Below, in pieces: positions 1-53,631 of a stretch of 53,631 nucleotides of DNA (positions are counted from its first letter, which is position 1; every line of letters starts with the position of its first letter). A program made the position numbers and the translations under genes. This DNA comes from a virus (taxonomy: Duplodnaviria > Caudoviricetes), in the IMG/VR virus record IMGVR_UViG_3300031749_000457, positions 1-53,631 of that record; one strand, written 5' to 3'. The notes beneath the pieces are model-generated. The model was not told where the DNA came from. It did no database searches and was given only the letters and a program-made list of their open reading frames with translations.

Positions 1-170
1 TAAATTACCAAGTGGATTATTGTAGCAACTTCTGTCTAAGCCTTTAGAACTTATTGACATCTAAAAATATTTGGTTAAATAAAAAATAGAAATATTTTTT
101 TATATTTAATTTACGCAGATGTAATAAAAGAAAATAATTTTAAACAGAAGTTTAATTAGGATTAAATAAA

Positions 171-3100
171 TTGGAAATAGAGAAGTATTTGACGCAGAAG
201 GAGTTAGACAGCATTGTTTCGGAGCTTAAGACTCCTGAGGAAGTTGATTTGTTTCTCAGGAGTTTAGAGGAGATGTTTATTGAGGGGACAAGTAGGGTTA
301 AGGAGGAATTAGATGGTGTGGATTGGGTTGAGAGGCCTGTTGATATGGAGACTTTTCTCAGAGATCCATATTATTTAGGGATACTGGATTCGCTGTATCC
401 AAGGTTGGTGGATGATTTGCTGGAGTTGTTTGACCCGGGGAATGAGTATTATTTGGTTCTTCTTTCTGGAAGTATTGGGTGGGGGAAATGCCTTGCTGGG
501 GATAGTTTGGTTTGGACGGACAAGGGGCCAGTGCCGATAAATAGGATTGTTCGGGATGGTTTAGGAGTGGAGGTTTATGGTGTTGATGATGGGTATAGGT
601 TGGTCAGGGCAAGGTGTGTTGGTAGTGTGTCGAGTGGGGTTAAGCCTGTTTATAGATTGAGGCTTGCGAGTGGGTGTGAAATAAAGGCTACGGATGAGCA
701 TCCTGTTTTAACGGGGGATGGGTGGAAGAGGTTGAAGGATTTGATTTCTGGTGATTTGGTTGCGACTGCCCGGAGGCTTCCTCTTTCAAGCAGGAAAGTG
801 AAAGAGAGAGAAATAATTGATAATTTGATTAAATTTCTCGCATATATGACTGCTGATGGTGCTACGGGGGAGTATCAGTCTGGTAAATCGAAATCGTTAT
901 CGTGTAGATTTACGAAGGGAAAAGAGGAGATTCTTGAAGATTTTAGAGAAGTATGTTTGGCTCTTGGTTCTTCTAAAATAAGTTGTGTAGAGAAAAGGGG
1001 TAAAGTAGAAGTATTAGAGCCGAATGGAATGAGGGATGTATTAAGAGAACATGGTTTAGCTGGGAATAGGTCTAAGACTAAAAGAATACCTGCTTCGGTG
1101 TGGAGGTATGGGGATGAAGGGGTGGCTCTTTTCCTGAACAGGTTATTTTGGTGTGACGGGAATGTGAATAATGGGAATCCCCCTAAAATTGAATATGATA
1201 CAAGTTCGGAGAGGTTGGCCGATGATATTATTATGGCTTTAAAAGTTCTTGGCATTCATGGGAGGAAGTATGGACGGGTAGTAAGGAATCAGTATGAAGG
1301 GAGGGAGTTTAAGGCGTGGAGAGTTTACATCTCTGGGGTAACGGAATTGGGGAAGTTTTTTGATAAGGTTGGTTGGGGGATTGATGGGAAGGATAATAAA
1401 TTTAGAGATAATATTAAGAAAGTGAAGCCAAACAGTAATGTTGATGTAATACCGATAGATTATGAAAGATTGAAGGAATTGAGAAAAGCAGTTGGCGGTA
1501 TGAGTAAATTTCTTTGGAATCGAATCAGATTTCCTAAAGGCCAATTGATGGGTAGGATGAAGTGGAATCAGGTCCTACCTCTATTAGGTGGTAGGGTTCC
1601 GAAGGAGTTTCTCAGGTTGGGGAGTGAAGATGTTTTTTGGGATAGGGTAAAATCGGTGGAGTTTGTTGGTGAGGAGGAGGTTTTTGATTTGGATATTCCT
1701 GCTACGAGAAATTTTATTGCCAATGGTGTGATTGTGCATAATAGCACGCTGGCGGAGGTGGCGATGGCGAGGATAATTTATGAGGTATCGTGTTATAGGA
1801 ATCCGCAGAAGGTGTATGGGATGATGGAGTCGGACAAGATGTTTTTTGCTAACATCTCGGTAACTCACTCACAGGCGAAGAGGGTGGTGTTTGAGGGTTT
1901 GAAGGGGAAGATAAAGAATAGTGAATATTTTAGGAAGGTGTTTCCGTATGAGGAGTTTGCGGCGGAGTTGAGGTTTCCGAATAATATACTGGTGGCGGCG
2001 GCGACGCAGACGCAGGTTTTGGGTATGAATACGTTTGCGGCGATTATGGATGAGGCGAATTTTATGACGGTGACAGAGGGTGGGCCGTCGATGAAGTTTA
2101 AGGGGAAGAGGGTGTATGACCAGGCGGAGGTGGTTTTCCAGGCACTTTATAGGAGGATGGAGACGAGGTTTATGAAGAGGGGGATGTTGCCTGGGAAACT
2201 GATTGCAATATCGAGTGCGCAGTATCCGGAGGATTTTATGGAGCGAAAGATTGAGATGTATAAGGATAACCCTCATGCTTTTATCAGGCAGTATGCGGTG
2301 TGGGAGACGGTGCCAAGGTCAAGGTATCTTGGGCCGACGTTTTCGGTGCTGTTTAATCGGGAGACGGGGATGGGGAGGATAGCGGAAGAAGGAGAGAGGC
2401 CGACGGATGAGGAGGAGGAGATTGCGGGGATTCCAATAGAATACAGGCATGATTTTGAGGTGGATATGGAGGGGAGTCTCAGAGATTTAGGAGGGAGAGC
2501 GACCGCAGCAATTGAGCCGTTTATCATGAGGAGGGACAAGATATATGCGATGTGTGACCCGGAGAGGCGGCATCCTTACAGTCTGTATGAGACGACGCTG
2601 AGGGATGGAGGATATATACTGAAGGATATTTTGTGTGAGTGGTATGAGGACAGGGATGAGAAGGGGAATATTGTGAGGAGCGGCTGGAGGCCGAAGGTTA
2701 ATCCAAAAGCAAAGCGGGTGGTCCACATTGATCCATCTCTGTCAATGGATGCCGCAGGGCTTATAATGGGGCATGTTAGTCACTGGGAAGAAAGGCAGAG
2801 AGTAAGGGTAGTTCAGGTAATAGACCCTGTATCTGGTGAGAAAAAGCTGACGAGAGAGGTTTATTCGGAAACTGTGCCTGTAATCTGGATTGACCTGATA
2901 CTGAGGATTGTTCCGCCTCCAAATGGTGAAATAATACTGAACGATGTTAGGGAACTGATTTATGAGTTGAGGAGTTTGGGGTTTCAGATTGGGGTGATAA
3001 CGATGGATTCGTTCCAGTCGAGGGATACGATGCAAATGCTTGCAGCGAAGGGGTTCAGGGTTGAGGAGCTCAGTGTGGATACAAATATTGAGCCTTATAA

Positions 3101-3392
3101 CAGGATGAGGATGGCGATGTATGAGGACAGGATTCTGGCTTACACTCATGATGTGCTGATTAAGGAGCTGAAGGGGTTGGAGAGGAACAAGAAAAAGGGA
3201 AAGGTGGACCATCCCAAGCATTCAAGCAAGGACTTGGCGGATGCACTGGCTGGGGTGGTCTATAACTGTGAGACCAAGATATTTGGGGAGCCTGTAGCCC
3301 CATCTCTTGGGATTGTGGAGTCTCCGTTTGATGAGGAGGTTGAGAGGAGAAAGAAGGAGGTGGAGTGGCTCCTTGACAGGAGGAAGGAGTGA
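171..3392 (+). CDS. terL: Terminase large subunit precursor containing an intein (about 655 aa after splicing)
   Basis: Walker A split by the intein (GSIGWGK|STLAE), Walker B AAIMDEANF, coupling motif ISSA, nuclease motifs VHIDPSL and DHPKHSSKDLADALAG; lies upstream of portal; TTG start. Confidence 0.93.
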   Translation: MEIEKYLTQKELDSIVSELKTPEEVDLFLRSLEEMFIEGTSRVKEELDGVDWVERPVDMETFLRDPYYLGILDSLYPRLVDDLLELFDPGNEYYLVLLSGSIGWGKCLAGDSLVWTDKGPVPINRIVRDGLGVEVYGVDDGYRLVRARCVGSVSSGVKPVYRLRLASGCEIKATDEHPVLTGDGWKRLKDLISGDLVATARRLPLSSRKVKEREIIDNLIKFLAYMTADGATGEYQSGKSKSLSCRFTKGKEEILEDFREVCLALGSSKISCVEKRGKVEVLEPNGMRDVLREHGLAGNRSKTKRIPASVWRYGDEGVALFLNRLFWCDGNVNNGNPPKIEYDTSSERLADDIIMALKVLGIHGRKYGRVVRNQYEGREFKAWRVYISGVTELGKFFDKVGWGIDGKDNKFRDNIKKVKPNSNVDVIPIDYERLKELRKAVGGMSKFLWNRIRFPKGQLMGRMKWNQVLPLLGGRVPKEFLRLGSEDVFWDRVKSVEFVGEEEVFDLDIPATRNFIANGVIVHNSTLAEVAMARIIYEVSCYRNPQKVYGMMESDKMFFANISVTHSQAKRVVFEGLKGKIKNSEYFRKVFPYEEFAAELRFPNNILVAAATQTQVLGMNTFAAIMDEANFMTVTEGGPSMKFKGKRVYDQAEVVFQALYRRMETRFMKRGMLPGKLIAISSAQYPEDFMERKIEMYKDNPHAFIRQYAVWETVPRSRYLGPTFSVLFNRETGMGRIAEEGERPTDEEEEIAGIPIEYRHDFEVDMEGSLRDLGGRATAAIEPFIMRRDKIYAMCDPERRHPYSLYETTLRDGGYILKDILCEWYEDRDEKGNIVRSGWRPKVNPKAKRVVHIDPSLSMDAAGLIMGHVSHWEERQRVRVVQVIDPVSGEKKLTREVYSETVPVIWIDLILRIVPPPNGEIILNDVRELIYELRSLGFQIGVITMDSFQSRDTMQMLAAKGFRVEELSVDTNIEPYNRMRMAMYEDRILAYTHDVLIKELKGLERNKKKGKVDHPKHSSKDLADALAGVVYNCETKIFGEPVAPSLGIVESPFDEEVERRKKEVEWLLDRRKE
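489..1742 (+). mobile_element. Intein (418 aa) with LAGLIDADG homing endonuclease in terL Walker A
   Basis: Starts CLAGDSLV, block B IKATDEHPVLT, LAGLIDADG-like LAYMTADG and LFWCDG, ends VFDLDIPATRNFIANGVIVHN followed by Ser. Confidence 0.93.
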
Positions 3393-3565
3393 TTTGTCCA
3401 CATTGTAAAAATATATATACCCCAAAGAAGGTTTTGGATACGTGGATGTTGAAAAATGGGATGAAGAAGAGAAAGAGATTGTGCTCTAAGTGTAAAAAAA
3501 CTTTTTACACAATCGAAATGGTTTCGGTGCCAAAGAATATGGTTATTGGTAAGGTCCATAGGTAG
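3389..3565 (+). CDS. 58-aa zinc-ribbon protein (NrdR N-terminal / Ogr-Delta-like), possible transcription regulator
   Basis: Not in ORF track; GTG start overlaps terL stop (GTGA), SD GGAAGGAG; MICPHC...KVLDT...KRKRLCSKCKKTFYTIE resembles the NrdR Zn ribbon (CPxC..KVxDSR..RRRRxCxxCxxRFTTxE). Confidence 0.75.
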   Translation: MICPHCKNIYTPKKVLDTWMLKNGMKKRKRLCSKCKKTFYTIEMVSVPKNMVIGKVHR

Positions 3566-3603
3566 GTGAAAGAGAGCAGGTTATACGGATATACAGGCAA
3601 AAA

Positions 3604-3664
3604 TGCCATATATGGCAATTTACTTAATTAGAGGTATTGACAACTTAAAAAATTAATTTATTTT
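3604..3664 (+). promoter_or_regulatory. 14-bp palindrome plus candidate sigma70 promoter for the head operon
   Basis: TGCCATATATGGCA at 3604-3617; TTGACA at 3637-3642 and TATTTT at 3659-3664 (16-bp spacer). Confidence 0.45.
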
Positions 3665-3713
3665 GGGAGTAAGTTGTATGGTATTGATATAAAATTATTT
3701 TTAGTAGTTTAGC

Positions 3714-3765
3714 CAAAAAAGACGCCTTATGGTGTTTGAGTGCCTGAGGCGTCTTTTTTGTTTTT
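3714..3765 (+). terminator. Intrinsic terminator/attenuator-like hairpin upstream of portal
   Basis: Perfect 14-bp stem CAAAAAAGACGCCT (3714-3727) / AGGCGTCTTTTTTG (3747-3760), followed by more Ts. Confidence 0.7.
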
Positions 3766-3779
3766 AGGGGGAGAAGAAC

Positions 3780-5339
3780 TTGGATATAAAAATTAATTTC
3801 CCGCTGATTAAGAAAATAAGCTCGATTATTTCGAAGCAGGCGCCGGAGCAACCAAAAAGGGAAGAAACTACAGAGACGAGCACCTACAGCGGTGTGGTTT
3901 CGTATTATTACCAGAAGACGAAGCTCGAGAGGACGAGGCTTGCTAAATACGGTGATTATGAAGAGATGGATGAAAATTACCCAGAAATTAGCTCATCGCT
4001 TGACCTCTATGCCGATAATGCTACGAAAGAGAGAGGGCAGTCTGGAGAGGTGATAGAAATTAAGTCCAGTGATTCGGCAGCTAAGAACTGCCTTGACGAG
4101 CTTATTGGAAGATTGAACCTGAATGATACTCTGTGGGATACGGCAAGGAATATGGCAAAGATGGGGGACGATTTTGATGAAGTGGTCTGTGACGAAAGTG
4201 GTGATGTTGTGTATCTGAAGAATCTTCCTGCAAGGTCGATGTTTGTTGAAGTGGATGAGTATGGGAGGCTGAAAGAAAAACCTTATGTTCAGAAGGATGA
4301 GACTGGTTCGATAGAGCTATGCAGGTTCGAGCCTTGGCAGATTATCCACTGGAAAAACGGTGGGATGAAGAGGCTGTATGGCGAAAGTGTGATGAAGTCA
4401 ATTCGCAGAGTCTATAAACAGCTCCAGATGATGGAAGATGGGATGGTGATAGCCAGGCTTACAAGGTCTCATATGAGATATAAGATACTGGTAGATGTGG
4501 AAGGGATGACGGCGGAGGAGAGAGAGGAATATTTAAGGAAAATTAAGAATGAATTCAAGAAGAAAAGGCTGATCAACCCGATAACTGGACAGTTGGAAAC
4601 GAGTCAGAACCCATTAAGCGCAGAGGAAGATTTTTACATAGGGGTTACGAAAGATTCGAAGGCAGATGTGGATGTGCTTCAGGGAGCTACGAATCTTGGG
4701 AATATCAGGGATGTGGAGTATTTTCAGACAAAGCTGTTTGCCGGGTTGAAGGTGCCTAAAGCTTTTGTAGGGTTAGAGAAGGAGGTCAAGGCTAAAGCTA
4801 CGATTGTGGAGGAGGACATACAGTTTGCAAGGACGGTTGGAAGGATAAGAAAAGGATTGAGGATTGGGCTGAAGAAACTGTTTGATTACCAGTTGATGGT
4901 TAGAGGAATAGCTCCCGTGAGGGGGCTTTACGAGATTCATTTCGCTCCTATCTCGATGGTGGATGAGATGAGGAAGTGGACGATAGAGAAGCTGAAGGCA
5001 GAGATTGCAAAGACTTATATGATTGATATGGGAATTTTAACGGATGAGTTCATTTTGAAATACTATGTCGGACTCAGCGATGAAGAGATAGAAAGACTGA
5101 AAGGAAGTAAGCTAAAGACTACGGCTAAATCCACAGGTAGTGGGCTTGGGAGAACAACTTCGATTAGGGCTGGTGAGATGAGTGGACTGGCAACGCCTAA
5201 ATTCAGTGGAATGTCGACAGCGACGAAGGTAGAAGGTGGAAATGGGCTTGATAGGGATAATCTCCATATTGCTACGCTTCACATGATGAATCTTGTTGAG
5301 ACACTGAGGGATTTGGTTGATTTGGAGTTAAATCGGTGA
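3780..5339 (+). CDS. Portal protein, T4 gp20-like
   Basis: YEEMDENYPEISSSLDLYAD, YGESVMKSIRRVYKQLQMMEDGMVIARLTR, VDVEGM, EEDFYI, NLGNIRDVEYFQTKLFAGLKVPK match T4-type portal motifs. Confidence 0.9.
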   Translation: MDIKINFPLIKKISSIISKQAPEQPKREETTETSTYSGVVSYYYQKTKLERTRLAKYGDYEEMDENYPEISSSLDLYADNATKERGQSGEVIEIKSSDSAAKNCLDELIGRLNLNDTLWDTARNMAKMGDDFDEVVCDESGDVVYLKNLPARSMFVEVDEYGRLKEKPYVQKDETGSIELCRFEPWQIIHWKNGGMKRLYGESVMKSIRRVYKQLQMMEDGMVIARLTRSHMRYKILVDVEGMTAEEREEYLRKIKNEFKKKRLINPITGQLETSQNPLSAEEDFYIGVTKDSKADVDVLQGATNLGNIRDVEYFQTKLFAGLKVPKAFVGLEKEVKAKATIVEEDIQFARTVGRIRKGLRIGLKKLFDYQLMVRGIAPVRGLYEIHFAPISMVDEMRKWTIEKLKAEIAKTYMIDMGILTDEFILKYYVGLSDEEIERLKGSKLKTTAKSTGSGLGRTTSIRAGEMSGLATPKFSGMSTATKVEGGNGLDRDNLHIATLHMMNLVETLRDLVDLELNR

Positions 5340-5394
5340 TGAATTTACAGAGCTATACACTGATAAAAGATATCTCCTCTGAAGTTTTGACTAT
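5337..5394 (+). repeat. 58-bp exact direct repeat, copy 1 (encodes the shared leader)
   Basis: TGATGAATTTACAGAGCTATACACTGATAAAAGATATCTCCTCTGAAGTTTTGACTAT identical to 12747-12804. Confidence 0.95.
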
Positions 5395-6130
5395 CCTATT
5401 TGAGGGTGGTCCCGGTAGTGGTCATTGGGGACATAAGGGCAGACCAGGTCATAGGGGCGGTTCGTTACCAAGTGAGACAAGACTGAAAGGTAGTGGCATA
5501 GCTACGAAGTTTTTTGGTATTGAAGGAGCTGTTAAAAGGGTTGCGAGTAGGTATGGTTTTGAAGCGAATTTTAGTGTTCAAGCAATAGATGAATGGGACC
5601 CACCGAGGATATTTTATACAGTTAATTTTTTTGATAAGAAGAAAAAAGAAGGTATGCGGGAGGTTGGTTTTTTTACTTTTAACTTCGCCCCTGAAGTTGG
5701 GTATCTTGAGAATTTTTCTATAAGAGGGGAATACCAGGGAAAAGGATTTGGTGGTGATGTGGTAGAGGGAGTTTTGAAAGTTGCTAAGAAGGCTGGGGTT
5801 AGTTCAATTGTTTTGGATGCTGCAGGGGATGGTCAGATAGGAAGTTATGCTTGGGCAGCTATGGGTTGGAATATTGAGGATGATAACCACAGGAAAGAAT
5901 TATGTAATAAGTTTAAAGCTCATCTTTCACGTATTGGAGTAGATACGGAGAAGGTTAATATTGAAAACGTTTGGGACATAGCCTCATTTGTTCATAATGG
6001 GGAGAAGGTTGGGAAAAAGTTTTTAATTGAAGATGTAAGAATGTGGAGAGGTGCTTTTGACCTAAAAGATAATTCAATGAGTTGGAAGATTTTTAATAAT
6101 TATATGGAAAAAAGGAAAGTAAGTAAATGA
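5339..6130 (+). CDS. Leader + GGPGSG motif + GNAT-family acetyltransferase (putative virion cargo)
   Basis: ATG at 5339 overlaps portal stop; leader MNLQSYTLIKDISSEVLTILFE; acetyl-CoA motif EYQGKGFG and GSYAWAAMGW. Confidence 0.75.
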   Translation: MNLQSYTLIKDISSEVLTILFEGGPGSGHWGHKGRPGHRGGSLPSETRLKGSGIATKFFGIEGAVKRVASRYGFEANFSVQAIDEWDPPRIFYTVNFFDKKKKEGMREVGFFTFNFAPEVGYLENFSIRGEYQGKGFGGDVVEGVLKVAKKAGVSSIVLDAAGDGQIGSYAWAAMGWNIEDDNHRKELCNKFKAHLSRIGVDTEKVNIENVWDIASFVHNGEKVGKKFLIEDVRMWRGAFDLKDNSMSWKIFNNYMEKRKVSK

Positions 6131-6249
6131 CTAAGGAATTGGTAAATAAAGACTCTGCTGAATTTCATAAAGAACTTCTTGATAATGAGGATGAAATCAT
6201 TGATGGAATTAAGAAGATTATAGCTAATAGAGATAAAAAAAAAGAGTAA
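6127..6249 (+). CDS. 40-aa charged protein coupled to the GNAT gene (possible partner/antitoxin)
   Basis: ATGA overlap upstream and TAATG overlap downstream; MTKELVNKDSAEFHKELLDNEDEIIDGIKKIIANRDKKKE. Confidence 0.6.
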   Translation: MTKELVNKDSAEFHKELLDNEDEIIDGIKKIIANRDKKKE

Positions 6250-7571
6250 TGAATAGTTATTTTCTTATAAAAGATATTTCCTCGGAGATTTTAGAAAGTG
6301 TATTAAACGCTGATAGGAGTAGAGTTTCCGAGCAGGATGAGAATAAGAAAAGAAGCGTAGGCTTTATAGATACGAATCTTGGGATTGACCATGTGATCGC
6401 AGTGTCAAAGGATTTTGACACTTACCTGTATATTGATGGAGGTGGGGCTTTCCCTTCGATTGAGAATAACTGCACGGGAGATGGTTTTGCTGGCATAAAG
6501 AAGGTAGATGATATTGGAGGGGTAATCGATAAGGATTTGATAGTGATTACGGATTGCTATTACGGAGGTTTGGCTGATTATTTGAGAAGAAAGGGAAGAA
6601 GAGTATTTGGAGCAAGTCTTGAGTGGACAAGGATAGAGAACGACAGGGTTTATGGATGGAAAAGACTCAAAGAGATGGGAGTTGGAGTTCCGAAAGGAAC
6701 GGTAGTGAAAGGGCTTGATGGTCTGCTTAACTACATCAGAAAGAATCAGGATGGGAAGAGGGTCTTTTTCATAAAGATAAGCAAATACAGGGGAAACAAG
6801 GAAACTGGAGGAAGTGTTTTAAATGATAGTGAAGCAATGACGGCAATAACTCAGGCAGGGTTTGGACCGTATTTGAAGGATTTGGAGATACTGGTTCAGG
6901 ATAGGTGTCCTGGGGTTGAATTGGGGTTTGATGCGTTTTTTAGCGGGGATTTTTTGAGACCGTATTTCTATACAATCGAAGTTAAGGGAAGCGGGACTGT
7001 TGCGAAGGTAGTAGAAACTTGTGCGATTGATGACCTGATACTGAATAAGATTAAACCCTCACTGGTTGAGACGGATTACAGGGGGAATATATCGTTTGAG
7101 TTCTTTTATGATGGAGAGAAAGTTTATGTAATAGACGTCTGCTCAAGAAACCCTTATCCTTGTTCTTCTATTCAGGCTCATTTCATCAAGAATTATTCCG
7201 ATGTGCTGTGGGCAATTGGTTCAAAGAATAACATAAGGCTTGAAATTGATAAGAAATATTATGCTCAGGTTGGGGTATATACGGATGAGCCTGATACATG
7301 GAGAGTCATTCACTTTCCCAATAAGATTCGAGACAGGGTGGGGTTTAGAAGAGTTGTTATAAAGGATGGTCAGTATTATTTTGTGCCTGGGGATACTGTT
7401 GTTGCTACGGCTGTTGGTATGGGAGATACCCCCGAGGAAGCGATTAAGGATGCTGGCTCAATTGCAGAGCAGATAGAGTGCAGCAATACTTACGTGCCGG
7501 CGGATTTTTTTGATAAGGCGATGGGAGTAATTGAAGAAGTCAATAAGATGGGTAAGGGGATGGAGTTTTGA
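6249..7571 (+). CDS. Leader + PurD/GARS-like ATP-grasp ligase
   Basis: Leader MNSYFLIKDISSEILE; RVFGASLEWTRIENDR..KEMGVGVPK, ILVQDRCPGVELG and YRGNISFEFF..VYVIDVCSRNPYP resemble GARS ATP-grasp blocks. Confidence 0.7.
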   Translation: MNSYFLIKDISSEILESVLNADRSRVSEQDENKKRSVGFIDTNLGIDHVIAVSKDFDTYLYIDGGGAFPSIENNCTGDGFAGIKKVDDIGGVIDKDLIVITDCYYGGLADYLRRKGRRVFGASLEWTRIENDRVYGWKRLKEMGVGVPKGTVVKGLDGLLNYIRKNQDGKRVFFIKISKYRGNKETGGSVLNDSEAMTAITQAGFGPYLKDLEILVQDRCPGVELGFDAFFSGDFLRPYFYTIEVKGSGTVAKVVETCAIDDLILNKIKPSLVETDYRGNISFEFFYDGEKVYVIDVCSRNPYPCSSIQAHFIKNYSDVLWAIGSKNNIRLEIDKKYYAQVGVYTDEPDTWRVIHFPNKIRDRVGFRRVVIKDGQYYFVPGDTVVATAVGMGDTPEEAIKDAGSIAEQIECSNTYVPADFFDKAMGVIEEVNKMGKGMEF

Positions 7572-7864
7572 AGGTAGTATTTACGGATGTTGACCAGTGG
7601 TGCGAGGATGAATATCAGGAAGGAAGTTGGCTATCTGAGGAAACTGGTTGGTGGTATCCTGATGGAAGAATTCTGGTTTATAAGCCAGGAAATTCTTTTT
7701 TGCAGAGAATCGGGATAGCAGTGCATGAGTGTCTGGAATACATAATGATTATGAAACTGAATTGGATTAGAAACATCTCGCATTTCATAGCAAATGTGTT
7801 TGAGTTTGTAATTAGTCTTGGAACCGCAAATCAGAGCTGGGCAAGACAGGTCTGGAAGAAATGA
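7568..7864 (+). CDS. Small protein with HExxE putative metal-binding motif
   Basis: IAVHECLEY...ISHFIA; overlaps both neighbours. Confidence 0.6.
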   Translation: MKVVFTDVDQWCEDEYQEGSWLSEETGWWYPDGRILVYKPGNSFLQRIGIAVHECLEYIMIMKLNWIRNISHFIANVFEFVISLGTANQSWARQVWKK

Positions 7865-10800
7865 TGGGATTGCAAGAAAATTGCAGTTTGCTTACAGAAG
7901 GTAAATCTTACGGTGGGCGTAGAGTCTTTGCCTCTGAGAAGTCAATACTGATGTCTACACTTGTAAGGCTGATAGGAAGTTTGAAGGGAAACCTTGACAG
8001 GAAGATGATTAGAGAAGCTGAGGATTCATACAAGGCTTTAAAGGAAGAGTTCAGAGAGGCAATGTTTGGAATACTGTCTGCTTATCAAAATGGCCAGATA
8101 ACAGATGAAGTTCTTGAGCAGATGTGGAGAGGAGAGATAAAGGACGCTTGGGAAAAGGCATATATGTATGGTGTTAGGTCGGTAGGAAATCCATTTGGAA
8201 TCTGGGAAGAAGATAAGAGCTGGATAGCTGGGGCTGAGAGGGAGGAGTTTGGTTATCTCGGGAAATTTGTGGAGGACATAAAGAATAACGAATTGGTGAT
8301 GAGCCTTGAGGACAGGCTCGATATGTATATTGAGACGCTTGATGGAGTGTTTTATCACGGGAAGGTTGATGGGTCGCCTGAGTTTGTAAAGATTCACTGG
8401 ATACTGAGGGAAGCAAAGCACTGCCCAACATGTATTAGATTGGCAGCAGGAAGTCCTTATACAAAGAAGACCCTGCCATGTGTGCCGAAAGATGGAACGA
8501 GTGAATGTATGGTCTCAAAATTTACAAGCATATATACAGATAAAGGGTGGCTACCAATTTATAAGGTTAAGGTTGGCGACTTAGTCCTAACTCATAGAGG
8601 ACGTTTTAGGCGTGTCATTGGAACTTTGAATAATATCCCATTCAAAGATAGACGAGTTACCAAAGATGTTGTTATTGTATTTGTAAAAGTTGATGGTCGC
8701 AAAAGAGAAGTTAGTATCCCTGTAACAGAAGACCATGAATTCTTTATGGCTGATGGAACATGGAAAAAGGCTCATTTGCTGAAACCTGGAGATTGCGTTT
8801 CTATTCTTGGTAAGACGTGTAAATCTTGTGGCAAAACTTTTCCATTTCTTTATAGATGTAAAAAAATAGGAGAAAAAGAATATTGTTCAGCTTGTTGTAA
8901 TGTTCCTGCCAATAGAAAGGTAAAAGAGCTTGTAGCTTCCGGAGCTTTTTCCCCTCAACATAATCGTGGTAAAAAGCTGGAGGATATATTTGGGAAAGAA
9001 AAAGCAGAAGAAATACGAAAGAAGCTTATTGGAAAAAAGGCGTGGAATAAGGGAATTCCATTTGAAGAATTATATGGTGAAAAGGCTATTATCTTGAAAC
9101 AAAAATTTAGTAGTTTGTATAAAGGGCGTAGCCTTGAAGAAAGATTTGGGCAAAAAGCGTTAGAAATAAAAGAAAAGATATCTGGGGCGTCTAAGAATAT
9201 TCCGAGAGAGAAATTATTCGGAGGCATTGAAAATGCTATTAGATTAACAATTGAACGTAATAAAAGTATGAGAGGGAAGAAATATGAGGAACTATATGGA
9301 GAGGAAAGGGCTGCTGAAATTAAAAAGAAGATGATATCTGTTATTTTAAAACAAGGAGTTATAAAAAGGTCTTCTTTGGAGTATTTAATGGAGGGAATTC
9401 TTAATAAACTTCAAATTGATTATAAATGCCAAGAGCAGATAGGTCCTTATGTTGTTGATTTTGTTCTCCCTGAATATGGAATTGTAATAGAATGTGATGG
9501 AGAGTATTGGCATAATAAACCAGGGGTAAAAGAAAAAGACCTTCGTAAAGATGAATATATTAAATCATGCGGGTTTGATGTTATTCGTTTTGGAGAGCGT
9601 GAGATAAGAAATGATATTCAGAGTTGTTATGAAAGACTTGAACGGTTAGTTTCAAATCATGATGGAAGGTTTTTGACTATCCCTGCTGAGGTTGTTCGTA
9701 TAAAAAGAAGAAAACCAATCCGTGGTTCTGTTAAGTATGACCTTACAGTTGAGGAAGACCATAGTTATGTAGCAAAAGGCTTTGTTGTTCACAATTGTCT
9801 TTCCGCCTGCAAGTGTGAGCTTCGTTTTGAATACGCAGATGAGAAGCCAGCGCCTGAAGAGTTTGTGATTAAAGGGCCAAAGGAGCCGTATGTTCCGAAA
9901 GGTTATAGGCTACCAACGGATAAAGAGGCAGATAAATTGGGGGCAATGTATGCTGAGATTGAAAGGCTCCGTGGGTTGATAAATGTAACCAGTGGTGATG
10001 TTAAGAAAGAATTGATTCGACAGCGAAGGGATATTAATGCAGAGATGATTGATTTTATGGAGAGGCACAGGATTTATTGGACGCCTGGGAGTCAGGTTCA
10101 GAAGGTAAAGTTTATTGAGTCGATTGTTGATGAAGTGGAAAAAGAATTTTTACTTGAGGGAGGCCCGGGTTCTGGCCACTGGGGACATAAGGGTAGACCG
10201 GGGATAAGAGGAGGTTCTTTACCGAGTAGTGCTGGTCTTTCTTTAAGCATAGATTATAAAGCGCATATGATTTCTGCTGCAAAAGATTTGAGTAAGTTAT
10301 CTGCTAATGAAAGGTTGGATATTGCAGAGAAAGCTTCTTCTTGGACTCTACGTAGGCTTATTAATGATCCAAAAGATAATATAAGAGCTGTTGTTGCCAA
10401 GAGAATTAAACAAGAAGGTTTAAGATTAATGGTAAATGATGAAAGTGAAGAAGTTAGGGAAATTGTAGCAGCAAGATTAAAAGACTCGAAGTTATTAGAT
10501 AAAATGTCTTCAGATAAAGATCCCTTCGTTAGAGTTGCTGTAGCGAAAAATAAGAATACGAGTCAAGAAACATTAATGAAGTTAATCAATGATAGAAAGG
10601 AAAAAGTTAGGTCTGAAGTTGCTAAAAATTTAGATATTGGAAATTTATCATTAATGATAAAAGACGAGAGTCAAGCAGTAAGAATGGAAGTTGCGAAGAG
10701 AATAGACATGCCTGGATTGTATAAGATGATGCGTGACGAATCTATTTATATCAGGGAAATTGTTGTTAATAGATTAGATTATGAGGGTTTAAAGAAGTTT

Positions 10801-11640
10801 TTAACTAAAGAAAAAGGAGAAGACTTAAGGAAAGTAGCTGAATTAAGAATTAATAGAATAGAGGATTTGACGACTGAATATATAAAAGGGGCAAGAGATT
10901 TTTTAGATGGTAAAACTGATAAGTTGCCACCACTATCAAAAAATGCAGTCGATAAAGTTAAAAGTGATAGTGAATACAGTTCGAGAATGTTTGATGAGGT
11001 TTTCAATGGGACCAAATATGAGGAAATTCACAGACTTTTAAGAGGGCAATGGCTTAGTGATGCGAATAGTAGTGGTGCGGCTATTTTAAGAGATTCTATT
11101 AAAAGGCAGTTTGGTGGAGAGGTATATCATCACGATGATATAAAAGATTTTAATAAAGAAGTTAGGAAATTTTATAAAAGTTTAGGTTTGGGCAGAAAAG
11201 ATGTGGATAAATATGTGAAAACAGTTTATGCGATAACTCAACAGCAGTTGAATGCAGTATTCCCAAATACTGATACTATTGAGCTTTACAGAGGGACTAC
11301 TAATAGTGAGGTGAAAAAAGTTAGTGGTGAGTTTATTGCGAGGCAAAATTGTTTGTCTTCTTGGACTTTTGAAAAAAATGTTGCCTTTAATTTTGCTGCT
11401 AAAGAGAGGGGTGTTGTTGTGAGTGCTACATATAACAAAAAGGATATTTTTTGCACTCATTTACTGTATCATTATGGGGTTGAGAATGAAGCTATGGTAA
11501 TAGCTAAAGGAGGGAAAAAAGTTAAAGTTATTAAAGGCGAATATTTGGTAAAAGAATCAGAAAAGGTTTTACCGATTATTATAATTGACAAGACAGACCT
11601 TGATGGTAATTGGATAAAAAAGGTTAGGGAAGAAAAATAA
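7861..11640 (+). CDS. MuF-like head morphogenesis protein with intein, fused through the GGPGSG motif to HEAT-like repeats and an ADP-ribosyltransferase-like domain
   Basis: IHWILREAKHCPTC...PKDGTSE|CLSACKC (MuF-type Cys motifs after splicing); FLLE-GGPGSGHWGH at 10147-10224; repeats DxxxxVRxxVAxx; IELYRG, LSSWT, VENE catalytic-type motifs. Confidence 0.75.
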   Translation: MMGLQENCSLLTEGKSYGGRRVFASEKSILMSTLVRLIGSLKGNLDRKMIREAEDSYKALKEEFREAMFGILSAYQNGQITDEVLEQMWRGEIKDAWEKAYMYGVRSVGNPFGIWEEDKSWIAGAEREEFGYLGKFVEDIKNNELVMSLEDRLDMYIETLDGVFYHGKVDGSPEFVKIHWILREAKHCPTCIRLAAGSPYTKKTLPCVPKDGTSECMVSKFTSIYTDKGWLPIYKVKVGDLVLTHRGRFRRVIGTLNNIPFKDRRVTKDVVIVFVKVDGRKREVSIPVTEDHEFFMADGTWKKAHLLKPGDCVSILGKTCKSCGKTFPFLYRCKKIGEKEYCSACCNVPANRKVKELVASGAFSPQHNRGKKLEDIFGKEKAEEIRKKLIGKKAWNKGIPFEELYGEKAIILKQKFSSLYKGRSLEERFGQKALEIKEKISGASKNIPREKLFGGIENAIRLTIERNKSMRGKKYEELYGEERAAEIKKKMISVILKQGVIKRSSLEYLMEGILNKLQIDYKCQEQIGPYVVDFVLPEYGIVIECDGEYWHNKPGVKEKDLRKDEYIKSCGFDVIRFGEREIRNDIQSCYERLERLVSNHDGRFLTIPAEVVRIKRRKPIRGSVKYDLTVEEDHSYVAKGFVVHNCLSACKCELRFEYADEKPAPEEFVIKGPKEPYVPKGYRLPTDKEADKLGAMYAEIERLRGLINVTSGDVKKELIRQRRDINAEMIDFMERHRIYWTPGSQVQKVKFIESIVDEVEKEFLLEGGPGSGHWGHKGRPGIRGGSLPSSAGLSLSIDYKAHMISAAKDLSKLSANERLDIAEKASSWTLRRLINDPKDNIRAVVAKRIKQEGLRLMVNDESEEVREIVAARLKDSKLLDKMSSDKDPFVRVAVAKNKNTSQETLMKLINDRKEKVRSEVAKNLDIGNLSLMIKDESQAVRMEVAKRIDMPGLYKMMRDESIYIREIVVNRLDYEGLKKFLTKEKGEDLRKVAELRINRIEDLTTEYIKGARDFLDGKTDKLPPLSKNAVDKVKSDSEYSSRMFDEVFNGTKYEEIHRLLRGQWLSDANSSGAAILRDSIKRQFGGEVYHHDDIKDFNKEVRKFYKSLGLGRKDVDKYVKTVYAITQQQLNAVFPNTDTIELYRGTTNSEVKKVSGEFIARQNCLSSWTFEKNVAFNFAAKERGVVVSATYNKKDIFCTHLLYHYGVENEAMVIAKGGKKVKVIKGEYLVKESEKVLPIIIIDKTDLDGNWIKKVREEK
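8506..9795 (+). mobile_element. Intein (430 aa) carrying a Zn finger, NUMOD3-like repeats and a DUF559/Vsr-like endonuclease
   Basis: Starts CMVSKFTSIYTDKGW, block B VTEDHEFF, ends KYDLTVEEDHSYVAKGFVVHN followed by Cys; VVDFVLPEYGIVIECDGEYWH...KDLRKDEYIKSCGFDVIRF. Confidence 0.88.
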
Positions 11641-11657
11641 ATGAAGATTAGGTTTTT

Positions 11658-12539
11658 ATGCTCACTAACTACACAATTGTAAAAGATATATCCTCTGAGG
11701 TGCTAACTGCGTTATTTGAAGGCGGTCCTGGCAGTGGTCACTGGGGTCATTCGGGAAGGCCTGGTTATGTTGGCGGTTCACTTCCAGGTGGCGTTTTGCC
11801 AGATGGAATTGTTGCCGGAACGAAAGAAGGTAAGGAATGGGTTAAGGCGAACCAAGATAGGTATAACAGTGACAGGGAATTTAGAATATTAGTTGACACT
11901 GTTACTTTATTTACGCAAGGTGTTTATGATAAATTGAGAGCTGCGTCACGCTATGCAGATGAAGGGGAAGAAGGAGTTAAGGCAGAAGGATTTATCGATA
12001 CTGAATGGCTGGATGATAAGCTTGGAAGTGCAGCTTTTCCGCTTTTAAAGATTAAAAATTTTTTTGAAGGGCAGGATGCGAAAAACTCAGATGTTTGTTC
12101 TATTAAGGAAGCTGGGAGAGTATTAAATGAGGCAGTGGATAATTCACCAAAAAGAGAAATTTTGTATCGTGGTGTTTCAGGTTTTTTAGGTAGAAAAACT
12201 ATTGATTCTGTAATAGCGCTTAAGGAGGGAGATGTTTTTAGTATTGTTGGAGTTTCGAGTTTTACTGATAATAGAGATGTTGGAGAAATGTTTATGAGGG
12301 GGAAGGTTCCAGGGATTAAAAAACCAAGTAAACCTCCGCCCATTCAAATTTTATTCATAGCCAAGGGAGCGCCTGGGCTTTCGGTTTCTGCACTGAGTCC
12401 TTATAAGCAAAGTGAGTTTTTGTCGAGGGGAACTTTTAAGGTAGTTGGCAAGAGAGAAAAGGTTGTTCGGGTTTCAAGAGGGAGTTATCGTGAAATCACA
12501 GTTGAGATGGAGTATATTGGGAAGGTTAGTGAAGGTTAA
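11658..12539 (+). CDS. Leader + GGPGSG motif + R-S-E-type ADP-ribosyltransferase (putative virion cargo)
   Basis: Leader MLTNYTIVKDISSEVLTALFE; ILYRGV, VSSFT, YKQSEFL (QxE) then GTFKVV as in VIP2/C3/Alt-type ARTs. Confidence 0.8.
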   Translation: MLTNYTIVKDISSEVLTALFEGGPGSGHWGHSGRPGYVGGSLPGGVLPDGIVAGTKEGKEWVKANQDRYNSDREFRILVDTVTLFTQGVYDKLRAASRYADEGEEGVKAEGFIDTEWLDDKLGSAAFPLLKIKNFFEGQDAKNSDVCSIKEAGRVLNEAVDNSPKREILYRGVSGFLGRKTIDSVIALKEGDVFSIVGVSSFTDNRDVGEMFMRGKVPGIKKPSKPPPIQILFIAKGAPGLSVSALSPYKQSEFLSRGTFKVVGKREKVVRVSRGSYREITVEMEYIGKVSEG

Positions 12540-12540
12540 A

Positions 12541-12744
12541 ATGGGGAAAAAATACAAAAAGAAAAAAGAAGAAGATTGGGTTACTGAATTGTTTAAAGAA
12601 CCCATTTCTGGGCTTTTAAAGAAGAAAAGCCGTTTGCCAGAAGGTAATTTTAATGAAGGCGTATTAGATTATACTGATGGTTCTGTTGAATTAAAGGATT
12701 TAGATAAATTGATAAAGAGTATTGTTTCAAAAGCTTTGGGATAG
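12541..12744 (+). CDS. 67-aa protein directly after the ART gene (possible immunity/partner)
   Basis: ATG 1 nt after the ART stop; C-terminal part of track ORF 12445..12744. Confidence 0.6.
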   Translation: MGKKYKKKKEEDWVTELFKEPISGLLKKKSRLPEGNFNEGVLDYTDGSVELKDLDKLIKSIVSKALG

Positions 12745-12746
12745 GT

Positions 12747-12804
12747 TGATGAATTTACAGAGCTATACACTGATAAAAGATATCTCCTCTGAAGTTTTGA
12801 CTAT
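12747..12804 (+). repeat. 58-bp exact direct repeat, copy 2
   Basis: Identical to 5337-5394. Confidence 0.95.
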
Positions 12805-13084
12805 GCTATTTGAAGGCGGTCCTGGTAGTGGTAATTGGGGGCATAAGGGAAGGCCGGGTATGAGAGGAGGAAGCCTTCCTACAAAGGGCACCTCTATTAT
12901 GAAATCTCTTATTAAAAGTGAAAAAGGAGGAATAAGGATACCAAAAGTCAGCAGTAAGTTATGGAGAGCAGCGAGGACGGCGAGAAATATTGAGGTCGTG
13001 GCTTCTGGAAGTCCGATGAAAATGCTAAAGAGGGCAATAAATATACTTCTCGGAAGGTCAATTGTTAGCAGAATTTACAGATGA
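12749..13084 (+). CDS. Leader + GGPGSG motif + short basic domain (putative internal head protein)
   Basis: MNLQSYTLIKDISSEVLTMLFE-GGPGSGNWGHKGRPGMRGGSLP followed by a Lys/Arg-rich tail; start taken at ATG 12749 by homology to 5339. Confidence 0.75.
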   Translation: MNLQSYTLIKDISSEVLTMLFEGGPGSGNWGHKGRPGMRGGSLPTKGTSIMKSLIKSEKGGIRIPKVSSKLWRAARTARNIEVVASGSPMKMLKRAINILLGRSIVSRIYR

Positions 13085-13097
13085 TGAGGAGGAGAGA

Positions 13098-13298
13098 ATG
13101 ACACAGCAGGTAAAAAGACCCGTAAATAAGGAGTTGAGGTTAAAGAATGCGATTAAGGTTTTGGAGGATGCTGTAAAAGGTGGGTTTCAGGGTAATATAA
13201 CTTTCCCAATAAGGGATGGAGAAGTTGGAATGGCAAAGCTTGAACAGTTTGTGGATTTAGAGAGCCAGTTCCAGCTTCTTGTAGAGAAAGGAACCTGA
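13098..13298 (+). CDS. Small hypothetical protein
   Basis: SD GAGGAGG then ATG 13098; GFQGNITFPIRDGEV. Confidence 0.65.
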   Translation: MTQQVKRPVNKELRLKNAIKVLEDAVKGGFQGNITFPIRDGEVGMAKLEQFVDLESQFQLLVEKGT

Positions 13299-13299
13299 T

Positions 13300-14988
13300 A
13301 TGCCTTATCCAAATTTTCATGCGGCAAGGGTTAGAGACCCTGATGAGTTTATAGAGGGGACGTTCAGAAATGTGAAGATAAGGCCTGGGGTAAATCTAAT
13401 AGCAGGCAAACTGAAGAAGGATGGGAAAGATGGTCCGATGACGGCGCAGTCGTATCATTTTGATAAGTCAAAGTTTACAGTGGACCAAGCCAAGAAGTGG
13501 TTAAGGAAGCACAAGATTAAGACGATACTTTTTGAACCTGCCGAGGAAAAAGAAGTTGAGGAGATGAGTCAGATTGCGAAGGAAATTTATGACGAGCTCT
13601 GCAAAACACCTGGATTGAAGAAAAGAAGTAAGGGCAAGGGTAGGGGGCTTGCTCGTGGGAAAGGAAGAGGACCACTCGGTATCCCATTTGGAGAGGTTAC
13701 GACGACAGCGAATATTGCACCTAATTTTCAGTTTGGTGGTTTTGGAATTGTGAAGAGGAAAAAGAAGAAGGAGATAACAGACCAAAAAGTTATTGCCGTT
13801 TCTTCTCCAGATAGTATGTTTGCTCTTAAGGGAAGTTATGAAGAGCTGGGGGAAAAGATAAGAAGAGCCTTAATTGATAACGACAATTTTGGAAAGTTTC
13901 CAGAGATATTGTTTACTTTTCCAAAGAAGGTCTTTATTAGGCTTGGAGGCCCTGAAGGAGAAAAGTATTTTGAAGTTGAATACAGCCTTGAAGGCGATGA
14001 GGTAAGGCTCGGTGCATCGAGGGAGATTGAGAGGCAGGTTAAGTTCGTGGTTAAGGAGATGGCAGAGGAAGTTAAGGCTTCACTTCTTGGTAGGCTTGAT
14101 GAGAAGAAGTGGAGCAAGGCTTTTATGAATGAGCTTCCTGATTCTTCATTTGCTTATATAGAGCCAGGGGGAGAGAAGGATGAGGAAGGGAAGACGTATC
14201 CAAGATATTTAAGGCATTTCCCTGTAAAGGATAAGGAAGGGAACTGGGACAGAGCACACCTGATAAACGCACTGGCACGGTTGAAGCAGATAGACAAAAA
14301 GACTTCTCCTTGGCTAACGGATGAAGCGAGAAAGAAGATTTTATCAGTGATAAAGGCTGGGTATAAGGCTTTAGAGATGGAATGGCCTGAAGATTTAGAG
14401 GAAATGTTGGGAACAGAGAAAGGAGTGTTTATTAGCAGACTTGCTGAGGAAGTCCTTAGTGATATTTTTGAAGGAGGTCCCGGCAGTGGTCATTGGGGTC
14501 ATGCGGGAAGATCAGGGATGAGGGGAGGTTCAGCTCCAGGAGGTGGGGTTGCTTTCAGGGTTAAAGGTGGATTGCCGAAGTCGCTTGGAGCTGCGGCTCT
14601 GGTAGATTTTGGAAAATACTACACCTCCTCTGGTGGTCTGAAGATTAACGAGTATAAGCAGTTAAGCGATGATATGAAGATGTCTGTCCTTAAGCACGGG
14701 GTTGAGTCTTATAAGGAGCAGTATATCCCAAAGGCACAGCAGGGTGGATTATCAAAAGAAGCAATGGAGTTGAATAAGAAGATTGGAGCGCTTGAAGGTA
14801 TGAGGAGGTCAGCTCTTAAAAAGGCCGAAGGGCTAAGCGGTAAGGAACAAAGGGCAGCATATCATATTGCGGTAAGTTTACAGGAAAGGGCAATGAGGTT
14901 AGCTGGTGAAATGAGGGCAAAGGCTTCTGAGGTTGTTGCTGGGACCGCAGCTACTGTTAGGGCTGCAGAGGCACAGCCAAGAGCTTAG
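13300..14988 (+). CDS. Multi-module putative internal head polyprotein with an internal GGPGSG motif
   Basis: N-terminal PYPNFHAARVRDP module, basic KGKGRGLARGKGRGP segment, WSKAFMNELPDSSFAYIEPGG...HLINALARL module, then SDIFE-GGPGSGHWGHAGRSGMRGGS at 14458-14538. Confidence 0.7.
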   Translation: MPYPNFHAARVRDPDEFIEGTFRNVKIRPGVNLIAGKLKKDGKDGPMTAQSYHFDKSKFTVDQAKKWLRKHKIKTILFEPAEEKEVEEMSQIAKEIYDELCKTPGLKKRSKGKGRGLARGKGRGPLGIPFGEVTTTANIAPNFQFGGFGIVKRKKKKEITDQKVIAVSSPDSMFALKGSYEELGEKIRRALIDNDNFGKFPEILFTFPKKVFIRLGGPEGEKYFEVEYSLEGDEVRLGASREIERQVKFVVKEMAEEVKASLLGRLDEKKWSKAFMNELPDSSFAYIEPGGEKDEEGKTYPRYLRHFPVKDKEGNWDRAHLINALARLKQIDKKTSPWLTDEARKKILSVIKAGYKALEMEWPEDLEEMLGTEKGVFISRLAEEVLSDIFEGGPGSGHWGHAGRSGMRGGSAPGGGVAFRVKGGLPKSLGAAALVDFGKYYTSSGGLKINEYKQLSDDMKMSVLKHGVESYKEQYIPKAQQGGLSKEAMELNKKIGALEGMRRSALKKAEGLSGKEQRAAYHIAVSLQERAMRLAGEMRAKASEVVAGTAATVRAAEAQPRA

Positions 14989-14999
14989 GAGGGTAAAAA

Positions 15000-15122
15000 A
15001 TGAGCATACTTGATGATATTGTGAATTTGATAAAGAGGTCAAATGAGTTTTCAGATGAGGAAAAGAAAGAACTTATAGGAATATGTGAGGATGCTTATAA
15101 CATGGAGATGGAGACAGAGTAA
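15000..15122 (+). CDS. 40-aa acidic protein
   Basis: SD GGAGG; [40 protein letters not shown]; fills the gap to the amidase. Confidence 0.6.
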
Positions 15123-15124
15123 AA

Positions 15125-15553
15125 ATGGACTGGTTGTATATAATGATTCATCACAGTTTAACTAAGGACGGTCAAACTGTATCGTGGCAGGCAATAAGAA
15201 GGTATCACACAAAAGAGCTTGGATGGCTGGATATTGGGTATAACTGGGGGGTAGAGCTGGTTAATTCTGAGTATGAGATTTTGGTTGGAAGGCCTTTTGA
15301 TATGCCAGGTGCGCATTGCAAGGAGGCGGAGATGAACAGCAAGGCTCTGTCCATTTGCTTTGTGGGAAACTTCGACGAGGAAGAAGTCCCGCAGGCAATG
15401 TGGGACAAGGGAGTGAGGTTTGTTAAGTCGCTTGTAAGGGTATTCAATATTCCAGTAAGGAATATAGTTGGGCACAGAGATTTCGCTGCTTATAAAACTT
15501 GCCCTGGCAGACTATTTTCAATAGAGAAGTTCAGGATGGAGGTAGCTTTATGA
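15125..15553 (+). CDS. N-acetylmuramoyl-L-alanine amidase (Amidase_2/T7 lysozyme-like endolysin)
   Basis: [38 protein letters not shown] zinc-amidase motifs. Confidence 0.92.
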
Positions 15554-15924
15554 GGAAGATTGTTTTTATTTTGATGGTTTTGGCTTCTTTATTCATGCCA
15601 GTTTTTGTATTTGGCGAGACAATTGCCTGGGAAAACCCAACTGAATATGTTGATGGGACTCCGCTTTCTGAGCAGGAAAGGGGGCAGTTAAGGACACACC
15701 TGTATTGGTCTTTATCGAGCGGTGGACCGTGGACAGAGTTTGCAGTTGTTGGGAATGGTGCGAACAGCTGGACTGGGAAGCTTCCAGCTTCGAAAGGTGC
15801 GGTTGCCTACTATACGGCGAAGTCTGAACTAAATAGCTTGCTTTCGGACTATGCAGAAGTGGTTAGCTATACAGTCCCTTTCGTTCCGACGAAGAAACCG
15901 GGTGGCCTGACTATATCGCCGTAG
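15550..15924 (+). CDS. Exported protein with signal peptide and fibronectin-III-like beta domain
   Basis: ATGA overlap at 15550; [22 protein letters not shown] then [16 protein letters not shown]...[14 protein letters not shown]. Confidence 0.65.
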
Positions 15925-16058
15925 TGATTGCAATTTTGATGACGATATTGGGAATCATCATGATATTGAAAGGGAAGACAGTATTTGGCTTGATAATTAT
16001 AGGATGTGCAATATTGTTTTTGATAATTTGGTTTTATTTAAGGAAAAAGGCGAGGTGA
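15924..16058 (+). CDS. 44-aa two-TM membrane peptide (holin/antiholin candidate)
   Basis: GTG overlaps previous stop; two hydrophobic stretches and a basic tail RKKAR. Confidence 0.5.
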   Translation: MIAILMTILGIIMILKGKTVFGLIIIGCAILFLIIWFYLRKKAR

Positions 16059-16064
16059 AGTGGT

Positions 16065-16298
16065 ATGGAAGAACAGGAAAGGTATCTCAAGGAGACTCCT
16101 TTTAAGTATGTAATAGCAAGGGGTGCGAAGAAGCTTTTAACGGAGATGACGTCTGTTAAATTTCTCCTGCTTGTCTTTATTGGGATTGGAATATGGCAGA
16201 GGTTTATAAGCGACTCTATTGGACTTGGTGCTGCGCTGGTTGTAGTTGGTTTGAGAGAAATTGATTTCGATGGTTTAGTGCGTAAAGTTAAAGTGTAG
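16065..16298 (+). CDS. Holin-like membrane protein
   Basis: Two hydrophobic segments, basic C-terminus, near endolysin, SD GAGGTG. Confidence 0.55.
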   Translation: MEEQERYLKETPFKYVIARGAKKLLTEMTSVKFLLLVFIGIGIWQRFISDSIGLGAALVVVGLREIDFDGLVRKVKV

Positions 16299-16310
16299 GA
16301 GGATAGATAT

Positions 16311-16436
16311 ATGAGAACTATAATATTAATGGCATTGAGTTTTTTAGCAGGGGTTTATGCTTATAAATATAGAGAAGGCTTGAGGGGATTGGTTAAGAGA
16401 TTGTTTAGAAATGGATTCAATAGAAAGGAAGCTTGA
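16311..16436 (+). CDS. 41-aa membrane-anchored peptide
   Basis: SD AGGAGG; MRTIILMALSFLAGVYAYKY then basic amphipathic tail. Confidence 0.55.
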   Translation: MRTIILMALSFLAGVYAYKYREGLRGLVKRLFRNGFNRKEA

Positions 16437-16820
16437 GTGATTCCATTTAGCTGGAAGATTGTTGGTTTGGCTGTGATTATTTTTGCTCTAATTGCTTTTG
16501 GGTTTTATTTATGGGACAGAAGCGCAAGCGGCAAATTAGAGAAGAAATTGATTGAAGCTGAAAAGGAAGTAGAGCGGTTAAGGTATGAAAAGGAAACTAA
16601 GGAGACTGAGTGGAGCAGCAGAGAAAAGGAGTATCAGATAAGAATTAAGAGTATAAATGATAGTCTGAAGAAAAAGGAGTTTGAGGTAAGAAGGCTTGAG
16701 GAGAAGATTAAAGCATTACAGACAGAAAGGGAGAATATTGTTATTCCGGATGCTCCTGATGAGATTGTTGATGCATTTAGAAAGGCTGGATTTAGTTCTT
16801 GCACGAAGCTTAAGAAATAG
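16437..16820 (+). CDS. Inner-membrane spanin (Rz)-like protein
   Basis: N-terminal TM followed by long coiled coil, in lysis cassette. Confidence 0.55.
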   Translation: MIPFSWKIVGLAVIIFALIAFGFYLWDRSASGKLEKKLIEAEKEVERLRYEKETKETEWSSREKEYQIRIKSINDSLKKKEFEVRRLEEKIKALQTERENIVIPDAPDEIVDAFRKAGFSSCTKLKK

Positions 16821-16836
16821 TTTTGCGGGAGATTTT

Positions 16837-17022
16837 ATGTCAGGACCTATTATACCAAAGTGGTTTGCTTTACTGGTAATAGTTTTTTGGTTGATACCTG
16901 CACTGGTGTTAGTTGGTTTGCTTGTTTATTTTATAACGGTAAATCGGTATGGGTCTGCGATAATAGTGTTGATAGCACTTGCAGTTTACTGCATGTATGC
17001 GTTTAGGGAGTTGAATGATTAG
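16837..17022 (+). CDS. Small two-TM membrane protein
   Basis: ATG 16837 after GGGAG; two long hydrophobic stretches. Confidence 0.55.
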   Translation: MSGPIIPKWFALLVIVFWLIPALVLVGLLVYFITVNRYGSAIIVLIALAVYCMYAFRELND

Positions 17023-17458
17023 AATCTTAATAATCTTAATACTGATTCTTGGAAGTTTAGCGGTAGCATGTTCAGTGTATTCGCAGGAAGCAAAGGATGG
17101 TGGAGCTGAGTTGATGATATGCTTTGACCAAAATGATGCTAAAGAGCTGTTAAAAAGAGCAACTGAACATCCTATTTTAATTAAAGAAAATGAAGCGCTA
17201 AGAGAAAAAATAGCGAATCTTGAGGAGCAATTAAAACTGAAAGAAGCTCTTTTAAATATAGCGGAGGAAAGAAGAAAGATTCAGATTGAAAGGGCAGAGC
17301 TTTACCAGAAGATTGCAGAATCGGAAACAAGACTTGCTGACAGATATTCAGAAATGAATGAAAAACTGCAGAAACAGCTTGAAAGAAGAGGTCTTTTAGA
17401 AAAGATAGGTATTACGATTGGCATAATAGCTGGAGTTGCAATAGGTTTAGCATTTTAG
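17015..17458 (+). CDS. Spanin-like protein (signal/possible lipobox, coiled coil, C-terminal TM)
   Basis: MIRILIILILILGSLAVAC, coiled coil, C-terminal IGITIGIIAGVAIGLAF. Confidence 0.5.
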   Translation: MIRILIILILILGSLAVACSVYSQEAKDGGAELMICFDQNDAKELLKRATEHPILIKENEALREKIANLEEQLKLKEALLNIAEERRKIQIERAELYQKIAESETRLADRYSEMNEKLQKQLERRGLLEKIGITIGIIAGVAIGLAF

Positions 17459-17478
17459 TGGAAAGGAGGTGAAACGGA

Positions 17479-18768
17479 GTGTCAAAGCAGCTTCTTATAG
17501 AAACTATACCGGTAGAGTTTACAATTCTTGAGGAGGCGAGTCAGAAGAATGGTGGAAGGATGAGGGTGAAGGGGATATTTACAGTTGCCGATGAAATAAA
17601 TGGAAATGGAAGGGTTTACAGGGAGCATATCCTTGATAGAGAGATAGAGAAGCTGAAGGAGCTTATGGCTGAAAACAGGGTATTTGCTGAAGCAGACCAC
17701 CCTGAGGATGGAAAGTCAAGGATTTCCAATACTGCCGCAATGCTGACGGAGATAGAAAAGCAGGTAGTAAATGGAAGGAAAGAATATGTAGGTGAAGCTG
17801 TAATCCTGAACACAAGTAAGGGCAAGGACCTCCAGGAAATCATAAGAGCAGGAGGTAGGGTTGGAGTTTCAAGCAGAGGCTGGGGGTCATTGATTAAGGG
17901 TAACTGGCATGGGAGAACGGCTGATATTGTTCAGGAGGATTACACACTGAAAACGTTTGATTTTGTGATTGGACAGAGCACGAAAGATGCTGAGGTCACG
18001 CAGTTTTTTGAGCAGATGGATGTATTAAACATCCTTGATACGGACGAGGGTCCGAAAGAAAACATGAAAGGAGGTAAGACTGTTATGGAGATTAAAACAG
18101 TGGATGATTTAAAGAAGGCTTATCCAGAGCTTTGTGAGCAGATTGTAAAAGAGGCTCTTTCTGAGAAGGAGAAGGAGATTAAGGAATCTCTTGAAAAGAA
18201 TTTTGAGGATAGGGTGATGAAGGAAGTGGAGGCCAAAAGAGAGGAGATTAAGGAAGAGGTTATCAAAGAGATAAAAAATTCAGAAGAGATTCAGACGATG
18301 ATTTCAACCCTTGTAGAGATTGGGAAGCTTGTAAAACCTTACATCTCTGAGGCAAAAGGTGATGAGGAAGAAGAGGAGGATGAGGAAGAGGTTGACAGGC
18401 TGAAGGCAAGGATTTCTGAGCTTGAAGCTGAGCTTAAGGCTCTCAGGAAGGCAAAGCAGGAGGCAGAGGAGAAGGAGAAGGTAGCAAAGAAAATTCAGGA
18501 GGTTACGGCAGGGAAGAAGTTTGAGAAGCTGCTGATTGAGAGGCTTTCTAACTGCCAGACAGTGGAGGAGGTTGAAAAGAGGCTTGCAGAAGAAGAGGCT
18601 TATATCCAGAGGTTGATTGGAGAGGTTGGAGCAGGTGATTTGCCGAAAGGGAAAGGGCAGGTGCTTGATGAGAATAAGCAGGATGAGATGGATGAGGTGA
18701 AGAGACGTCAGAGAATACTTGCTGGTGTTGAGGAAGATATTGCAAAACAGAAAAGGGCATCTGCATAA
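17479..18768 (+). CDS. Prohead protease (T4 gp21-like) fused to C-terminal scaffold
   Basis: VKGIFTVADEINGNGRVY, EADHP, GVSSRGWGS, QEDYTLKTFDFV; acidic coiled-coil C-terminal half; precedes capsid gene. Confidence 0.9.
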   Translation: MSKQLLIETIPVEFTILEEASQKNGGRMRVKGIFTVADEINGNGRVYREHILDREIEKLKELMAENRVFAEADHPEDGKSRISNTAAMLTEIEKQVVNGRKEYVGEAVILNTSKGKDLQEIIRAGGRVGVSSRGWGSLIKGNWHGRTADIVQEDYTLKTFDFVIGQSTKDAEVTQFFEQMDVLNILDTDEGPKENMKGGKTVMEIKTVDDLKKAYPELCEQIVKEALSEKEKEIKESLEKNFEDRVMKEVEAKREEIKEEVIKEIKNSEEIQTMISTLVEIGKLVKPYISEAKGDEEEEEDEEEVDRLKARISELEAELKALRKAKQEAEEKEKVAKKIQEVTAGKKFEKLLIERLSNCQTVEEVEKRLAEEEAYIQRLIGEVGAGDLPKGKGQVLDENKQDEMDEVKRRQRILAGVEEDIAKQKRASA

Positions 18769-18801
18769 TTAAGCAGGTAGATTCAACAGGCGAGGACGAA
18801 G

Positions 18802-18850
18802 ACGAAAAGCCTGGGTGAACCAAAAGAGAAGGTTTGCTCAGGCTTTTTGT
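18802..18850 (+). promoter_or_regulatory. 20-bp RNA hairpin in the capsid gene leader (terminator/attenuator or stabiliser)
   Basis: 18802-18821 pairs with 18831-18850; all four non-Watson-Crick positions are G-U on the + strand. Confidence 0.7.
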
Positions 18851-18887
18851 TTAGAAAAACAAAAAACGAAAGGAGGTTTTTAAGAAT

Positions 18888-19988
18888 ATGGATCCAAGGA
18901 AATACTTAATCGAGGAAAATCCCGAGAGACAGAAGAAGTGGGCATATCTAACCGAGGGGCTGGATAGGGAGAAGAGGCTTCAGTTGGAGGTGCTTCTTGA
19001 GAATCAGGAAGCTTATTTCAGGTTTTTGCAGGAAACATCTCAGATTTCGAATGTGGGGACTTTTACTACCTTTGCTTTTCCGATGGTAAGGAGGATTTTT
19101 CCCAAGTTGGTTGCTCAGGAGCTTTGTTCTGTCCAGCCTATGATGCAACCTACTGGAAAAATCTTCTATTTAGATTTCAAGTATGGGACAACGAAGGGAG
19201 GAATTTCAGTAGGAGATAGGCTTGATGTGAAGGGAAAGGATGCAAAGGATTATGCCACAAGGACACCTGAGACTGGAGAAGTTCCAGAAATAAATTTTGA
19301 TATTTCTTCTATAACGGTTGAAGCGATTGAAAAGGCACTGAAGGCGAAGTGGACGATTGAGGCACAGCAGGATCTCAAGGCATACCATGGGCTGGATGCA
19401 GAGAGCGAGCTGATGACCGTGCTTTCAGAGGAGATAATCAGAGAGATTGATATGCTTATTATTGACGGGATGCTCAATGCAGCAAGCGCCGGGAATGTGA
19501 ACTGGAATAAGAATATGCCGAATATGGCTCCGTGGACAAATATTGACCCGAAGATTTATCAGGCCACACTATATGATGCTATTGTAGATGCAAATAATCT
19601 GATTTTCAAAAAGAGGTATCGGAATGCCACTTGGCTTGTAGCAGACCCTGATACCTGCACTCGCCTTGAGAAGCTTGAGGGCTTCAAACTGACTGAGACT
19701 GTAGATGATGCCATTTACAACATTGGAATTCATCAGTTTGGAGTTCTGAGGAACCGGTGGGTCGTTTACAAGCATCCGTGGTTTGTGCCGAATAAGATTC
19801 TGGTGGGCTACAAGGGAACATCCTGGCTCGACACCGGCTATGTGTATGCTCCTTATATACCGCTTTATACGACTCCTCTTTTGATTGACCCTGATGATTT
19901 TACACCGAGAAGGGGAATGATGAGCAGATTCGCTCATAAGGCGGTAGTGGGAGATTGCTATGCAACGGTAACCCTGGTTTCATCGTAA
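18888..19988 (+). CDS. Major capsid protein, T4 gp23-like
   Basis: LLENQ, FPMVRRIFPKLVAQELCSVQPM..PTGKIFYL, LKAKWTIEAQQDLKAYHGLDAESEL, GYKG..DTGYVYAPYIPL, DFTPRRGMMSRF. Confidence 0.95.
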   Translation: MDPRKYLIEENPERQKKWAYLTEGLDREKRLQLEVLLENQEAYFRFLQETSQISNVGTFTTFAFPMVRRIFPKLVAQELCSVQPMMQPTGKIFYLDFKYGTTKGGISVGDRLDVKGKDAKDYATRTPETGEVPEINFDISSITVEAIEKALKAKWTIEAQQDLKAYHGLDAESELMTVLSEEIIREIDMLIIDGMLNAASAGNVNWNKNMPNMAPWTNIDPKIYQATLYDAIVDANNLIFKKRYRNATWLVADPDTCTRLEKLEGFKLTETVDDAIYNIGIHQFGVLRNRWVVYKHPWFVPNKILVGYKGTSWLDTGYVYAPYIPLYTTPLLIDPDDFTPRRGMMSRFAHKAVVGDCYATVTLVSS

Positions 19989-20000
19989 TTAATTTGATTC

Positions 20001-20052
20001 TGGGCAGGTTGCAAAGATTTGCAAGCTGCAAGCCTGCCCAAATCCTCTCTTT
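20001..20052 (+). terminator. Hairpin after capsid gene containing the palindrome TTGCAAA-NN-TTTGCAA
   Basis: TGGGCAGG (20001-20008) / CCTGCCCA (20033-20040), then pyrimidine-rich tail. Confidence 0.55.
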
Positions 20053-20064
20053 GGAGGTTTTACG

Positions 20065-21099
20065 GTGAAACTATGTGGGTCGAATGTTATTGAGGTATTC
20101 TATAGCAAGCATGGTGACCCGCTGGAGATATATCCTCGATTCTGTTTTGATGAGTCGATGGTTTTATCTCCAGCAGCACCATGTTTGAATAAAGGGGTTT
20201 CTCTCCTTGAGCAGTTAGAAAAGAACCCAGAGTCTTCAGTTTGCTTCTTACGAACTTATGCTCTAGGAGATATTATTCTACTTACCCCTATCATCAATTG
20301 GATTAGAGATAAGTATCCATCGGTAAAGGTTTATCTTGCTACCGTTCCAAAGTTTATGGGTCTCTTTAAATATTGGGATGCAATCGAGACGGTAGATAAG
20401 CGTAACCTGCCATTTATTCCGTATGAAATTGGCTATTATCTTGATGGGGTAGTAGAGAGAGACCACAGCGGAAATGAATACAGTTACAAGCACAGGCTTG
20501 ATATATACTGTGAGTTTCTTGGTATACCGCAGATTAAAGACCCTGTGTTTTCACTGCCTTATGGAGAGAGTGAAAAGAGCTGGGCGGAGGGAATTGTCAG
20601 GGAGGTGCGAGATTGTGGGAAGCCGGTAGTTGCAGTGCAGGTGGCTGGCTCCACTGCAATTAAGAGTCTTTCTTTGGATAAGGTTGCCGATATAGCTGAA
20701 AGGTTATGCGATATATGCTCTCTGATTTTTGTTCATGAGGCGAAGGAGTATTTTGGAGAGATAAATGCGATGAACCTGACAGGAATGACTGATATTCATC
20801 AGCTTGCGGCATTAATCGACAGTGTAGATGTGGTTGTGACAATGGACAGCGGGGTTTTATGGATTGCTCATGCTACCAAAACCCCTGTAATTGCTCTGTT
20901 AGGGCCAACGAGGGAGGCTGAGAGGCTAAAATATCATAGAAATTATGTTGTTGTAAATCTATCAGAAATGGTTGGTTGCGAGCCGTGTTTTGAAAGAATG
21001 ACAAGATGTAAGGGGGCAATTAATTGTATGAAATCAAGTAGTGCGGAAGAAATAGCGAGGAGAATAGAGGAGGGAATTAAGAAGCTTGTATACTCTTAA
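20065..21099 (+). CDS. Glycosyltransferase family 9 (heptosyltransferase-like)
   Basis: RTYALGDIILLTP and VVTMDSGVLWIAHATKTPVIALLGPT; C-terminal CEPC..C..C. Confidence 0.88.
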   Translation: MKLCGSNVIEVFYSKHGDPLEIYPRFCFDESMVLSPAAPCLNKGVSLLEQLEKNPESSVCFLRTYALGDIILLTPIINWIRDKYPSVKVYLATVPKFMGLFKYWDAIETVDKRNLPFIPYEIGYYLDGVVERDHSGNEYSYKHRLDIYCEFLGIPQIKDPVFSLPYGESEKSWAEGIVREVRDCGKPVVAVQVAGSTAIKSLSLDKVADIAERLCDICSLIFVHEAKEYFGEINAMNLTGMTDIHQLAALIDSVDVVVTMDSGVLWIAHATKTPVIALLGPTREAERLKYHRNYVVVNLSEMVGCEPCFERMTRCKGAINCMKSSSAEEIARRIEEGIKKLVYS

Positions 21100-22048
21100 T
21101 GAGGATTTTATTCCTGAGATTTATTACGACAGAAGAACATGTGAGCCTATAGTTTCTTATAGAAGGATTAAGAAGGAAGTATATCATGAAGCGAAGAGTT
21201 TTAGTGGTGTTGAAGTTACAAAGAGAAGGGTTGCTTGGGTTCAGGATATGGTAAAAAGAGGAGGTGCAGAGATATCAAATGAGCTTGTGATTAAGGTAGG
21301 GATTGATTGCGGCAATGAAATTATCCTGGTAATAAATTTTATGGATGCGTCGGAAATAAGAAGAATTTTGAGAGAAAGCGACCTTATTATTGTGAATAAT
21401 ATTTTTCATTTCAGCAAAGAGCAGATGGATGAGATAAAAAAGATTCTTTTCACGGGTAAGCCGTATGTCAAGTATGACCATGATTTTAGAGAATTAATGA
21501 GACCAGAATTTGGGAAAGAGTTACTTGGGAGGTCGGTTTTAAATGTTTTTATATCCCCTCTCCATAGGGATGAATACCGAAGAGAGCTTGGTGTAGATGG
21601 AATATGCCTTCCACTTGCCATTGATGTTGATTTTTTTAAACCCGTTCCAGGAGTAGAGAGGAAGGAGAAAAGTGTGTTGGCTGTTAGGGATGGTGCAGAT
21701 ATTCAGTGGTTTATTGATGAAAACCCAGATTTTAGGTTTACCATTCTTAGTGATAGGCGAATTGATTTAAGTGGAGATAAGTTAAAGGTAATCCAAGAGC
21801 CGCCGTATGAGAAAATGCCCGAAGTATATTCTGAACATGAGTATTTTCTGTATTGCAGAAAAGATCTTGGGACTGGAGCAAGGGTTGTTTTTGAAGCAGC
21901 CCTTTGTGGGTGCAAGGTAATTATGAATGAGAAAGTTGGTCATAAGTCATGGGGTTTTAATTTTGAGGATGTAGATGGCCTAAGGGCAATTTTGAGGAAG
22001 GCTCCTTATGAGTTTTGGAGAGAAATAGACAGGGCTATAGGGATTTAA
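21086..22048 (+). CDS. GT-B glycosyltransferase (GT4-like)
   Basis: RGGAEIS, YDHDF, LAIDVDFFKP, PYEKMPEVYS, GARVVFEAALCGCKVI. Confidence 0.78.
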   Translation: MYTLNEDFIPEIYYDRRTCEPIVSYRRIKKEVYHEAKSFSGVEVTKRRVAWVQDMVKRGGAEISNELVIKVGIDCGNEIILVINFMDASEIRRILRESDLIIVNNIFHFSKEQMDEIKKILFTGKPYVKYDHDFRELMRPEFGKELLGRSVLNVFISPLHRDEYRRELGVDGICLPLAIDVDFFKPVPGVERKEKSVLAVRDGADIQWFIDENPDFRFTILSDRRIDLSGDKLKVIQEPPYEKMPEVYSEHEYFLYCRKDLGTGARVVFEAALCGCKVIMNEKVGHKSWGFNFEDVDGLRAILRKAPYEFWREIDRAIGI

Positions 22049-22983
22049 TGAAAGCTGTTGCTTATTTTCAGAATGGAATTGGGAATTTTGTATTGGCTAT
22101 GCCTTCGCTTATGGCTTTAGCTTCAATGACCGAAAGCAAGAAAATAGATGTTTGTTTGGACAACGGCTGGACGGATTACAGGAGAAAAGCAATCGAGGAG
22201 ATTTTGATTGCCTGGAGAGATGTAGTTAATAAGGTGGTTGATTACCCTGGAGATGGATTTGACATAGATGAATATGATTTATACTTCTGGTCTCCATTCG
22301 GAGAAAAGAATAATGAACTATCTGATAAATTTTCTAAAAAGCTTATAAGCAGAAACTTGTATCTTCCCAACTGGAGAGATACGGGAGTTCATGAGGCTGA
22401 TTATTATATGCAGATTGTCAGGGCTCAGGGCTTTAGCGGGAAAGCTCCAGTGGTGAGATTCCCTTTGGCAGATAATCCAGTTTTGGATTTGAAGAGACCT
22501 ATGATCGGGATATGCAATGGGTATTATAGATTGAATGGTTACTGGTCGAAAAAGGGGTGGCCGTATTATGAGAAGCTCTGTGAGGTTATGAGACTTTATT
22601 TTGATGGGTCTTTGGTTGCTGTTGGGTCTGAAGGTGAAATCATAGGAAACGATTATTTATCAGAAAATTATTGCGGGAGGCTTACAATACTTGAAACAGC
22701 AAAGGTGATTGCGCAGCTTGACCTTTTTGTGACGAATGATACAGGGCTTATGCATATAGCAGATATTTTAGGAGTCCCAATGATTGCTCTTTTTGGCCCA
22801 ACGATTGTTAGTAAGAACAGGCCGAGGGGTAAAAAGTCAATAGTTTTACGTGGTAATTCAGGGTGTGTTGAGTGCTTGCTTACGGAAAAGTTTAAAACCT
22901 GTGTGGATAATGTTTGTATGAAGTCAATATCGGTGGGTGATGTAATGGCAAAGGCCCGGGAAGTCTTAAGAGATTTTATATAA
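22048..22983 (+). CDS. Glycosyltransferase family 9 (heptosyltransferase-like)
   Basis: TAATG overlap at 22048; NGIGNFVLAMP, KGWPYY, FVTNDTGLMHIADILGVPMIALFGPT. Confidence 0.88.
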   Translation: MKAVAYFQNGIGNFVLAMPSLMALASMTESKKIDVCLDNGWTDYRRKAIEEILIAWRDVVNKVVDYPGDGFDIDEYDLYFWSPFGEKNNELSDKFSKKLISRNLYLPNWRDTGVHEADYYMQIVRAQGFSGKAPVVRFPLADNPVLDLKRPMIGICNGYYRLNGYWSKKGWPYYEKLCEVMRLYFDGSLVAVGSEGEIIGNDYLSENYCGRLTILETAKVIAQLDLFVTNDTGLMHIADILGVPMIALFGPTIVSKNRPRGKKSIVLRGNSGCVECLLTEKFKTCVDNVCMKSISVGDVMAKAREVLRDFI

Positions 22984-22998
22984 AGGAGGAAGAAGAAG

Positions 22999-23331
22999 AT
23001 GGAGAAAAAAAGGATTTTCAAAAATGAGACAAAGATTACGCAGGTCTACTACAACAGGTCAAGAGACCCGATAGAGCTTAAACCTGGGGAGACTTATGTG
23101 GAAGACCTGAGCGATGCAATCGATGTAAATGAGCTTATTAAGAAAGAGAAGGAAAGGAGAATGCTTGAGACAGATGTTGATGAGGCAAAACGAGTAAAAA
23201 GACTGCTTGCACAGATAAGGGTTACGAGGTCGCTTGAAGAGCTTGAAAAGATGAAAAGCGGCGAGAGCAATCAGGATCTAATTGATGCGATTCTTGTGAG
23301 GGAAAAAGAACTTCTTTCAAACGGGAAATAG
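22999..23331 (+). CDS. Hypothetical virion-module protein
   Basis: Strong SD; position between head and neck genes. Confidence 0.6.
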   Translation: MEKKRIFKNETKITQVYYNRSRDPIELKPGETYVEDLSDAIDVNELIKKEKERRMLETDVDEAKRVKRLLAQIRVTRSLEELEKMKSGESNQDLIDAILVREKELLSNGK

Positions 23332-23346
23332 GATGGAGAAAATAGT

Positions 23347-24045
23347 ATGGCAACACTGGATGAATTAAAGGCAAGGCTGAGGAGAGCGCTGGGGAATGTC
23401 CCAACAACTCAGTTGAGCGATGAACAGCTTTATGATGCGCTTGACAGTGCGCTCAAGGAGTATTCTAAATATAAACCCATCTATATTCTGGATTATCTGA
23501 CTTCGACAAAGGATGTGGCAACGTATGACTTATCATCGAAGGAAGGGATTATCAAAGTTAAGGAGGTCTATTATTCGAGAGGACCGTTTGAGTATTTTGA
23601 TGAATTCTGGCCTGATTATTCGGAGTTGGGTAGGCTTTCGGGGATAAATATTTTTGAGCATCCGTCGGTCTGGACTCAGTTTTTGCAGAGGGTTGAGCAG
23701 TTTGAGTATATATTTGAATGCGAGTTTGAGTTTGACCAGTCGACAAAAACGCTGAGGCTGATACCACCGCCTGACCAGACAGGAAAGAAGATTTATTTCT
23801 TGTATTCAAAGAGGCATACGGCAGGGACTGTGCCTGAGGATGATATTGATGTTCTGCTTTTATGGGCAAGGGCTGAGGCAAAGGAGATGATGGCGGCAAA
23901 AAAGAGCTATGAGATAAGGTCAGTGTCGGGGTATGGGGAATCGGTTACGCTCGGCTCAACTCCTGAGTCTTTGATGAGTGAGGCAGAGGAGCTGAAGAAA
24001 AGATTTTCAAAAAGATTTGGTAGTTCGGCCTTTGTAGTGGGGTAG
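23347..24045 (+). CDS. Head-tail adaptor/neck protein
   Basis: LKARLRRALG...QLSDEQLYDALDSALKEYSKY N-terminus typical of adaptor/neck proteins; position. Confidence 0.65.
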   Translation: MATLDELKARLRRALGNVPTTQLSDEQLYDALDSALKEYSKYKPIYILDYLTSTKDVATYDLSSKEGIIKVKEVYYSRGPFEYFDEFWPDYSELGRLSGINIFEHPSVWTQFLQRVEQFEYIFECEFEFDQSTKTLRLIPPPDQTGKKIYFLYSKRHTAGTVPEDDIDVLLLWARAEAKEMMAAKKSYEIRSVSGYGESVTLGSTPESLMSEAEELKKRFSKRFGSSAFVVG

Positions 24046-24048
24046 GCT

Positions 24049-24459
24049 ATGGGAAAGATTCCTGAGACTGATGCTGGGTTGTCTGAAGAGCAGGCAATAC
24101 AGGCAGGGACTATTTTAAGGGAAGGGCTGGATATACTGAGGAGCCTTCAGTTTAACAAGAAGGCGAGTATCTTGAGGTATGAGATAGTGGATGAGGGAAA
24201 ACCCCATCTTGGCATAGAACCAACGAGGAGGTTGGTCTCTGGGCTTGATGATTTGGATGTTTATGTTTCAAGGGTCAGCACAAGGGAGATATTGGCAGGT
24301 AGGGGAAGGATTGAGCTGACAGATTTGAAGTTTATTTTTTATGAGGAAGTAAAGGATACGGATGAGATAGTCTATAACGGCAAAACATATAAGGTTATCC
24401 AGGTTGAGTATTATGACCCCGATATAGGGAGGAGTATCGTGATAGCGAGGGCTGTATGA
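24049..24459 (+). CDS. Head closure (stopper) protein
   Basis: DEIVYNGKTYKVIQV motif; follows adaptor. Confidence 0.6.
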   Translation: MGKIPETDAGLSEEQAIQAGTILREGLDILRSLQFNKKASILRYEIVDEGKPHLGIEPTRRLVSGLDDLDVYVSRVSTREILAGRGRIELTDLKFIFYEEVKDTDEIVYNGKTYKVIQVEYYDPDIGRSIVIARAV

Positions 24460-24914
24460 TTGAGGTTGATTCTTCTTCTTTAAGAGAAAAACTTAAAAAG
24501 ACAACTTATGAGCTTATGGATAATGCCAGAATCAAGGCTTATAAGCTTGCAGATTATTATTTGATGGTAATTAAAGAGAGGACACCTAAAAAAACTAGTG
24601 CTACTGCTAATTCATGGACGATACATTATCACAAAAACGATTTGGATGGAGTGGTTTGGGAGATTAGCCCTGATGGAAAAGAGGATATTGTTAGGTTCTT
24701 AGAGCAGGATACGAAGCCCCATATTATTTTGCCTAAAGATAGGGATGGAGTGCTGGTGTTTGAGAAGAGTGGTGAGATTGTTTTTACGAAAAGGGTGTTC
24801 CATCCAGGGACAAAGGGACGGTGGTTTGTAAAGCTTACACAGGATGAGCTTGATAAAGAGACAAAAGAAATAGCCGATAGGCTTATAAGTAGAATTAGGT
24901 CAATATGGCTGTGA
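24456..24914 (+). CDS. HK97 gp10-like neck/tail completion protein
   Basis: RTPKKTSATANSW, FLEQDTKPHII.PK, KRVFHPGTKG. Confidence 0.7.
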   Translation: MIEVDSSSLREKLKKTTYELMDNARIKAYKLADYYLMVIKERTPKKTSATANSWTIHYHKNDLDGVVWEISPDGKEDIVRFLEQDTKPHIILPKDRDGVLVFEKSGEIVFTKRVFHPGTKGRWFVKLTQDELDKETKEIADRLISRIRSIWL

Positions 24915-25111
24915 TGGAAGAATTATTCAGCTTGATAGGAGAATTGAAGGAATATATAGCTGATTTGAGAAACGGGTTTTTATCAATAGATGCAGTTATA
25001 AAGCTTCATGAAAAAAGGAAATTGAAGCAGGGTGAATCGCTTAGAATAATAAAAGACAGGATGAAAAAGATTGAGAGTATTTTTGAAGAGCTTAGGGTAA
25101 TGGGGTTTTAG
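24905..25111 (+). CDS. Hypothetical protein
   Basis: Tightly packed ORF in neck cluster. Confidence 0.55.
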   Translation: MAVMEELFSLIGELKEYIADLRNGFLSIDAVIKLHEKRKLKQGESLRIIKDRMKKIESIFEELRVMGF

Positions 25112-25588
25112 ATGTATCCAAAGGATTATGAGCTGAATATAAGGAGGAGCTTCAATAGGTTTTTGATGGAGCGGTTAGGTGCTAACTACTACATAAATTT
25201 TATGGCTTCCGGGGATGAAGAGCTTGAGCGGAGAATTATGGAGAGGGTTGAGGGATACTGGAAGTGGATAGATATTCAGTGGATAAGGACTGGAAGTGGA
25301 ATCTTTAGTGTAAGTCTTGTTCAGATAAACTGCAATACGATTATTGCTAATGACAGGTATGGGGTTGAGCTTATAAAGATGGTGGATGAGGTTCAGGAGG
25401 AGCTGAATGTGGATACGATAGAGCTTCTGGATTTTTCAAACAACCCTAATAGCCCTGAGCCAACGGGGAATGTTTTGATTCCGAGATACAGAGGAAGCAG
25501 GATGTTGCCTTCTCAAGCAGGAGATACCGTTAATACGGAGGCAATTGATTATAACATTTATGTATGGAGGGAGTCAGTCCTTCCATAG
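25112..25588 (+). CDS. Putative tail terminator
   Basis: Size and position after gp10-like gene. Confidence 0.45.
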   Translation: MYPKDYELNIRRSFNRFLMERLGANYYINFMASGDEELERRIMERVEGYWKWIDIQWIRTGSGIFSVSLVQINCNTIIANDRYGVELIKMVDEVQEELNVDTIELLDFSNNPNSPEPTGNVLIPRYRGSRMLPSQAGDTVNTEAIDYNIYVWRESVLP

Positions 25589-25603
25589 GGAGGAGGTGAA
25601 AAG

Positions 25604-26335
25604 ATGTCATATCCCAAATTCGGATGTGCGGGAAACGTGGAGAGTGAGAGCCATGCCTATATGACAGACCAGCTTGAGTATAGGGATGGGTTTGACACAG
25701 ATATTTTTTCATTAAAGTTTACGGATTCGCTGAGGAGAGGAAATCCGAGCTTTTGTGCGCAGGCTTATGGGATTGGGAAATCAACAGACCCAACGAGAAA
25801 CAGTCTTGGAGTTCCGCTTGATACGGTGACAATGACAGAGGAAGAAGAGACGACAACACCGCATATGCTTGCCACTCAGCCAGGAGTTTCTCCATCGCTT
25901 GGAGACAAGCTGACCTATACTGATGGGCTTATCTTCTTTAGAAAGAAAGTGACGATTGTGATTAATGGGAGAGGAGACCCGCCTGAAGGATTAGGTCCTG
26001 AGGACAGGGGGAATACGTATATGGGGACGGTTTTGATTAAGCCTGCGGTTGGTGATGCACCAATAATTCAGAAAAGCGGTCTATATGTAAATAGGGTTGA
26101 GCTGACAAAAAGTGTGACTGACTGGCAGAAGTTTACGGTTGAGCTTGTAAAGTATGTTGGGAATACTGTTGAAAATGCCCAAGAAAATATGATTGAGCCT
26201 CAGCTTTTTACTGTTGCCGAGCTTGATGCAATAAGCCCATGGTATAAGATAACGAGAACAACTACTTTAAATTCAAATGATAAGCCGAATGTGGAAGAGA
26301 CTGTAGAAATTTACGATGCTGAAGCGACGCCATAA
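25604..26335 (+). CDS. Putative major tail (tube) protein
   Basis: Strong SD GGAGGAGGTG; Thr-rich beta protein; position only. Confidence 0.4.
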   Translation: MSYPKFGCAGNVESESHAYMTDQLEYRDGFDTDIFSLKFTDSLRRGNPSFCAQAYGIGKSTDPTRNSLGVPLDTVTMTEEEETTTPHMLATQPGVSPSLGDKLTYTDGLIFFRKKVTIVINGRGDPPEGLGPEDRGNTYMGTVLIKPAVGDAPIIQKSGLYVNRVELTKSVTDWQKFTVELVKYVGNTVENAQENMIEPQLFTVAELDAISPWYKITRTTTLNSNDKPNVEETVEIYDAEATP

Positions 26336-26346
26336 GGAGCTTGCGG

Positions 26347-26631
26347 ATGGCTTATTCTGTAGTAGTGGATAAGGTTTTGAAGACAAAGAGAAGAAATGAA
26401 AATCCAACTGTTGATGGGGAGTCGATTATTCAGGAGCTTGGCTGTGTGGAGCAGAAGACATACAGGTTTTTCTGGATAACGACTGAAGAGCTGCAGGCTG
26501 AGATAGAGAAGCTGGAGGCTGAGGCTGAGGACGGTTGGGTGATTGTTGGAGAGGTATCGAGAAGCCCGATACATGAGGCACTTGATTTGTATAATGCACA
26601 GGTCGTCATGAGGCGGCTTGTATCATCATAA
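26347..26631 (+). CDS. Hypothetical tail-module protein
   Basis: SD TAAGGAG, ATG 26347. Confidence 0.55.
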   Translation: MAYSVVVDKVLKTKRRNENPTVDGESIIQELGCVEQKTYRFFWITTEELQAEIEKLEAEAEDGWVIVGEVSRSPIHEALDLYNAQVVMRRLVSS

Positions 26632-26649
26632 AAGAAAGGAGGTTTTTGA

Positions 26650-27522
26650 ATGGCTAAGACAATAACGATTGAATACACAAACCCTGTAACAGGGGCGCAG
26701 GCGACGAAGCAGGTTTCTGTAGATATTGAGAGATACAGAAGGGACACAGAGGAGGGAGCGGTTGAGAGCTTTTTCTTAAAAGCTACAGCTTCGGGGTGCG
26801 ATGCCATTCTGGAGAATATAGATGACCTGATTGTTGACCTATTGGATGGGAAGCCCTCGAAGAACAGGTATGGGGTTGTCCAGAGCTATATTGATACGGC
26901 GTTTACAGCCAATGGAAACACACTCTCAGTTACTCCAGCAGCAGATGAGGCAGGTTTTGTGGCGGATGTTCCTTGCGTTGTGATGGATAAATATGGGAAC
27001 GTGATAGACTGGTTTATCCCTTCAGCAGTTAGTGCGGATTTTACCATTCCGACAACTGGGGCTGCGGCTCTTGAGCAGGATTGTAAGGTAGGGTGGATTG
27101 TCCAGCAGGCAAAATACTTTTTATCCCCGCTCGGAGAAAACAGCCAGCTTGGAATTAAGGCGCAGTCTGAACAGCCGAGTTCACCTACTGAGGTTTCAGG
27201 GTCAGGTTCTGTGTCAGGTGGAATAAATGTAAGCTGGACAAAGCCAACGGATGCAGTGATAAAGTATTATGATATTTACTGTTATAAGACCACAAAGCCT
27301 GATGTAATTGAGCCAAATGCACTGCCTTCGGTGGCAGATAGAGCTGCTTCGCTTAGTTCGAGCAATGTGAACCTTACACAGTATTTTGATGAGTCAACGA
27401 TGGAGCTGAAGAACCTTGATGCTGGAACTTATTATGTAGGAGTAGTGGCGAAGGATGGAGCTGGGATGGTTGATGTGAACGAAAGCGAAATAGCCTGGTC
27501 TGATGCGATAACGATTACATAA
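26650..27522 (+). CDS. Tail structural protein with C-terminal fibronectin-III-like domain
   Basis: PSSPTEVS...INVSWTKP...YYDIY...GTYYVGVVAKD. Confidence 0.6.
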   Translation: MAKTITIEYTNPVTGAQATKQVSVDIERYRRDTEEGAVESFFLKATASGCDAILENIDDLIVDLLDGKPSKNRYGVVQSYIDTAFTANGNTLSVTPAADEAGFVADVPCVVMDKYGNVIDWFIPSAVSADFTIPTTGAAALEQDCKVGWIVQQAKYFLSPLGENSQLGIKAQSEQPSSPTEVSGSGSVSGGINVSWTKPTDAVIKYYDIYCYKTTKPDVIEPNALPSVADRAASLSSSNVNLTQYFDESTMELKNLDAGTYYVGVVAKDGAGMVDVNESEIAWSDAITIT

Positions 27523-27567
27523 TTTAAAGGGTGGCAACCCCCTATTCCCAAAGAGAGGAGGCTGAAG

Positions 27568-28107
27568 ATGGCGAAGGAAGTGCCCGTGCCAGATGAATTA
27601 AAGATTTTGCTACCTGAACTGAACAAGGGAGTTATTGTGGTAGGCTCCAAGGCGTATGAGATTTACCCGCTCTATGAAGGACAGCTTGAGAAGATTTCGA
27701 GCGAGATAGCAGAGGTGATGTCAAGGATAAATTCTCCTGATGGACAGTGTCCTAAGTGTGGAAAGGTTGTTAAGTCTGCACTTCCGAGAAGGATTTTCAA
27801 ATGCCCAGATGACGGCGAGGATTTGGTAACAATGAATGAGTCGCCGATGGAAGCAATTCTTAAGAGTTCGAAGATTCCGGAGTGGGTTGAGATGGTTACT
27901 GGAGTGCCGAAGCAGGAAGTAGCGGCAAACATGACGTTTGCTCAGCTTAAGCACTTTGCAGGGCTTTTCTGGAAGCTGAATTTCAGTGATGATGGTATGC
28001 CGAAGGAGTCCCTTGAAAATTTCAGGAGACTGCTGGGGATGATGGGGGGCACGGAGGAAGTGAAGAAGGAATCCCCAGCAGAGAAACAGGAAGTGCCCCA
28101 AGTTTAG
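27568..28107 (+). CDS. Tail assembly chaperone (gpG analogue) with Zn-ribbon insertion
   Basis: Upstream of tape measure; CPKC...CPDD; contains slippery heptamer. Confidence 0.7.
   Translation: MAKEVPVPDELKILLPELNKGVIVVGSKAYEIYPLYEGQLEKISSEIAEVMSRINSPDGQCPKCGKVVKSALPRRIFKCPDDGEDLVTMNESPMEAILKSSKIPEWVEMVTGVPKQEVAANMTFAQLKHFAGLFWKLNFSDDGMPKESLENFRRLLGMMGGTEEVKKESPAEKQEVPQV
28017..28023 (+). other. Programmed -1 frameshift slippery site A AAT TTC
   Basis: X XXY YYZ heptamer in the zero frame, directly after the last -1-frame stop (TGA 28014-28016). Confidence 0.75.
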
Positions 28108-28727
28108 GAGAGATTTACGAGGCTTTTGCTGCGGAGTATGGATGGACAAGGGATTATATACAGAACAACCTTACGAGACCGCAGGTAAGGCTTTACTGGT
28201 TTTATCTCAATAAGAGGAAGTTTAAGGAGCTTGAGAGGCAGGCTGTTGTTCTTTGGGGTTATGACCCAAATAGAAGAAAAAAGCAGAAAAGGCAGAGGGA
28301 GCTTGCAGAGAAGTGGCAGGAGGACCCGCTTTATGGATTTCCTAACGACATTGAGTATTTTACGAAGGACCAGATTATGGCGAAGATTTCGGTCTCAAGG
28401 AGATTCGGCAGTAAGCTTGCACCTGAAAAGAGATGGGATAAGGAGAGGGGAGATGCATGTTTAGGAAGGTATGGTGCGGTAGCAAAGCGGTGTTCGATGA
28501 ATGACAAGCTGTGGGGAATTTATCAAAAAGCAAAAAGAAAAGGAATTGCGCTGACGCTTGAGGAGGTAAAAAAGATGATTCTCCTCGATATTAAGAGGTC
28601 AAAACTTTATCCGCCGGGGTGGAAGGATGATACGGTTTCTCCGCCTGAGTGGTATTTAGAGGAATTGAGAAAGAAGGGGTTGCTTGAGAAGATTCTCAAA
28701 GAAATAGATGAGGTAGCGAAGGCGTAA
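28017..28727 (+). CDS. -1 frame extension of tail chaperone (gpGT analogue)
   Basis: Frame open 28017-28727 with no start codon before 28377; reads GEIYEAFAAEYGWTRDYIQNNLTRPQV. Confidence 0.72.
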   Translation, partial: KFQETAGDDGGHGGSEEGIPSRETGSAPSLGEIYEAFAAEYGWTRDYIQNNLTRPQVRLYWFYLNKRKFKELERQAVVLWGYDPNRRKKQKRQRELAEKWQEDPLYGFPNDIEYFTKDQIMAKISVSRRFGSKLAPEKRWDKERGDACLGRYGAVAKRCSMNDKLWGIYQKAKRKGIALTLEEVKKMILLDIKRSKLYPPGWKDDTVSPPEWYLEELRKKGLLEKILKEIDEVAKA

Positions 28728-30910
28728 TGTCTGATATAACGATAAAATACAGCTCAACGGGTTTTGAGAAGGTAGCAAGGGAGCTTTCGGAGTTAGAAAA
28801 GAAAGCCGGTGGGTCAGCTTCTTGGTTTACCCCAATGCAGAAATCGTTAAAGGATGCTGAGGGAGCGGGAGGGTCATTTTTTTCGAGCTTTTCAGCAGGG
28901 CTTGAAAAGTTAAAGCCTGTCTTGGCAGGTTTTGCTTCTGACCTTCTTAAAGTGTCTGGATTAATTGGGGGGCTGGCAGTTGCTGTGGGAGGTGCAACAG
29001 TAATTGCCTTTGAAAAGTGGACAATGAGTGTGCTTAAGACTACTGAGTCTTTCAGGATGCTTGAGATTTCGATGTATGGTGCTACGAAGAGTTGGGAGGC
29101 GGTGGCTACGGCTTCTAAGTTTGCAAAGGAATATGCTGCTGAATATCCAGCTATGTATGGCGATATTATGAGGGCATTGCAAAGTTTTGCATATATCCCT
29201 GCCCTGAGACCGATGATTCAGAGGGGGGATGTTCAGAACATGAAGGAAATGATGCATATAGTCCAGGGAATGATGACGATAAGACCTGAGCAGGGAGTAA
29301 CTGGTGCAATCTATGCCTTAAGGGAGGCACTTGCTGGAAACTGGCGTTCTCTGATGTATAGGTTTGATATTCCGATTGCATCGATTGCAGAGGCTGCGGG
29401 GATGACGCTTGAGCAGATGAAACAGAGTCCTGAGCAGGCAGTAAAGGCGCTGAAGGCGTGGATAGATGAGTTTGTAGGTGCTGAGACGATGGCAATGATG
29501 GCAAAGAATTTATCAATCCAGGTAGGAAACCTGAGGGATAAGTATGAGATGTGGCTTGATAGGTTGGGAAAGACTGGAGTTTATCAGAAGGTTGTTGATT
29601 ATCTTTTGAAGCTGAATGAAGCGATGGATGCGTTCATGCAGTCAGAAAGGATGGCTGAATGGACTGAAAGAATCAATAGTTTCCTTGAAGGGATTGTGGA
29701 TAGAATTGCCTCAGTTTTTACGGAGGGAATTGATTGGGAAAGTGTAATGAGCTTTGAGGACCTGATGGCTGCGCTGAAGAAGGTAGGCGATAATGCGATA
29801 AAGGCTTTTAAGGATATATGGGATTCGATAAAAGACCCGATGGCAAAGGCACTGCAATCTGTTTTTAAGACTGTTTCTGAAATGGTAATGCCAGTAATTA
29901 AAGAGGTTTTTTATCCGGTGGGCAAGGAGATAGCAAAGCAGGTTATTAGTGGTGTCTATGATTTTATGAAAGAGAATCCACTGCTAAGTGCTTTGCTTTT
30001 AGGATACAAGGGTGCAACATTCGGTGCTCAGATTGGTGGGAAATTTGGAGCTTTAATTGGTGCAGGAGCTGGAGCGGTGGCTGGTGTTATGCCGTGGGTA
30101 ATAGAGAAGGTTGGTGGGAAGAAGGAAGAAAAAGTAGCTGAGGTCGCAGAGAAGCATTTTTCTATACAACAGCAACTTACAGAGGAGCAGTTAAAAGAGC
30201 TTAATTATTGGAAAGAAATAAACAGAAATTTTGATACCTTCAATAGAGATTTTGATGCGTTGATTAGGTCTGTGTCAGGAGCAGTAGCTGGCGGTGGTGT
30301 TGGGGCGGGGGCTGAGAGAAAGCTGACGGCAGAAGAATTAGAAAAATTATCAAAAATGAGGGAACAGCAGGAATGGACGTTTTATACGCAGTGGTCGAGA
30401 ATGGCTGAAATGATGGCAAAAGCTCCTGAGACAGCAGGACCGAGGATTTCTCCTTTCTACAGGTATGCAAGGGGAGAGATTTCGTGGGAACAAATGCTTG
30501 CAGCAGAAAGGGTAGAAAGATTTCAGGAAGAGCAGGTAAAAAAGCTTGAGGAGATGATTAGGGTTGCGCAGGAAACAGGAACCCCGAATTATGGATTGAT
30601 GAGCAAGGCTTATGCAGAGATGTTTAACATTGCCTATCAAAGAGGAGATTTTGGGAGGGCTCAGGAATATATGAACCTTTCCCTTGATGCTCTGAAGGAG
30701 GAGATGGCAAAGCAGAGCGCAGATATGCAGAAAGAACTTGGATATTTAGCCAATATAGAGGCGAATACAAAAGATATGGTTGAGGTGGTAAAGATTACTT
30801 ACGGGACTCCAGCCGGTTTAAGGACGACGATATATCATGCAGGGAGAGAGGAGGGCTGGAGTGAAGATGAATTGAGGTATCAGGTGAGGAGGGCGCTTGG
30901 AGAGGCTTAG
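28727..30910 (+). CDS. Tape measure protein
   Basis: 727 aa, Ala/Gly/helical, tape-measure-like N-terminal block (ALREALAGNWRSL, NLRDKY); follows chaperone. Confidence 0.85.
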   Translation: MSDITIKYSSTGFEKVARELSELEKKAGGSASWFTPMQKSLKDAEGAGGSFFSSFSAGLEKLKPVLAGFASDLLKVSGLIGGLAVAVGGATVIAFEKWTMSVLKTTESFRMLEISMYGATKSWEAVATASKFAKEYAAEYPAMYGDIMRALQSFAYIPALRPMIQRGDVQNMKEMMHIVQGMMTIRPEQGVTGAIYALREALAGNWRSLMYRFDIPIASIAEAAGMTLEQMKQSPEQAVKALKAWIDEFVGAETMAMMAKNLSIQVGNLRDKYEMWLDRLGKTGVYQKVVDYLLKLNEAMDAFMQSERMAEWTERINSFLEGIVDRIASVFTEGIDWESVMSFEDLMAALKKVGDNAIKAFKDIWDSIKDPMAKALQSVFKTVSEMVMPVIKEVFYPVGKEIAKQVISGVYDFMKENPLLSALLLGYKGATFGAQIGGKFGALIGAGAGAVAGVMPWVIEKVGGKKEEKVAEVAEKHFSIQQQLTEEQLKELNYWKEINRNFDTFNRDFDALIRSVSGAVAGGGVGAGAERKLTAEELEKLSKMREQQEWTFYTQWSRMAEMMAKAPETAGPRISPFYRYARGEISWEQMLAAERVERFQEEQVKKLEEMIRVAQETGTPNYGLMSKAYAEMFNIAYQRGDFGRAQEYMNLSLDALKEEMAKQSADMQKELGYLANIEANTKDMVEVVKITYGTPAGLRTTIYHAGREEGWSEDELRYQVRRALGEA

Positions 30911-30912
30911 GG

Positions 30913-32883
30913 ATGGGAAGGCTTATAAATCTTTTTGATGATGATGTTTTAATAGTAAATGGAGTAGATACCGTAAAAGGTATTTCAGAGTATACGATTT
31001 CGAGGGGACGGGGTTCGATTGGTGCTGACTTTTCCATTACTCTGCCAAAAATAGAAACGCTCGTTGAGGCAGGAGATGAAGTGGAATTTAAGGATATAGA
31101 AGGAATAGTTACGAGCAAAGAGATAAGGGCAAGCGGGAATGGATTTATTACAGTGATAAATGGTGTATCAAAGATAGGGGAGCTGATAAGAAGAGCACCT
31201 ATAAAAACGCTTACATATATGTCGCTTACGCCTGCCGAGAAGGAGGAGTTTGATATAGCCTGCGATGGTGATTACAGCGAGCTTGACTACATACCGCTGA
31301 TAAAGTTGTGTGACCCGCAGACGTTTACAGGTGGATGGACGAGCAATGAGATAATAGAAGACCTGCTTGTTAACAGAGGAGGCTTTGAGGTTGTATGTAA
31401 TGTCTACAATTACTGGGTAAGGCAGGTGCAGGCTTCCAATACTTCATCGTATTTTGATACGGTATTGTCTATAGTTTATTTTCTGAGGCCGATAATCTAC
31501 GAACAGGATGGCATTATTTTCATTCTTGAGAGGCCTGTTGTTAACGGAACGATAACACTGAATAAGTTTTCTAATGTAGTGCAGAGGTATGTCTACAGTT
31601 CTGAAAGCAAGGCGAAGTATTTCAGGGTTACAGGCGGATACGGAATGTGGAGAAGGGATAAGTCAAAGGTTCCAGCTGAGCCTGAAAAGGAGACAACTCT
31701 TGTATCGGAGGCATATCAGGAGTCTCCGATGTATGGGAAGCTTGTGCTTAGAGGAGAGAAAGAGGTAATTGATAAGACAACTGGTTCGAGGTCGTACAGC
31801 TGGGGAGGGTTTGGTGAAGAGGAAAAAGCGCCAGAAGTGGTTGCAGAGTTTACATATCCATTAAAAGAACCCATGAGAGAGAGGTATACGACCACTGAGG
31901 TATGGAGGCTTGACCCGTATGGAAACTTCAAGGCTCTGCTTTCGAGGAGGAAGGTTGGATATAATCTGACGCTTGATGCTAAGGTGCTGGATGAGCTGGA
32001 GCTTTATGAGTATGATTTTCTCTCTGAGGAATACGAAAGACCGAGGTTGAGGTCAAGGAGAACGGTTACTGCGAAATATACGTGGGTTATAAGTGAATTA
32101 ACTGGTTTGGTAACGAGCAGGCAGTATAACGAGAGAGCATCTGAGACGTCAGAGGCATGGGTTTACAGCGACAATGGGACTCTGCTTCAGGAAACAAAAA
32201 CAACGATGATGGACTGTGTGAGGCTGGTTGCTGGAGATGAATATGTGGCAGTAGATGTAGCGGATAAGTATTTCAGGGAAGAGGGTTCTGAGGATTATGC
32301 AACAGTTGAAAGGATGGTGGTTGAGGAGGTTGTAACTAATTACAGGCAGATATCGCCTGATGTGTTTGAGAAATCAACGACTATAAGGAAGCTTGGACCT
32401 TTATCAAGGAAAATCGGACAGGAAAACTATGTTACTACTTCAACAATGGTAAGAGGAAGGGTGCAGAGAAGTCCTATGGTTTACAGGAAGATGATTGTTG
32501 AAGTGGATAATATACCTGATGATTCTGATGAAACGATTGATGTTCCTGTAATGAGTATAAGCAATCCAAATATTATTGACTGGGATGATGCTGAGGCTAT
32601 TTTCAACAGGCTCAAGCAGCAGGCTCTGGAGTCGAATTATGTAGAGAGGGTAATTACAGTGCCTTGGGATATTCCAGTGGATATTGGATGGGCAATAAGC
32701 CTGCCGGGCATTGATGTAGGGAAAAAGCTCGAAAAGCCATCGGCAGGAGCACCTTATGAAGAGGATTTTCAAACAATACCTGAGGTGGTTATCCCCAATT
32801 ACTCACTTATTACTGGTTATGAGAAGAGGAAGAGGGCTGGAGAGCCTTCCATTGAGACTGTGATAACTGTGGAGGCAAGGTGA
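30913..32883 (+). CDS. Tail tip/hub-like protein
   Basis: Large beta-rich ORF directly after tape measure. Confidence 0.5.
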   Translation: MGRLINLFDDDVLIVNGVDTVKGISEYTISRGRGSIGADFSITLPKIETLVEAGDEVEFKDIEGIVTSKEIRASGNGFITVINGVSKIGELIRRAPIKTLTYMSLTPAEKEEFDIACDGDYSELDYIPLIKLCDPQTFTGGWTSNEIIEDLLVNRGGFEVVCNVYNYWVRQVQASNTSSYFDTVLSIVYFLRPIIYEQDGIIFILERPVVNGTITLNKFSNVVQRYVYSSESKAKYFRVTGGYGMWRRDKSKVPAEPEKETTLVSEAYQESPMYGKLVLRGEKEVIDKTTGSRSYSWGGFGEEEKAPEVVAEFTYPLKEPMRERYTTTEVWRLDPYGNFKALLSRRKVGYNLTLDAKVLDELELYEYDFLSEEYERPRLRSRRTVTAKYTWVISELTGLVTSRQYNERASETSEAWVYSDNGTLLQETKTTMMDCVRLVAGDEYVAVDVADKYFREEGSEDYATVERMVVEEVVTNYRQISPDVFEKSTTIRKLGPLSRKIGQENYVTTSTMVRGRVQRSPMVYRKMIVEVDNIPDDSDETIDVPVMSISNPNIIDWDDAEAIFNRLKQQALESNYVERVITVPWDIPVDIGWAISLPGIDVGKKLEKPSAGAPYEEDFQTIPEVVIPNYSLITGYEKRKRAGEPSIETVITVEAR

Positions 32884-33080
32884 GAAGGCAGGAATTGGAA
32901 AGAGAAAAGCTTAGAAAATCTGCTGTTGCTACGGATGGATTCGTAAGAGGCATAAGTTTAAGCTACGGGATTGTTGTAGGTGCTGAAGGTCTTAGTGTAT
33001 CTAACAGCCTGTTTTCGCATGGAACGGTTATACCGTGGTTGGAGAGCAGACATATTAAAATACTGGTTGGTGCGGATTGA
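32880..33080 (+). CDS. Small tail-module protein
   Basis: Overlaps both neighbours by 4 nt. Confidence 0.5.
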   Translation: MRRQELEREKLRKSAVATDGFVRGISLSYGIVVGAEGLSVSNSLFSHGTVIPWLESRHIKILVGAD

Positions 33081-34834
33081 AAGGATTACAGAATATTACA
33101 CAGGAAAAAGTAATAGCGAGGCTTGGTGGAACGTCGTTTCTCACCGAAACTGGAAAGGTGATAGAGGGAGATTACACGGTTGGGGAATATGCTCCTGTGA
33201 TTTTTGATAAGATGGCTTGCAGGTTTATACCTGTTTGGAAGAAGGATGTTGGGATTGGTGAGCCGATAGCCAAAAGGGTTGAGGATGAATATGCGGGTGG
33301 TTCTTATACGGTATATCTTTATGGGAGCGCTGTCAGGTATGATGCCGAAGAGAATAAGATATTTTGGGAGACAGTTTCTCAAAACGATAATTATTATATT
33401 GATTTAGATGGAGTGGTGGTTAACAGCGAAGAGACCCTCATGTTGAGGGTAGTTGAGTATAGGTCAACGGCGGGAGTGCTTATCTATAAAGATACAAGCG
33501 ATTATTACTGGGTTGTTAAGTTTGAGCTTACGGGTATAACTGACCCACGGGAAGAGTATGAATACGAGGGAGACGATTATTTGAAGTGCGATTATGTATA
33601 TGGGACTGAGCAGATTAACCTGAGTATTACTGTTCCAGGTGGTTTTAATGGGTTTGCAGGCATAACACTGGTTAATATTTCAGACCCGTGGATAGAGAAT
33701 TTGGTGTATGACGGCATATTTGAACAGGAAGTCTTTTTAGAGCTTAAAAACGTTGAGGTTTATCTCGAAGATATAGAGGAGCATGGTGTTAATAATATCA
33801 GGTATGAGCTGTTTGCAAGCGGAGAAATCTACTATGGTTATCACTGCCTGCTTCACTGGCCGTCGTTTGACCCTGGGGATGAGCATATAATCAATGATTC
33901 GTTCACGATTAGGCATGGTTTCTATAATAGAGGTAGCGGATGGGATGGAGCTGTTAATATATTTGCTCCAACTGGAACGGCATACCTTGGAATAACGCAG
34001 TATGCCTGGAAGCATGGTGCCCCATGGTATAGAGCATATAAAGTTTATGTGCCTATTGAGAAGGGTGAAATTACATTTGCTTATGAAGGCGGGCATTACT
34101 GTGTGAGCTACTGCGATGAGCCGTGGAAGTTTTTGGAGACATATCCAATTTTTGACATTTCGGGAAGCTATATAGCTGGATGGTTTGTGAATTACTACTC
34201 GATGCTTAATCCAGAGTATTATCCTTATGAGCCGAATTATCATCATAAGTGGTTTATCTGGATATCGGTGACGGATTTTAGGGAAGTAATAATGCACGAC
34301 TGGATTAACGACAGGCTTTACGGGACCGGCACGTTTAGACCAAGAGGCGGCGGGATAATGACCGGTGAGAATAAATACAGGTGTATGGAGACAAAGTCGT
34401 TTTTCAGGTGGTCTCCGCTTACTGGATATTCATTAAATCTGTATGTGATAAACGATGTGGTTTATCTTGAGAGTTCGTATAGTGATGGAGATGGGGAGAC
34501 TGTTATTGAACCAAAGGAAATACCTGAGGATGAAATGGGAAGTGATTATCCTCTCGGAAGGTGTGCAAAAGAGTTACAGCTTGCTTCGAGGAAAATGAAT
34601 TTAGAGAAGGTCCCTGGAATTTACGATGTGATATTCAGGGTTTATTGGTATGGGTCGTATTATCGTGAGGAACATCAGTTTACGGGGAAAGTTATAGGAG
34701 AAGAGGCTCTGACTGATATGAGTAGGTATCACACTACTGGAACGAGCTATCCGATGCAGGTGGTGGCGGATTTTCTTTCAGATTTTGGGCTTGTCGAGAG
34801 GAAGTTTGCAGAGGCAATCACTTATAGATATTAG
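33077..34834 (+). CDS. Tyr/Trp-rich tail tip or receptor-binding protein
   Basis: Aromatic-rich beta protein in tail module. Confidence 0.5.
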   Translation: MKGLQNITQEKVIARLGGTSFLTETGKVIEGDYTVGEYAPVIFDKMACRFIPVWKKDVGIGEPIAKRVEDEYAGGSYTVYLYGSAVRYDAEENKIFWETVSQNDNYYIDLDGVVVNSEETLMLRVVEYRSTAGVLIYKDTSDYYWVVKFELTGITDPREEYEYEGDDYLKCDYVYGTEQINLSITVPGGFNGFAGITLVNISDPWIENLVYDGIFEQEVFLELKNVEVYLEDIEEHGVNNIRYELFASGEIYYGYHCLLHWPSFDPGDEHIINDSFTIRHGFYNRGSGWDGAVNIFAPTGTAYLGITQYAWKHGAPWYRAYKVYVPIEKGEITFAYEGGHYCVSYCDEPWKFLETYPIFDISGSYIAGWFVNYYSMLNPEYYPYEPNYHHKWFIWISVTDFREVIMHDWINDRLYGTGTFRPRGGGIMTGENKYRCMETKSFFRWSPLTGYSLNLYVINDVVYLESSYSDGDGETVIEPKEIPEDEMGSDYPLGRCAKELQLASRKMNLEKVPGIYDVIFRVYWYGSYYREEHQFTGKVIGEEALTDMSRYHTTGTSYPMQVVADFLSDFGLVERKFAEAITYRY

Positions 34835-34845
34835 GAGGAAGAAAA

Positions 34846-35391
34846 ATGTATGAAGAGATTGGAATTATAGATGTAGGCAAAAGGGGGAGAGAGAAAAAAC
34901 ATAAGTTTTGGGTTGGTGTATGGGAGATTTATCATTTTGATAAAGATAATAGGCTTATTTGGAAGGAAGAAGTGGAGAATGCACTTGCAGATGAAGGTGA
35001 AGAATCCATGCTTGATGTGTATTTAAGGGGCGCAGCAGCACCAACGAACTTTTACCTTGGACTTGCAAACGATACGCCGAACGACCAGACAACACTTGCA
35101 ACCCTTCAGGGAGAGCCTTCGGGGAACGGCTATGCAAGACAGCAAATAGAGAGGTCAGGCACTGGATGGCCGGTATTTGAAAAGGACGAAAATAATGATT
35201 GGAGGGCAACTTCTAAACTTGTTACCTTTACGGCTTCAGGAGGTTCGATTGGTCCTGTTAATCTTATGTTTTTGACTGACGTTGCCTCTGGGACAAGCGG
35301 GAAGTTTTTAGCATGGGCAGCCCTTTCGCAGTCGAGAACTTTATCAAACGGAGAGAGCCTGGGATGTAAGATAAAGATTAAGCTCTCGTAG
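34846..35391 (+). CDS. Minor tail structural protein
   Basis: ENALADEGE, FYLGL, EPSGNGYARQ, VTFTASGG pattern common in phage tail proteins. Confidence 0.65.
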   Translation: MYEEIGIIDVGKRGREKKHKFWVGVWEIYHFDKDNRLIWKEEVENALADEGEESMLDVYLRGAAAPTNFYLGLANDTPNDQTTLATLQGEPSGNGYARQQIERSGTGWPVFEKDENNDWRATSKLVTFTASGGSIGPVNLMFLTDVASGTSGKFLAWAALSQSRTLSNGESLGCKIKIKLS

Positions 35392-35406
35392 AGGGGATAA
35401 GAGAAA

Positions 35407-36708
35407 ATGTATGGGATAACGATACCAGTTAATGCGAGAAGAGCCACTGAAACAGTTGAAAACGAGAGAATAACGATACCAGTAAGCACTCCTTTTGAGT
35501 ATAGGCTAAGAGAACTGCCTTCAAGCGTAGAAGGAGTAAAGATAAGGAGAATAACAAGTGCTGTAAAGACTGGGACTGGTTACGGGAGCATGGCAAGCGG
35601 TGGATATTATGCTGGGATTGCAACGAGAAGCTATGTGATTGTAATAGATGGAGCTGGAGAGATTGGAGAAGCTACTTTTAAGTGGTCAAACGATGGGGGG
35701 CAGACGTGGGCTGGGACTCAAATTCCAATACCTGATGAGGAGCCGATTGACCTTGAGCTTGGAGTTCAGGTGACTTTTACTGGTAGCGAATCGGGACAGG
35801 ATTTTAACCTCAACGACAGATGGGATTTTACGGCGGAGTATTGGACAGAGGTTAATTCGATTCCCACATCTTCAAAGACTTTTCAGGTGGACTACAGCAC
35901 TGGGCTGGTTACGTTTTACAGCGGAGATGCTGGAGCAGTGGTATACGCTACCTATGAGGGAAGGGGAGGTGTAGTAAAGGCTGAAGATATAGAGCAGATA
36001 GTTTCATACCTTGAAGATGGGAGAATTGTAATATCTGGTGTAAATACATCTGGTTTAGATGTAGGGACTTTTGTTTATGCTTCCGGGGTTGATACATTTG
36101 GGAAGGCAGACCCAAGCGATGACACAAAGCCGGCAATTGGTTGTGTGAGCGTTTCTGATAGTGATAATGGAGAGGTGACTTTATTTGGAAAAGTAGAAGG
36201 TTTCAGCGGTTTGGCGGCAGGGAAAGAGTATTATCTTTCTGCCAATGGTGGTTGCTCTCTAACAGCTCCTGTTTCGGGGATACAGCAGGTTGTAGGAAGG
36301 GCTTTAAGTACAAGCGTGATGTTTATCAATCCAATGTTTAAAGGAAACGAGCCGAAGGCGGTTGTATTGAGGGGATTAAATACAGGAAGTTTCAATGAAA
36401 GGGATTTGGTTGGTATAGGTGCTAACAATACTCTTGTCAAAGCAAGTGCTTCGTGGGCAAATCTTTTCCCGGCAGTAGGATTTGTGAGGAAGGTAAGTGC
36501 AACGGAGGGAGAGGTTGTTCTTTTTGGAGTAATGGGAGGATTCAGCGGGCTTACAGCTGGAACGAGGTATTATTTATCAACTGTTGATGGAGAGTATACA
36601 GATACTCCACCTGCAGGAACAGGGAATATACAGCAGGTTGTTGGGAGGGCTATAAGTTCAACGACAATGTTAGTTGCTGTTTCACAGGAGTATAGGACGA
36701 ATACCTAA
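35407..36708 (+). CDS. Virion structural protein with tandem C-terminal repeat domain
   Basis: Two copies of GxVxLFGxxxGFSGLxAGxxYYLS...QQVVGRAxS. Confidence 0.65.
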   Translation: MYGITIPVNARRATETVENERITIPVSTPFEYRLRELPSSVEGVKIRRITSAVKTGTGYGSMASGGYYAGIATRSYVIVIDGAGEIGEATFKWSNDGGQTWAGTQIPIPDEEPIDLELGVQVTFTGSESGQDFNLNDRWDFTAEYWTEVNSIPTSSKTFQVDYSTGLVTFYSGDAGAVVYATYEGRGGVVKAEDIEQIVSYLEDGRIVISGVNTSGLDVGTFVYASGVDTFGKADPSDDTKPAIGCVSVSDSDNGEVTLFGKVEGFSGLAAGKEYYLSANGGCSLTAPVSGIQQVVGRALSTSVMFINPMFKGNEPKAVVLRGLNTGSFNERDLVGIGANNTLVKASASWANLFPAVGFVRKVSATEGEVVLFGVMGGFSGLTAGTRYYLSTVDGEYTDTPPAGTGNIQQVVGRAISSTTMLVAVSQEYRTNT

Positions 36709-38294
36709 TGGCAACACAGTATAGAGTGCCTACAAGTTCATATGCTATGTTACAGTGGAGTGGTTATCCAAGTTCTGACAACTGGGATAATATAGATGAA
36801 TATCCAGGCTTAGACGATTATGATTATAACTATACAAGTGGTGCTGAGCAGGAAGATGCTTATTACGTGAACCCTGATTTTTCTGTTCCGGCTGGTTCAA
36901 CGATTAACTATGTTGCTGTTCATCTATACGGGAAAGCGGATTATTGGCCGGATGCTCAGCAGATTGGTGCTGTAATAGGACTTAATAATTACTACGAGTA
37001 TTGGCAGTGGGATTCATGGCCGTCTGATTATTATGAGGAGAAGGTATTTTATTGGTATAACAACCCCTATACTGGTAGCAGCTGGACTGTAGATGAAGTA
37101 AATGGAAATGGAGATACTGGATTATCGGTGTTTGGTTATATAGGGGATGACCATGATGGAGTGTATAAATATGTAGCGACTGCCTGGATAGAAGTTGACT
37201 ATACGGAAGGAGGAGGCGGTTATTACGAAGAGGAAAGGCAGGTTGATGTTGGTGCTGAGGTTGCAGGCGAAGAATATAGGGAGGAATCTGAGGTATCGGC
37301 AAGCGTAACGGTTACTGGGGATGAAGGAGAAGATGGCTTAATTGAATCAAGAGCAATTGTTAGGTCGGTAACAGCAGAAAAGTATCAACCAGTGGTTCTT
37401 GGAAGGGACCCTGCTCCAGGAGAAACCTGTGTAAAGAGAAATAAGAAGGTTGGTTTTTTCATTAGAGGGCAGATGCTAGATGGTGTTGATATAGATACTG
37501 TAAAGGTTTGGATTAACGGTGTCTCTTATGACAAGAATGACCCTGAATTTTCATACCAGGGCTATGAAGGTGAGTATTGGATTGAGGTTGACCATGATGA
37601 GTGGGGTTATGAGGAAAGTATTAGTGTTAGGATAGAAGCTGACTCAGTGCTTGGTGAAAGTATGACACCTGTAGAATACAGCTTTACTACAGAGTGGGAG
37701 GATGAGAAGACGAGAGCTGGATATGGAAGAATAGAATTATTCCAGGCAGACAGATACGATATTGACTGCCTTACGATAGATGAAATTTGGGTTAGGCAGG
37801 GGGTTGTGAGATACAGTCCGGTTTATGAGCTTTGGTGGGGGAGGTATCAAAAACTGCCTTACATTGAAAGGATGAAGATGCGCGTAGTGGCAGGCGATAG
37901 GGTAAGTCTTGGAAGTGAGGTTCTTTCAAAGGGATACTTAAGCGTGAGAGTTAATGATGGAGATTTTACCCCGCTTTATGAAGATACAGTGGTTGATTTA
38001 GGGCCTATGTTTACTCATTCGAAGAAGGATTTAATGTTCAGGCTACTAATTCCGGAGGGAGCTGAGACAAAGAGATATTTTGTTTTAGAGCTGGTTTTTG
38101 AGCCTGCTGTTGCTTTCTTATACAGCAGATTTCTTTACGGGACAGCTATGTATTTGGTAGGTGAACCTCTTAAGATTGTTGTGAGAAAACATATTTATAG
38201 AGGATATGTATTGGATTCTATGATGTGGGGAAGTTTAATCACTGGAGGAGTGCTTGCTTATCCAACATATAGGGGAGAGGATAAGCAGTGGTAG
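36708..38294 (+). CDS. Virion structural protein (acidic Tyr/Trp-rich N-domain, Ig-like middle)
   Basis: Composition; GVDIDTVKVWING Ig-like motif; position. Confidence 0.55.
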   Translation: MATQYRVPTSSYAMLQWSGYPSSDNWDNIDEYPGLDDYDYNYTSGAEQEDAYYVNPDFSVPAGSTINYVAVHLYGKADYWPDAQQIGAVIGLNNYYEYWQWDSWPSDYYEEKVFYWYNNPYTGSSWTVDEVNGNGDTGLSVFGYIGDDHDGVYKYVATAWIEVDYTEGGGGYYEEERQVDVGAEVAGEEYREESEVSASVTVTGDEGEDGLIESRAIVRSVTAEKYQPVVLGRDPAPGETCVKRNKKVGFFIRGQMLDGVDIDTVKVWINGVSYDKNDPEFSYQGYEGEYWIEVDHDEWGYEESISVRIEADSVLGESMTPVEYSFTTEWEDEKTRAGYGRIELFQADRYDIDCLTIDEIWVRQGVVRYSPVYELWWGRYQKLPYIERMKMRVVAGDRVSLGSEVLSKGYLSVRVNDGDFTPLYEDTVVDLGPMFTHSKKDLMFRLLIPEGAETKRYFVLELVFEPAVAFLYSRFLYGTAMYLVGEPLKIVVRKHIYRGYVLDSMMWGSLITGGVLAYPTYRGEDKQW

Positions 38295-38305
38295 GAGAGT
38301 AAAAA

Positions 38306-38656
38306 ATGGGAGCTGGAACATATAATTTTACGATAGAGCAGGGAGCAACGTTTAAGCGAATAATGACGTGGAAGGACAGCAATGGTAATCCGATTTCACT
38401 TGTTGGTTATAAGGGAAGAATGCAGATAAGGCAGGCAAAGGATTCAAGTAATGTAATCATGACTCTTGATACTGAAGATAATGGTGGGATGGCGTTAGGC
38501 GGTGTTGAGGGGACTATAACGATAGAGATTTCTGCAAGCAGAACTGCGGGGCTTGATTTTAGGACTGCTGTATATGATTTGGAGCTTGAAAAAGATGGAG
38601 AAGTTGTGCGGTTGCTTGAAGGAACGGTAACTTTATCAAAAGAGGTGACAAGATGA
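38306..38656 (+). CDS. Tail fibre/baseplate adaptor beta-sandwich protein (BppU N-terminal-like)
   Basis: YNFTIEQGATF...RMQIR...AVYDLEL...RLLEGTVTLSKEVTR. Confidence 0.7.
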   Translation: MGAGTYNFTIEQGATFKRIMTWKDSNGNPISLVGYKGRMQIRQAKDSSNVIMTLDTEDNGGMALGGVEGTITIEISASRTAGLDFRTAVYDLELEKDGEVVRLLEGTVTLSKEVTR

Positions 38657-38907
38657 TTAATTGCAGTGTTGAAATTCAGGAAGTCAATAATGTTGTTTCA
38701 ATTAACGAGGAAACGCAGGAAGTTGAAATAATAGAACAGCCAAAAACAGAAGTTGTTGTTTTAGAGGGGATTTATATAGTTGGGGGAGGATATGAAGGGA
38801 CTGAATTCTCAGAGATAAGACTTGTCCCAAAGGCTTCATCAAGCGGGCTTGAGGGGACGATGTTTTACTGCAGTGAGGATGACCATGTTTGGGTTGCAAC
38901 AGAATAA
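38653..38907 (+). CDS. Small fibre-associated protein
   Basis: Overlaps previous gene; EGTMFY...HVWVA. Confidence 0.55.
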   Translation: MINCSVEIQEVNNVVSINEETQEVEIIEQPKTEVVVLEGIYIVGGGYEGTEFSEIRLVPKASSSGLEGTMFYCSEDDHVWVATE

Positions 38908-38925
38908 AGAAAGGAGGGGAAGAGG

Positions 38926-39078
38926 ATGCAGCTGACGGTATGGATAAATAAACCAACAAAGGTATTTATGGGGGGAGACCCGCAGAAGGGGCAGGTGCCA
39001 TTTACAACGCTTGAGCTGAAGAAAGCGCAGATAATCGTTGACCAGGAGAAGCAGACAATAACGATAATAGAGGAGTAA
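38926..39078 (+). CDS. 50-aa hypothetical protein
   Basis: SD AAGGAGG; MQLTVWINKPTKVFMGGDPQKGQ...; not in track. Confidence 0.55.
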   Translation: MQLTVWINKPTKVFMGGDPQKGQVPFTTLELKKAQIIVDQEKQTITIIEE

Positions 39079-39082
39079 AAGA

Positions 39083-40723
39083 ATGGCTATAACTTGGAAA
39101 AAGTTAGCCTTCGAAGATGATGTAATAAAAAAATCTATTATAAATGCCAAAGGTGATTTGATAGTAGGTAGCGCTGAGGATACGCCATCTATACTTTCTG
39201 TTGGTTCGAACGATAGTATACTTGTTGCTGATTCGAACGAAAGTCTTGGTGTTAAGTGGAGAGATTTTTCGCAGAGCTTTTTCCAGCAAGCAAGTATGTA
39301 TAGGTCGGGTTCGCAGTCTCTTGCTAATGACAGTTATACGAAAATTTTGCTCAGCAGTATAGAGTTTGACCCTTATAATATTTGCGATACTTCGAATAAT
39401 CGAATTCGGCCGACGAAGGCTGGATACTATTTGGTTAATGGTGTTGCAGCGACAAACCTCGGTGGAAACGCTATTGGTGGAACGTTTACTTGTTTTATTT
39501 ATAAAAATGGGAGCCAGTCGGGACATGGGACTGAAGTTCAGACTAATAATATAGGTTGGGTATGGAGTAGGGTAGAAAAACTTTTATATCTGAATGGTAG
39601 TAGTGATTATGTAGAATTATATGCATATCAATATAGCGGTGCGGCAAGGGATTTGCTTTGGGGAGCATTATTTGTTGTAGGTCCATTCAGTCAATCACTT
39701 TTTACAGGGCCAGCTCCGAGTGCATGGAGAGTGGTTAGTGAAGCCGATTTAACTAATGCTTCTTCTTATACATTCAGCGGACTTGATGGTAATGCTGACA
39801 GAGCGTATAAGATTTTGATAGATGGATATGTTGTAGGTTCTGGGTCTGTTAACTATTATCCTTACATTACACCTAATAGTGCCACTGGTGACACGTATTA
39901 CAATACGGAACATTATTCGACAGAGACAGGTCAAGGCGTTGATAATCCTTCGAGATCTGGGTTTGTAATAGGATATACAAGAGCTGAAAATTCAAATCTT
40001 TCATATAAGGCAGAGATAACTATTCCTGCAAGAACTGGAACGAGAAGGGTTGCTCATTCGTTGATGTGGCAGGGGTCAGAATCTGGAACTGTAAGGCTTA
40101 CTACTCAGACGGTTGGAGTGTGGGCTAATAGTTCAAGCAATATTAGTTCGCTTGTAATAAATTTTGATGGCACAACATTTACTGGAAAGATTACACTGCT
40201 GAAGCTAACAATAAATGAAAGTGGAACGGATGGATACTGGACGCTTGCCGGAAGTGTTTTGTCGCCTAATCAGTCAAATTGGGTTGTTGATGTAAAGGCT
40301 CAGAAAGCATCTATGTATCGTTCGGGGGCTAGTCAATCTATTCCAAATACTACTTGGACTAAGATACAGCTTAATGAAGTTAGTTTCGACCCTTATAGTA
40401 TTTGTGATGTTTCAAATTATAGAATTAAACCAACGAAAGCAGGATACTATTTGGTTATTGGATATGGAAGTATTGATTTGGCTAATGGTGGAAAGGTTTT
40501 TGTTGTAGCTATTTATAAGAATGGTAGTGTATTGGTCTACGGGACGGATTTAGCTTTATCATCTGGGATAATAGGTTACACAAGAAGTATTGTGTCACAG
40601 ATTGTTTACATGAATGGTAGCACTGACTATTTAGAACTGTGGTGTTATCAGGAGAGCGGAGCTGCAAGGTCGCTGTTATCAGGAAGTGAAAATACGTATT
40701 TATCAATAGTAGGTCCATTATAA
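39083..40723 (+). CDS. Tail fibre/receptor-binding protein with two C1q-like domains
   Basis: AKGDLIVG fibre motif; two copies of QSxxNxxxTKIxLxxxxFDPY...RIxPTKAGYYLV...YxNGSxDYxEL. Confidence 0.7.
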   Translation: MAITWKKLAFEDDVIKKSIINAKGDLIVGSAEDTPSILSVGSNDSILVADSNESLGVKWRDFSQSFFQQASMYRSGSQSLANDSYTKILLSSIEFDPYNICDTSNNRIRPTKAGYYLVNGVAATNLGGNAIGGTFTCFIYKNGSQSGHGTEVQTNNIGWVWSRVEKLLYLNGSSDYVELYAYQYSGAARDLLWGALFVVGPFSQSLFTGPAPSAWRVVSEADLTNASSYTFSGLDGNADRAYKILIDGYVVGSGSVNYYPYITPNSATGDTYYNTEHYSTETGQGVDNPSRSGFVIGYTRAENSNLSYKAEITIPARTGTRRVAHSLMWQGSESGTVRLTTQTVGVWANSSSNISSLVINFDGTTFTGKITLLKLTINESGTDGYWTLAGSVLSPNQSNWVVDVKAQKASMYRSGASQSIPNTTWTKIQLNEVSFDPYSICDVSNYRIKPTKAGYYLVIGYGSIDLANGGKVFVVAIYKNGSVLVYGTDLALSSGIIGYTRSIVSQIVYMNGSTDYLELWCYQESGAARSLLSGSENTYLSIVGPL

Positions 40724-40752
40724 AATAAAACAATTAAGGAGGTTAGAAGAGT

Positions 40753-41349
40753 ATGGCAATTACATGGAAAAAATTAGTTTTTGAGGATGATGTAATTCTA
40801 AAGTCCATCATCAATGCTAAGGGAGACCTGATTGTTGGGAGTGCAGATAATACGCCTGCCATACTATCGGTAGGAGCTGATGGTAAGGTCTTAAAGGCAA
40901 ATTCTGCAGCTACTTATGGAGTTGAGTGGGCTGACCCTGGAACACCTGGCACTCACCATACCACACATGAAAATGGTGGGGCTGATGAGATTAATGTAGC
41001 AGGGCTGTCAGGAGAATTGGCTGACCCACAGCCTCCCAAGACACATGCAACATCACATGAGAATGGAGGGGCAGATGAGATAAATGTTGCTGGATTGTCA
41101 GGGGAATTGGCTGACCCTCAGACTCCAAAGGCACACGCAACGTCGCACAAGAAAAGCGGGTCAGATGAGATTAAATTGAATGAGTTTGGAGACCCAACTG
41201 GAAACGTGGAATTTAATAAGAACCAGGGCTTGAATTTTGTTCTACATAAAGTTGCAAATGAAGCTGGAAGACCCACAACTCCAGAGGTAGGCCAGATAAT
41301 ATTTCAGAGCGATACGCTGGCTGCATACATTTGCACAAGTAATTCTTAA
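40753..41349 (+). CDS. Short fibre protein, paralogous N-terminus, His-containing repeats
   Basis: MAITWKKLxFEDDVIxKSIINAKGDLIVGSA shared with 39083; repeats HxxxHENGGADEINVAGLSGELADPQ. Confidence 0.7.
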   Translation: MAITWKKLVFEDDVILKSIINAKGDLIVGSADNTPAILSVGADGKVLKANSAATYGVEWADPGTPGTHHTTHENGGADEINVAGLSGELADPQPPKTHATSHENGGADEINVAGLSGELADPQTPKAHATSHKKSGSDEIKLNEFGDPTGNVEFNKNQGLNFVLHKVANEAGRPTTPEVGQIIFQSDTLAAYICTSNS

Positions 41350-41370
41350 TAATTAGAGGGGCAAAAAGAA

Positions 41371-41529
41371 ATGGAAGGCCGGCTGGATAAGCTCGCTGAA
41401 TTACATGGTAGGATTGTAGATATAATTAATGAAAGTGGCTTGGGGCCTGAAGATGTATTAGTAGTGCTGGAGATTATCAAAGCGGTAACTCTAAAGGCAC
41501 TGCTTATTATGGTTGGGAAGAATGAATAA
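41371..41529 (+). CDS. 52-aa hypothetical protein
   Basis: ATG after GAGGGG; not in track. Confidence 0.45.
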   Translation: MEGRLDKLAELHGRIVDIINESGLGPEDVLVVLEIIKAVTLKALLIMVGKNE

Positions 41530-41557
41530 AAATTAAACCGAACGGGAGATTTGTAAA

Positions 41558-41866
41558 ATGAATGCAGAATCTTACTCTTTTTTCAATCTTGCATTCCAGA
41601 TAGTGATTGTAATTTTTGGTGTAGTGCTGTCGGTTGTGTGGTATTTAACGAGGAGGTCGGTTTGGGGAGAGATAGATTTACTTAAGAATTCAAAGCAGGA
41701 TATTAAGGTATGTAATCAAATAGAAGAGACATCAAAAAGGGACAGGGCTGAAATAAGAGAAGAACTTAAAGAAGCAAGAAAACATTTGATTAGGATGGAT
41801 AAAAAGATAGATAGGCTGATGTGGGCATTGAAGATTGAAAACAATGACCCCAATATGGATTCATAA
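41558..41866 (+). CDS. TM + coiled-coil protein (holin-like)
   Basis: Single N-terminal TM then coiled coil, at end of tail module. Confidence 0.55.
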   Translation: MNAESYSFFNLAFQIVIVIFGVVLSVVWYLTRRSVWGEIDLLKNSKQDIKVCNQIEETSKRDRAEIREELKEARKHLIRMDKKIDRLMWALKIENNDPNMDS

Positions 41867-41905
41867 TGCAGTTTTCTAAAAAATCAGTGATTTCAATAAG
41901 TTAGC

Positions 41906-42026
41906 TTACAATTTTAGTCACTCCACATTACAATTTTAGTCACTCCACAAAAAAGTTTCAGAATCAACGATTTAAGAGATTTTCTTTGTAATTTCAAGTA
42001 GTTAGGTTACAATTTTTGTCACTTCA
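41906..42026 (+). repeat. 22-bp tandem repeat plus degenerate third copy (candidate activator-binding sites)
   Basis: TTACAATTTTAGTCACTCCACA at 41906-41927 and 41928-41949; TTACAATTTTTGTCACTTCA at 42007-42026. Confidence 0.9.
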
Positions 42027-42068
42027 ATTTAAAAAGTCGTAGAAAAACCTAATAAAATCAATAAATTA
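41962..42068 (+). promoter_or_regulatory. IHF consensus sites
   Basis: Exact WATCAANNNNTTR at 41962-41974 and 42056-42068; 1-mismatch copies at 41891-41903 and 41992-42004. Confidence 0.65.
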
Positions 42069-42082
42069 TGTCAGTTTAATAT

Positions 42083-42098
42083 AGGCACGTCGCTTGCA
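42083..42098 (+). promoter_or_regulatory. Sigma54 (RpoN) -24/-12 promoter
   Basis: AGGCACGTCGCTTGCA vs consensus TGGCACG-N4-TTGCW; GG 42084-85, N10, GC 42096-97. Confidence 0.72.
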
Positions 42099-42182
42099 TC
42101 CAAAATTAATAAAAAATAAATAAAATTAAGGAGTTAGGTCTTTGGAAATTCTGAGGGTTGAGGAAAGCAAAGGTTGGTTGGA

Positions 42183-42631
42183 AGAAATGGGAGCTGAGGT
42201 TGAGGTGATGAGCCTCGTGGCCCCCCACCCAGTCGGCGACTTGGATAAGCCAAAGGCGATCTGGGTTGCTCGATATGAAGGTGGTGAACGTAAAGTCACA
42301 TTAGGCTCCCAGAGTAGGTCAATTGGCTGGAGCTGGAATCAATCCCGTAAATCCCCTCATGAGGGGTAGGAGTTACGGCAGGGTAGCACAGCCCGATCTC
42401 CTGAACTAAGCCGTCCACCTGAGCAAATTGTGCTGAATGGGCAGGTGGTAAGCCCCGACTGGTGGAAGAAAGCCGAAAGCAGTCTGCCAAGGAGTGATGG
42501 CTGCGAAGGATTGCAAGTAGGCGATGTTGGCCGCTGTGGTGAGGCTCTGTAATGGATTCACTCCCCTAACAGATGACCTTGCTGAAATCCAGACAGTGGG
42601 CAGTCCAACCGAAACCAGTTTCCCCAATTCT
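42183..42631 (+). ncRNA. Candidate large structured non-coding RNA of unknown class (~450 nt)
   Basis: GC-richer than flanks, no convincing CDS, many nested helices including end-to-end pairing (see findings). Confidence 0.6.
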
Positions 42632-42649
42632 ACAAAAAGAGGGAAGAAG

Positions 42650-42835
42650 ATGAACAGAAGATTGAGAAGCAATTGGCCCGATGAAATTCAAGGGAGATAT
42701 GATGAGGGATACCTTTTAGGTATCCCTAAAGTTCAAGGTAAATTTAGATGTAAAGTATGTGGTTGGGTGCCGTATTTTAAATCTGAAATCCCAGCCTGGA
42801 AGCAATTGGCAAGCCATAAGGCATATAAACATTAA
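42650..42835 (+). CDS. Small C2H2-type zinc-finger protein
   Basis: ATG 42650 after GAGGGAAG; FRCKVCG...LASHKAYKH. Confidence 0.55.
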   Translation: MNRRLRSNWPDEIQGRYDEGYLLGIPKVQGKFRCKVCGWVPYFKSEIPAWKQLASHKAYKH

Positions 42836-42929
42836 GCCCCACTATGGGTTGTCCGTCCTGATATTATTATGGCTTGAAGTTACGCAGATGTTAGTATAAT
42901 CATATTTATAACGCAATTAGGAGGAAACT

Positions 42930-43166
42930 ATGTATCTCTGTAAAGATTGCGGTAAAGAGTGGGAGCCTAAGGGGATTTATGCTGGATTTTATTCCGCTTG
43001 TCCTAAATGTGGGAATTGCAACATTGAGGAAATGGTGGATTACAGGTGGTGTTCTATTCGTGGACAGAGAATCCATATAAAAGTATGCGAGAAGATTAGA
43101 ACTAAGGGGTGTATGAAAAAATGCCCGAATGGAAAGGAGTTCAAAAATGAAAGCAAGAAGGTGTAA
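42930..43166 (+). CDS. Cys-rich zinc-binding protein
   Basis: SD AGGAGG; CKDC...CPKC and further Cys. Confidence 0.65.
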   Translation: MYLCKDCGKEWEPKGIYAGFYSACPKCGNCNIEEMVDYRWCSIRGQRIHIKVCEKIRTKGCMKKCPNGKEFKNESKKV

Positions 43167-43247
43167 ATGTGGAAGGGTCATCACTTCTAAAAGAAGGAAG
43201 ATTTGTATTTGGTGCTTTTTATCTAAATGAATGAAAGGAGGAGTAAT

Positions 43248-43586
43248 ATGGAAATTAGAGGAAAATTAGCGAAAGTTTTTTCATCTCTTGAAAAAGATGG
43301 ATTCATCGCGAGGATGGACTGGAAGTGTTGTCAGACTTGTGGTTGGAATGCAATTGCTAATGAAGTAGAAAGGGCTGATTACCCAGTAAAAGGTGCTGTA
43401 TTTTTCCATTCCCAAGACGCTGACGATTTATTAGAAAGAGGAAGGGTTTATTTAAGTTATGGGTCGATAAATGGTGATGAAGAAGAAGATAGAAAGGTTG
43501 GAGAAATTGTCTGTTCTGCTTTAAAGGAGAGTGGGCTTAATTTTAAATGGAGTGGAAACCCTTCTGAGAGGATTTTAGTTTTTTAA
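43248..43586 (+). CDS. DUF6891-like protein
   Basis: FSSLEKDGFIAR..CCQTCG...VFFHSQD...YLSYG...WSGNPSERI; SD AGGAGG before ATG 43248. Confidence 0.65.
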   Translation: MEIRGKLAKVFSSLEKDGFIARMDWKCCQTCGWNAIANEVERADYPVKGAVFFHSQDADDLLERGRVYLSYGSINGDEEEDRKVGEIVCSALKESGLNFKWSGNPSERILVF

Positions 43587-43600
43587 GGGGGTAGTAAAGG

Positions 43601-43780
43601 ATGAAGGCAAAAATAATTGGTAAAAAAGATGGTTTTGAGGTAGAGATTCCAGCTTTTTATGACCCGTTTTTCAAAACGATAGCTTTTGGTCCAGTTGTAG
43701 TGCCTTTAAGTGAGGCTGGATTATATCTAAATGCTCTCTATGGCGCCGACCTTGTGGATGTGGTGCCATACGAAAATTAA
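43601..43780 (+). CDS. 59-aa hypothetical protein
   Basis: ATG 43601, fills intergenic gap; not in track. Confidence 0.55.
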   Translation: MKAKIIGKKDGFEVEIPAFYDPFFKTIAFGPVVVPLSEAGLYLNALYGADLVDVVPYEN

Positions 43781-43792
43781 AGGAGGTGCAAT

Positions 43793-44470
43793 ATGTCAAC
43801 AAGAGGGGCAATAGCAAGGTTAAATGGAAATGGTGGCTTCAAAGGGGTCTACAATCATTTTGACTCTTATCCTGAAGGGCTTGGAAGGACGTTATTTAAG
43901 ATTTATCGTGAGGTTTTTAACAAAGATTTAAAGGCCATGACCAAATTTTTAATTGATGACCATCCTGCAGGCTGGTCAACGATTAATGGATGTGATTTTT
44001 CACTACCTGCTGGTTATAGCATGTGGCCTAATAACGATACTACTTGTAAGGCTTGTGGTAAGGAGAATTGGAGACATTATCGGCAATATTACAAGGAGAT
44101 GAATGAGGAATTACCACCACCTGAAAGCTGGTCGAAAGAAAATGAAGTCTTGGTTTTAGGGCATGGTTTTGTTTTTCCAGAAAAGCCTCCCACTCCACCG
44201 CAGTGCTATTGTCATGGAGAACGCCATGAGGAGGCATGGGAGATTACAGAGAAAAATGCTTCTTCATCTGGAATCGAGTGGGTTTATGCTTTTGATGAAG
44301 AAAAGAATGAGATGCATATTTTGGCTTCTTATTATGACCCAAATGGGAAATTTGCAGGTAAAAAGATGATTGGGATGTTTGGATTTGGCGACCCAAATGC
44401 AGTATGGAAAACAGTGGTTGTGGTTGATTTGAACGGAGATGAGCCAGATTGGGAACGAATAAAAGCATAA
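43793..44470 (+). CDS. Conserved-type phage early protein (MSTR...YxHxDxYP family), function unknown
   Basis: MSTRGAI...VYNHFDSYPEGLG...IEWVYAF. Confidence 0.65.
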   Translation: MSTRGAIARLNGNGGFKGVYNHFDSYPEGLGRTLFKIYREVFNKDLKAMTKFLIDDHPAGWSTINGCDFSLPAGYSMWPNNDTTCKACGKENWRHYRQYYKEMNEELPPPESWSKENEVLVLGHGFVFPEKPPTPPQCYCHGERHEEAWEITEKNASSSGIEWVYAFDEEKNEMHILASYYDPNGKFAGKKMIGMFGFGDPNAVWKTVVVVDLNGDEPDWERIKA

Positions 44471-44480
44471 GGAGAAGGTT

Positions 44481-45557
44481 ATGGAAAAAATTATCCAAGA
44501 ATGGAAAGTCCAATCATGGACGAGTGATGTTCTTTATACAGTCAGAAGAGATGGGAGTAAATGGTCGTGCACCTGCTATTACTGGCAGAATAAAAAGAAG
44601 CAGTGCAAGCACATTACCCAGAAGAAGCAGGAGCTGGGATTGATTAAGCCTGACCTATCCCATTACAGGTCAGCAATTCAAAAGGCAATTAGGAGAGGAG
44701 ACCTCAGTCTTCTTAAAAAATGTTTTTCAAAACTGTGGCAAGATGATAAAAGCTGGTTATTATGGAGGCTTCCTGTTTTGGCGTGTGAAGAGGTATGGAC
44801 ATTTACAGGTTTGGCTGTTGAGATGGCAATGGATAAGGAGATTGGAAGAGAACAGATTTGGAAGCTTTTAGCTAATTTAACTCTTAAACCAAAAAATAAA
44901 GAGGCTGAGGGGATAGCAGAGCTTCTGTTTCTTTATAAAACAAGGGGATTTGATGCAGAAAAATTTATCGAGGATGAAGAGAAGTTGAGGATGTTTAAAG
45001 AGATTCTGAAACTTAAAGAGAATGAAAAGTTATGGAAGGAAAATAAAGAAGAATATTGGAAATTGTATAGTGAGCCTTTAAATGAGGCGAGTCAAAAGTT
45101 TTTCAATCAGATAAAGAGAAGAATTAATTATGCTGGTCCGTCAGATATGTTTGTGGTAGCTGCTTATTTCTCTACTATTTATGAATTGGAAGAGGTTGTG
45201 CTTGATGAAGTGACGGGAGAGGAAGAGGTCGAGCCTGCCGACAGGATTCCCTGGTATTGTTATGATATGCATACATCAGTTGGTAAGCAGGTCTATTATC
45301 AACTTAAAAAAGCTTATGGAGAGGAAATGGGAGAATATCTTGGGAATGAGCTTTGGTGGTTTGAAGAGAGTGCTGTCTGTGACAGGCTTGTCAAAGATAG
45401 TTACTGGTGGTGGAAGAATAGAGAAATCTATTATCGAAAGAGAGGAAGAACTATTGAGCAGGCAGAGAAGGATTGGGAGATTTGGGGTCGTGAAATAAAG
45501 GATAGAGTTGTTGAAAAGATTAAGGCATTTGAGAAAGCATTTAGCAATTCAATTTAA
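44481..45557 (+). CDS. SWIM zinc finger fused to RarA/MgsA C-terminal-like helical domain
   Basis: WSCTC...CKHI (SWIM); SAIQKAIRRGD and IPWYCYDMHT..GK; no Walker A. Confidence 0.6.
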   Translation: MEKIIQEWKVQSWTSDVLYTVRRDGSKWSCTCYYWQNKKKQCKHITQKKQELGLIKPDLSHYRSAIQKAIRRGDLSLLKKCFSKLWQDDKSWLLWRLPVLACEEVWTFTGLAVEMAMDKEIGREQIWKLLANLTLKPKNKEAEGIAELLFLYKTRGFDAEKFIEDEEKLRMFKEILKLKENEKLWKENKEEYWKLYSEPLNEASQKFFNQIKRRINYAGPSDMFVVAAYFSTIYELEEVVLDEVTGEEEVEPADRIPWYCYDMHTSVGKQVYYQLKKAYGEEMGEYLGNELWWFEESAVCDRLVKDSYWWWKNREIYYRKRGRTIEQAEKDWEIWGREIKDRVVEKIKAFEKAFSNSI

Positions 45558-45611
45558 CCTTCCGTGAGTTTTTAAAATTCTTCCTGTAAAAATCCTGCTA
45601 AAAAATTACTA

Positions 45612-45629
45612 GTTGCAAATCTTTGCAAG
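45612..45629. promoter_or_regulatory. Palindromic operator-like site GTTGCAAA-TC-TTTGCAAG
   Basis: Same arms as 20008-20025; abuts SD of the 45643 gene. Confidence 0.45.
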
Positions 45630-45642
45630 AGGAGGATGAAGT

Positions 45643-46092
45643 ATGGGTTCAAATAATATACGTGCAATTAGGGAATTTAACAGGAAGGTCCTTTATAGGG
45701 CTTTAGGAAGTCTCAAAAGCGAGGGAATCATAAGGGTTTATGGACCGCCAATTGTTGACCGGTTGGATAGGTGGAAAGTCGCAGGTTTTTTAAGCCAAAG
45801 AGGGTATCGTGGTGGATGGAATGTTGTTAAGTGGAATTACTATGGGTTTTTGAGAAAGAGTGACGTTGCAGTAACTTTTGCTGGTATCGGTCAAAAAGAA
45901 ACTAAACTTGTTGGGAAGCGAATAGTTGAAGCTCTAAGGGAAGCTGGGCTTTCTGCTGATTGGGATGGAACTTTGAGGGGGAAGGTCATAGTTAATCTTG
46001 AAAGGCAGGAGTTATTGAATGGATTTCCAAAAGTTGTTGTTGATGTGTTTAATTCAACGATTGAATCTGCTAGGCAAAGGACGAATGCTTAA
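45643..46092 (+). CDS. Second DUF6891-like protein (divergent)
   Basis: ALGSLKSEGII...LVGKRIVEALREAGLSADWDG parallels 43248 gene (VGEIVCSALKESGLNFKWSG). Confidence 0.5.
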   Translation: MGSNNIRAIREFNRKVLYRALGSLKSEGIIRVYGPPIVDRLDRWKVAGFLSQRGYRGGWNVVKWNYYGFLRKSDVAVTFAGIGQKETKLVGKRIVEALREAGLSADWDGTLRGKVIVNLERQELLNGFPKVVVDVFNSTIESARQRTNA

Positions 46093-46108
46093 AATGGAGG
46101 TGATTTTT

Positions 46109-46252
46109 ATGAGAGTGATATGTATTTACTGTGGTATTTTGTGTGACTTAATAGAGCCTTTTGATGATGACCGGGAGATTCAAGGGATATGCGATGAGTG
46201 TTATGAAATTTCAAAAAGAAATTTAGAAAATGGAAGGAGGTGTATAAAATGA
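46109..46252 (+). CDS. Small Zn-binding protein
   Basis: SD GGAGGTG; CIYC...GICDEC. Confidence 0.6.
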   Translation: MRVICIYCGILCDLIEPFDDDREIQGICDECYEISKRNLENGRRCIK

Positions 46253-46443
46253 GCGTTATATTGAGTGAAGGAGCTACAAATTATCTGATGTGGTTAGAGA
46301 GGAGACAAAAAGGAAAAAGAGGAAAGGCGTTGAAGGTTAGATGCAGGGCTTGTGGTGGAACTTGGGAAGAGTATGTATTAGGGCAAGATTATCCACCGTG
46401 TCCTGCTTGTTGTAGTAAAGATGTAGGCCCAAAGGAGGTGTAA
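46249..46443 (+). CDS. Small Zn-ribbon protein
   Basis: SD AGGAGGT; CRAC...CPAC. Confidence 0.6.
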   Translation: MSVILSEGATNYLMWLERRQKGKRGKALKVRCRACGGTWEEYVLGQDYPPCPACCSKDVGPKEV

Positions 46444-46444
46444 T

Positions 46445-46627
46445 ATGGCAGAAATTATTAAAGAAATTTGTTGTGAATGTGGAAGAAGTGTAAAGCCTGG
46501 GTCAGGTCTTTTCATCAATAGAGTTAGAGTTTTTGATTCTTTTGATGAAAGAGTTGAGATGGGGAAACCTTACCCAGAAGGCGATTTTGTTTGCAGAGAG
46601 TGTGAGGATAAAAACAGCAATCAATGA
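46445..46627 (+). CDS. Small Zn-binding protein
   Basis: SD AGGAGGT; CCECG...VCREC. Confidence 0.6.
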   Translation: MAEIIKEICCECGRSVKPGSGLFINRVRVFDSFDERVEMGKPYPEGDFVCRECEDKNSNQ

Positions 46628-46642
46628 AAGGAGGTAATAGCT

Positions 46643-47023
46643 ATGGGGTATTATTCAACTTTAATTGCTCAGAAACCTGTAAAAACTGAATTGACGAAAG
46701 AGGAGTTCTTTGAAAGATGGGAGAAAGCCAAAGAGTCTTTGGTTGGAACTGAAGATGAAGGTTACCTTGATGAATATAAATGGGAAGTTTGGAAGGAAGA
46801 AGGTGGGTTTACGTGGTATTTGCTTGATATGGAAGAGTGGTATGCTAAGCACTACGCTGATGAACATCTGGCCAAATTTATATCTGAAGTCATCGTAGAT
46901 GGAGAGAAGAGTTTATTGGAGTTTAACGGGGAAGACGGTATTAATTGGGGGTATTACATTACAAAGGGGTCTGTAAAAGAAATTGAATATGTAAAAATGG
47001 TTGATGGAAAAAGAATTGAGTAA
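46643..47023 (+). CDS. Acidic hypothetical early protein
   Basis: SD AGGAGGT; MGYYS...GEDG motif. Confidence 0.65.
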   Translation: MGYYSTLIAQKPVKTELTKEEFFERWEKAKESLVGTEDEGYLDEYKWEVWKEEGGFTWYLLDMEEWYAKHYADEHLAKFISEVIVDGEKSLLEFNGEDGINWGYYITKGSVKEIEYVKMVDGKRIE

Positions 47024-47034
47024 AGGAGGTAGAC

Positions 47035-47214
47035 ATGCCTAAAAAATGGTGTCCAGAATGTGAAGAAGAAAAAGAAGTGATTAACAGGGTTTTTTCTGTA
47101 ATGGCAACTTGGGACGAGGAAGAAGATGATTACCAATCTTCTGATAATTGTAATGGAAGGCTGTATGATGAATGCATTGAGTGTGGTGCTGTTTTAGAAG
47201 AAAGGGAGGTGTGA
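47035..47214 (+). CDS. 59-aa acidic Zn-ribbon protein
   Basis: SD AGGAGGT; WCPEC...ECIECG; not in track. Confidence 0.6.
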   Translation: MPKKWCPECEEEKEVINRVFSVMATWDEEEDDYQSSDNCNGRLYDECIECGAVLEEREV

Positions 47215-47218
47215 ATTT

Positions 47219-47569
47219 ATGGAGGAGATAAAAGAGAAGGAGTTTATGGTGGTGCTAAAAGTAAAGGTTAGGGGATATGCCTCTATCAAGGATTTTGAAA
47301 GGGAAATTGAGGTGTTTAATTCTGCTAATAAAGGGTTAATTGAGGCAGAGGTGGAGGAGATTAAAGAAATTTGGGATTTAAAAGGGATGATTGATGGGTT
47401 TGCTGATAGGATTTCATCTTACCATAACTCCATTTATCAGGAGCCTCTTGATTGTGATGAAACAGATAAGATTGGTAAGTTGCTTACTCTTGAGCTGGAT
47501 AAAAGGCAGGGCAACTTGGAAGGAGATGAGGAGTATTATGACAGGCTCCTGGAGATTGAATTTAACTGA
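47219..47569 (+). CDS. Acidic hypothetical protein
   Basis: SD GGAGGT; track ORF. Confidence 0.6.
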   Translation: MEEIKEKEFMVVLKVKVRGYASIKDFEREIEVFNSANKGLIEAEVEEIKEIWDLKGMIDGFADRISSYHNSIYQEPLDCDETDKIGKLLTLELDKRQGNLEGDEEYYDRLLEIEFN

Positions 47570-47575
47570 AAGGCG

Positions 47576-47815
47576 GTGATGTTAATGAAAGTGATAAAAG
47601 CGCTGGTGGAGTATCAAATAAAAATTGACGAGTGGGCGCATGAGGAGCCTTGTTATCAAACACCTGACAATTATTTAGAAGTAGTATATGACTGCTTAAA
47701 GGAGTCTGACCCGATGGATTATCAAAACGTCTTTTATGATGCTTATTCAAAGGTAAAGATATTAAGTTTTGAGGAGGTGAAGACCAATGAGTGTTCGAGC
47801 ATACAGGGTCATTGA
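47576..47815 (+). CDS. Hypothetical protein
   Basis: Track ORF filling the gap. Confidence 0.5.
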   Translation: MMLMKVIKALVEYQIKIDEWAHEEPCYQTPDNYLEVVYDCLKESDPMDYQNVFYDAYSKVKILSFEEVKTNECSSIQGH

Positions 47816-48074
47816 AATTAAAACTGCTCATCCTGAATCGTTTAACTTATGGCATGATGATGAGGTTTTAGGATGGCTTGAGGCGCACACAGATTTTTTG
47901 GACAAATTGGATCGAGGTGGGAATGGTTTGACTTCAATTTTGGTAGAGGATTTAGAGAGGATGTTGACTGAGATTGGAGATAGTCTTGATAAAGATACGA
48001 AAGAAAGAATTGAGGGCGACATTAAATTTGCAAAAGGCAGGGGGGATTTAGATATTCAATATTATTGTTATTGA
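47787..48074 (+). CDS. Acidic hypothetical protein
   Basis: SD GAGGAGGTG; track ORF. Confidence 0.65.
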   Translation: MSVRAYRVIEIKTAHPESFNLWHDDEVLGWLEAHTDFLDKLDRGGNGLTSILVEDLERMLTEIGDSLDKDTKERIEGDIKFAKGRGDLDIQYYCY

Positions 48075-48097
48075 TTGAATTTTTAGTGTTGGATAGG

Positions 48098-48140
48098 AGA
48101 GCCACGAGATGATGGAGGTCTCGTGGCTTTTTTTATTTTT
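48098..48140 (+). terminator. Intrinsic terminator
   Basis: AGCCACGAGA (48100-48109) / TCTCGTGGCT (48119-48128) followed by T-rich tract. Confidence 0.8.
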
Positions 48141-48158
48141 AGAAGAAAGGAGACGATG

Positions 48159-48587
48159 ATGTTTAGAGTTAGAGAGGCAGTAGTGAGATATAAGACTATA
48201 TCTTCTCCAATAAGGAGTATAGGAAGACCAGCAGACGTATATGATTTTTTCAAAAGCATGGTAGAAGGAGAAACGAGAGAGAATTTTTATTGTCTGTATC
48301 TTGATATAAAAAACAAAGTTATTTGTTTTGAAAAGATTGCAATGGGAACTTCAACGGCTGTGAATATTGACCCTAAAGAAATTATAAGAACGGGGTTGCT
48401 GGTTGGTGCAGAAAGATTGATTTTGGCTCATAACCATCCTTCCGGAGACAGCACGCCAAGTCCTGAGGATGGAAGTCTTACGATTAAAGTTGGTCAGATT
48501 TCAAATATGTTTAATATGGAGCTTTTAGACCATGTCGTTGTCGGGGATGGTCAATTTACAAGCCTAAAAGAAAGGGGGATTTTATGA
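48159..48587 (+). CDS. radC: RadC-like JAB-domain protein
   Basis: RENFYCLYLD.KNK, AHNHPSGDSTPSPED, LLDHVVVGDG; start placed after SD AAGGAG. Confidence 0.9.
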   Translation: MFRVREAVVRYKTISSPIRSIGRPADVYDFFKSMVEGETRENFYCLYLDIKNKVICFEKIAMGTSTAVNIDPKEIIRTGLLVGAERLILAHNHPSGDSTPSPEDGSLTIKVGQISNMFNMELLDHVVVGDGQFTSLKERGIL

Positions 48588-48805
48588 TTAGGGTAAAAGA
48601 TTTGGTTGATGTTGCTGACCCAGATTTTGAAGAGCGTCAAGGAGAAATTTTTCTTTGTTTAGATTGCGGAGGTGAATCTGGGGGAACAAGGGGAGATTTT
48701 TTTATGTTATCGGATGATTACGAATTGAGGTGTCCATACTGTGGCGGAGAATTAGAACTTGTCAGAAAAGTTTGTAAATACGTTAGTGTTAAACGAAAGA
48801 AATAA
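48584..48805 (+). CDS. Small Zn-ribbon protein
   Basis: CLDC...CPYC. Confidence 0.65.
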   Translation: MIRVKDLVDVADPDFEERQGEIFLCLDCGGESGGTRGDFFMLSDDYELRCPYCGGELELVRKVCKYVSVKRKK

Positions 48806-48829
48806 AAATAAAGAGAGGAGGATAATTTT

Positions 48830-49651
48830 ATGTGTGAGATCAAAGAGTTAGAAAGAGACGAATTTGCAGATTCTATGCATGAGGAGGAGCGTAAAATGGA
48901 AGAGCAAATTTATAAGGTTAGTGAGGAAACTATTGTTGATGGTGAATGGCTTGAGAACGAAATAGAAGAGGATGTTCTCTCGGATGAGGAAGAAATTAAT
49001 GAGGAGAAATCAGAGGAAGAAAAAGCAGAAGTTAAAGAGGAAAAGAAGCCAGGGAGAATACTTTTGAGCCAGGCGAGCCTTGAAGTCGTTGCCTTTGCCT
49101 CTAAAGAAGAGAATAGATATAGCCTAAATACCCTCCATGTCACAGATAAGTATGTTGAGGCGACAGAGGGGCATATTCTCTTGAGGCTTTATCATGAAGG
49201 AGCCGACCACGAAGAATTCCCTGAAACTCCTGGGCAGGATTTTCAAAATGGCCTGAATTGTATTCTGCCTGCGAATGATGTAAAGAAGGTGGTTATTCCT
49301 AAGAAGGTTAGCCTACCAATTCTGAAAAATGCTTGTTTAACACAGGAAAATGGAGCGATCCTTGTTTCATCGACAGATTTATCAAGTATGCAAACAATTA
49401 AAATAAGACCAGTGGATACAGAATACCCCGAAACTGAACAGTTTTTGAAAGAGCCTGAAGGAGGAATAACTTTTGCCGTAGATGCGAAACTTTTAAAGAT
49501 ACTTACTGATTACCTGAATAAGGTTGAGAAAGAAAGCCAAGCGGTAAAGATTGTTTTTAATGTAGCTGACCCATCTTCACCGATTAGATTTTCATTCGAG
49601 CTGTCTAACGGACAGAGAGGAGAAGGGGCTTTGATGCCGATGAGGGTGTAA
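48830..49651 (+). CDS. Acidic N-terminus + partial DNA polymerase III beta-clamp-like fold
   Basis: ASKEENRYSLNTLHV...ATEGHIL, EYPETEQFL, AVDAKLL, GALMPMRV echo DnaN domains 2-3. Confidence 0.6.
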   Translation: MCEIKELERDEFADSMHEEERKMEEQIYKVSEETIVDGEWLENEIEEDVLSDEEEINEEKSEEEKAEVKEEKKPGRILLSQASLEVVAFASKEENRYSLNTLHVTDKYVEATEGHILLRLYHEGADHEEFPETPGQDFQNGLNCILPANDVKKVVIPKKVSLPILKNACLTQENGAILVSSTDLSSMQTIKIRPVDTEYPETEQFLKEPEGGITFAVDAKLLKILTDYLNKVEKESQAVKIVFNVADPSSPIRFSFELSNGQRGEGALMPMRV

Positions 49652-49701
49652 ATTTTAATATTCGATTTATAGCAGATTGGAAATCAAAGCGATTTTTATT
49701 A

Positions 49702-49731
49702 TTGACAGAATCATTTTTTGTTTTGTATAAA
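49702..49731 (+). promoter_or_regulatory. Sigma70-type promoter for the RM operon
   Basis: TTGACA 49702-49707, 18-bp spacer, TATAAA 49726-49731. Confidence 0.6.
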
Positions 49732-49772
49732 TTAAATTTAATAAAATAAAATTCCTTAAAAAGGGGTAGCAA

Positions 49773-52220
49773 ATGCTCAAAAATAATCCCTCAAAAATAA
49801 GTCAGATTTTTTCGGCTTCAGATGTGAAACACGGCCTATCTCTTTTCACGGATAGAGAGATTAGAGCTGTGGAGGCCATGATTATAGAACGGGATGGAAA
49901 ATTTCATATCAAATGCCAGATCAAAGATAGATACAAAGTGGCAAAACCTGAAGAAATCGTGAGGCAACTTTGGGTTTATAGATTATTGAATGAATATAAC
50001 TATCCGAAAGAAAGGATAGATGTTGAAAGAGTGGTTTATTTTGGCTCAAGAGATTCTGGTTTAGCAGATGTGGTTGTCCTTCAAGAAGACCTGAGCCATC
50101 CATACATAATCTTTGAAGTAAAAAGGCCTCAAAGAACCGCAGGGTTAGAACAATTAAAGAGTTATTGTAATGCTGAAGGAGCTCCGATTGGTGTCTGGTC
50201 TAATGGAAATGAAATGATAAGGCTACACCGAGAAGAACCTAATATTTTCGTAGAAATTCCGAGAATACCAAAAGTTACAGAGACACTAAGAGACATTTTA
50301 ATTGAAAGATGGACACTTAGATGGCTTGAAGAGCATGATGAATTAAAGCAAGGTAAGACAACACTTAAAAAGATATTGTTGGACTTAGAGGAGCTTGTTT
50401 TAGGCAATGCAGGAGTGGATCCATTTGAGGAAATTTTTAAGTTAATCTACGCCAAACTCTTCGATGAATGGAGAGGGATTAACGACTCATCTTATCAGTT
50501 AGAATTCTTCGTTGGAGACAGAAGCCCAGAACAGGTAAAAAGAGCAATATCTAATCTTTTAGAAGGAGCAAAGAGAGAATGGCAGGGGGTCTTTGAGCCA
50601 ACAGATAAAATTGAATTGAGAAACGACCATTTAAAAGTTTGCGTATCTTTCTTAGAAAAAATAAAGTTATTCAATTCCAATCTGCGCATCATAGATGAGG
50701 CTTTTGAATATCTAATACCACAAGTTTCCAAAAAGAAAGAAGGGCAGTTTTTTACTCCCCGACCTGTAGAAGATATGGTCGTTAAAACGCTCAACCCTAA
50801 AGCCAGCGAATTTGTTATCGACCCCGCCTGTGGATCTGCTGGATTTCTTTTACATTCTGTAATGTGGGTTGCAGGCGGAATGATTAGCGGAAAACCTCTA
50901 CCTGAAAGTGCAAGAAACTTTGCTCAAACGAAGATTTACGGAATTGATTTTGCCAAAAAAGCTGTAAAGATAGCCAAAGCAATTAACCTTATTGTAGGGG
51001 ATGGCAAATCTCATGTCTATAAAGATAACTCATTAGCACCTCATACATGGGAAGATGAAACAAAATCAGGTTTAAGAAGCAGGCTTTTAAGATTCCCTGA
51101 TAATCCTGAAATAGATAGAGAAAATCAAAGTAAGTTCCTATTCTTTGATTTTGATGTCTTAATGACCAATCCACCATTCGCTGGGACAGTAAAGGAAAGG
51201 GATATTTTAAGACTCTATAACTTGGCTGAGAGAAACGGAAGATGGATAAACAAAATTGGCAGGCATATTCTCTTTTTAGAGCGTTCCCTCCAATTTATAA
51301 GACCCGGCGGAAGAATGGCTATTGTCTTGCCACAAGGGCTACTAAACAATACAAATGCTGAATATATCCGCAGATTTGTTATTGATGAGGCACGGATTTT
51401 AGCAGTAGTAGGCTTGCACGGCAACACTTTCAAGCCACACACAGGAACAAAAACAAGCGTTTTGTTCTTACAGAAATATACGGATGAGGAGAAAGAAAAA
51501 ATCCAACAAATAAGGCTAAAGTATGAAAGCGAATGGGAAGAATTTTTTAAAAGCTTAAAAGAAAAATATCAAAAATTGACTTGGAATAGTTCTTTAGATG
51601 AAGAAGAAATACCGGAAGAATTGAGGTCTTTCTTGGAAGCTTATTTTGAAAGTAGAGAAGAGGTTGAGGAATTACCAGTAGAAGAAACTGGGGTTGAAGA
51701 AACAGAAGAGACAGAAAAAGAGAACACAGAGAAGAAAGGGAAAAAAGAAATTAAAATTACACTAAAAGATTTGATAGAAGAGCTTAATAGAATTAAAGAG
51801 ACAGTGGAAGAAAAAAATAATCTACTGAATGCTTTATCAGATAGACAAGAAATCAAGCAACTTAAAAAAGAATTAAGAGCATTGGAAAGATTAGAAAAAA
51901 AGACTATAAAGGAAATTTCTCAAAGAACATTAGCAGGACAGATAAGTTTAGTTTTAAATGATGAAAAGATAACAGAAGCTTTTAAGAAATACTGGCTTGA
52001 TGGAAAAGTAATGCAAAAAATGGATTATCCGATTTTCTTTGCTGTCAATGAAAAGCCAGTAAAGGATGAAAGCGGCGAGTATAGATACAAGAAAGCACCA
52101 AACGGCGATCTGGTAATGGATGAACACGGGCATCCAGTAATTGACCATGATTTAGACGAGATAGCAGAGGCTTTCATTAAGTTTGCCAAAGGACAAGGCT
52201 TTGATTTTTGGAGAGGATAA
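49773..52220 (+). CDS. Restriction-modification enzyme: HsdR_N-like nuclease domain fused to N6-adenine methyltransferase
   Basis: KPEEIVRQ...ADVVV...IFEVK; GQFFTPR, DPACGSAGFL, TNPPF; acidic/coiled-coil insertion near C-terminus. Confidence 0.88.
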   Translation: MLKNNPSKISQIFSASDVKHGLSLFTDREIRAVEAMIIERDGKFHIKCQIKDRYKVAKPEEIVRQLWVYRLLNEYNYPKERIDVERVVYFGSRDSGLADVVVLQEDLSHPYIIFEVKRPQRTAGLEQLKSYCNAEGAPIGVWSNGNEMIRLHREEPNIFVEIPRIPKVTETLRDILIERWTLRWLEEHDELKQGKTTLKKILLDLEELVLGNAGVDPFEEIFKLIYAKLFDEWRGINDSSYQLEFFVGDRSPEQVKRAISNLLEGAKREWQGVFEPTDKIELRNDHLKVCVSFLEKIKLFNSNLRIIDEAFEYLIPQVSKKKEGQFFTPRPVEDMVVKTLNPKASEFVIDPACGSAGFLLHSVMWVAGGMISGKPLPESARNFAQTKIYGIDFAKKAVKIAKAINLIVGDGKSHVYKDNSLAPHTWEDETKSGLRSRLLRFPDNPEIDRENQSKFLFFDFDVLMTNPPFAGTVKERDILRLYNLAERNGRWINKIGRHILFLERSLQFIRPGGRMAIVLPQGLLNNTNAEYIRRFVIDEARILAVVGLHGNTFKPHTGTKTSVLFLQKYTDEEKEKIQQIRLKYESEWEEFFKSLKEKYQKLTWNSSLDEEEIPEELRSFLEAYFESREEVEELPVEETGVEETEETEKENTEKKGKKEIKITLKDLIEELNRIKETVEEKNNLLNALSDRQEIKQLKKELRALERLEKKTIKEISQRTLAGQISLVLNDEKITEAFKKYWLDGKVMQKMDYPIFFAVNEKPVKDESGEYRYKKAPNGDLVMDEHGHPVIDHDLDEIAEAFIKFAKGQGFDFWRG

Positions 52221-52221
52221 G

Positions 52222-53631
52222 ATGGCTGTATTTAGCGTTATAAAATTATCAGAACTTGAAGGGGCAAAAAGGATTGATGCCGAGTATTATAAGCCGGAGT
52301 GTTTAGAAGCTAAACAACTATTATTCAAAACCAATTCTATTCCTTTTAAAAACTTAGTAAAGGAAATTATCCATCCTAAAGAAATTAAAAGAGAATATGA
52401 AGAAGAGAAACAAGATTATTTGTTCCTACTTGCCCAAAATGCGAGACCGCTAATGCTTGATTTATCAGAAAGAAAATATATCTCAGAAGAAAAAGCAAAG
52501 CAAATGCCTAAAAATTTGTTAGAAAAAGGGGATATTGTACTTGTGAGATCAGGAAACGTAGGTGATTTAACCGTTTATACAGGCGAACCTAATAAATGTA
52601 TCGCTTCTGCCGATTTATTAGTGGCTAAGGTTAGTTTTAGACATCCTTATTATATCGGAGTTTTTTTAAATACATTTTTGGGAAGTAAATTTTTATTAAG
52701 AGGCATTTATAGTGGATTACAACCTCATATAGCACCAACTTATATAAAACAAATACCAATTCCAATTTTTTCTGAAGATTTGATGACAAATATTGATAAT
52801 TTATTTTTACAAGCACAAGATTTGTTAAAACAAAGTCAAAATTTTTACTCACAAGCCGAAGACCTCCTTTTAGAAGAACTCGGACTTAAAGACTTCAAGC
52901 CAAAGTATGAAAAAACATATACCGCTAAACTTTCTGATGCCTTCTCTGCTCATAGAATAGATGCGGAATATTTTCAGCCTGCGTATGAGGAAGTGATTGA
53001 GAAATTAAGAGAAAATAATATAGAATTGAAACCGCTCAGAACATTTATTTTGCGCATTCAAAAAGGAATAGAAATCGGAAGCGAGAATTACCAAGATGAA
53101 GGGAAGGCATTTATTAGAGTAAGTAATCTTTCTATAAACGGATTTACTGATAGAGATCAAAAATATCTAAGTGAAGAATTATACCAGCAATTAAGAGAAA
53201 CTTATGAACCCAAGCAAGGCGATTTTCTTTTAACAAAGGATGCAACCCCTGGGATTGCTTATGTTGTAAAAGAACAAATAGAAGGGGTAATCTCAAGCGG
53301 TATCTTAAGATTGCAAATAAACGAGAACGAAATAAATAATGAGTATCTTGCCTTGTGTATAAATTCCCTTATTGGAAAAATGCAGATAGAAAGGGATGGC
53401 GGAGGTTCTGTTATAATTCATTGGAAACCAGAGCAAGTAAAAAGATTAACTATCCCCATCCTCCCCCTTTCAACCCAGCAAAAAATCGCCTCATTAGTTC
53501 AGCAATCCCATGAGGCAAGAAGGAAGGCAAAAGAATTATTGGAAGTAGCAAAAAGAGCGGTAGAGATTGCTATTGAGAAGAATGAAAAAGAAGCATTGGA
53601 ATATATTTATAAATTTAAAGGAGATTTTTAA
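52222..53631 (+). CDS. hsdS: RM specificity (HsdS-like) subunit with two target-recognition domains
   Basis: Duplicated RIDAEYY/RIDAEYF halves, KGDIVL / QGDFLLTKD, IPIPI / IPILPLSTQQKIA; ATG 52222. Confidence 0.85.
   Translation: MAVFSVIKLSELEGAKRIDAEYYKPECLEAKQLLFKTNSIPFKNLVKEIIHPKEIKREYEEEKQDYLFLLAQNARPLMLDLSERKYISEEKAKQMPKNLLEKGDIVLVRSGNVGDLTVYTGEPNKCIASADLLVAKVSFRHPYYIGVFLNTFLGSKFLLRGIYSGLQPHIAPTYIKQIPIPIFSEDLMTNIDNLFLQAQDLLKQSQNFYSQAEDLLLEELGLKDFKPKYEKTYTAKLSDAFSAHRIDAEYFQPAYEEVIEKLRENNIELKPLRTFILRIQKGIEIGSENYQDEGKAFIRVSNLSINGFTDRDQKYLSEELYQQLRETYEPKQGDFLLTKDATPGIAYVVKEQIEGVISSGILRLQINENEINNEYLALCINSLIGKMQIERDGGGSVIIHWKPEQVKRLTIPILPLSTQQKIASLVQQSHEARRKAKELLEVAKRAVEIAIEKNEKEALEYIYKFKGDF

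Follow-up and report, generated by a model that had tools for sequence, protein, structure and literature searches.

Genes from the portal to the capsid protein

The window, by which we mean the whole 53,631-base stretch of viral DNA analysed, carries a T4-type portal gene, a cluster of putative cargo genes, and genes for a gp21-type prohead protease and a gp23-type major capsid protein (Table 1). The initial annotation had placed the cluster between portal and protease; Portal_T4 and Peptidase_S77 do flank it, but the stretch ahead of the protease (15125-17458) is occupied by an amidase and by several small ORFs of membrane type. In the protease, residues D73-H74, S131 and D161 are invariant across 42 homologues. 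The tail genes of this phage appear podovirus-like.

Table 1. Features of the cargo cluster and its flanks, in window positions.
Feature	Position	Strand	Evidence
T4-type portal protein	3780..5339	+	Pfam Portal_T4 1.4e-53, 182.7 bits vs cut-off 22.9; phrog_213 portal 1.8e-52
Leader (5339-5404), tag (5405-5470), GNAT acetyltransferase cargo	5339..6130	+	Pfam Acetyltransf_1 2.6e-6
Short leader MNSYFLIKDISSEILE (6249-6296), no tag, ATP-grasp-like cargo	6249..7571	+	Leader HMM, purD-like match
Small ORF, 98 aa, no leader or tag	7568..7864	+	4-nt overlap with each neighbour
1259-aa protein: MuF-like N-domain split by intein (8506-9795), internal leader (10093-10158), tag (10159-10224), HEAT repeats, DRAT-like ART	7861..11640	+	Pfam Intein_splicing, DUF559, HEAT, DRAT
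Leader (11658-11720), tag (11721-11786), predicted ADP-ribosyltransferase cargo	11658..12539	+	Atlas features, structure
Leader (12749-12814), tag (12815-12880), 65-aa basic tail	12749..13084	+	Homologues in L007, L008
Small ORF, 78 aa, no leader or tag	13062..13298	+	
Fusion protein: N-part (13300-14406), internal leader (14407-14472), tag (14473-14538), helical basic C-domain	13300..14988	+	
gp21-type prohead protease (aa 1-200) with acidic coiled-coil scaffold-like C-half	17479..18768	+	Peptidase_S77 2.1e-14, 53.9 bits vs cut-off 27; phrog_207 head maturation protease 8e-37
gp23-type major capsid protein, [LI]xE-rich N-terminal 49 aa	18888..19988	+	Pfam Gp23 1.9e-64

The cargo classes first proposed from the sequence were recovered, the GNAT and the HEAT/DRAT-like ART by Pfam and the ART of the 11658 gene by Atlas features (0.96 to ADPrib_exo_Tox clusters) and structure (TM 0.63). 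This last cargo displays YRG / SSF / QSE motifs at aa 168-172, 199-204 and 251-256, and had no Pfam match and no sequence homologue among 863 candidates. The ATP-grasp call for the 6249 gene agrees with a purD-like match (1.7e-7, below the curated cut-off) and a biotin carboxylase match (0.014), and the GNAT cargo gave a rimI-like match of 1.6e-4, below cut-off. Homologues of the 12749 gene occupy the equivalent position in the relatives L007 and L008. Neither small ORF matched a family in Pfam or PHROG, and none was found for the 13300 gene in Pfam, PHROG or PDB.

Two features had been missed by the initial annotation. The N-domain of the 1259-aa protein is split by an intein (C-terminal region match 8.4e-9; borders ...GTSE|C...VVHN|C) that the homologues P0020, P0025 and P0026 do not have. 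Comparison of this N-domain family with the MuF family by hhalign (Prob 55%, E 1.2e-4, 191 columns) supports a MuF assignment with moderate confidence; against Pfam, the domain had no match at E up to 1. The 13300 gene, in turn, is a fusion: its N-part (aa 1-262) and its leader, tag and C-domain are two separate genes in L007 and L008. The C-domain is conserved, its homologues being P0011, P0015, P0016 and P0018.

Exchange of modules was also seen among the enzymes. The GNAT cargo, a separate gene in the window, has its counterpart by homology in L008, where aa 975-1188 of a MuF-like polyprotein of 1190 aa form the C-terminal module, and a related short leader (10/16 residues shared) heads unrelated cargo in the 6249 gene and in L007:8594. 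Both cases bear out the earlier idea of a plug-and-play arrangement.

Leader, tag and predicted cleavage site

A leader stands at the N-terminus of the proteins encoded at 5339, 6249, 11658 and 12749 and internally in those encoded at 7861 (aa 745-766) and 13300 (aa 370-391). Searched against all six frames of the window, a leader-only HMM matched just these six genes, as the initial reading had listed them, the weakest match being the 6249 gene (E 0.027), whose leader terminates in ILE. The leaders of 12749 and 5339 are identical in 20/22 codons. AF2 with a 24-sequence alignment predicted a single helix for leader residues 3-22 (pLDDT ~87) that stops at E22, followed by a tag in coil (pLDDT ~50-56). 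The short leader, ending at a predicted head-protease site, is common to six products of this phage with its T4-like head, enzymes as well as small proteins, that are unrelated to one another.

The tag, GGPGSG[HN]WGHxGR[PS]GxxGGS, occurs in five copies (Table 1). A pattern back-translated from its first 10 residues gave 5 matches on the + strand against 0 in 100 shuffles (0 expected), and a six-frame regular expression over the window returned the same five copies and none besides, so that the coordinates first assigned hold. Codon comparisons among the five (n=220) gave 84 identical codons, 104 synonymous differences and 32 non-synonymous differences, indicating that purifying selection acts on the tag peptide.

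In the lineage formed by the window, L007, L008, L009, L012 and L028, the residue before the tag (P1) is E at 24/24 leader-tag junctions, 21 of which have L/I at P3 and the other 3 F. T4 Alt has gp21-type motifs at ITE-6 and LTE-619 (PMC5694885), and the E|G site proposed in the initial annotation therefore fits by comparison. Moreover, [LI]xE motifs are enriched in the places expected from T4 biology: there are 19 in the protease-scaffold protein (44 per 1000 aa, where most other genes have 9-14), and 5/8 of those in the capsid protein lie within its first 49 residues. Since neither the capsid protein nor the scaffold has a tag, the protease can presumably cut without one, and the tag-less 6249 gene suggests that the tag is dispensable for some cargo here.

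Spread of the tag and the residue preceding it

A 30-column tag profile matched 5,922 protein clusters; in some of them a single giant polyprotein has as many as 9-10 copies. The domains of these clusters correspond to the ones described in the literature for "polyvalent proteins". Among the polyvalent proteins of phages the tag is thus a junction element of very wide occurrence, a point absent from the initial annotation. Tags are spaced by a median of 227 aa, and the first lies at most 60 aa from the N-terminus in 81/147 proteins. Head genes were recognised at 23/33 viral tag loci and a MuF domain at 32/47 tag loci in prokaryote genomes; the MuF-ART fusion of a cultured phage has no tag. No published account of the tag came to our notice. 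Keywords in the main text of PMC5512222 ('glycine', 'linker' and 'low complexity', 0 each) give no mention of it, and glycine, linker, motif and cleav have 0 occurrences each in that of PMC5576092.

The tag could be a mere flexible linker or recombination junction that is never cut, with the constant residue before it reflecting duplication of repeats. The absence of predicted structure, the evident shuffling of modules at tag junctions and the common descent of paralogous copies would all accord with this. Duplication alone, however, predicts that positions -2 to -8 should be about as constant as -1. In 119 polyproteins with at least 3 tags (478 tags), the residue before the tag had a mean majority of 0.91 within a protein and varied by 2.38 bits between proteins, whereas agreement at -2 to -8 was 0.38-0.57. 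Eleven tag positions invariant across 85 aligned copies, together with scrambled synonymous sites, are ill-suited to a passive linker, and P3 and P1 obey the gp21 rule in all 24 lineage junctions. We therefore regard an uncut linker as unlikely.

Across proteins, P1 spans K, R, D, E, N, L, A and F, each class with its own P2-P4 preferences, such as R/K at P3 where P1 is L/A, or I/L at P3 where it is E. In records with an S77 protease, P1 was E in 5/5 (window included), with L/I/F at P3. Canonical DUF2213, which matches the PHROG head maturation protease at 6.6e-83, went with D in 31/31 loci (7/7 viral records and 24/24 prokaryote-genome loci), divergent DUF2213-like proteins with L/A in 4/4, S78 with K in 1/1 and S78_2 with K in 3/4, counts that are not independent events because the link rests on few large clades. 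One exception, L014, combines S78_2 with E. L021 (93% complete, four LxE|tag sites) had no S77 by Pfam or by the 42-homologue profile, and in five K-type records (two complete) S77, S78, S78_2, DUF2213, ClpP and S49 were all absent. These results indicate that P1 tracks the family of the head protease, though not one to one. The shift of P1 with protease family in other phages fits the proposed role of the head protease.

Processing at the tag by another agent, either a zincin-like metallopeptidase of the polyvalent proteins or the tag itself, seems improbable to us. HExxH or ATLF-like cargo is frequent behind the tag in relatives (P0004, P0007, P0020, P0025-P0027), and metallopeptidase processing has been proposed for polyvalent proteins generally (Iyer et al. 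2017, PMC5512222). The cluster in the window, however, yielded no metallopeptidase by Pfam, PHROGs or NCBIfam, and P1 goes with the prohead protease family. Autoproteolysis is disfavoured by Gly at P1', as an N-O or N-S shift would need Ser, Thr or Cys as its nucleophile, and by the breadth of P1 residues, which a single self-cleaving chemistry would hardly accommodate.

Known systems and a proposed packaging route

The arrangement resembles that seen with T4's internal proteins and with Alt in the short N-terminal propeptide with its cut site, predicted in the window, after Glu in [L/I]-x-E (PMC3012670, PMC5694885), in its diverse unrelated cargo including an ART, and in its T4-type portal, protease and capsid genes. 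T4 capsid targeting sequences (CTS) are propeptides of 10-20 aa (PMC5694885) and are able to carry foreign proteins (PMC3012670, PMC5694885). Unlike T4, for which the parts of these accounts consulted report no such element, the window has a conserved 20-aa Gly-rich tag after the predicted cut site; its cargo genes are also clustered between portal and protease, one carrier is MuF-like and the tail genes are podovirus-like. Ejection and inner-body proteins of phiKZ and SPN3US likewise have propeptides cut after Glu (A-x-E, S-x-E) by a gp21-related protease, and include many paralogous cargo proteins with conserved N-termini, but their propeptides are mostly >100 aa and, in the portions of these papers drawn on here, no common post-cut motif is reported, only a preference for Ser at P1' (PMC5694885, PMC10052503).

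Polyvalent proteins, for which packaging and injection are predicted, have effector domains strung together or fused to MuF/portal within head modules (Iyer et al. 2017, PMC5512222), and share ART-PolyVal, ADPrib_exo_Tox, GNAT, Zeta toxin, 2H/RNA-ligase-like, kinase and NUDIX domains with the proteins described here. In the window, by contrast, the modules are mostly separate genes with their own leaders, and the P1 pattern points to the prohead protease rather than to the metallopeptidases proposed in that paper. MuF polymorphic toxins, likewise located next to the portal, have a MuF carrier at the N-terminus and, at the C-terminus, a toxic or enzymatic domain that varies (Jamet et al. 2017, PMC5576092), but the MuF domain of the window escapes Pfam and the cultured MuF-ART fusion is tag-less. 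There is a small chance that the cargo proteins are not injected effectors but assembly factors, either retained in the prohead or released from it, as the helical, basic, scaffold- or core-like C-domain of the 13300 gene, kept in all close relatives, might suggest, or toxins for inter-bacterial competition, as proposed for MuF toxins (PMC5576092). Against both stands cargo that is variable and enzymatic (GNAT, ART, ATP-grasp, kinase-like, zincin), of classes that have been reported among effectors injected by phages, T4 Alt being one (PMC5512222). In a non-systematic look at the window, no immunity gene was noted beside the cargo.

Short motifs bordering exchangeable cargo resemble the tag in their position. 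In polymorphic toxins, VENN in CdiA and DPxGL in Rhs mark the border between the constant delivery part and the exchangeable cargo, and DPxGL doubles as a cleavage site. Sequence and delivery route differ, and here the motif follows the cut, which a separate capsid protease would make. If cleavage proceeds in this way, the tag might act mainly as an AT-hook-like DNA binder that, through its G-R-P core, keeps the cargo on the genome and takes it along at ejection. G-R-P-G is nearly invariant, R occupies 85/85 copies of alignment A5 (although the pattern used to select them demanded R or K at this position), and a ligand common to phages with differing portals and proteases would explain a universal tag. 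The AT-hook core, however, is R-G-R-P, whereas the tag contains a single Arg, in whose place 4/4 L021 tags have I or V, and acidic residues stand at tag positions 16-17 in many lineages (E in 65/119 proteins). We consider DNA binding of this kind very improbable.

Together, these results make it reasonably probable that the cluster encodes a head-packaged set of effectors and internal proteins, made as targeted precursors, cleaved at E|G by the S77 protease and using the tag as a portable junction cassette. Each precursor would comprise a targeting part, a cleavage site and, in 5/6 genes, a tag. The targeting part, either the helical leader of 16-22 aa or a fused MuF-like (elsewhere portal) domain, would bring the cargo into the prohead, where the phage's own gp21-type (S77) protease would read [L/I/F]-x-E and cut E|G. 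The leader would be discarded and the unstructured tag of ~20 aa right after the scissile bond, GGxGSG(N/H)(W/F)GHxGRPGxxGGS, would become the new N-terminus of a cargo present in the virion and delivered into the host. Once exposed, the tag might serve in protease docking, in retention of cargo on DNA or portal, or in leading the cargo at ejection. As a cassette in thousands of polyvalent effectors, with the four preceding residues tuned to the resident protease, the tag would allow new cargo to be added either as a separate gene or as an extra module of a polyprotein.

Leaders, tags and cargo in a T4-type head module

The window carries a T4-type head module (gp20 portal, gp21 protease and gp23 capsid), with all three profiles above their curated cut-offs: Portal_T4 at 182.7 bits (cut-off 22.9), Peptidase_S77 at 53.9 bits (cut-off 27) and Gp23 at 218.8 bits (cut-off 24.4). 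The genes run in the order intein-bearing terminase, Portal_T4 gene, cargo cluster, Peptidase_S77 (gp21-type) gene and Gp23-type capsid gene. In the cargo cluster, whose genes are named here by their start coordinates, the initial annotation had placed five copies of a Gly-rich tag of 22 residues opening with GGPGSG. A degenerate DNA pattern of the first ten tag residues recovered all five at the same positions on the + strand (Table), with 0 matches in 100 shuffles, and a six-frame peptide scan of the window found no sixth copy. Among the codons of the five copies, 220 comparisons gave 104 synonymous and 32 non-synonymous differences, so the tag peptide is under selection.

The peptide preceding the tag, or leader, takes the form MNLQSYTLIKDISSEVLT[IM]LFE, with variants, at the start of the 5339, 11658 and 12749 genes, and a 16-residue form, MNSYFLIKDISSEILE, at the start of the 6249 gene. 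Leader lengths in these four genes were 16, 21, 22 and 22 aa, while the 7861 and 13300 genes hold degenerate internal forms; a leader-only HMM run on all six frames of the window matched these six genes and no others. Each of the six leaders terminates in [L/I]-x-E (LFE three times, LLE, IFE and ILE). Across the lineage formed by the window and the related records L007, L008, L009, L012 and L028, E occupied P1, the position immediately preceding the tag's first Gly, in 24/24 junctions, with L or I at P3 in 21 and F in 3. AF2 (24 sequences) modelled residues 3-22 as a single helix (pLDDT about 87) terminating where the cut is predicted, with the tag as coil. Between the 5339 and 12749 genes, 20 of 22 leader codons were identical and the tags had 12 synonymous codon differences. 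This pairing of shared leader codons with diverged tags suggests either recent gene conversion of the leader or a nucleotide-level constraint at the gene start.

Positions of the features discussed, in the window unless another record is named
Feature	Position	Gene or record	Remark
Intein with LAGLIDADG endonuclease	489-1742 (aa 107-524)	large terminase	
Leader	5339-5404	5339 gene	
Tag	5405	5339 gene	+ strand
GNAT cargo		5339 gene	Pfam match
purD-like ATP-grasp cargo		6249 gene	below curated cut-off
Small ORF	7568-7864		
HEAT repeats and DRAT-like ART (ADP-ribosyltransferase) cargo		7861 gene	Pfam match
Intein with DUF559/Vsr-like endonuclease	8506-9795 (aa 216-645)	7861 gene	430 aa
Tag	10159		+ strand
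Second ART cargo		11658 gene	Atlas features and structure only
Tag	11721		+ strand
Leader	12749-12814	12749 gene	
Tag	12815	12749 gene	+ strand
65-aa basic tail		12749 gene	
Small ORF	13062-13298		
Conserved helical basic domain		13300 gene, C-terminal	
Tag	14473		+ strand
Lysis-like cassette	15125-17458		Amidase_2 gene, then several small ORFs with hydrophobic stretches (membrane-type)
Family-9 glycosyltransferase (heptosyltransferase-like)	20065-21099		
Family-9 glycosyltransferase (heptosyltransferase-like)	22015-22983		
SU10-type adaptor	23347-24045		weak match below cut-off
Podophage GP4 fibre gp80 domain	34846-35391		
RadC-like JAB protein, HSDR_N and N6_Mtase fusion, specificity subunit with odd GAD domain	48123-53631		window end
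Polyprotein, 1365 aa, four tags	8150-12244	L021	LxE before each tag
Portal-NUDIX fusion, junction with D before tag, ART	7982-11614	L030	
ADP-ribosylglycohydrolase	12155-12943	L030	
Portal-NUDIX fusion, junction with D before tag, further module	3145-6111	L062	

The cargo behind the leaders and tags was of the kinds first named, namely GNAT, ATP-grasp, HEAT plus ART, a second ART and basic domains. For the 11658 protein, AF2 without an alignment gave a pLDDT of 33.6 and the model was set aside, and no cargo homologues were found from which to build an alignment; PDB sequence searches with the 11658 and 13300 genes returned no usable match. No family is named for the N-part of the 13300 gene, since its Atlas search reached a TM of only ≤0.32 over the query. 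Two small ORFs inside the cluster overlap their neighbours and lack a leader, tag or family match; a role as chaperones or antidotes for the adjoining cargo is possible.

The 7861 gene (1259 aa) joins a MuF-like domain, HEAT repeats and a DRAT-like ART in one polypeptide. Its N-domain is split by an intein just ahead of the MuF-like Cys motif, and a second intein lies in the large terminase; both are absent from close relatives. In the related records L008 and L009 it is the portal ORFs that carry insertions, their open frames reaching 947 and 846 aa where the window has 519 aa. The assignment to MuF is tentative and comes from profile comparison: Pfam gave no Phage_Mu_F (PF04233) match to the 7861 gene at E ≤ 0.01, nor any MuF match to its intein-free homologues P0020, P0025 and P0026 at E up to 1, and hhalign of the intein-free homologue family against MuF returned a moderate match (Prob 55%, E 1.2e-4) in which the C-x-C motifs align.

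Further features surround the cluster. The lysis-like cassette, inside the head module, separates the cargo genes from the protease gene, and the two glycosyltransferase genes come straight after the capsid gene. The SU10-type adaptor and the podophage fibre domain suggest a short-tailed virion with T4-type head genes. A promoter and terminator scan of 3300-20100 found sites no more numerous than in shuffled sequence. Strand asymmetry is extreme: over positions 1-53631, 14,921 G and 7,056 C were counted on the + strand (GC skew 0.36, with all 2-kb bins at 0.19-0.52), and all long ORFs, leaving aside those in the shadow of a longer ORF, are on that strand. The genes at the window end may be phage-borne or host flank, given the record's classification as a provirus.

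Relatives and spread of the tag

A search with leader and tag together matched 29 proteins, in which the tag is followed by GNAT, ATLF-like and other HExxH peptidases, PI3/PI4-kinase-like domains or a basic C-domain. In L007 the order is terminase, portal, MuF-like protein with tag, kinase-like cargo, small basic protein, two genes that correspond to the single fused 13300 gene of the window, protease and capsid; an unrelated tag-bearing protein there likewise starts with the short 6249-type leader. The GNAT cargo of the 5339 gene reappears in L008 as the C-terminal module of a MuF-like polyprotein (1190 aa, two tags). In two further records, L030 and L062, the portal itself is fused to NUDIX and a tagged module, and the fusion in L030 is followed by an ADP-ribosylglycohydrolase gene, possibly an antidote. 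L062 is a prophage region in Clostridiales bacterium CCNA10 that also encodes MuF, DUF2213 and capsid proteins, and a further tag-bearing prophage region, L081, occurs in Oxalobacter paraformigenes HOxBLS.

Scanning IMG/VR gave 33 tag loci in 31 records, of which 30 loci matched the strict tag pattern and many had several copies in a giant ORF. A tag profile of 30 columns, built from 85 copies, was searched against 1.84 billion representatives and matched 5,922 proteins at E ≤ 0.001, 908 at E ≤ 1e-10 and 123 at E ≤ 1e-30. Some of these had up to 9-10 matched stretches, and tag-bearing relatives comprised 2-10 modules, with a median spacing between tags of 227 aa and the first tag ≤60 aa from the protein start in 81 of 147 proteins. 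The best 25 profile matches contained ART-PolyVal (7/25), ADPrib_exo_Tox, DRAT, Zeta_toxin, 2'-5' RNA-ligase-like, PI3_PI4_kinase, PolyA_pol and MuF domains, an XkdF-type protease and inteins; this domain set is the repertoire of published polyvalent proteins. Species-representative prokaryote genomes held 47 tag loci, mostly in Clostridia and also in Oxalobacter, Methanothrix and others, with a MuF gene nearby in 32 of the 47 (local HMM).

Among 50,697 deposited phage records, tblastn with the 48-aa leader and tag found nothing at E ≤ 10, a result that says little because low-complexity filtering in BLAST could have hidden the Gly-rich query. With a tagged polyprotein (P0037) and an ART from the related record L017 as queries, tblastn matched only ART domains of cultured phages and never the tag region; the best match was the MuF-ART fusion of Bacteroides phage Versailles, which has no tag.

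By domain content the window system groups with polyvalent (Iyer 2017) and MuF-effector proteins. Polyvalent proteins are recognised by at least two effector-type domains in one head-module polypeptide, as found in the 7861 gene, and GNAT and DRAT of their repertoire occur in the window. A search by tag strings and topic of the main texts of freely accessible papers found no description of the tag itself. The main text of PMC5512222 contains none of the terms glycine, linker, low complexity or disordered, and that of PMC5576092 none of glycine, linker, motif or cleav. No Pfam or NCBIfam model covers the tag.

The residue before the tag and the head protease

To characterize the junction, we analysed 119 proteins with three or more tags. 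Position -1 was uniform within a protein (mean majority 0.91) and varied between proteins (K in 44, L in 33, R in 17, N in 9, A in 8 and E in 3), while within-protein agreement at positions -2 to -8 was just 0.38-0.57. The upstream preferences depended on the P1 class, for instance with R or K at P3 where P1 was L or A, and I or L at P3 where P1 was E. The constancy of position -1 together with these class-specific preferences is the pattern expected of a protease site whose scissile bond immediately precedes the first Gly.

P1 tracks the family of the head protease, with exceptions. S77 was found in four viral records, all of E-type, and the window is likewise E; canonical DUF2213, the head maturation protease of the PHROGs annotation, went with D in 7/7 viral records and 24/24 genome loci, and divergent DUF2213-like proteins went with L or A in 4/4. 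S78 occurred once with K, and S78_2 three times with K and once with E. These counts overstate the number of independent events, because the clades are few. In five K-type records none of S77, S78, S78_2, DUF2213, ClpP or S49 was found, and a search for S77 in L021, a 93% complete E-type record with L at P3, found none; L021 encodes a polyprotein with LxE before each of its four tags. In the titles and abstract openings of the DUF2213 literature there was no hint of work on its cleavage specificity.

The window's own protease (17479 gene) carries a fused acidic coiled-coil half, and its H74, S131 and D161 are retained in all of 42 homologues; by analogy with the H-S-D triad of T4 and SPN3US described in PMC5694885, they probably form the catalytic triad. 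This protease-scaffold protein has 19 [LI]xE sites, and 5 of the 8 in the capsid protein (18888 gene) fall within its first 49 residues, an enrichment that fits expectation from T4 biology. Passages of the same source place gp21 sites of T4 Alt at ITE-6 and LTE-619 and describe the T4 CTS propeptides as 10-20 residues long and removed by gp21, and those of PMC3012670 describe T4 internal proteins as diverse, with the CTS alone conserved. We liken the window leaders to the T4 CTS by length (about 10-20 aa) and cut motif, the [L/I]-x-E end. As far as its genes tell, the system would work like that of T4 CTS and internal proteins and like propeptide processing in phiKZ and SPN3US. Proteases of the HK97 type cut after Lys.

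Candidate roles of the tag and their meaning

The predicted cut in front of the tag is the best-supported step, as judged from the residues at the junctions, and we infer that the cargo proteins of the window are present in the virion, are cut and arrive in the host. The capsid and scaffold proteins have no tag, so the protease in general can cut without it, and the 6249 gene has none either, so the tag is dispensable for some cargo. Gly is invariant at tag positions 6, 9, 12, 15 and 18, a Gly-X-Y rhythm that suggests an extended conformation. A collagen-like repeat has Gly at each third residue in a run of sufficient length for a triple helix; the tag makes only 4-5 such triplets. The tag may dock on the prime side of the protease, tether the cargo inside the filled head, or go first when the cargo is ejected.

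Two other readings were set aside, the first of them as the main role of the tag. An AT-hook has an R-G-R-P core with basic residues on both sides; the tag has x-G-R-P-G with a single Arg rather than R-G-R-P, and the likeness is weakened further because I or V replaces the otherwise invariant Arg in all four L021 tags. A double-glycine bacteriocin leader, compared by its consensus, was dropped because the leader is unconserved outside the lineage, whereas the tag and the variable P1 are conserved.

A broader reading, which we regard as doubtful, is that the tag is a universal and portable cassette meaning "cut before me, keep me". Prohead proteases of several families would accept it on the prime side of the scissile bond, and the four preceding residues would encode the specificity of each phage, so that effectors moving between unrelated phages would still be processed; once exposed by the cut, the Gly-rich N-terminus would keep the cargo inside the DNA-filled head and guide its exit through the portal. 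If this were true, genome sequences would reveal the protease specificity of thousands of uncultured phages, and the cassette could serve for loading chosen proteins into capsids.

Phages inject enzymes that disarm the host, many of them strung together as polyvalent proteins. For the cutting of such strings and their loading into heads, a junction cassette whose preceding residues track the capsid protease offers a concrete, testable processing rule. With this rule the ends of mature proteins and the specificities of the proteases would be predictable straight from metagenomes, and it would explain the exchange of cargo modules. Together, leader, cut site and tag would constitute a compact signal to load foreign proteins into the heads of several phage lineages, beyond the T4 CTS.

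Follow-up and report, generated by a model that had tools for sequence, protein, structure and literature searches.

A probable large structured RNA at the border of two gene blocks in a phage from hot-spring metagenomes

Does the GC-rich stretch between the structural and the non-structural genes of a hot-spring phage specify an RNA that acts through its own fold, or does it encode a protein, control the genes that follow, or serve only at the level of DNA? The initial annotation of this locus proposed a highly structured RNA of ~450 nt at positions 42183–42631, directly downstream of a sigma54 promoter. We analyzed the IMG/VR virus record IMGVR_UViG_3300031749_000457 (Duplodnaviria; Caudoviricetes), of which the window, that is, the whole stretch of 53,631 bases studied here, is the entire extent; its completeness estimate is 34%. 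We found that some kind of functional structured RNA is likely, and that it is a probable case of a large structured phage RNA that is both new and narrowly distributed.

The plus strand carries all long ORFs of the window. The record is classed as a provirus in IMG/VR; neither an integrase nor a host flank was seen in the 53.6 kb. Using Pfam and PHROGs, we identified an intein-bearing large terminase, a T4-type portal protein, a prohead protease and a gp23-type major capsid protein, followed by tail and tail-fibre proteins that extend to position 41349. On the 3΄ side of the structured region lies a run of small genes annotated without function and, farther on, genes for RadC, a RusA-like resolvase and a type I restriction-modification methylase, the structured region forming the border between the structural and non-structural blocks. 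Nineteen public runs are listed as containing the stretch (17 hot springs metagenomes, one aquatic and one microbial mat), none of which is on record as RNA. A 746-nt contig covering 42140–42533 was found in a run that is labelled metatranscriptomic but marked 'probably DNA'. A capsid search of GTDB gave a best match of 53% in a Deltaproteobacteria MAG and a weak match in a Methanoregula MAG, and identified no host.

Further features were observed elsewhere in the record. The intein of the large terminase gene (171–3392) carries a LAGLIDADG domain, and a 1259-aa protein (7861–11640) has, besides HEAT-type repeats and an intein bearing a DUF559/endonuclease domain, a C-terminal DRAT-like ADP-ribosyltransferase domain. 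Two family-9 glycosyltransferase (heptosyltransferase-like) genes and an ORF with a DOT1-like methyltransferase fold (20065–22983) immediately follow the major capsid gene, an arrangement that could mean that the virion is modified. The two tail-fibre-like genes (39077–41349) have their first ~128 nt in common at 73% identity; the first contains an internal duplication ~1020 nt apart and the second a 90-nt tandem repeat at 40964–41143. The gene run after the structured region includes two DUF6891 proteins (43227–43586 and 45643–46092) and several small zinc-ribbon-like proteins, and at the right end of the record (49773–53631) the type I methylase is fused to an HsdR N-terminal domain and accompanied by a specificity subunit.

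A search of the JGI metagenomes with the pseudo-ORF of the region returned two loci, L010 and L011. The comparative alignment accordingly consisted of three DNA sequences: the window, L010 (95% identical) and L011 (88.5% identical in the core). Variants in runs designated X2, X5, X7 and X15 were among the differences listed. The features of the locus and its surroundings are as follows.

41887–42034, plus strand: three direct copies of an operator-like repeat of ~22 nt, starting at 41887, 41909 and 41988, in a tract with a GC content of 0.285–0.30
42084–42097, plus strand: sigma54-type –24/–12 element, GGCACG-N4-TTGC, its single exact occurrence in the 53.6 kb (0.04 expected)
42100–42180, plus strand: swappable leader, replaced in X7 and represented by unrelated sequence in the X2 and X5 contigs
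42181–42618, plus strand: predicted structured-RNA core, defined by its identity in L011, the limits of homology and mutation-placement tests
42650–42835, plus strand: first gene after the RNA, encoding a 61-aa CxxC protein (ATG start, GAGGGA upstream, no Pfam match)

The identity of 88.5% between the core (~42181–42618) and L011 compares with 78.0% and 77.1% for two upstream ORFs; as far as these aligned sequences go, the core is better conserved than the neighbouring genes. The promoter-like site and leader are 90% identical in L011, and beyond 42615 identity falls to ~40%. A block of 55 nt (42399–42453) is invariant in the three sequences, with 0 differences in 42400–42449. The flanks, in contrast, were exchanged in other hot-spring runs while the core was kept. 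In X7, positions 42100–42179 are replaced by 102 other letters and 42615–42657 by 185; the X2 and X5 contigs have unrelated sequence before 42181; and L011 contains ~250 extra nt after 42618, including an 83-codon ORF (L011 1989–2240) placed between the RNA and the gene of the 61-aa protein, which is conserved in all variants seen. Homology ends near 42614–42618 in both L011 and X7. The extent proposed initially, 42183–42631, is thus close to the conserved unit. The X7 and L011 contigs keep the same outer neighbours on both sides, and this indicates an element that occupies one genomic site and is not mobile; a MITE or other mobile element was rejected on the same observation and on the presence of a single copy in the record.

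The element has a narrow distribution. No match was obtained by blastn among GenBank phages; searches of IMG/VR with a 34-nt, a gapped and a 24-nt pattern gave 0 loci each, as did those with the pseudo-ORF and with the downstream 61-aa protein, and the 24-nt pattern gave none in GTDB genomes. Of two neighbouring proteins searched in IMG/VR, that of 358 aa gave 0 loci and that of 225 aa one distant locus. About six variants were found in all databases searched, by protein-cluster look-ups and one homology search. The element was absent by blastn from the two nearest phages found (capsid protein 75–77% identical), in which the syntenic region has AT-rich gene-free gaps instead, and two covariance models (R1 and R2) run over 242 kb including these two phages matched only the window itself.

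We then compared base composition and folding with the initial description. The compositional contrast noted there was reproduced: GC content was 0.54–0.55 in 200-nt windows across 42200–42599 and 0.29–0.42 around them. The record has no stronger GC island (~55% against 41% overall, and 0.29–0.32 just upstream); the G-over-C skew here is 0.13–0.17, below that of the neighbouring genes. All nine complementary segments listed as nested pairings were recovered in place and pair as claimed. In the last helix, however, the pairing is present but C42547 had been counted twice, and CTGT/ACAG requires a shift of one base. By our estimate, isolated complements of 7–8 bp are expected by chance in 450 nt.

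The claim that the region is highly structured fared less evenly when folding energies were compared with those of shuffled sequences. On the plus strand, 42140–42650 had a minimum free energy (MFE) of –177.8 (z = –1.51), and 8 of 100 shuffles folded as well; z was –1.04 for the minus strand. For the originally noted span (42183–42631), z was –1.31, with 11 of 100 shuffles as good. The window copy therefore barely exceeds its controls and, by free energy, is not clearly more structured than chance, whereas none of 100 shuffles was as good as the L011 copy (z = –2.69). Taken alone, the window copy comes close to one of the refuting outcomes named in the initial annotation, a folding energy that does not surpass shuffled controls. 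The structured-RNA observation was upheld despite the weak energy of the window copy because of the comparative data, namely this L011 value and the substitutions of L011 described below.

We predicted the fold from the window alone, threaded the L011 substitutions onto it and compared the outcome with the same changes placed randomly on bases of the same kind. On the plus strand, the threaded energy with the 36 core substitutions of L011 was –141.7 kcal/mol, compared with –118.3 ± 8.4 for random placements, of which 2 of 1000 were as good; when the substituted mutant was folded anew, its own MFE was below those of all 50 random mutants folded. A separate placement analysis agreed with this result. 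In the controls, random placements were as good in 207 of 1000 cases on the minus strand and in 502 of 1000 in an upstream coding region. That only the plus strand passes this test is explained by the fact that most changes go through G·U pairs. Twenty-five of the 36 substitutions fall on paired positions, and since 63% of positions are paired, stems are not avoided. Among the 25 pairs touched in L011, 18 were kept and 7 broken, while the null sets broke 12.3 ± 2.2 (7 or fewer in 85 of 5000). L010 alone kept 4 of 6 touched pairs, which was not significant (419 of 5000 null sets). Covariation did not add to this, because with only three sequences its controls cannot be exceeded: the observed values were reached by 147 of 500 shuffles for the originally noted model and 337 of 500 for the MFE model, and each model contained one two-sided compensatory change. 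The plus-strand fold was spared in the placement test, and these results support the idea that the L011 substitutions preserve this predicted fold beyond chance, as judged from one divergent homologue.

The predicted fold contains the following parts.

42189–42196, plus strand: 5΄ strand of the closing helix, pairing with 42616–42624, at which the MFE structure of 42183–42631 closes the whole fold
42225–42284, plus strand: long hairpin A, 25 pairs
42309–42336, plus strand: variable hairpin B, changed in L011 and X2
42345–42378, plus strand: hairpin C, with an inner palindromic hairpin (42353–42366) and a compensatory change in L011
42399–42453, plus strand: the 55-nt block that is invariant in the alignment, including hairpin D (42415–42421/42442–42448) with a 20-nt loop
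42479–42514, plus strand: hairpin E, distinguished by its substitution pattern in L011
42527–42603, plus strand: long irregular hairpin F, with pairs kept and an invariant internal region (42558–42600)

In L011, the complementarity of the closing helix appears by eye to be kept through a G·U to G-C change and a shifted bulge, despite the ~40% identity of the 3΄ flank. The tip of hairpin A (42249–42258) is exactly the 10 nt deleted in L011; at 42238 and 42241, both L010 and L011 show G·U to A-U and U·G to C-G changes, and the hairpin has two broken cells in the three-sequence alignment. Hairpin B carries five L011 substitutions at 42324–42329, two of which strengthen pairs and one of which breaks a pair, and the X2 contig lacks 4 nt of its loop at 42319–42324. 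The compensatory change in hairpin C is a two-sided C-G to U-A replacement in the inner stem, accompanied by a 2-nt deletion in the loop, and the outer stem shows U-A to U·G. Since nothing varies in the invariant block, the pairing of hairpin D is neither supported nor opposed. In hairpin E, the L011 changes at 42482 and 42485 (G·U to A-U and U·G to C-G) make the stem all Watson-Crick; in hairpin F, the variable pairs at 42533, 42540, 42547 and 42601 are all still paired (4/4). Together, hairpins E and F show six wobble/Watson-Crick interchanges and no break. The pair 42220/42296 reads G·U, A-U and G-C across the three sequences.

The long-range architecture first proposed was only partly borne out in this alignment, with eight variable pairs kept and six further pairs showing a broken cell. 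Broken cells affect the GAGCCTC/GAGGCTC and GGTTG/CAACC helices, and both the 42258/42398 helix and the last one are affected in their outer parts. In a model with more local hairpins, 20 pairs were kept versus 8 broken. Segment 42455–62 has two candidate partners, 42229–36 and 42615–20, both compatible with L011; for the latter, L011 shows an A-U to G-C double change at a place where the alignment is uncertain.

Could the region instead be a small protein gene, of 75 codons from TTG 42142 or of 136 codons if TAG 42367 were read through? An SD-like AAGGAG lies 8 nt before this TTG, and both motifs are also present in L011, L010 and X15. From the TTG, 75 codons precede the TAG and a further 60 open codons follow it, and JGI annotates the pseudo-ORF as a hypothetical protein. 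Its GC content by codon position (0.62/0.49/0.52) follows the order GC1 > GC3 > GC2, like that of the phage's genes. Against this reading, the L011 copy has frameshifting indels (–10, +1, –2 and –1) relative to the window, and its ORF stops elsewhere. The 33 in-frame substitutions of L011 are distributed over codon positions 1/2/3 as 14/11/8, with no third-position excess (7/0/2 in L010), and in our own codon reading 6 of 8 changes in the first 107 nt of the frame are non-synonymous. In the 55-nt block, not even third positions vary, and the start region is replaced in variants. The indels, the 14/11/8 pattern and the invariant block point to constraint on the nucleotide sequence and not on a protein. 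Recoding of TAG was considered and rejected, because TAG is the working stop of 12 of 52 genes.

Database comparisons agreed with this result. When the read-through product was compared by HMMER with 1.84 billion proteins, three matches were obtained (two short ORFs called on the element itself and one spurious repeat protein) and thus no relative outside the element; Pfam, run on 10 ORF translations from both strands, returned only a sub-threshold Kv2channel match (E = 0.38, 10.5 bits, cutoff 25). One 90% protein cluster joins the 47-aa ORF fragment P0003 with a 455-aa protein to which it has no visible resemblance, and looks like a clustering artefact. The region is non-coding, the frameshifts, the substitution pattern and the lack of outside relatives bearing out the earlier remark that its ORFs look spurious, and we regard a protein gene here as extremely improbable.

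We next asked whether the RNA belongs to a known family. With cmscan, none of the 4227 models of Rfam 15 reached its gathering score anywhere in the window; this set includes RNase P, tmRNA, SRP, 6S and group I/II introns, as well as ROOL, GOLLD, OLE, HEARO, raiA, riboswitches and self-cleaving ribozymes. At E ≤ 10, searches of 1201 nt, 521 nt and the L011 copy returned chance matches only (11.6–24.2 bits against thresholds of 40–86), mostly to snoRNA and lncRNA models. ARAGORN found 0 tRNA or tmRNA genes in the window. The element lies outside all Rfam families, and the initial statement that it could not be matched to RNase P, tmRNA or a group I/II intron holds. In the parts of the literature available to our search, we found nothing on an RNA of this sequence or on sigma54 control of thermophilic phages.

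Other element classes were considered and rejected. The core is not the template repeat of a diversity-generating retroelement, because it has no above-chance similarity elsewhere in the window; no repeat family joins it to the tail-fibre genes, and no RT domain was found. An RNase P-like P4 pairing (42160–74/42577–84) was seen by eye only, had no support from a model and has its 5΄ partner in the swappable leader. In our own reading, the L011 flanks yield no conserved product, as would be required of an intron with in-frame exons. GGA motifs are about as numerous, by our own count, as composition predicts, which does not suit a CsrA-type sponge, and pairing in trans to phage messages gave only chance-level matches.

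The surroundings of the core bear on how such an RNA might be expressed. The exact GGCACG-N4-TTGC match, in which GG at –24 and GC at –12 have the canonical spacing, precedes the core by 86 nt, so the position downstream of a sigma54-type motif stands as first described. L011 keeps GG and TTGCA of this site at the same spacing, and AG replaces the –24 GG in the short X15 contig. No sigma54-activator domain was found among 54 ORFs scanned in this record of 34% completeness. Motifs related to the ~22-nt repeat are kept in L011; the three repeats could be activator sites, repressor sites or iterons.

On the available comparisons, we tentatively prefer the idea that the core is an autonomous RNA module acting through its own fold, although we give this idea somewhat less than an even chance. 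The observation behind it is that the leader and spacer are exchanged while the core is kept. The ~440-nt non-coding domain on the plus strand would fold independently, the terminal helix 42189–96/42616–24 closing a fold with at least six hairpins inside. Transcription would run rightward from the promoter region at ~42084–42097, and the RNA would form the first part of a transcript that continues into the small non-structural genes, from which it would probably be released by processing. It may act as a stable scaffold or protein-binding RNA, with no switch pairing to a neighbouring ribosome-binding site.

The absence of terminator-like sites in 41300–43300, and hence between the core and the next gene, means that the RNA may simply be a 5΄ leader, a folded segment that stays on the mRNA of the downstream operon and controls it in cis. 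Such a leader might allow RNA polymerase to pass termination signals, in the manner of HK022 put RNA, stabilize the message against heat, or sense a ligand or temperature, and the common direction of all genes and the promoter-like site before the core are in keeping with it. However, the start codon lies 27 nt from the core in the window, whereas L011 has ~250 nt and an additional ORF in between and X7 a different sequence of 185 letters; that neither spacing nor sequence is kept argues against occlusion of a ribosome-binding site. Nor would the core begin the transcript: an exchangeable leader precedes it. It is also several times longer than the known antiterminator RNAs. We consider a cis-acting leader unlikely, though worth serious consideration; the autonomous module was preferred to it because a closing helix of its own delimits the core and the core sequence is kept despite the flank swaps.

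The AT-rich tract with its three direct repeats directly upstream, the promoter-like site pointing into a GC-rich, G-skewed non-coding stretch and the location at the gene-block border would also suit a replication origin, in which the repeats are iterons, the tract is an unwinding element and the G-rich RNA primes synthesis via an R-loop. However, no replication gene was identified adjacent to it, the cumulative GC skew does not turn here and transcription would run away from the repeats, and we regard an origin transcript as very unlikely. Finally, the apparent fold could be a by-product of GC richness in a region with no RNA function, either a DNA-level element or a foreign remnant (a pseudogene, a mobile-element scar or a protein-binding region). 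The weak z-scores of the window copy, the tiny family, which close relatives lack, and the terminal complementary arms, readable as inverted repeats, speak for such a reading. In contrast, sparing of the fold on the plus but not the minus strand, through G·U pairs, is not expected of a DNA-level palindrome; the element is a single copy at the same genomic position in the flank-bridging variants X7 and L011, has no similarity to the rest of the window and is better conserved than the neighbouring genes. This explanation is improbable in our judgment.

Large phage-borne structured RNAs are already known as a kind, and no Rfam family fits the present RNA. Like ROOL and GOLLD, it is a large (>400 nt), multi-domain, phage-borne non-coding RNA in a gene-free stretch, described, as they were at discovery, without a function. 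However, neither covariance model matches at gathering score or at E ≤ 10, the present RNA is shorter than both and no tRNA genes lie nearby. In PNAS in 2002, Klein, Misulovin and Eddy reportedly showed that GC-rich islands in the AT-rich DNA of thermophiles mark RNA genes. The sharp island observed here (55% versus 41%), in a sequence listed mostly for hot-spring runs (17 of 19) and with no coding signal, is similar, whereas those islands belong to cellular hyperthermophiles and known RNA classes, unlike this unclassified RNA of a phage.

The putL and putR RNAs of HK022, and other leader RNAs that head the early operons of phages, are likewise folded RNAs that follow a promoter, here a promoter-like site, with genes on the same strand and no terminator between. 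The present RNA differs in being ~six times longer, in not lying at the very 5΄ end and in its exchangeable flanks, and we identified no terminators for it to act on. It may be likened to the pRNA of phi29, a phage-encoded structural RNA with a conserved fold that acts with proteins and not by pairing to a message. The phi29 pRNA is ~170 nt long and occurs in phi29-like podophages, whereas the portal and capsid proteins found here are T4-type, and no Rfam match was obtained; we know of no packaging RNA in phages with a portal and capsid of the T4 type. With ColE1 RNA II and the T4 origin transcripts, it would have in common a structured G-rich transcript beside repeats and an AT-rich tract, but the orientation relative to the repeats is different.

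To our knowledge, bacterial and phage RNAs of more than ~400 nt with complex folds are rare, and nearly every large class that we know of (RNase P, group I/II introns, OLE, GOLLD, ROOL and IscB guide RNAs) is a ribozyme, a ribonucleoprotein core or part of a large assembly. It is possible, although we hold it to be rather doubtful, that the present RNA is the founding member of a new class: a large heat-stable autonomous phage RNA of ~440 nt, catalytic or ribonucleoprotein in nature, expressed from an enhancer-dependent sigma54 promoter at the border of late and early genes. If this is true, an RNA from a thermophilic phage would be naturally heat-stable and suited to structural work, and it would be coupled to an apparent sigma54-type promoter; within the portions of the literature that our search reached, no description of sigma54-type control of lytic phage early genes was found. 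For annotation, our analysis argues against the hypothetical protein assigned here by public gene callers. This RNA may be one case of a wider, undescribed habit of phages, in which early transcripts are opened by large ornate RNAs.
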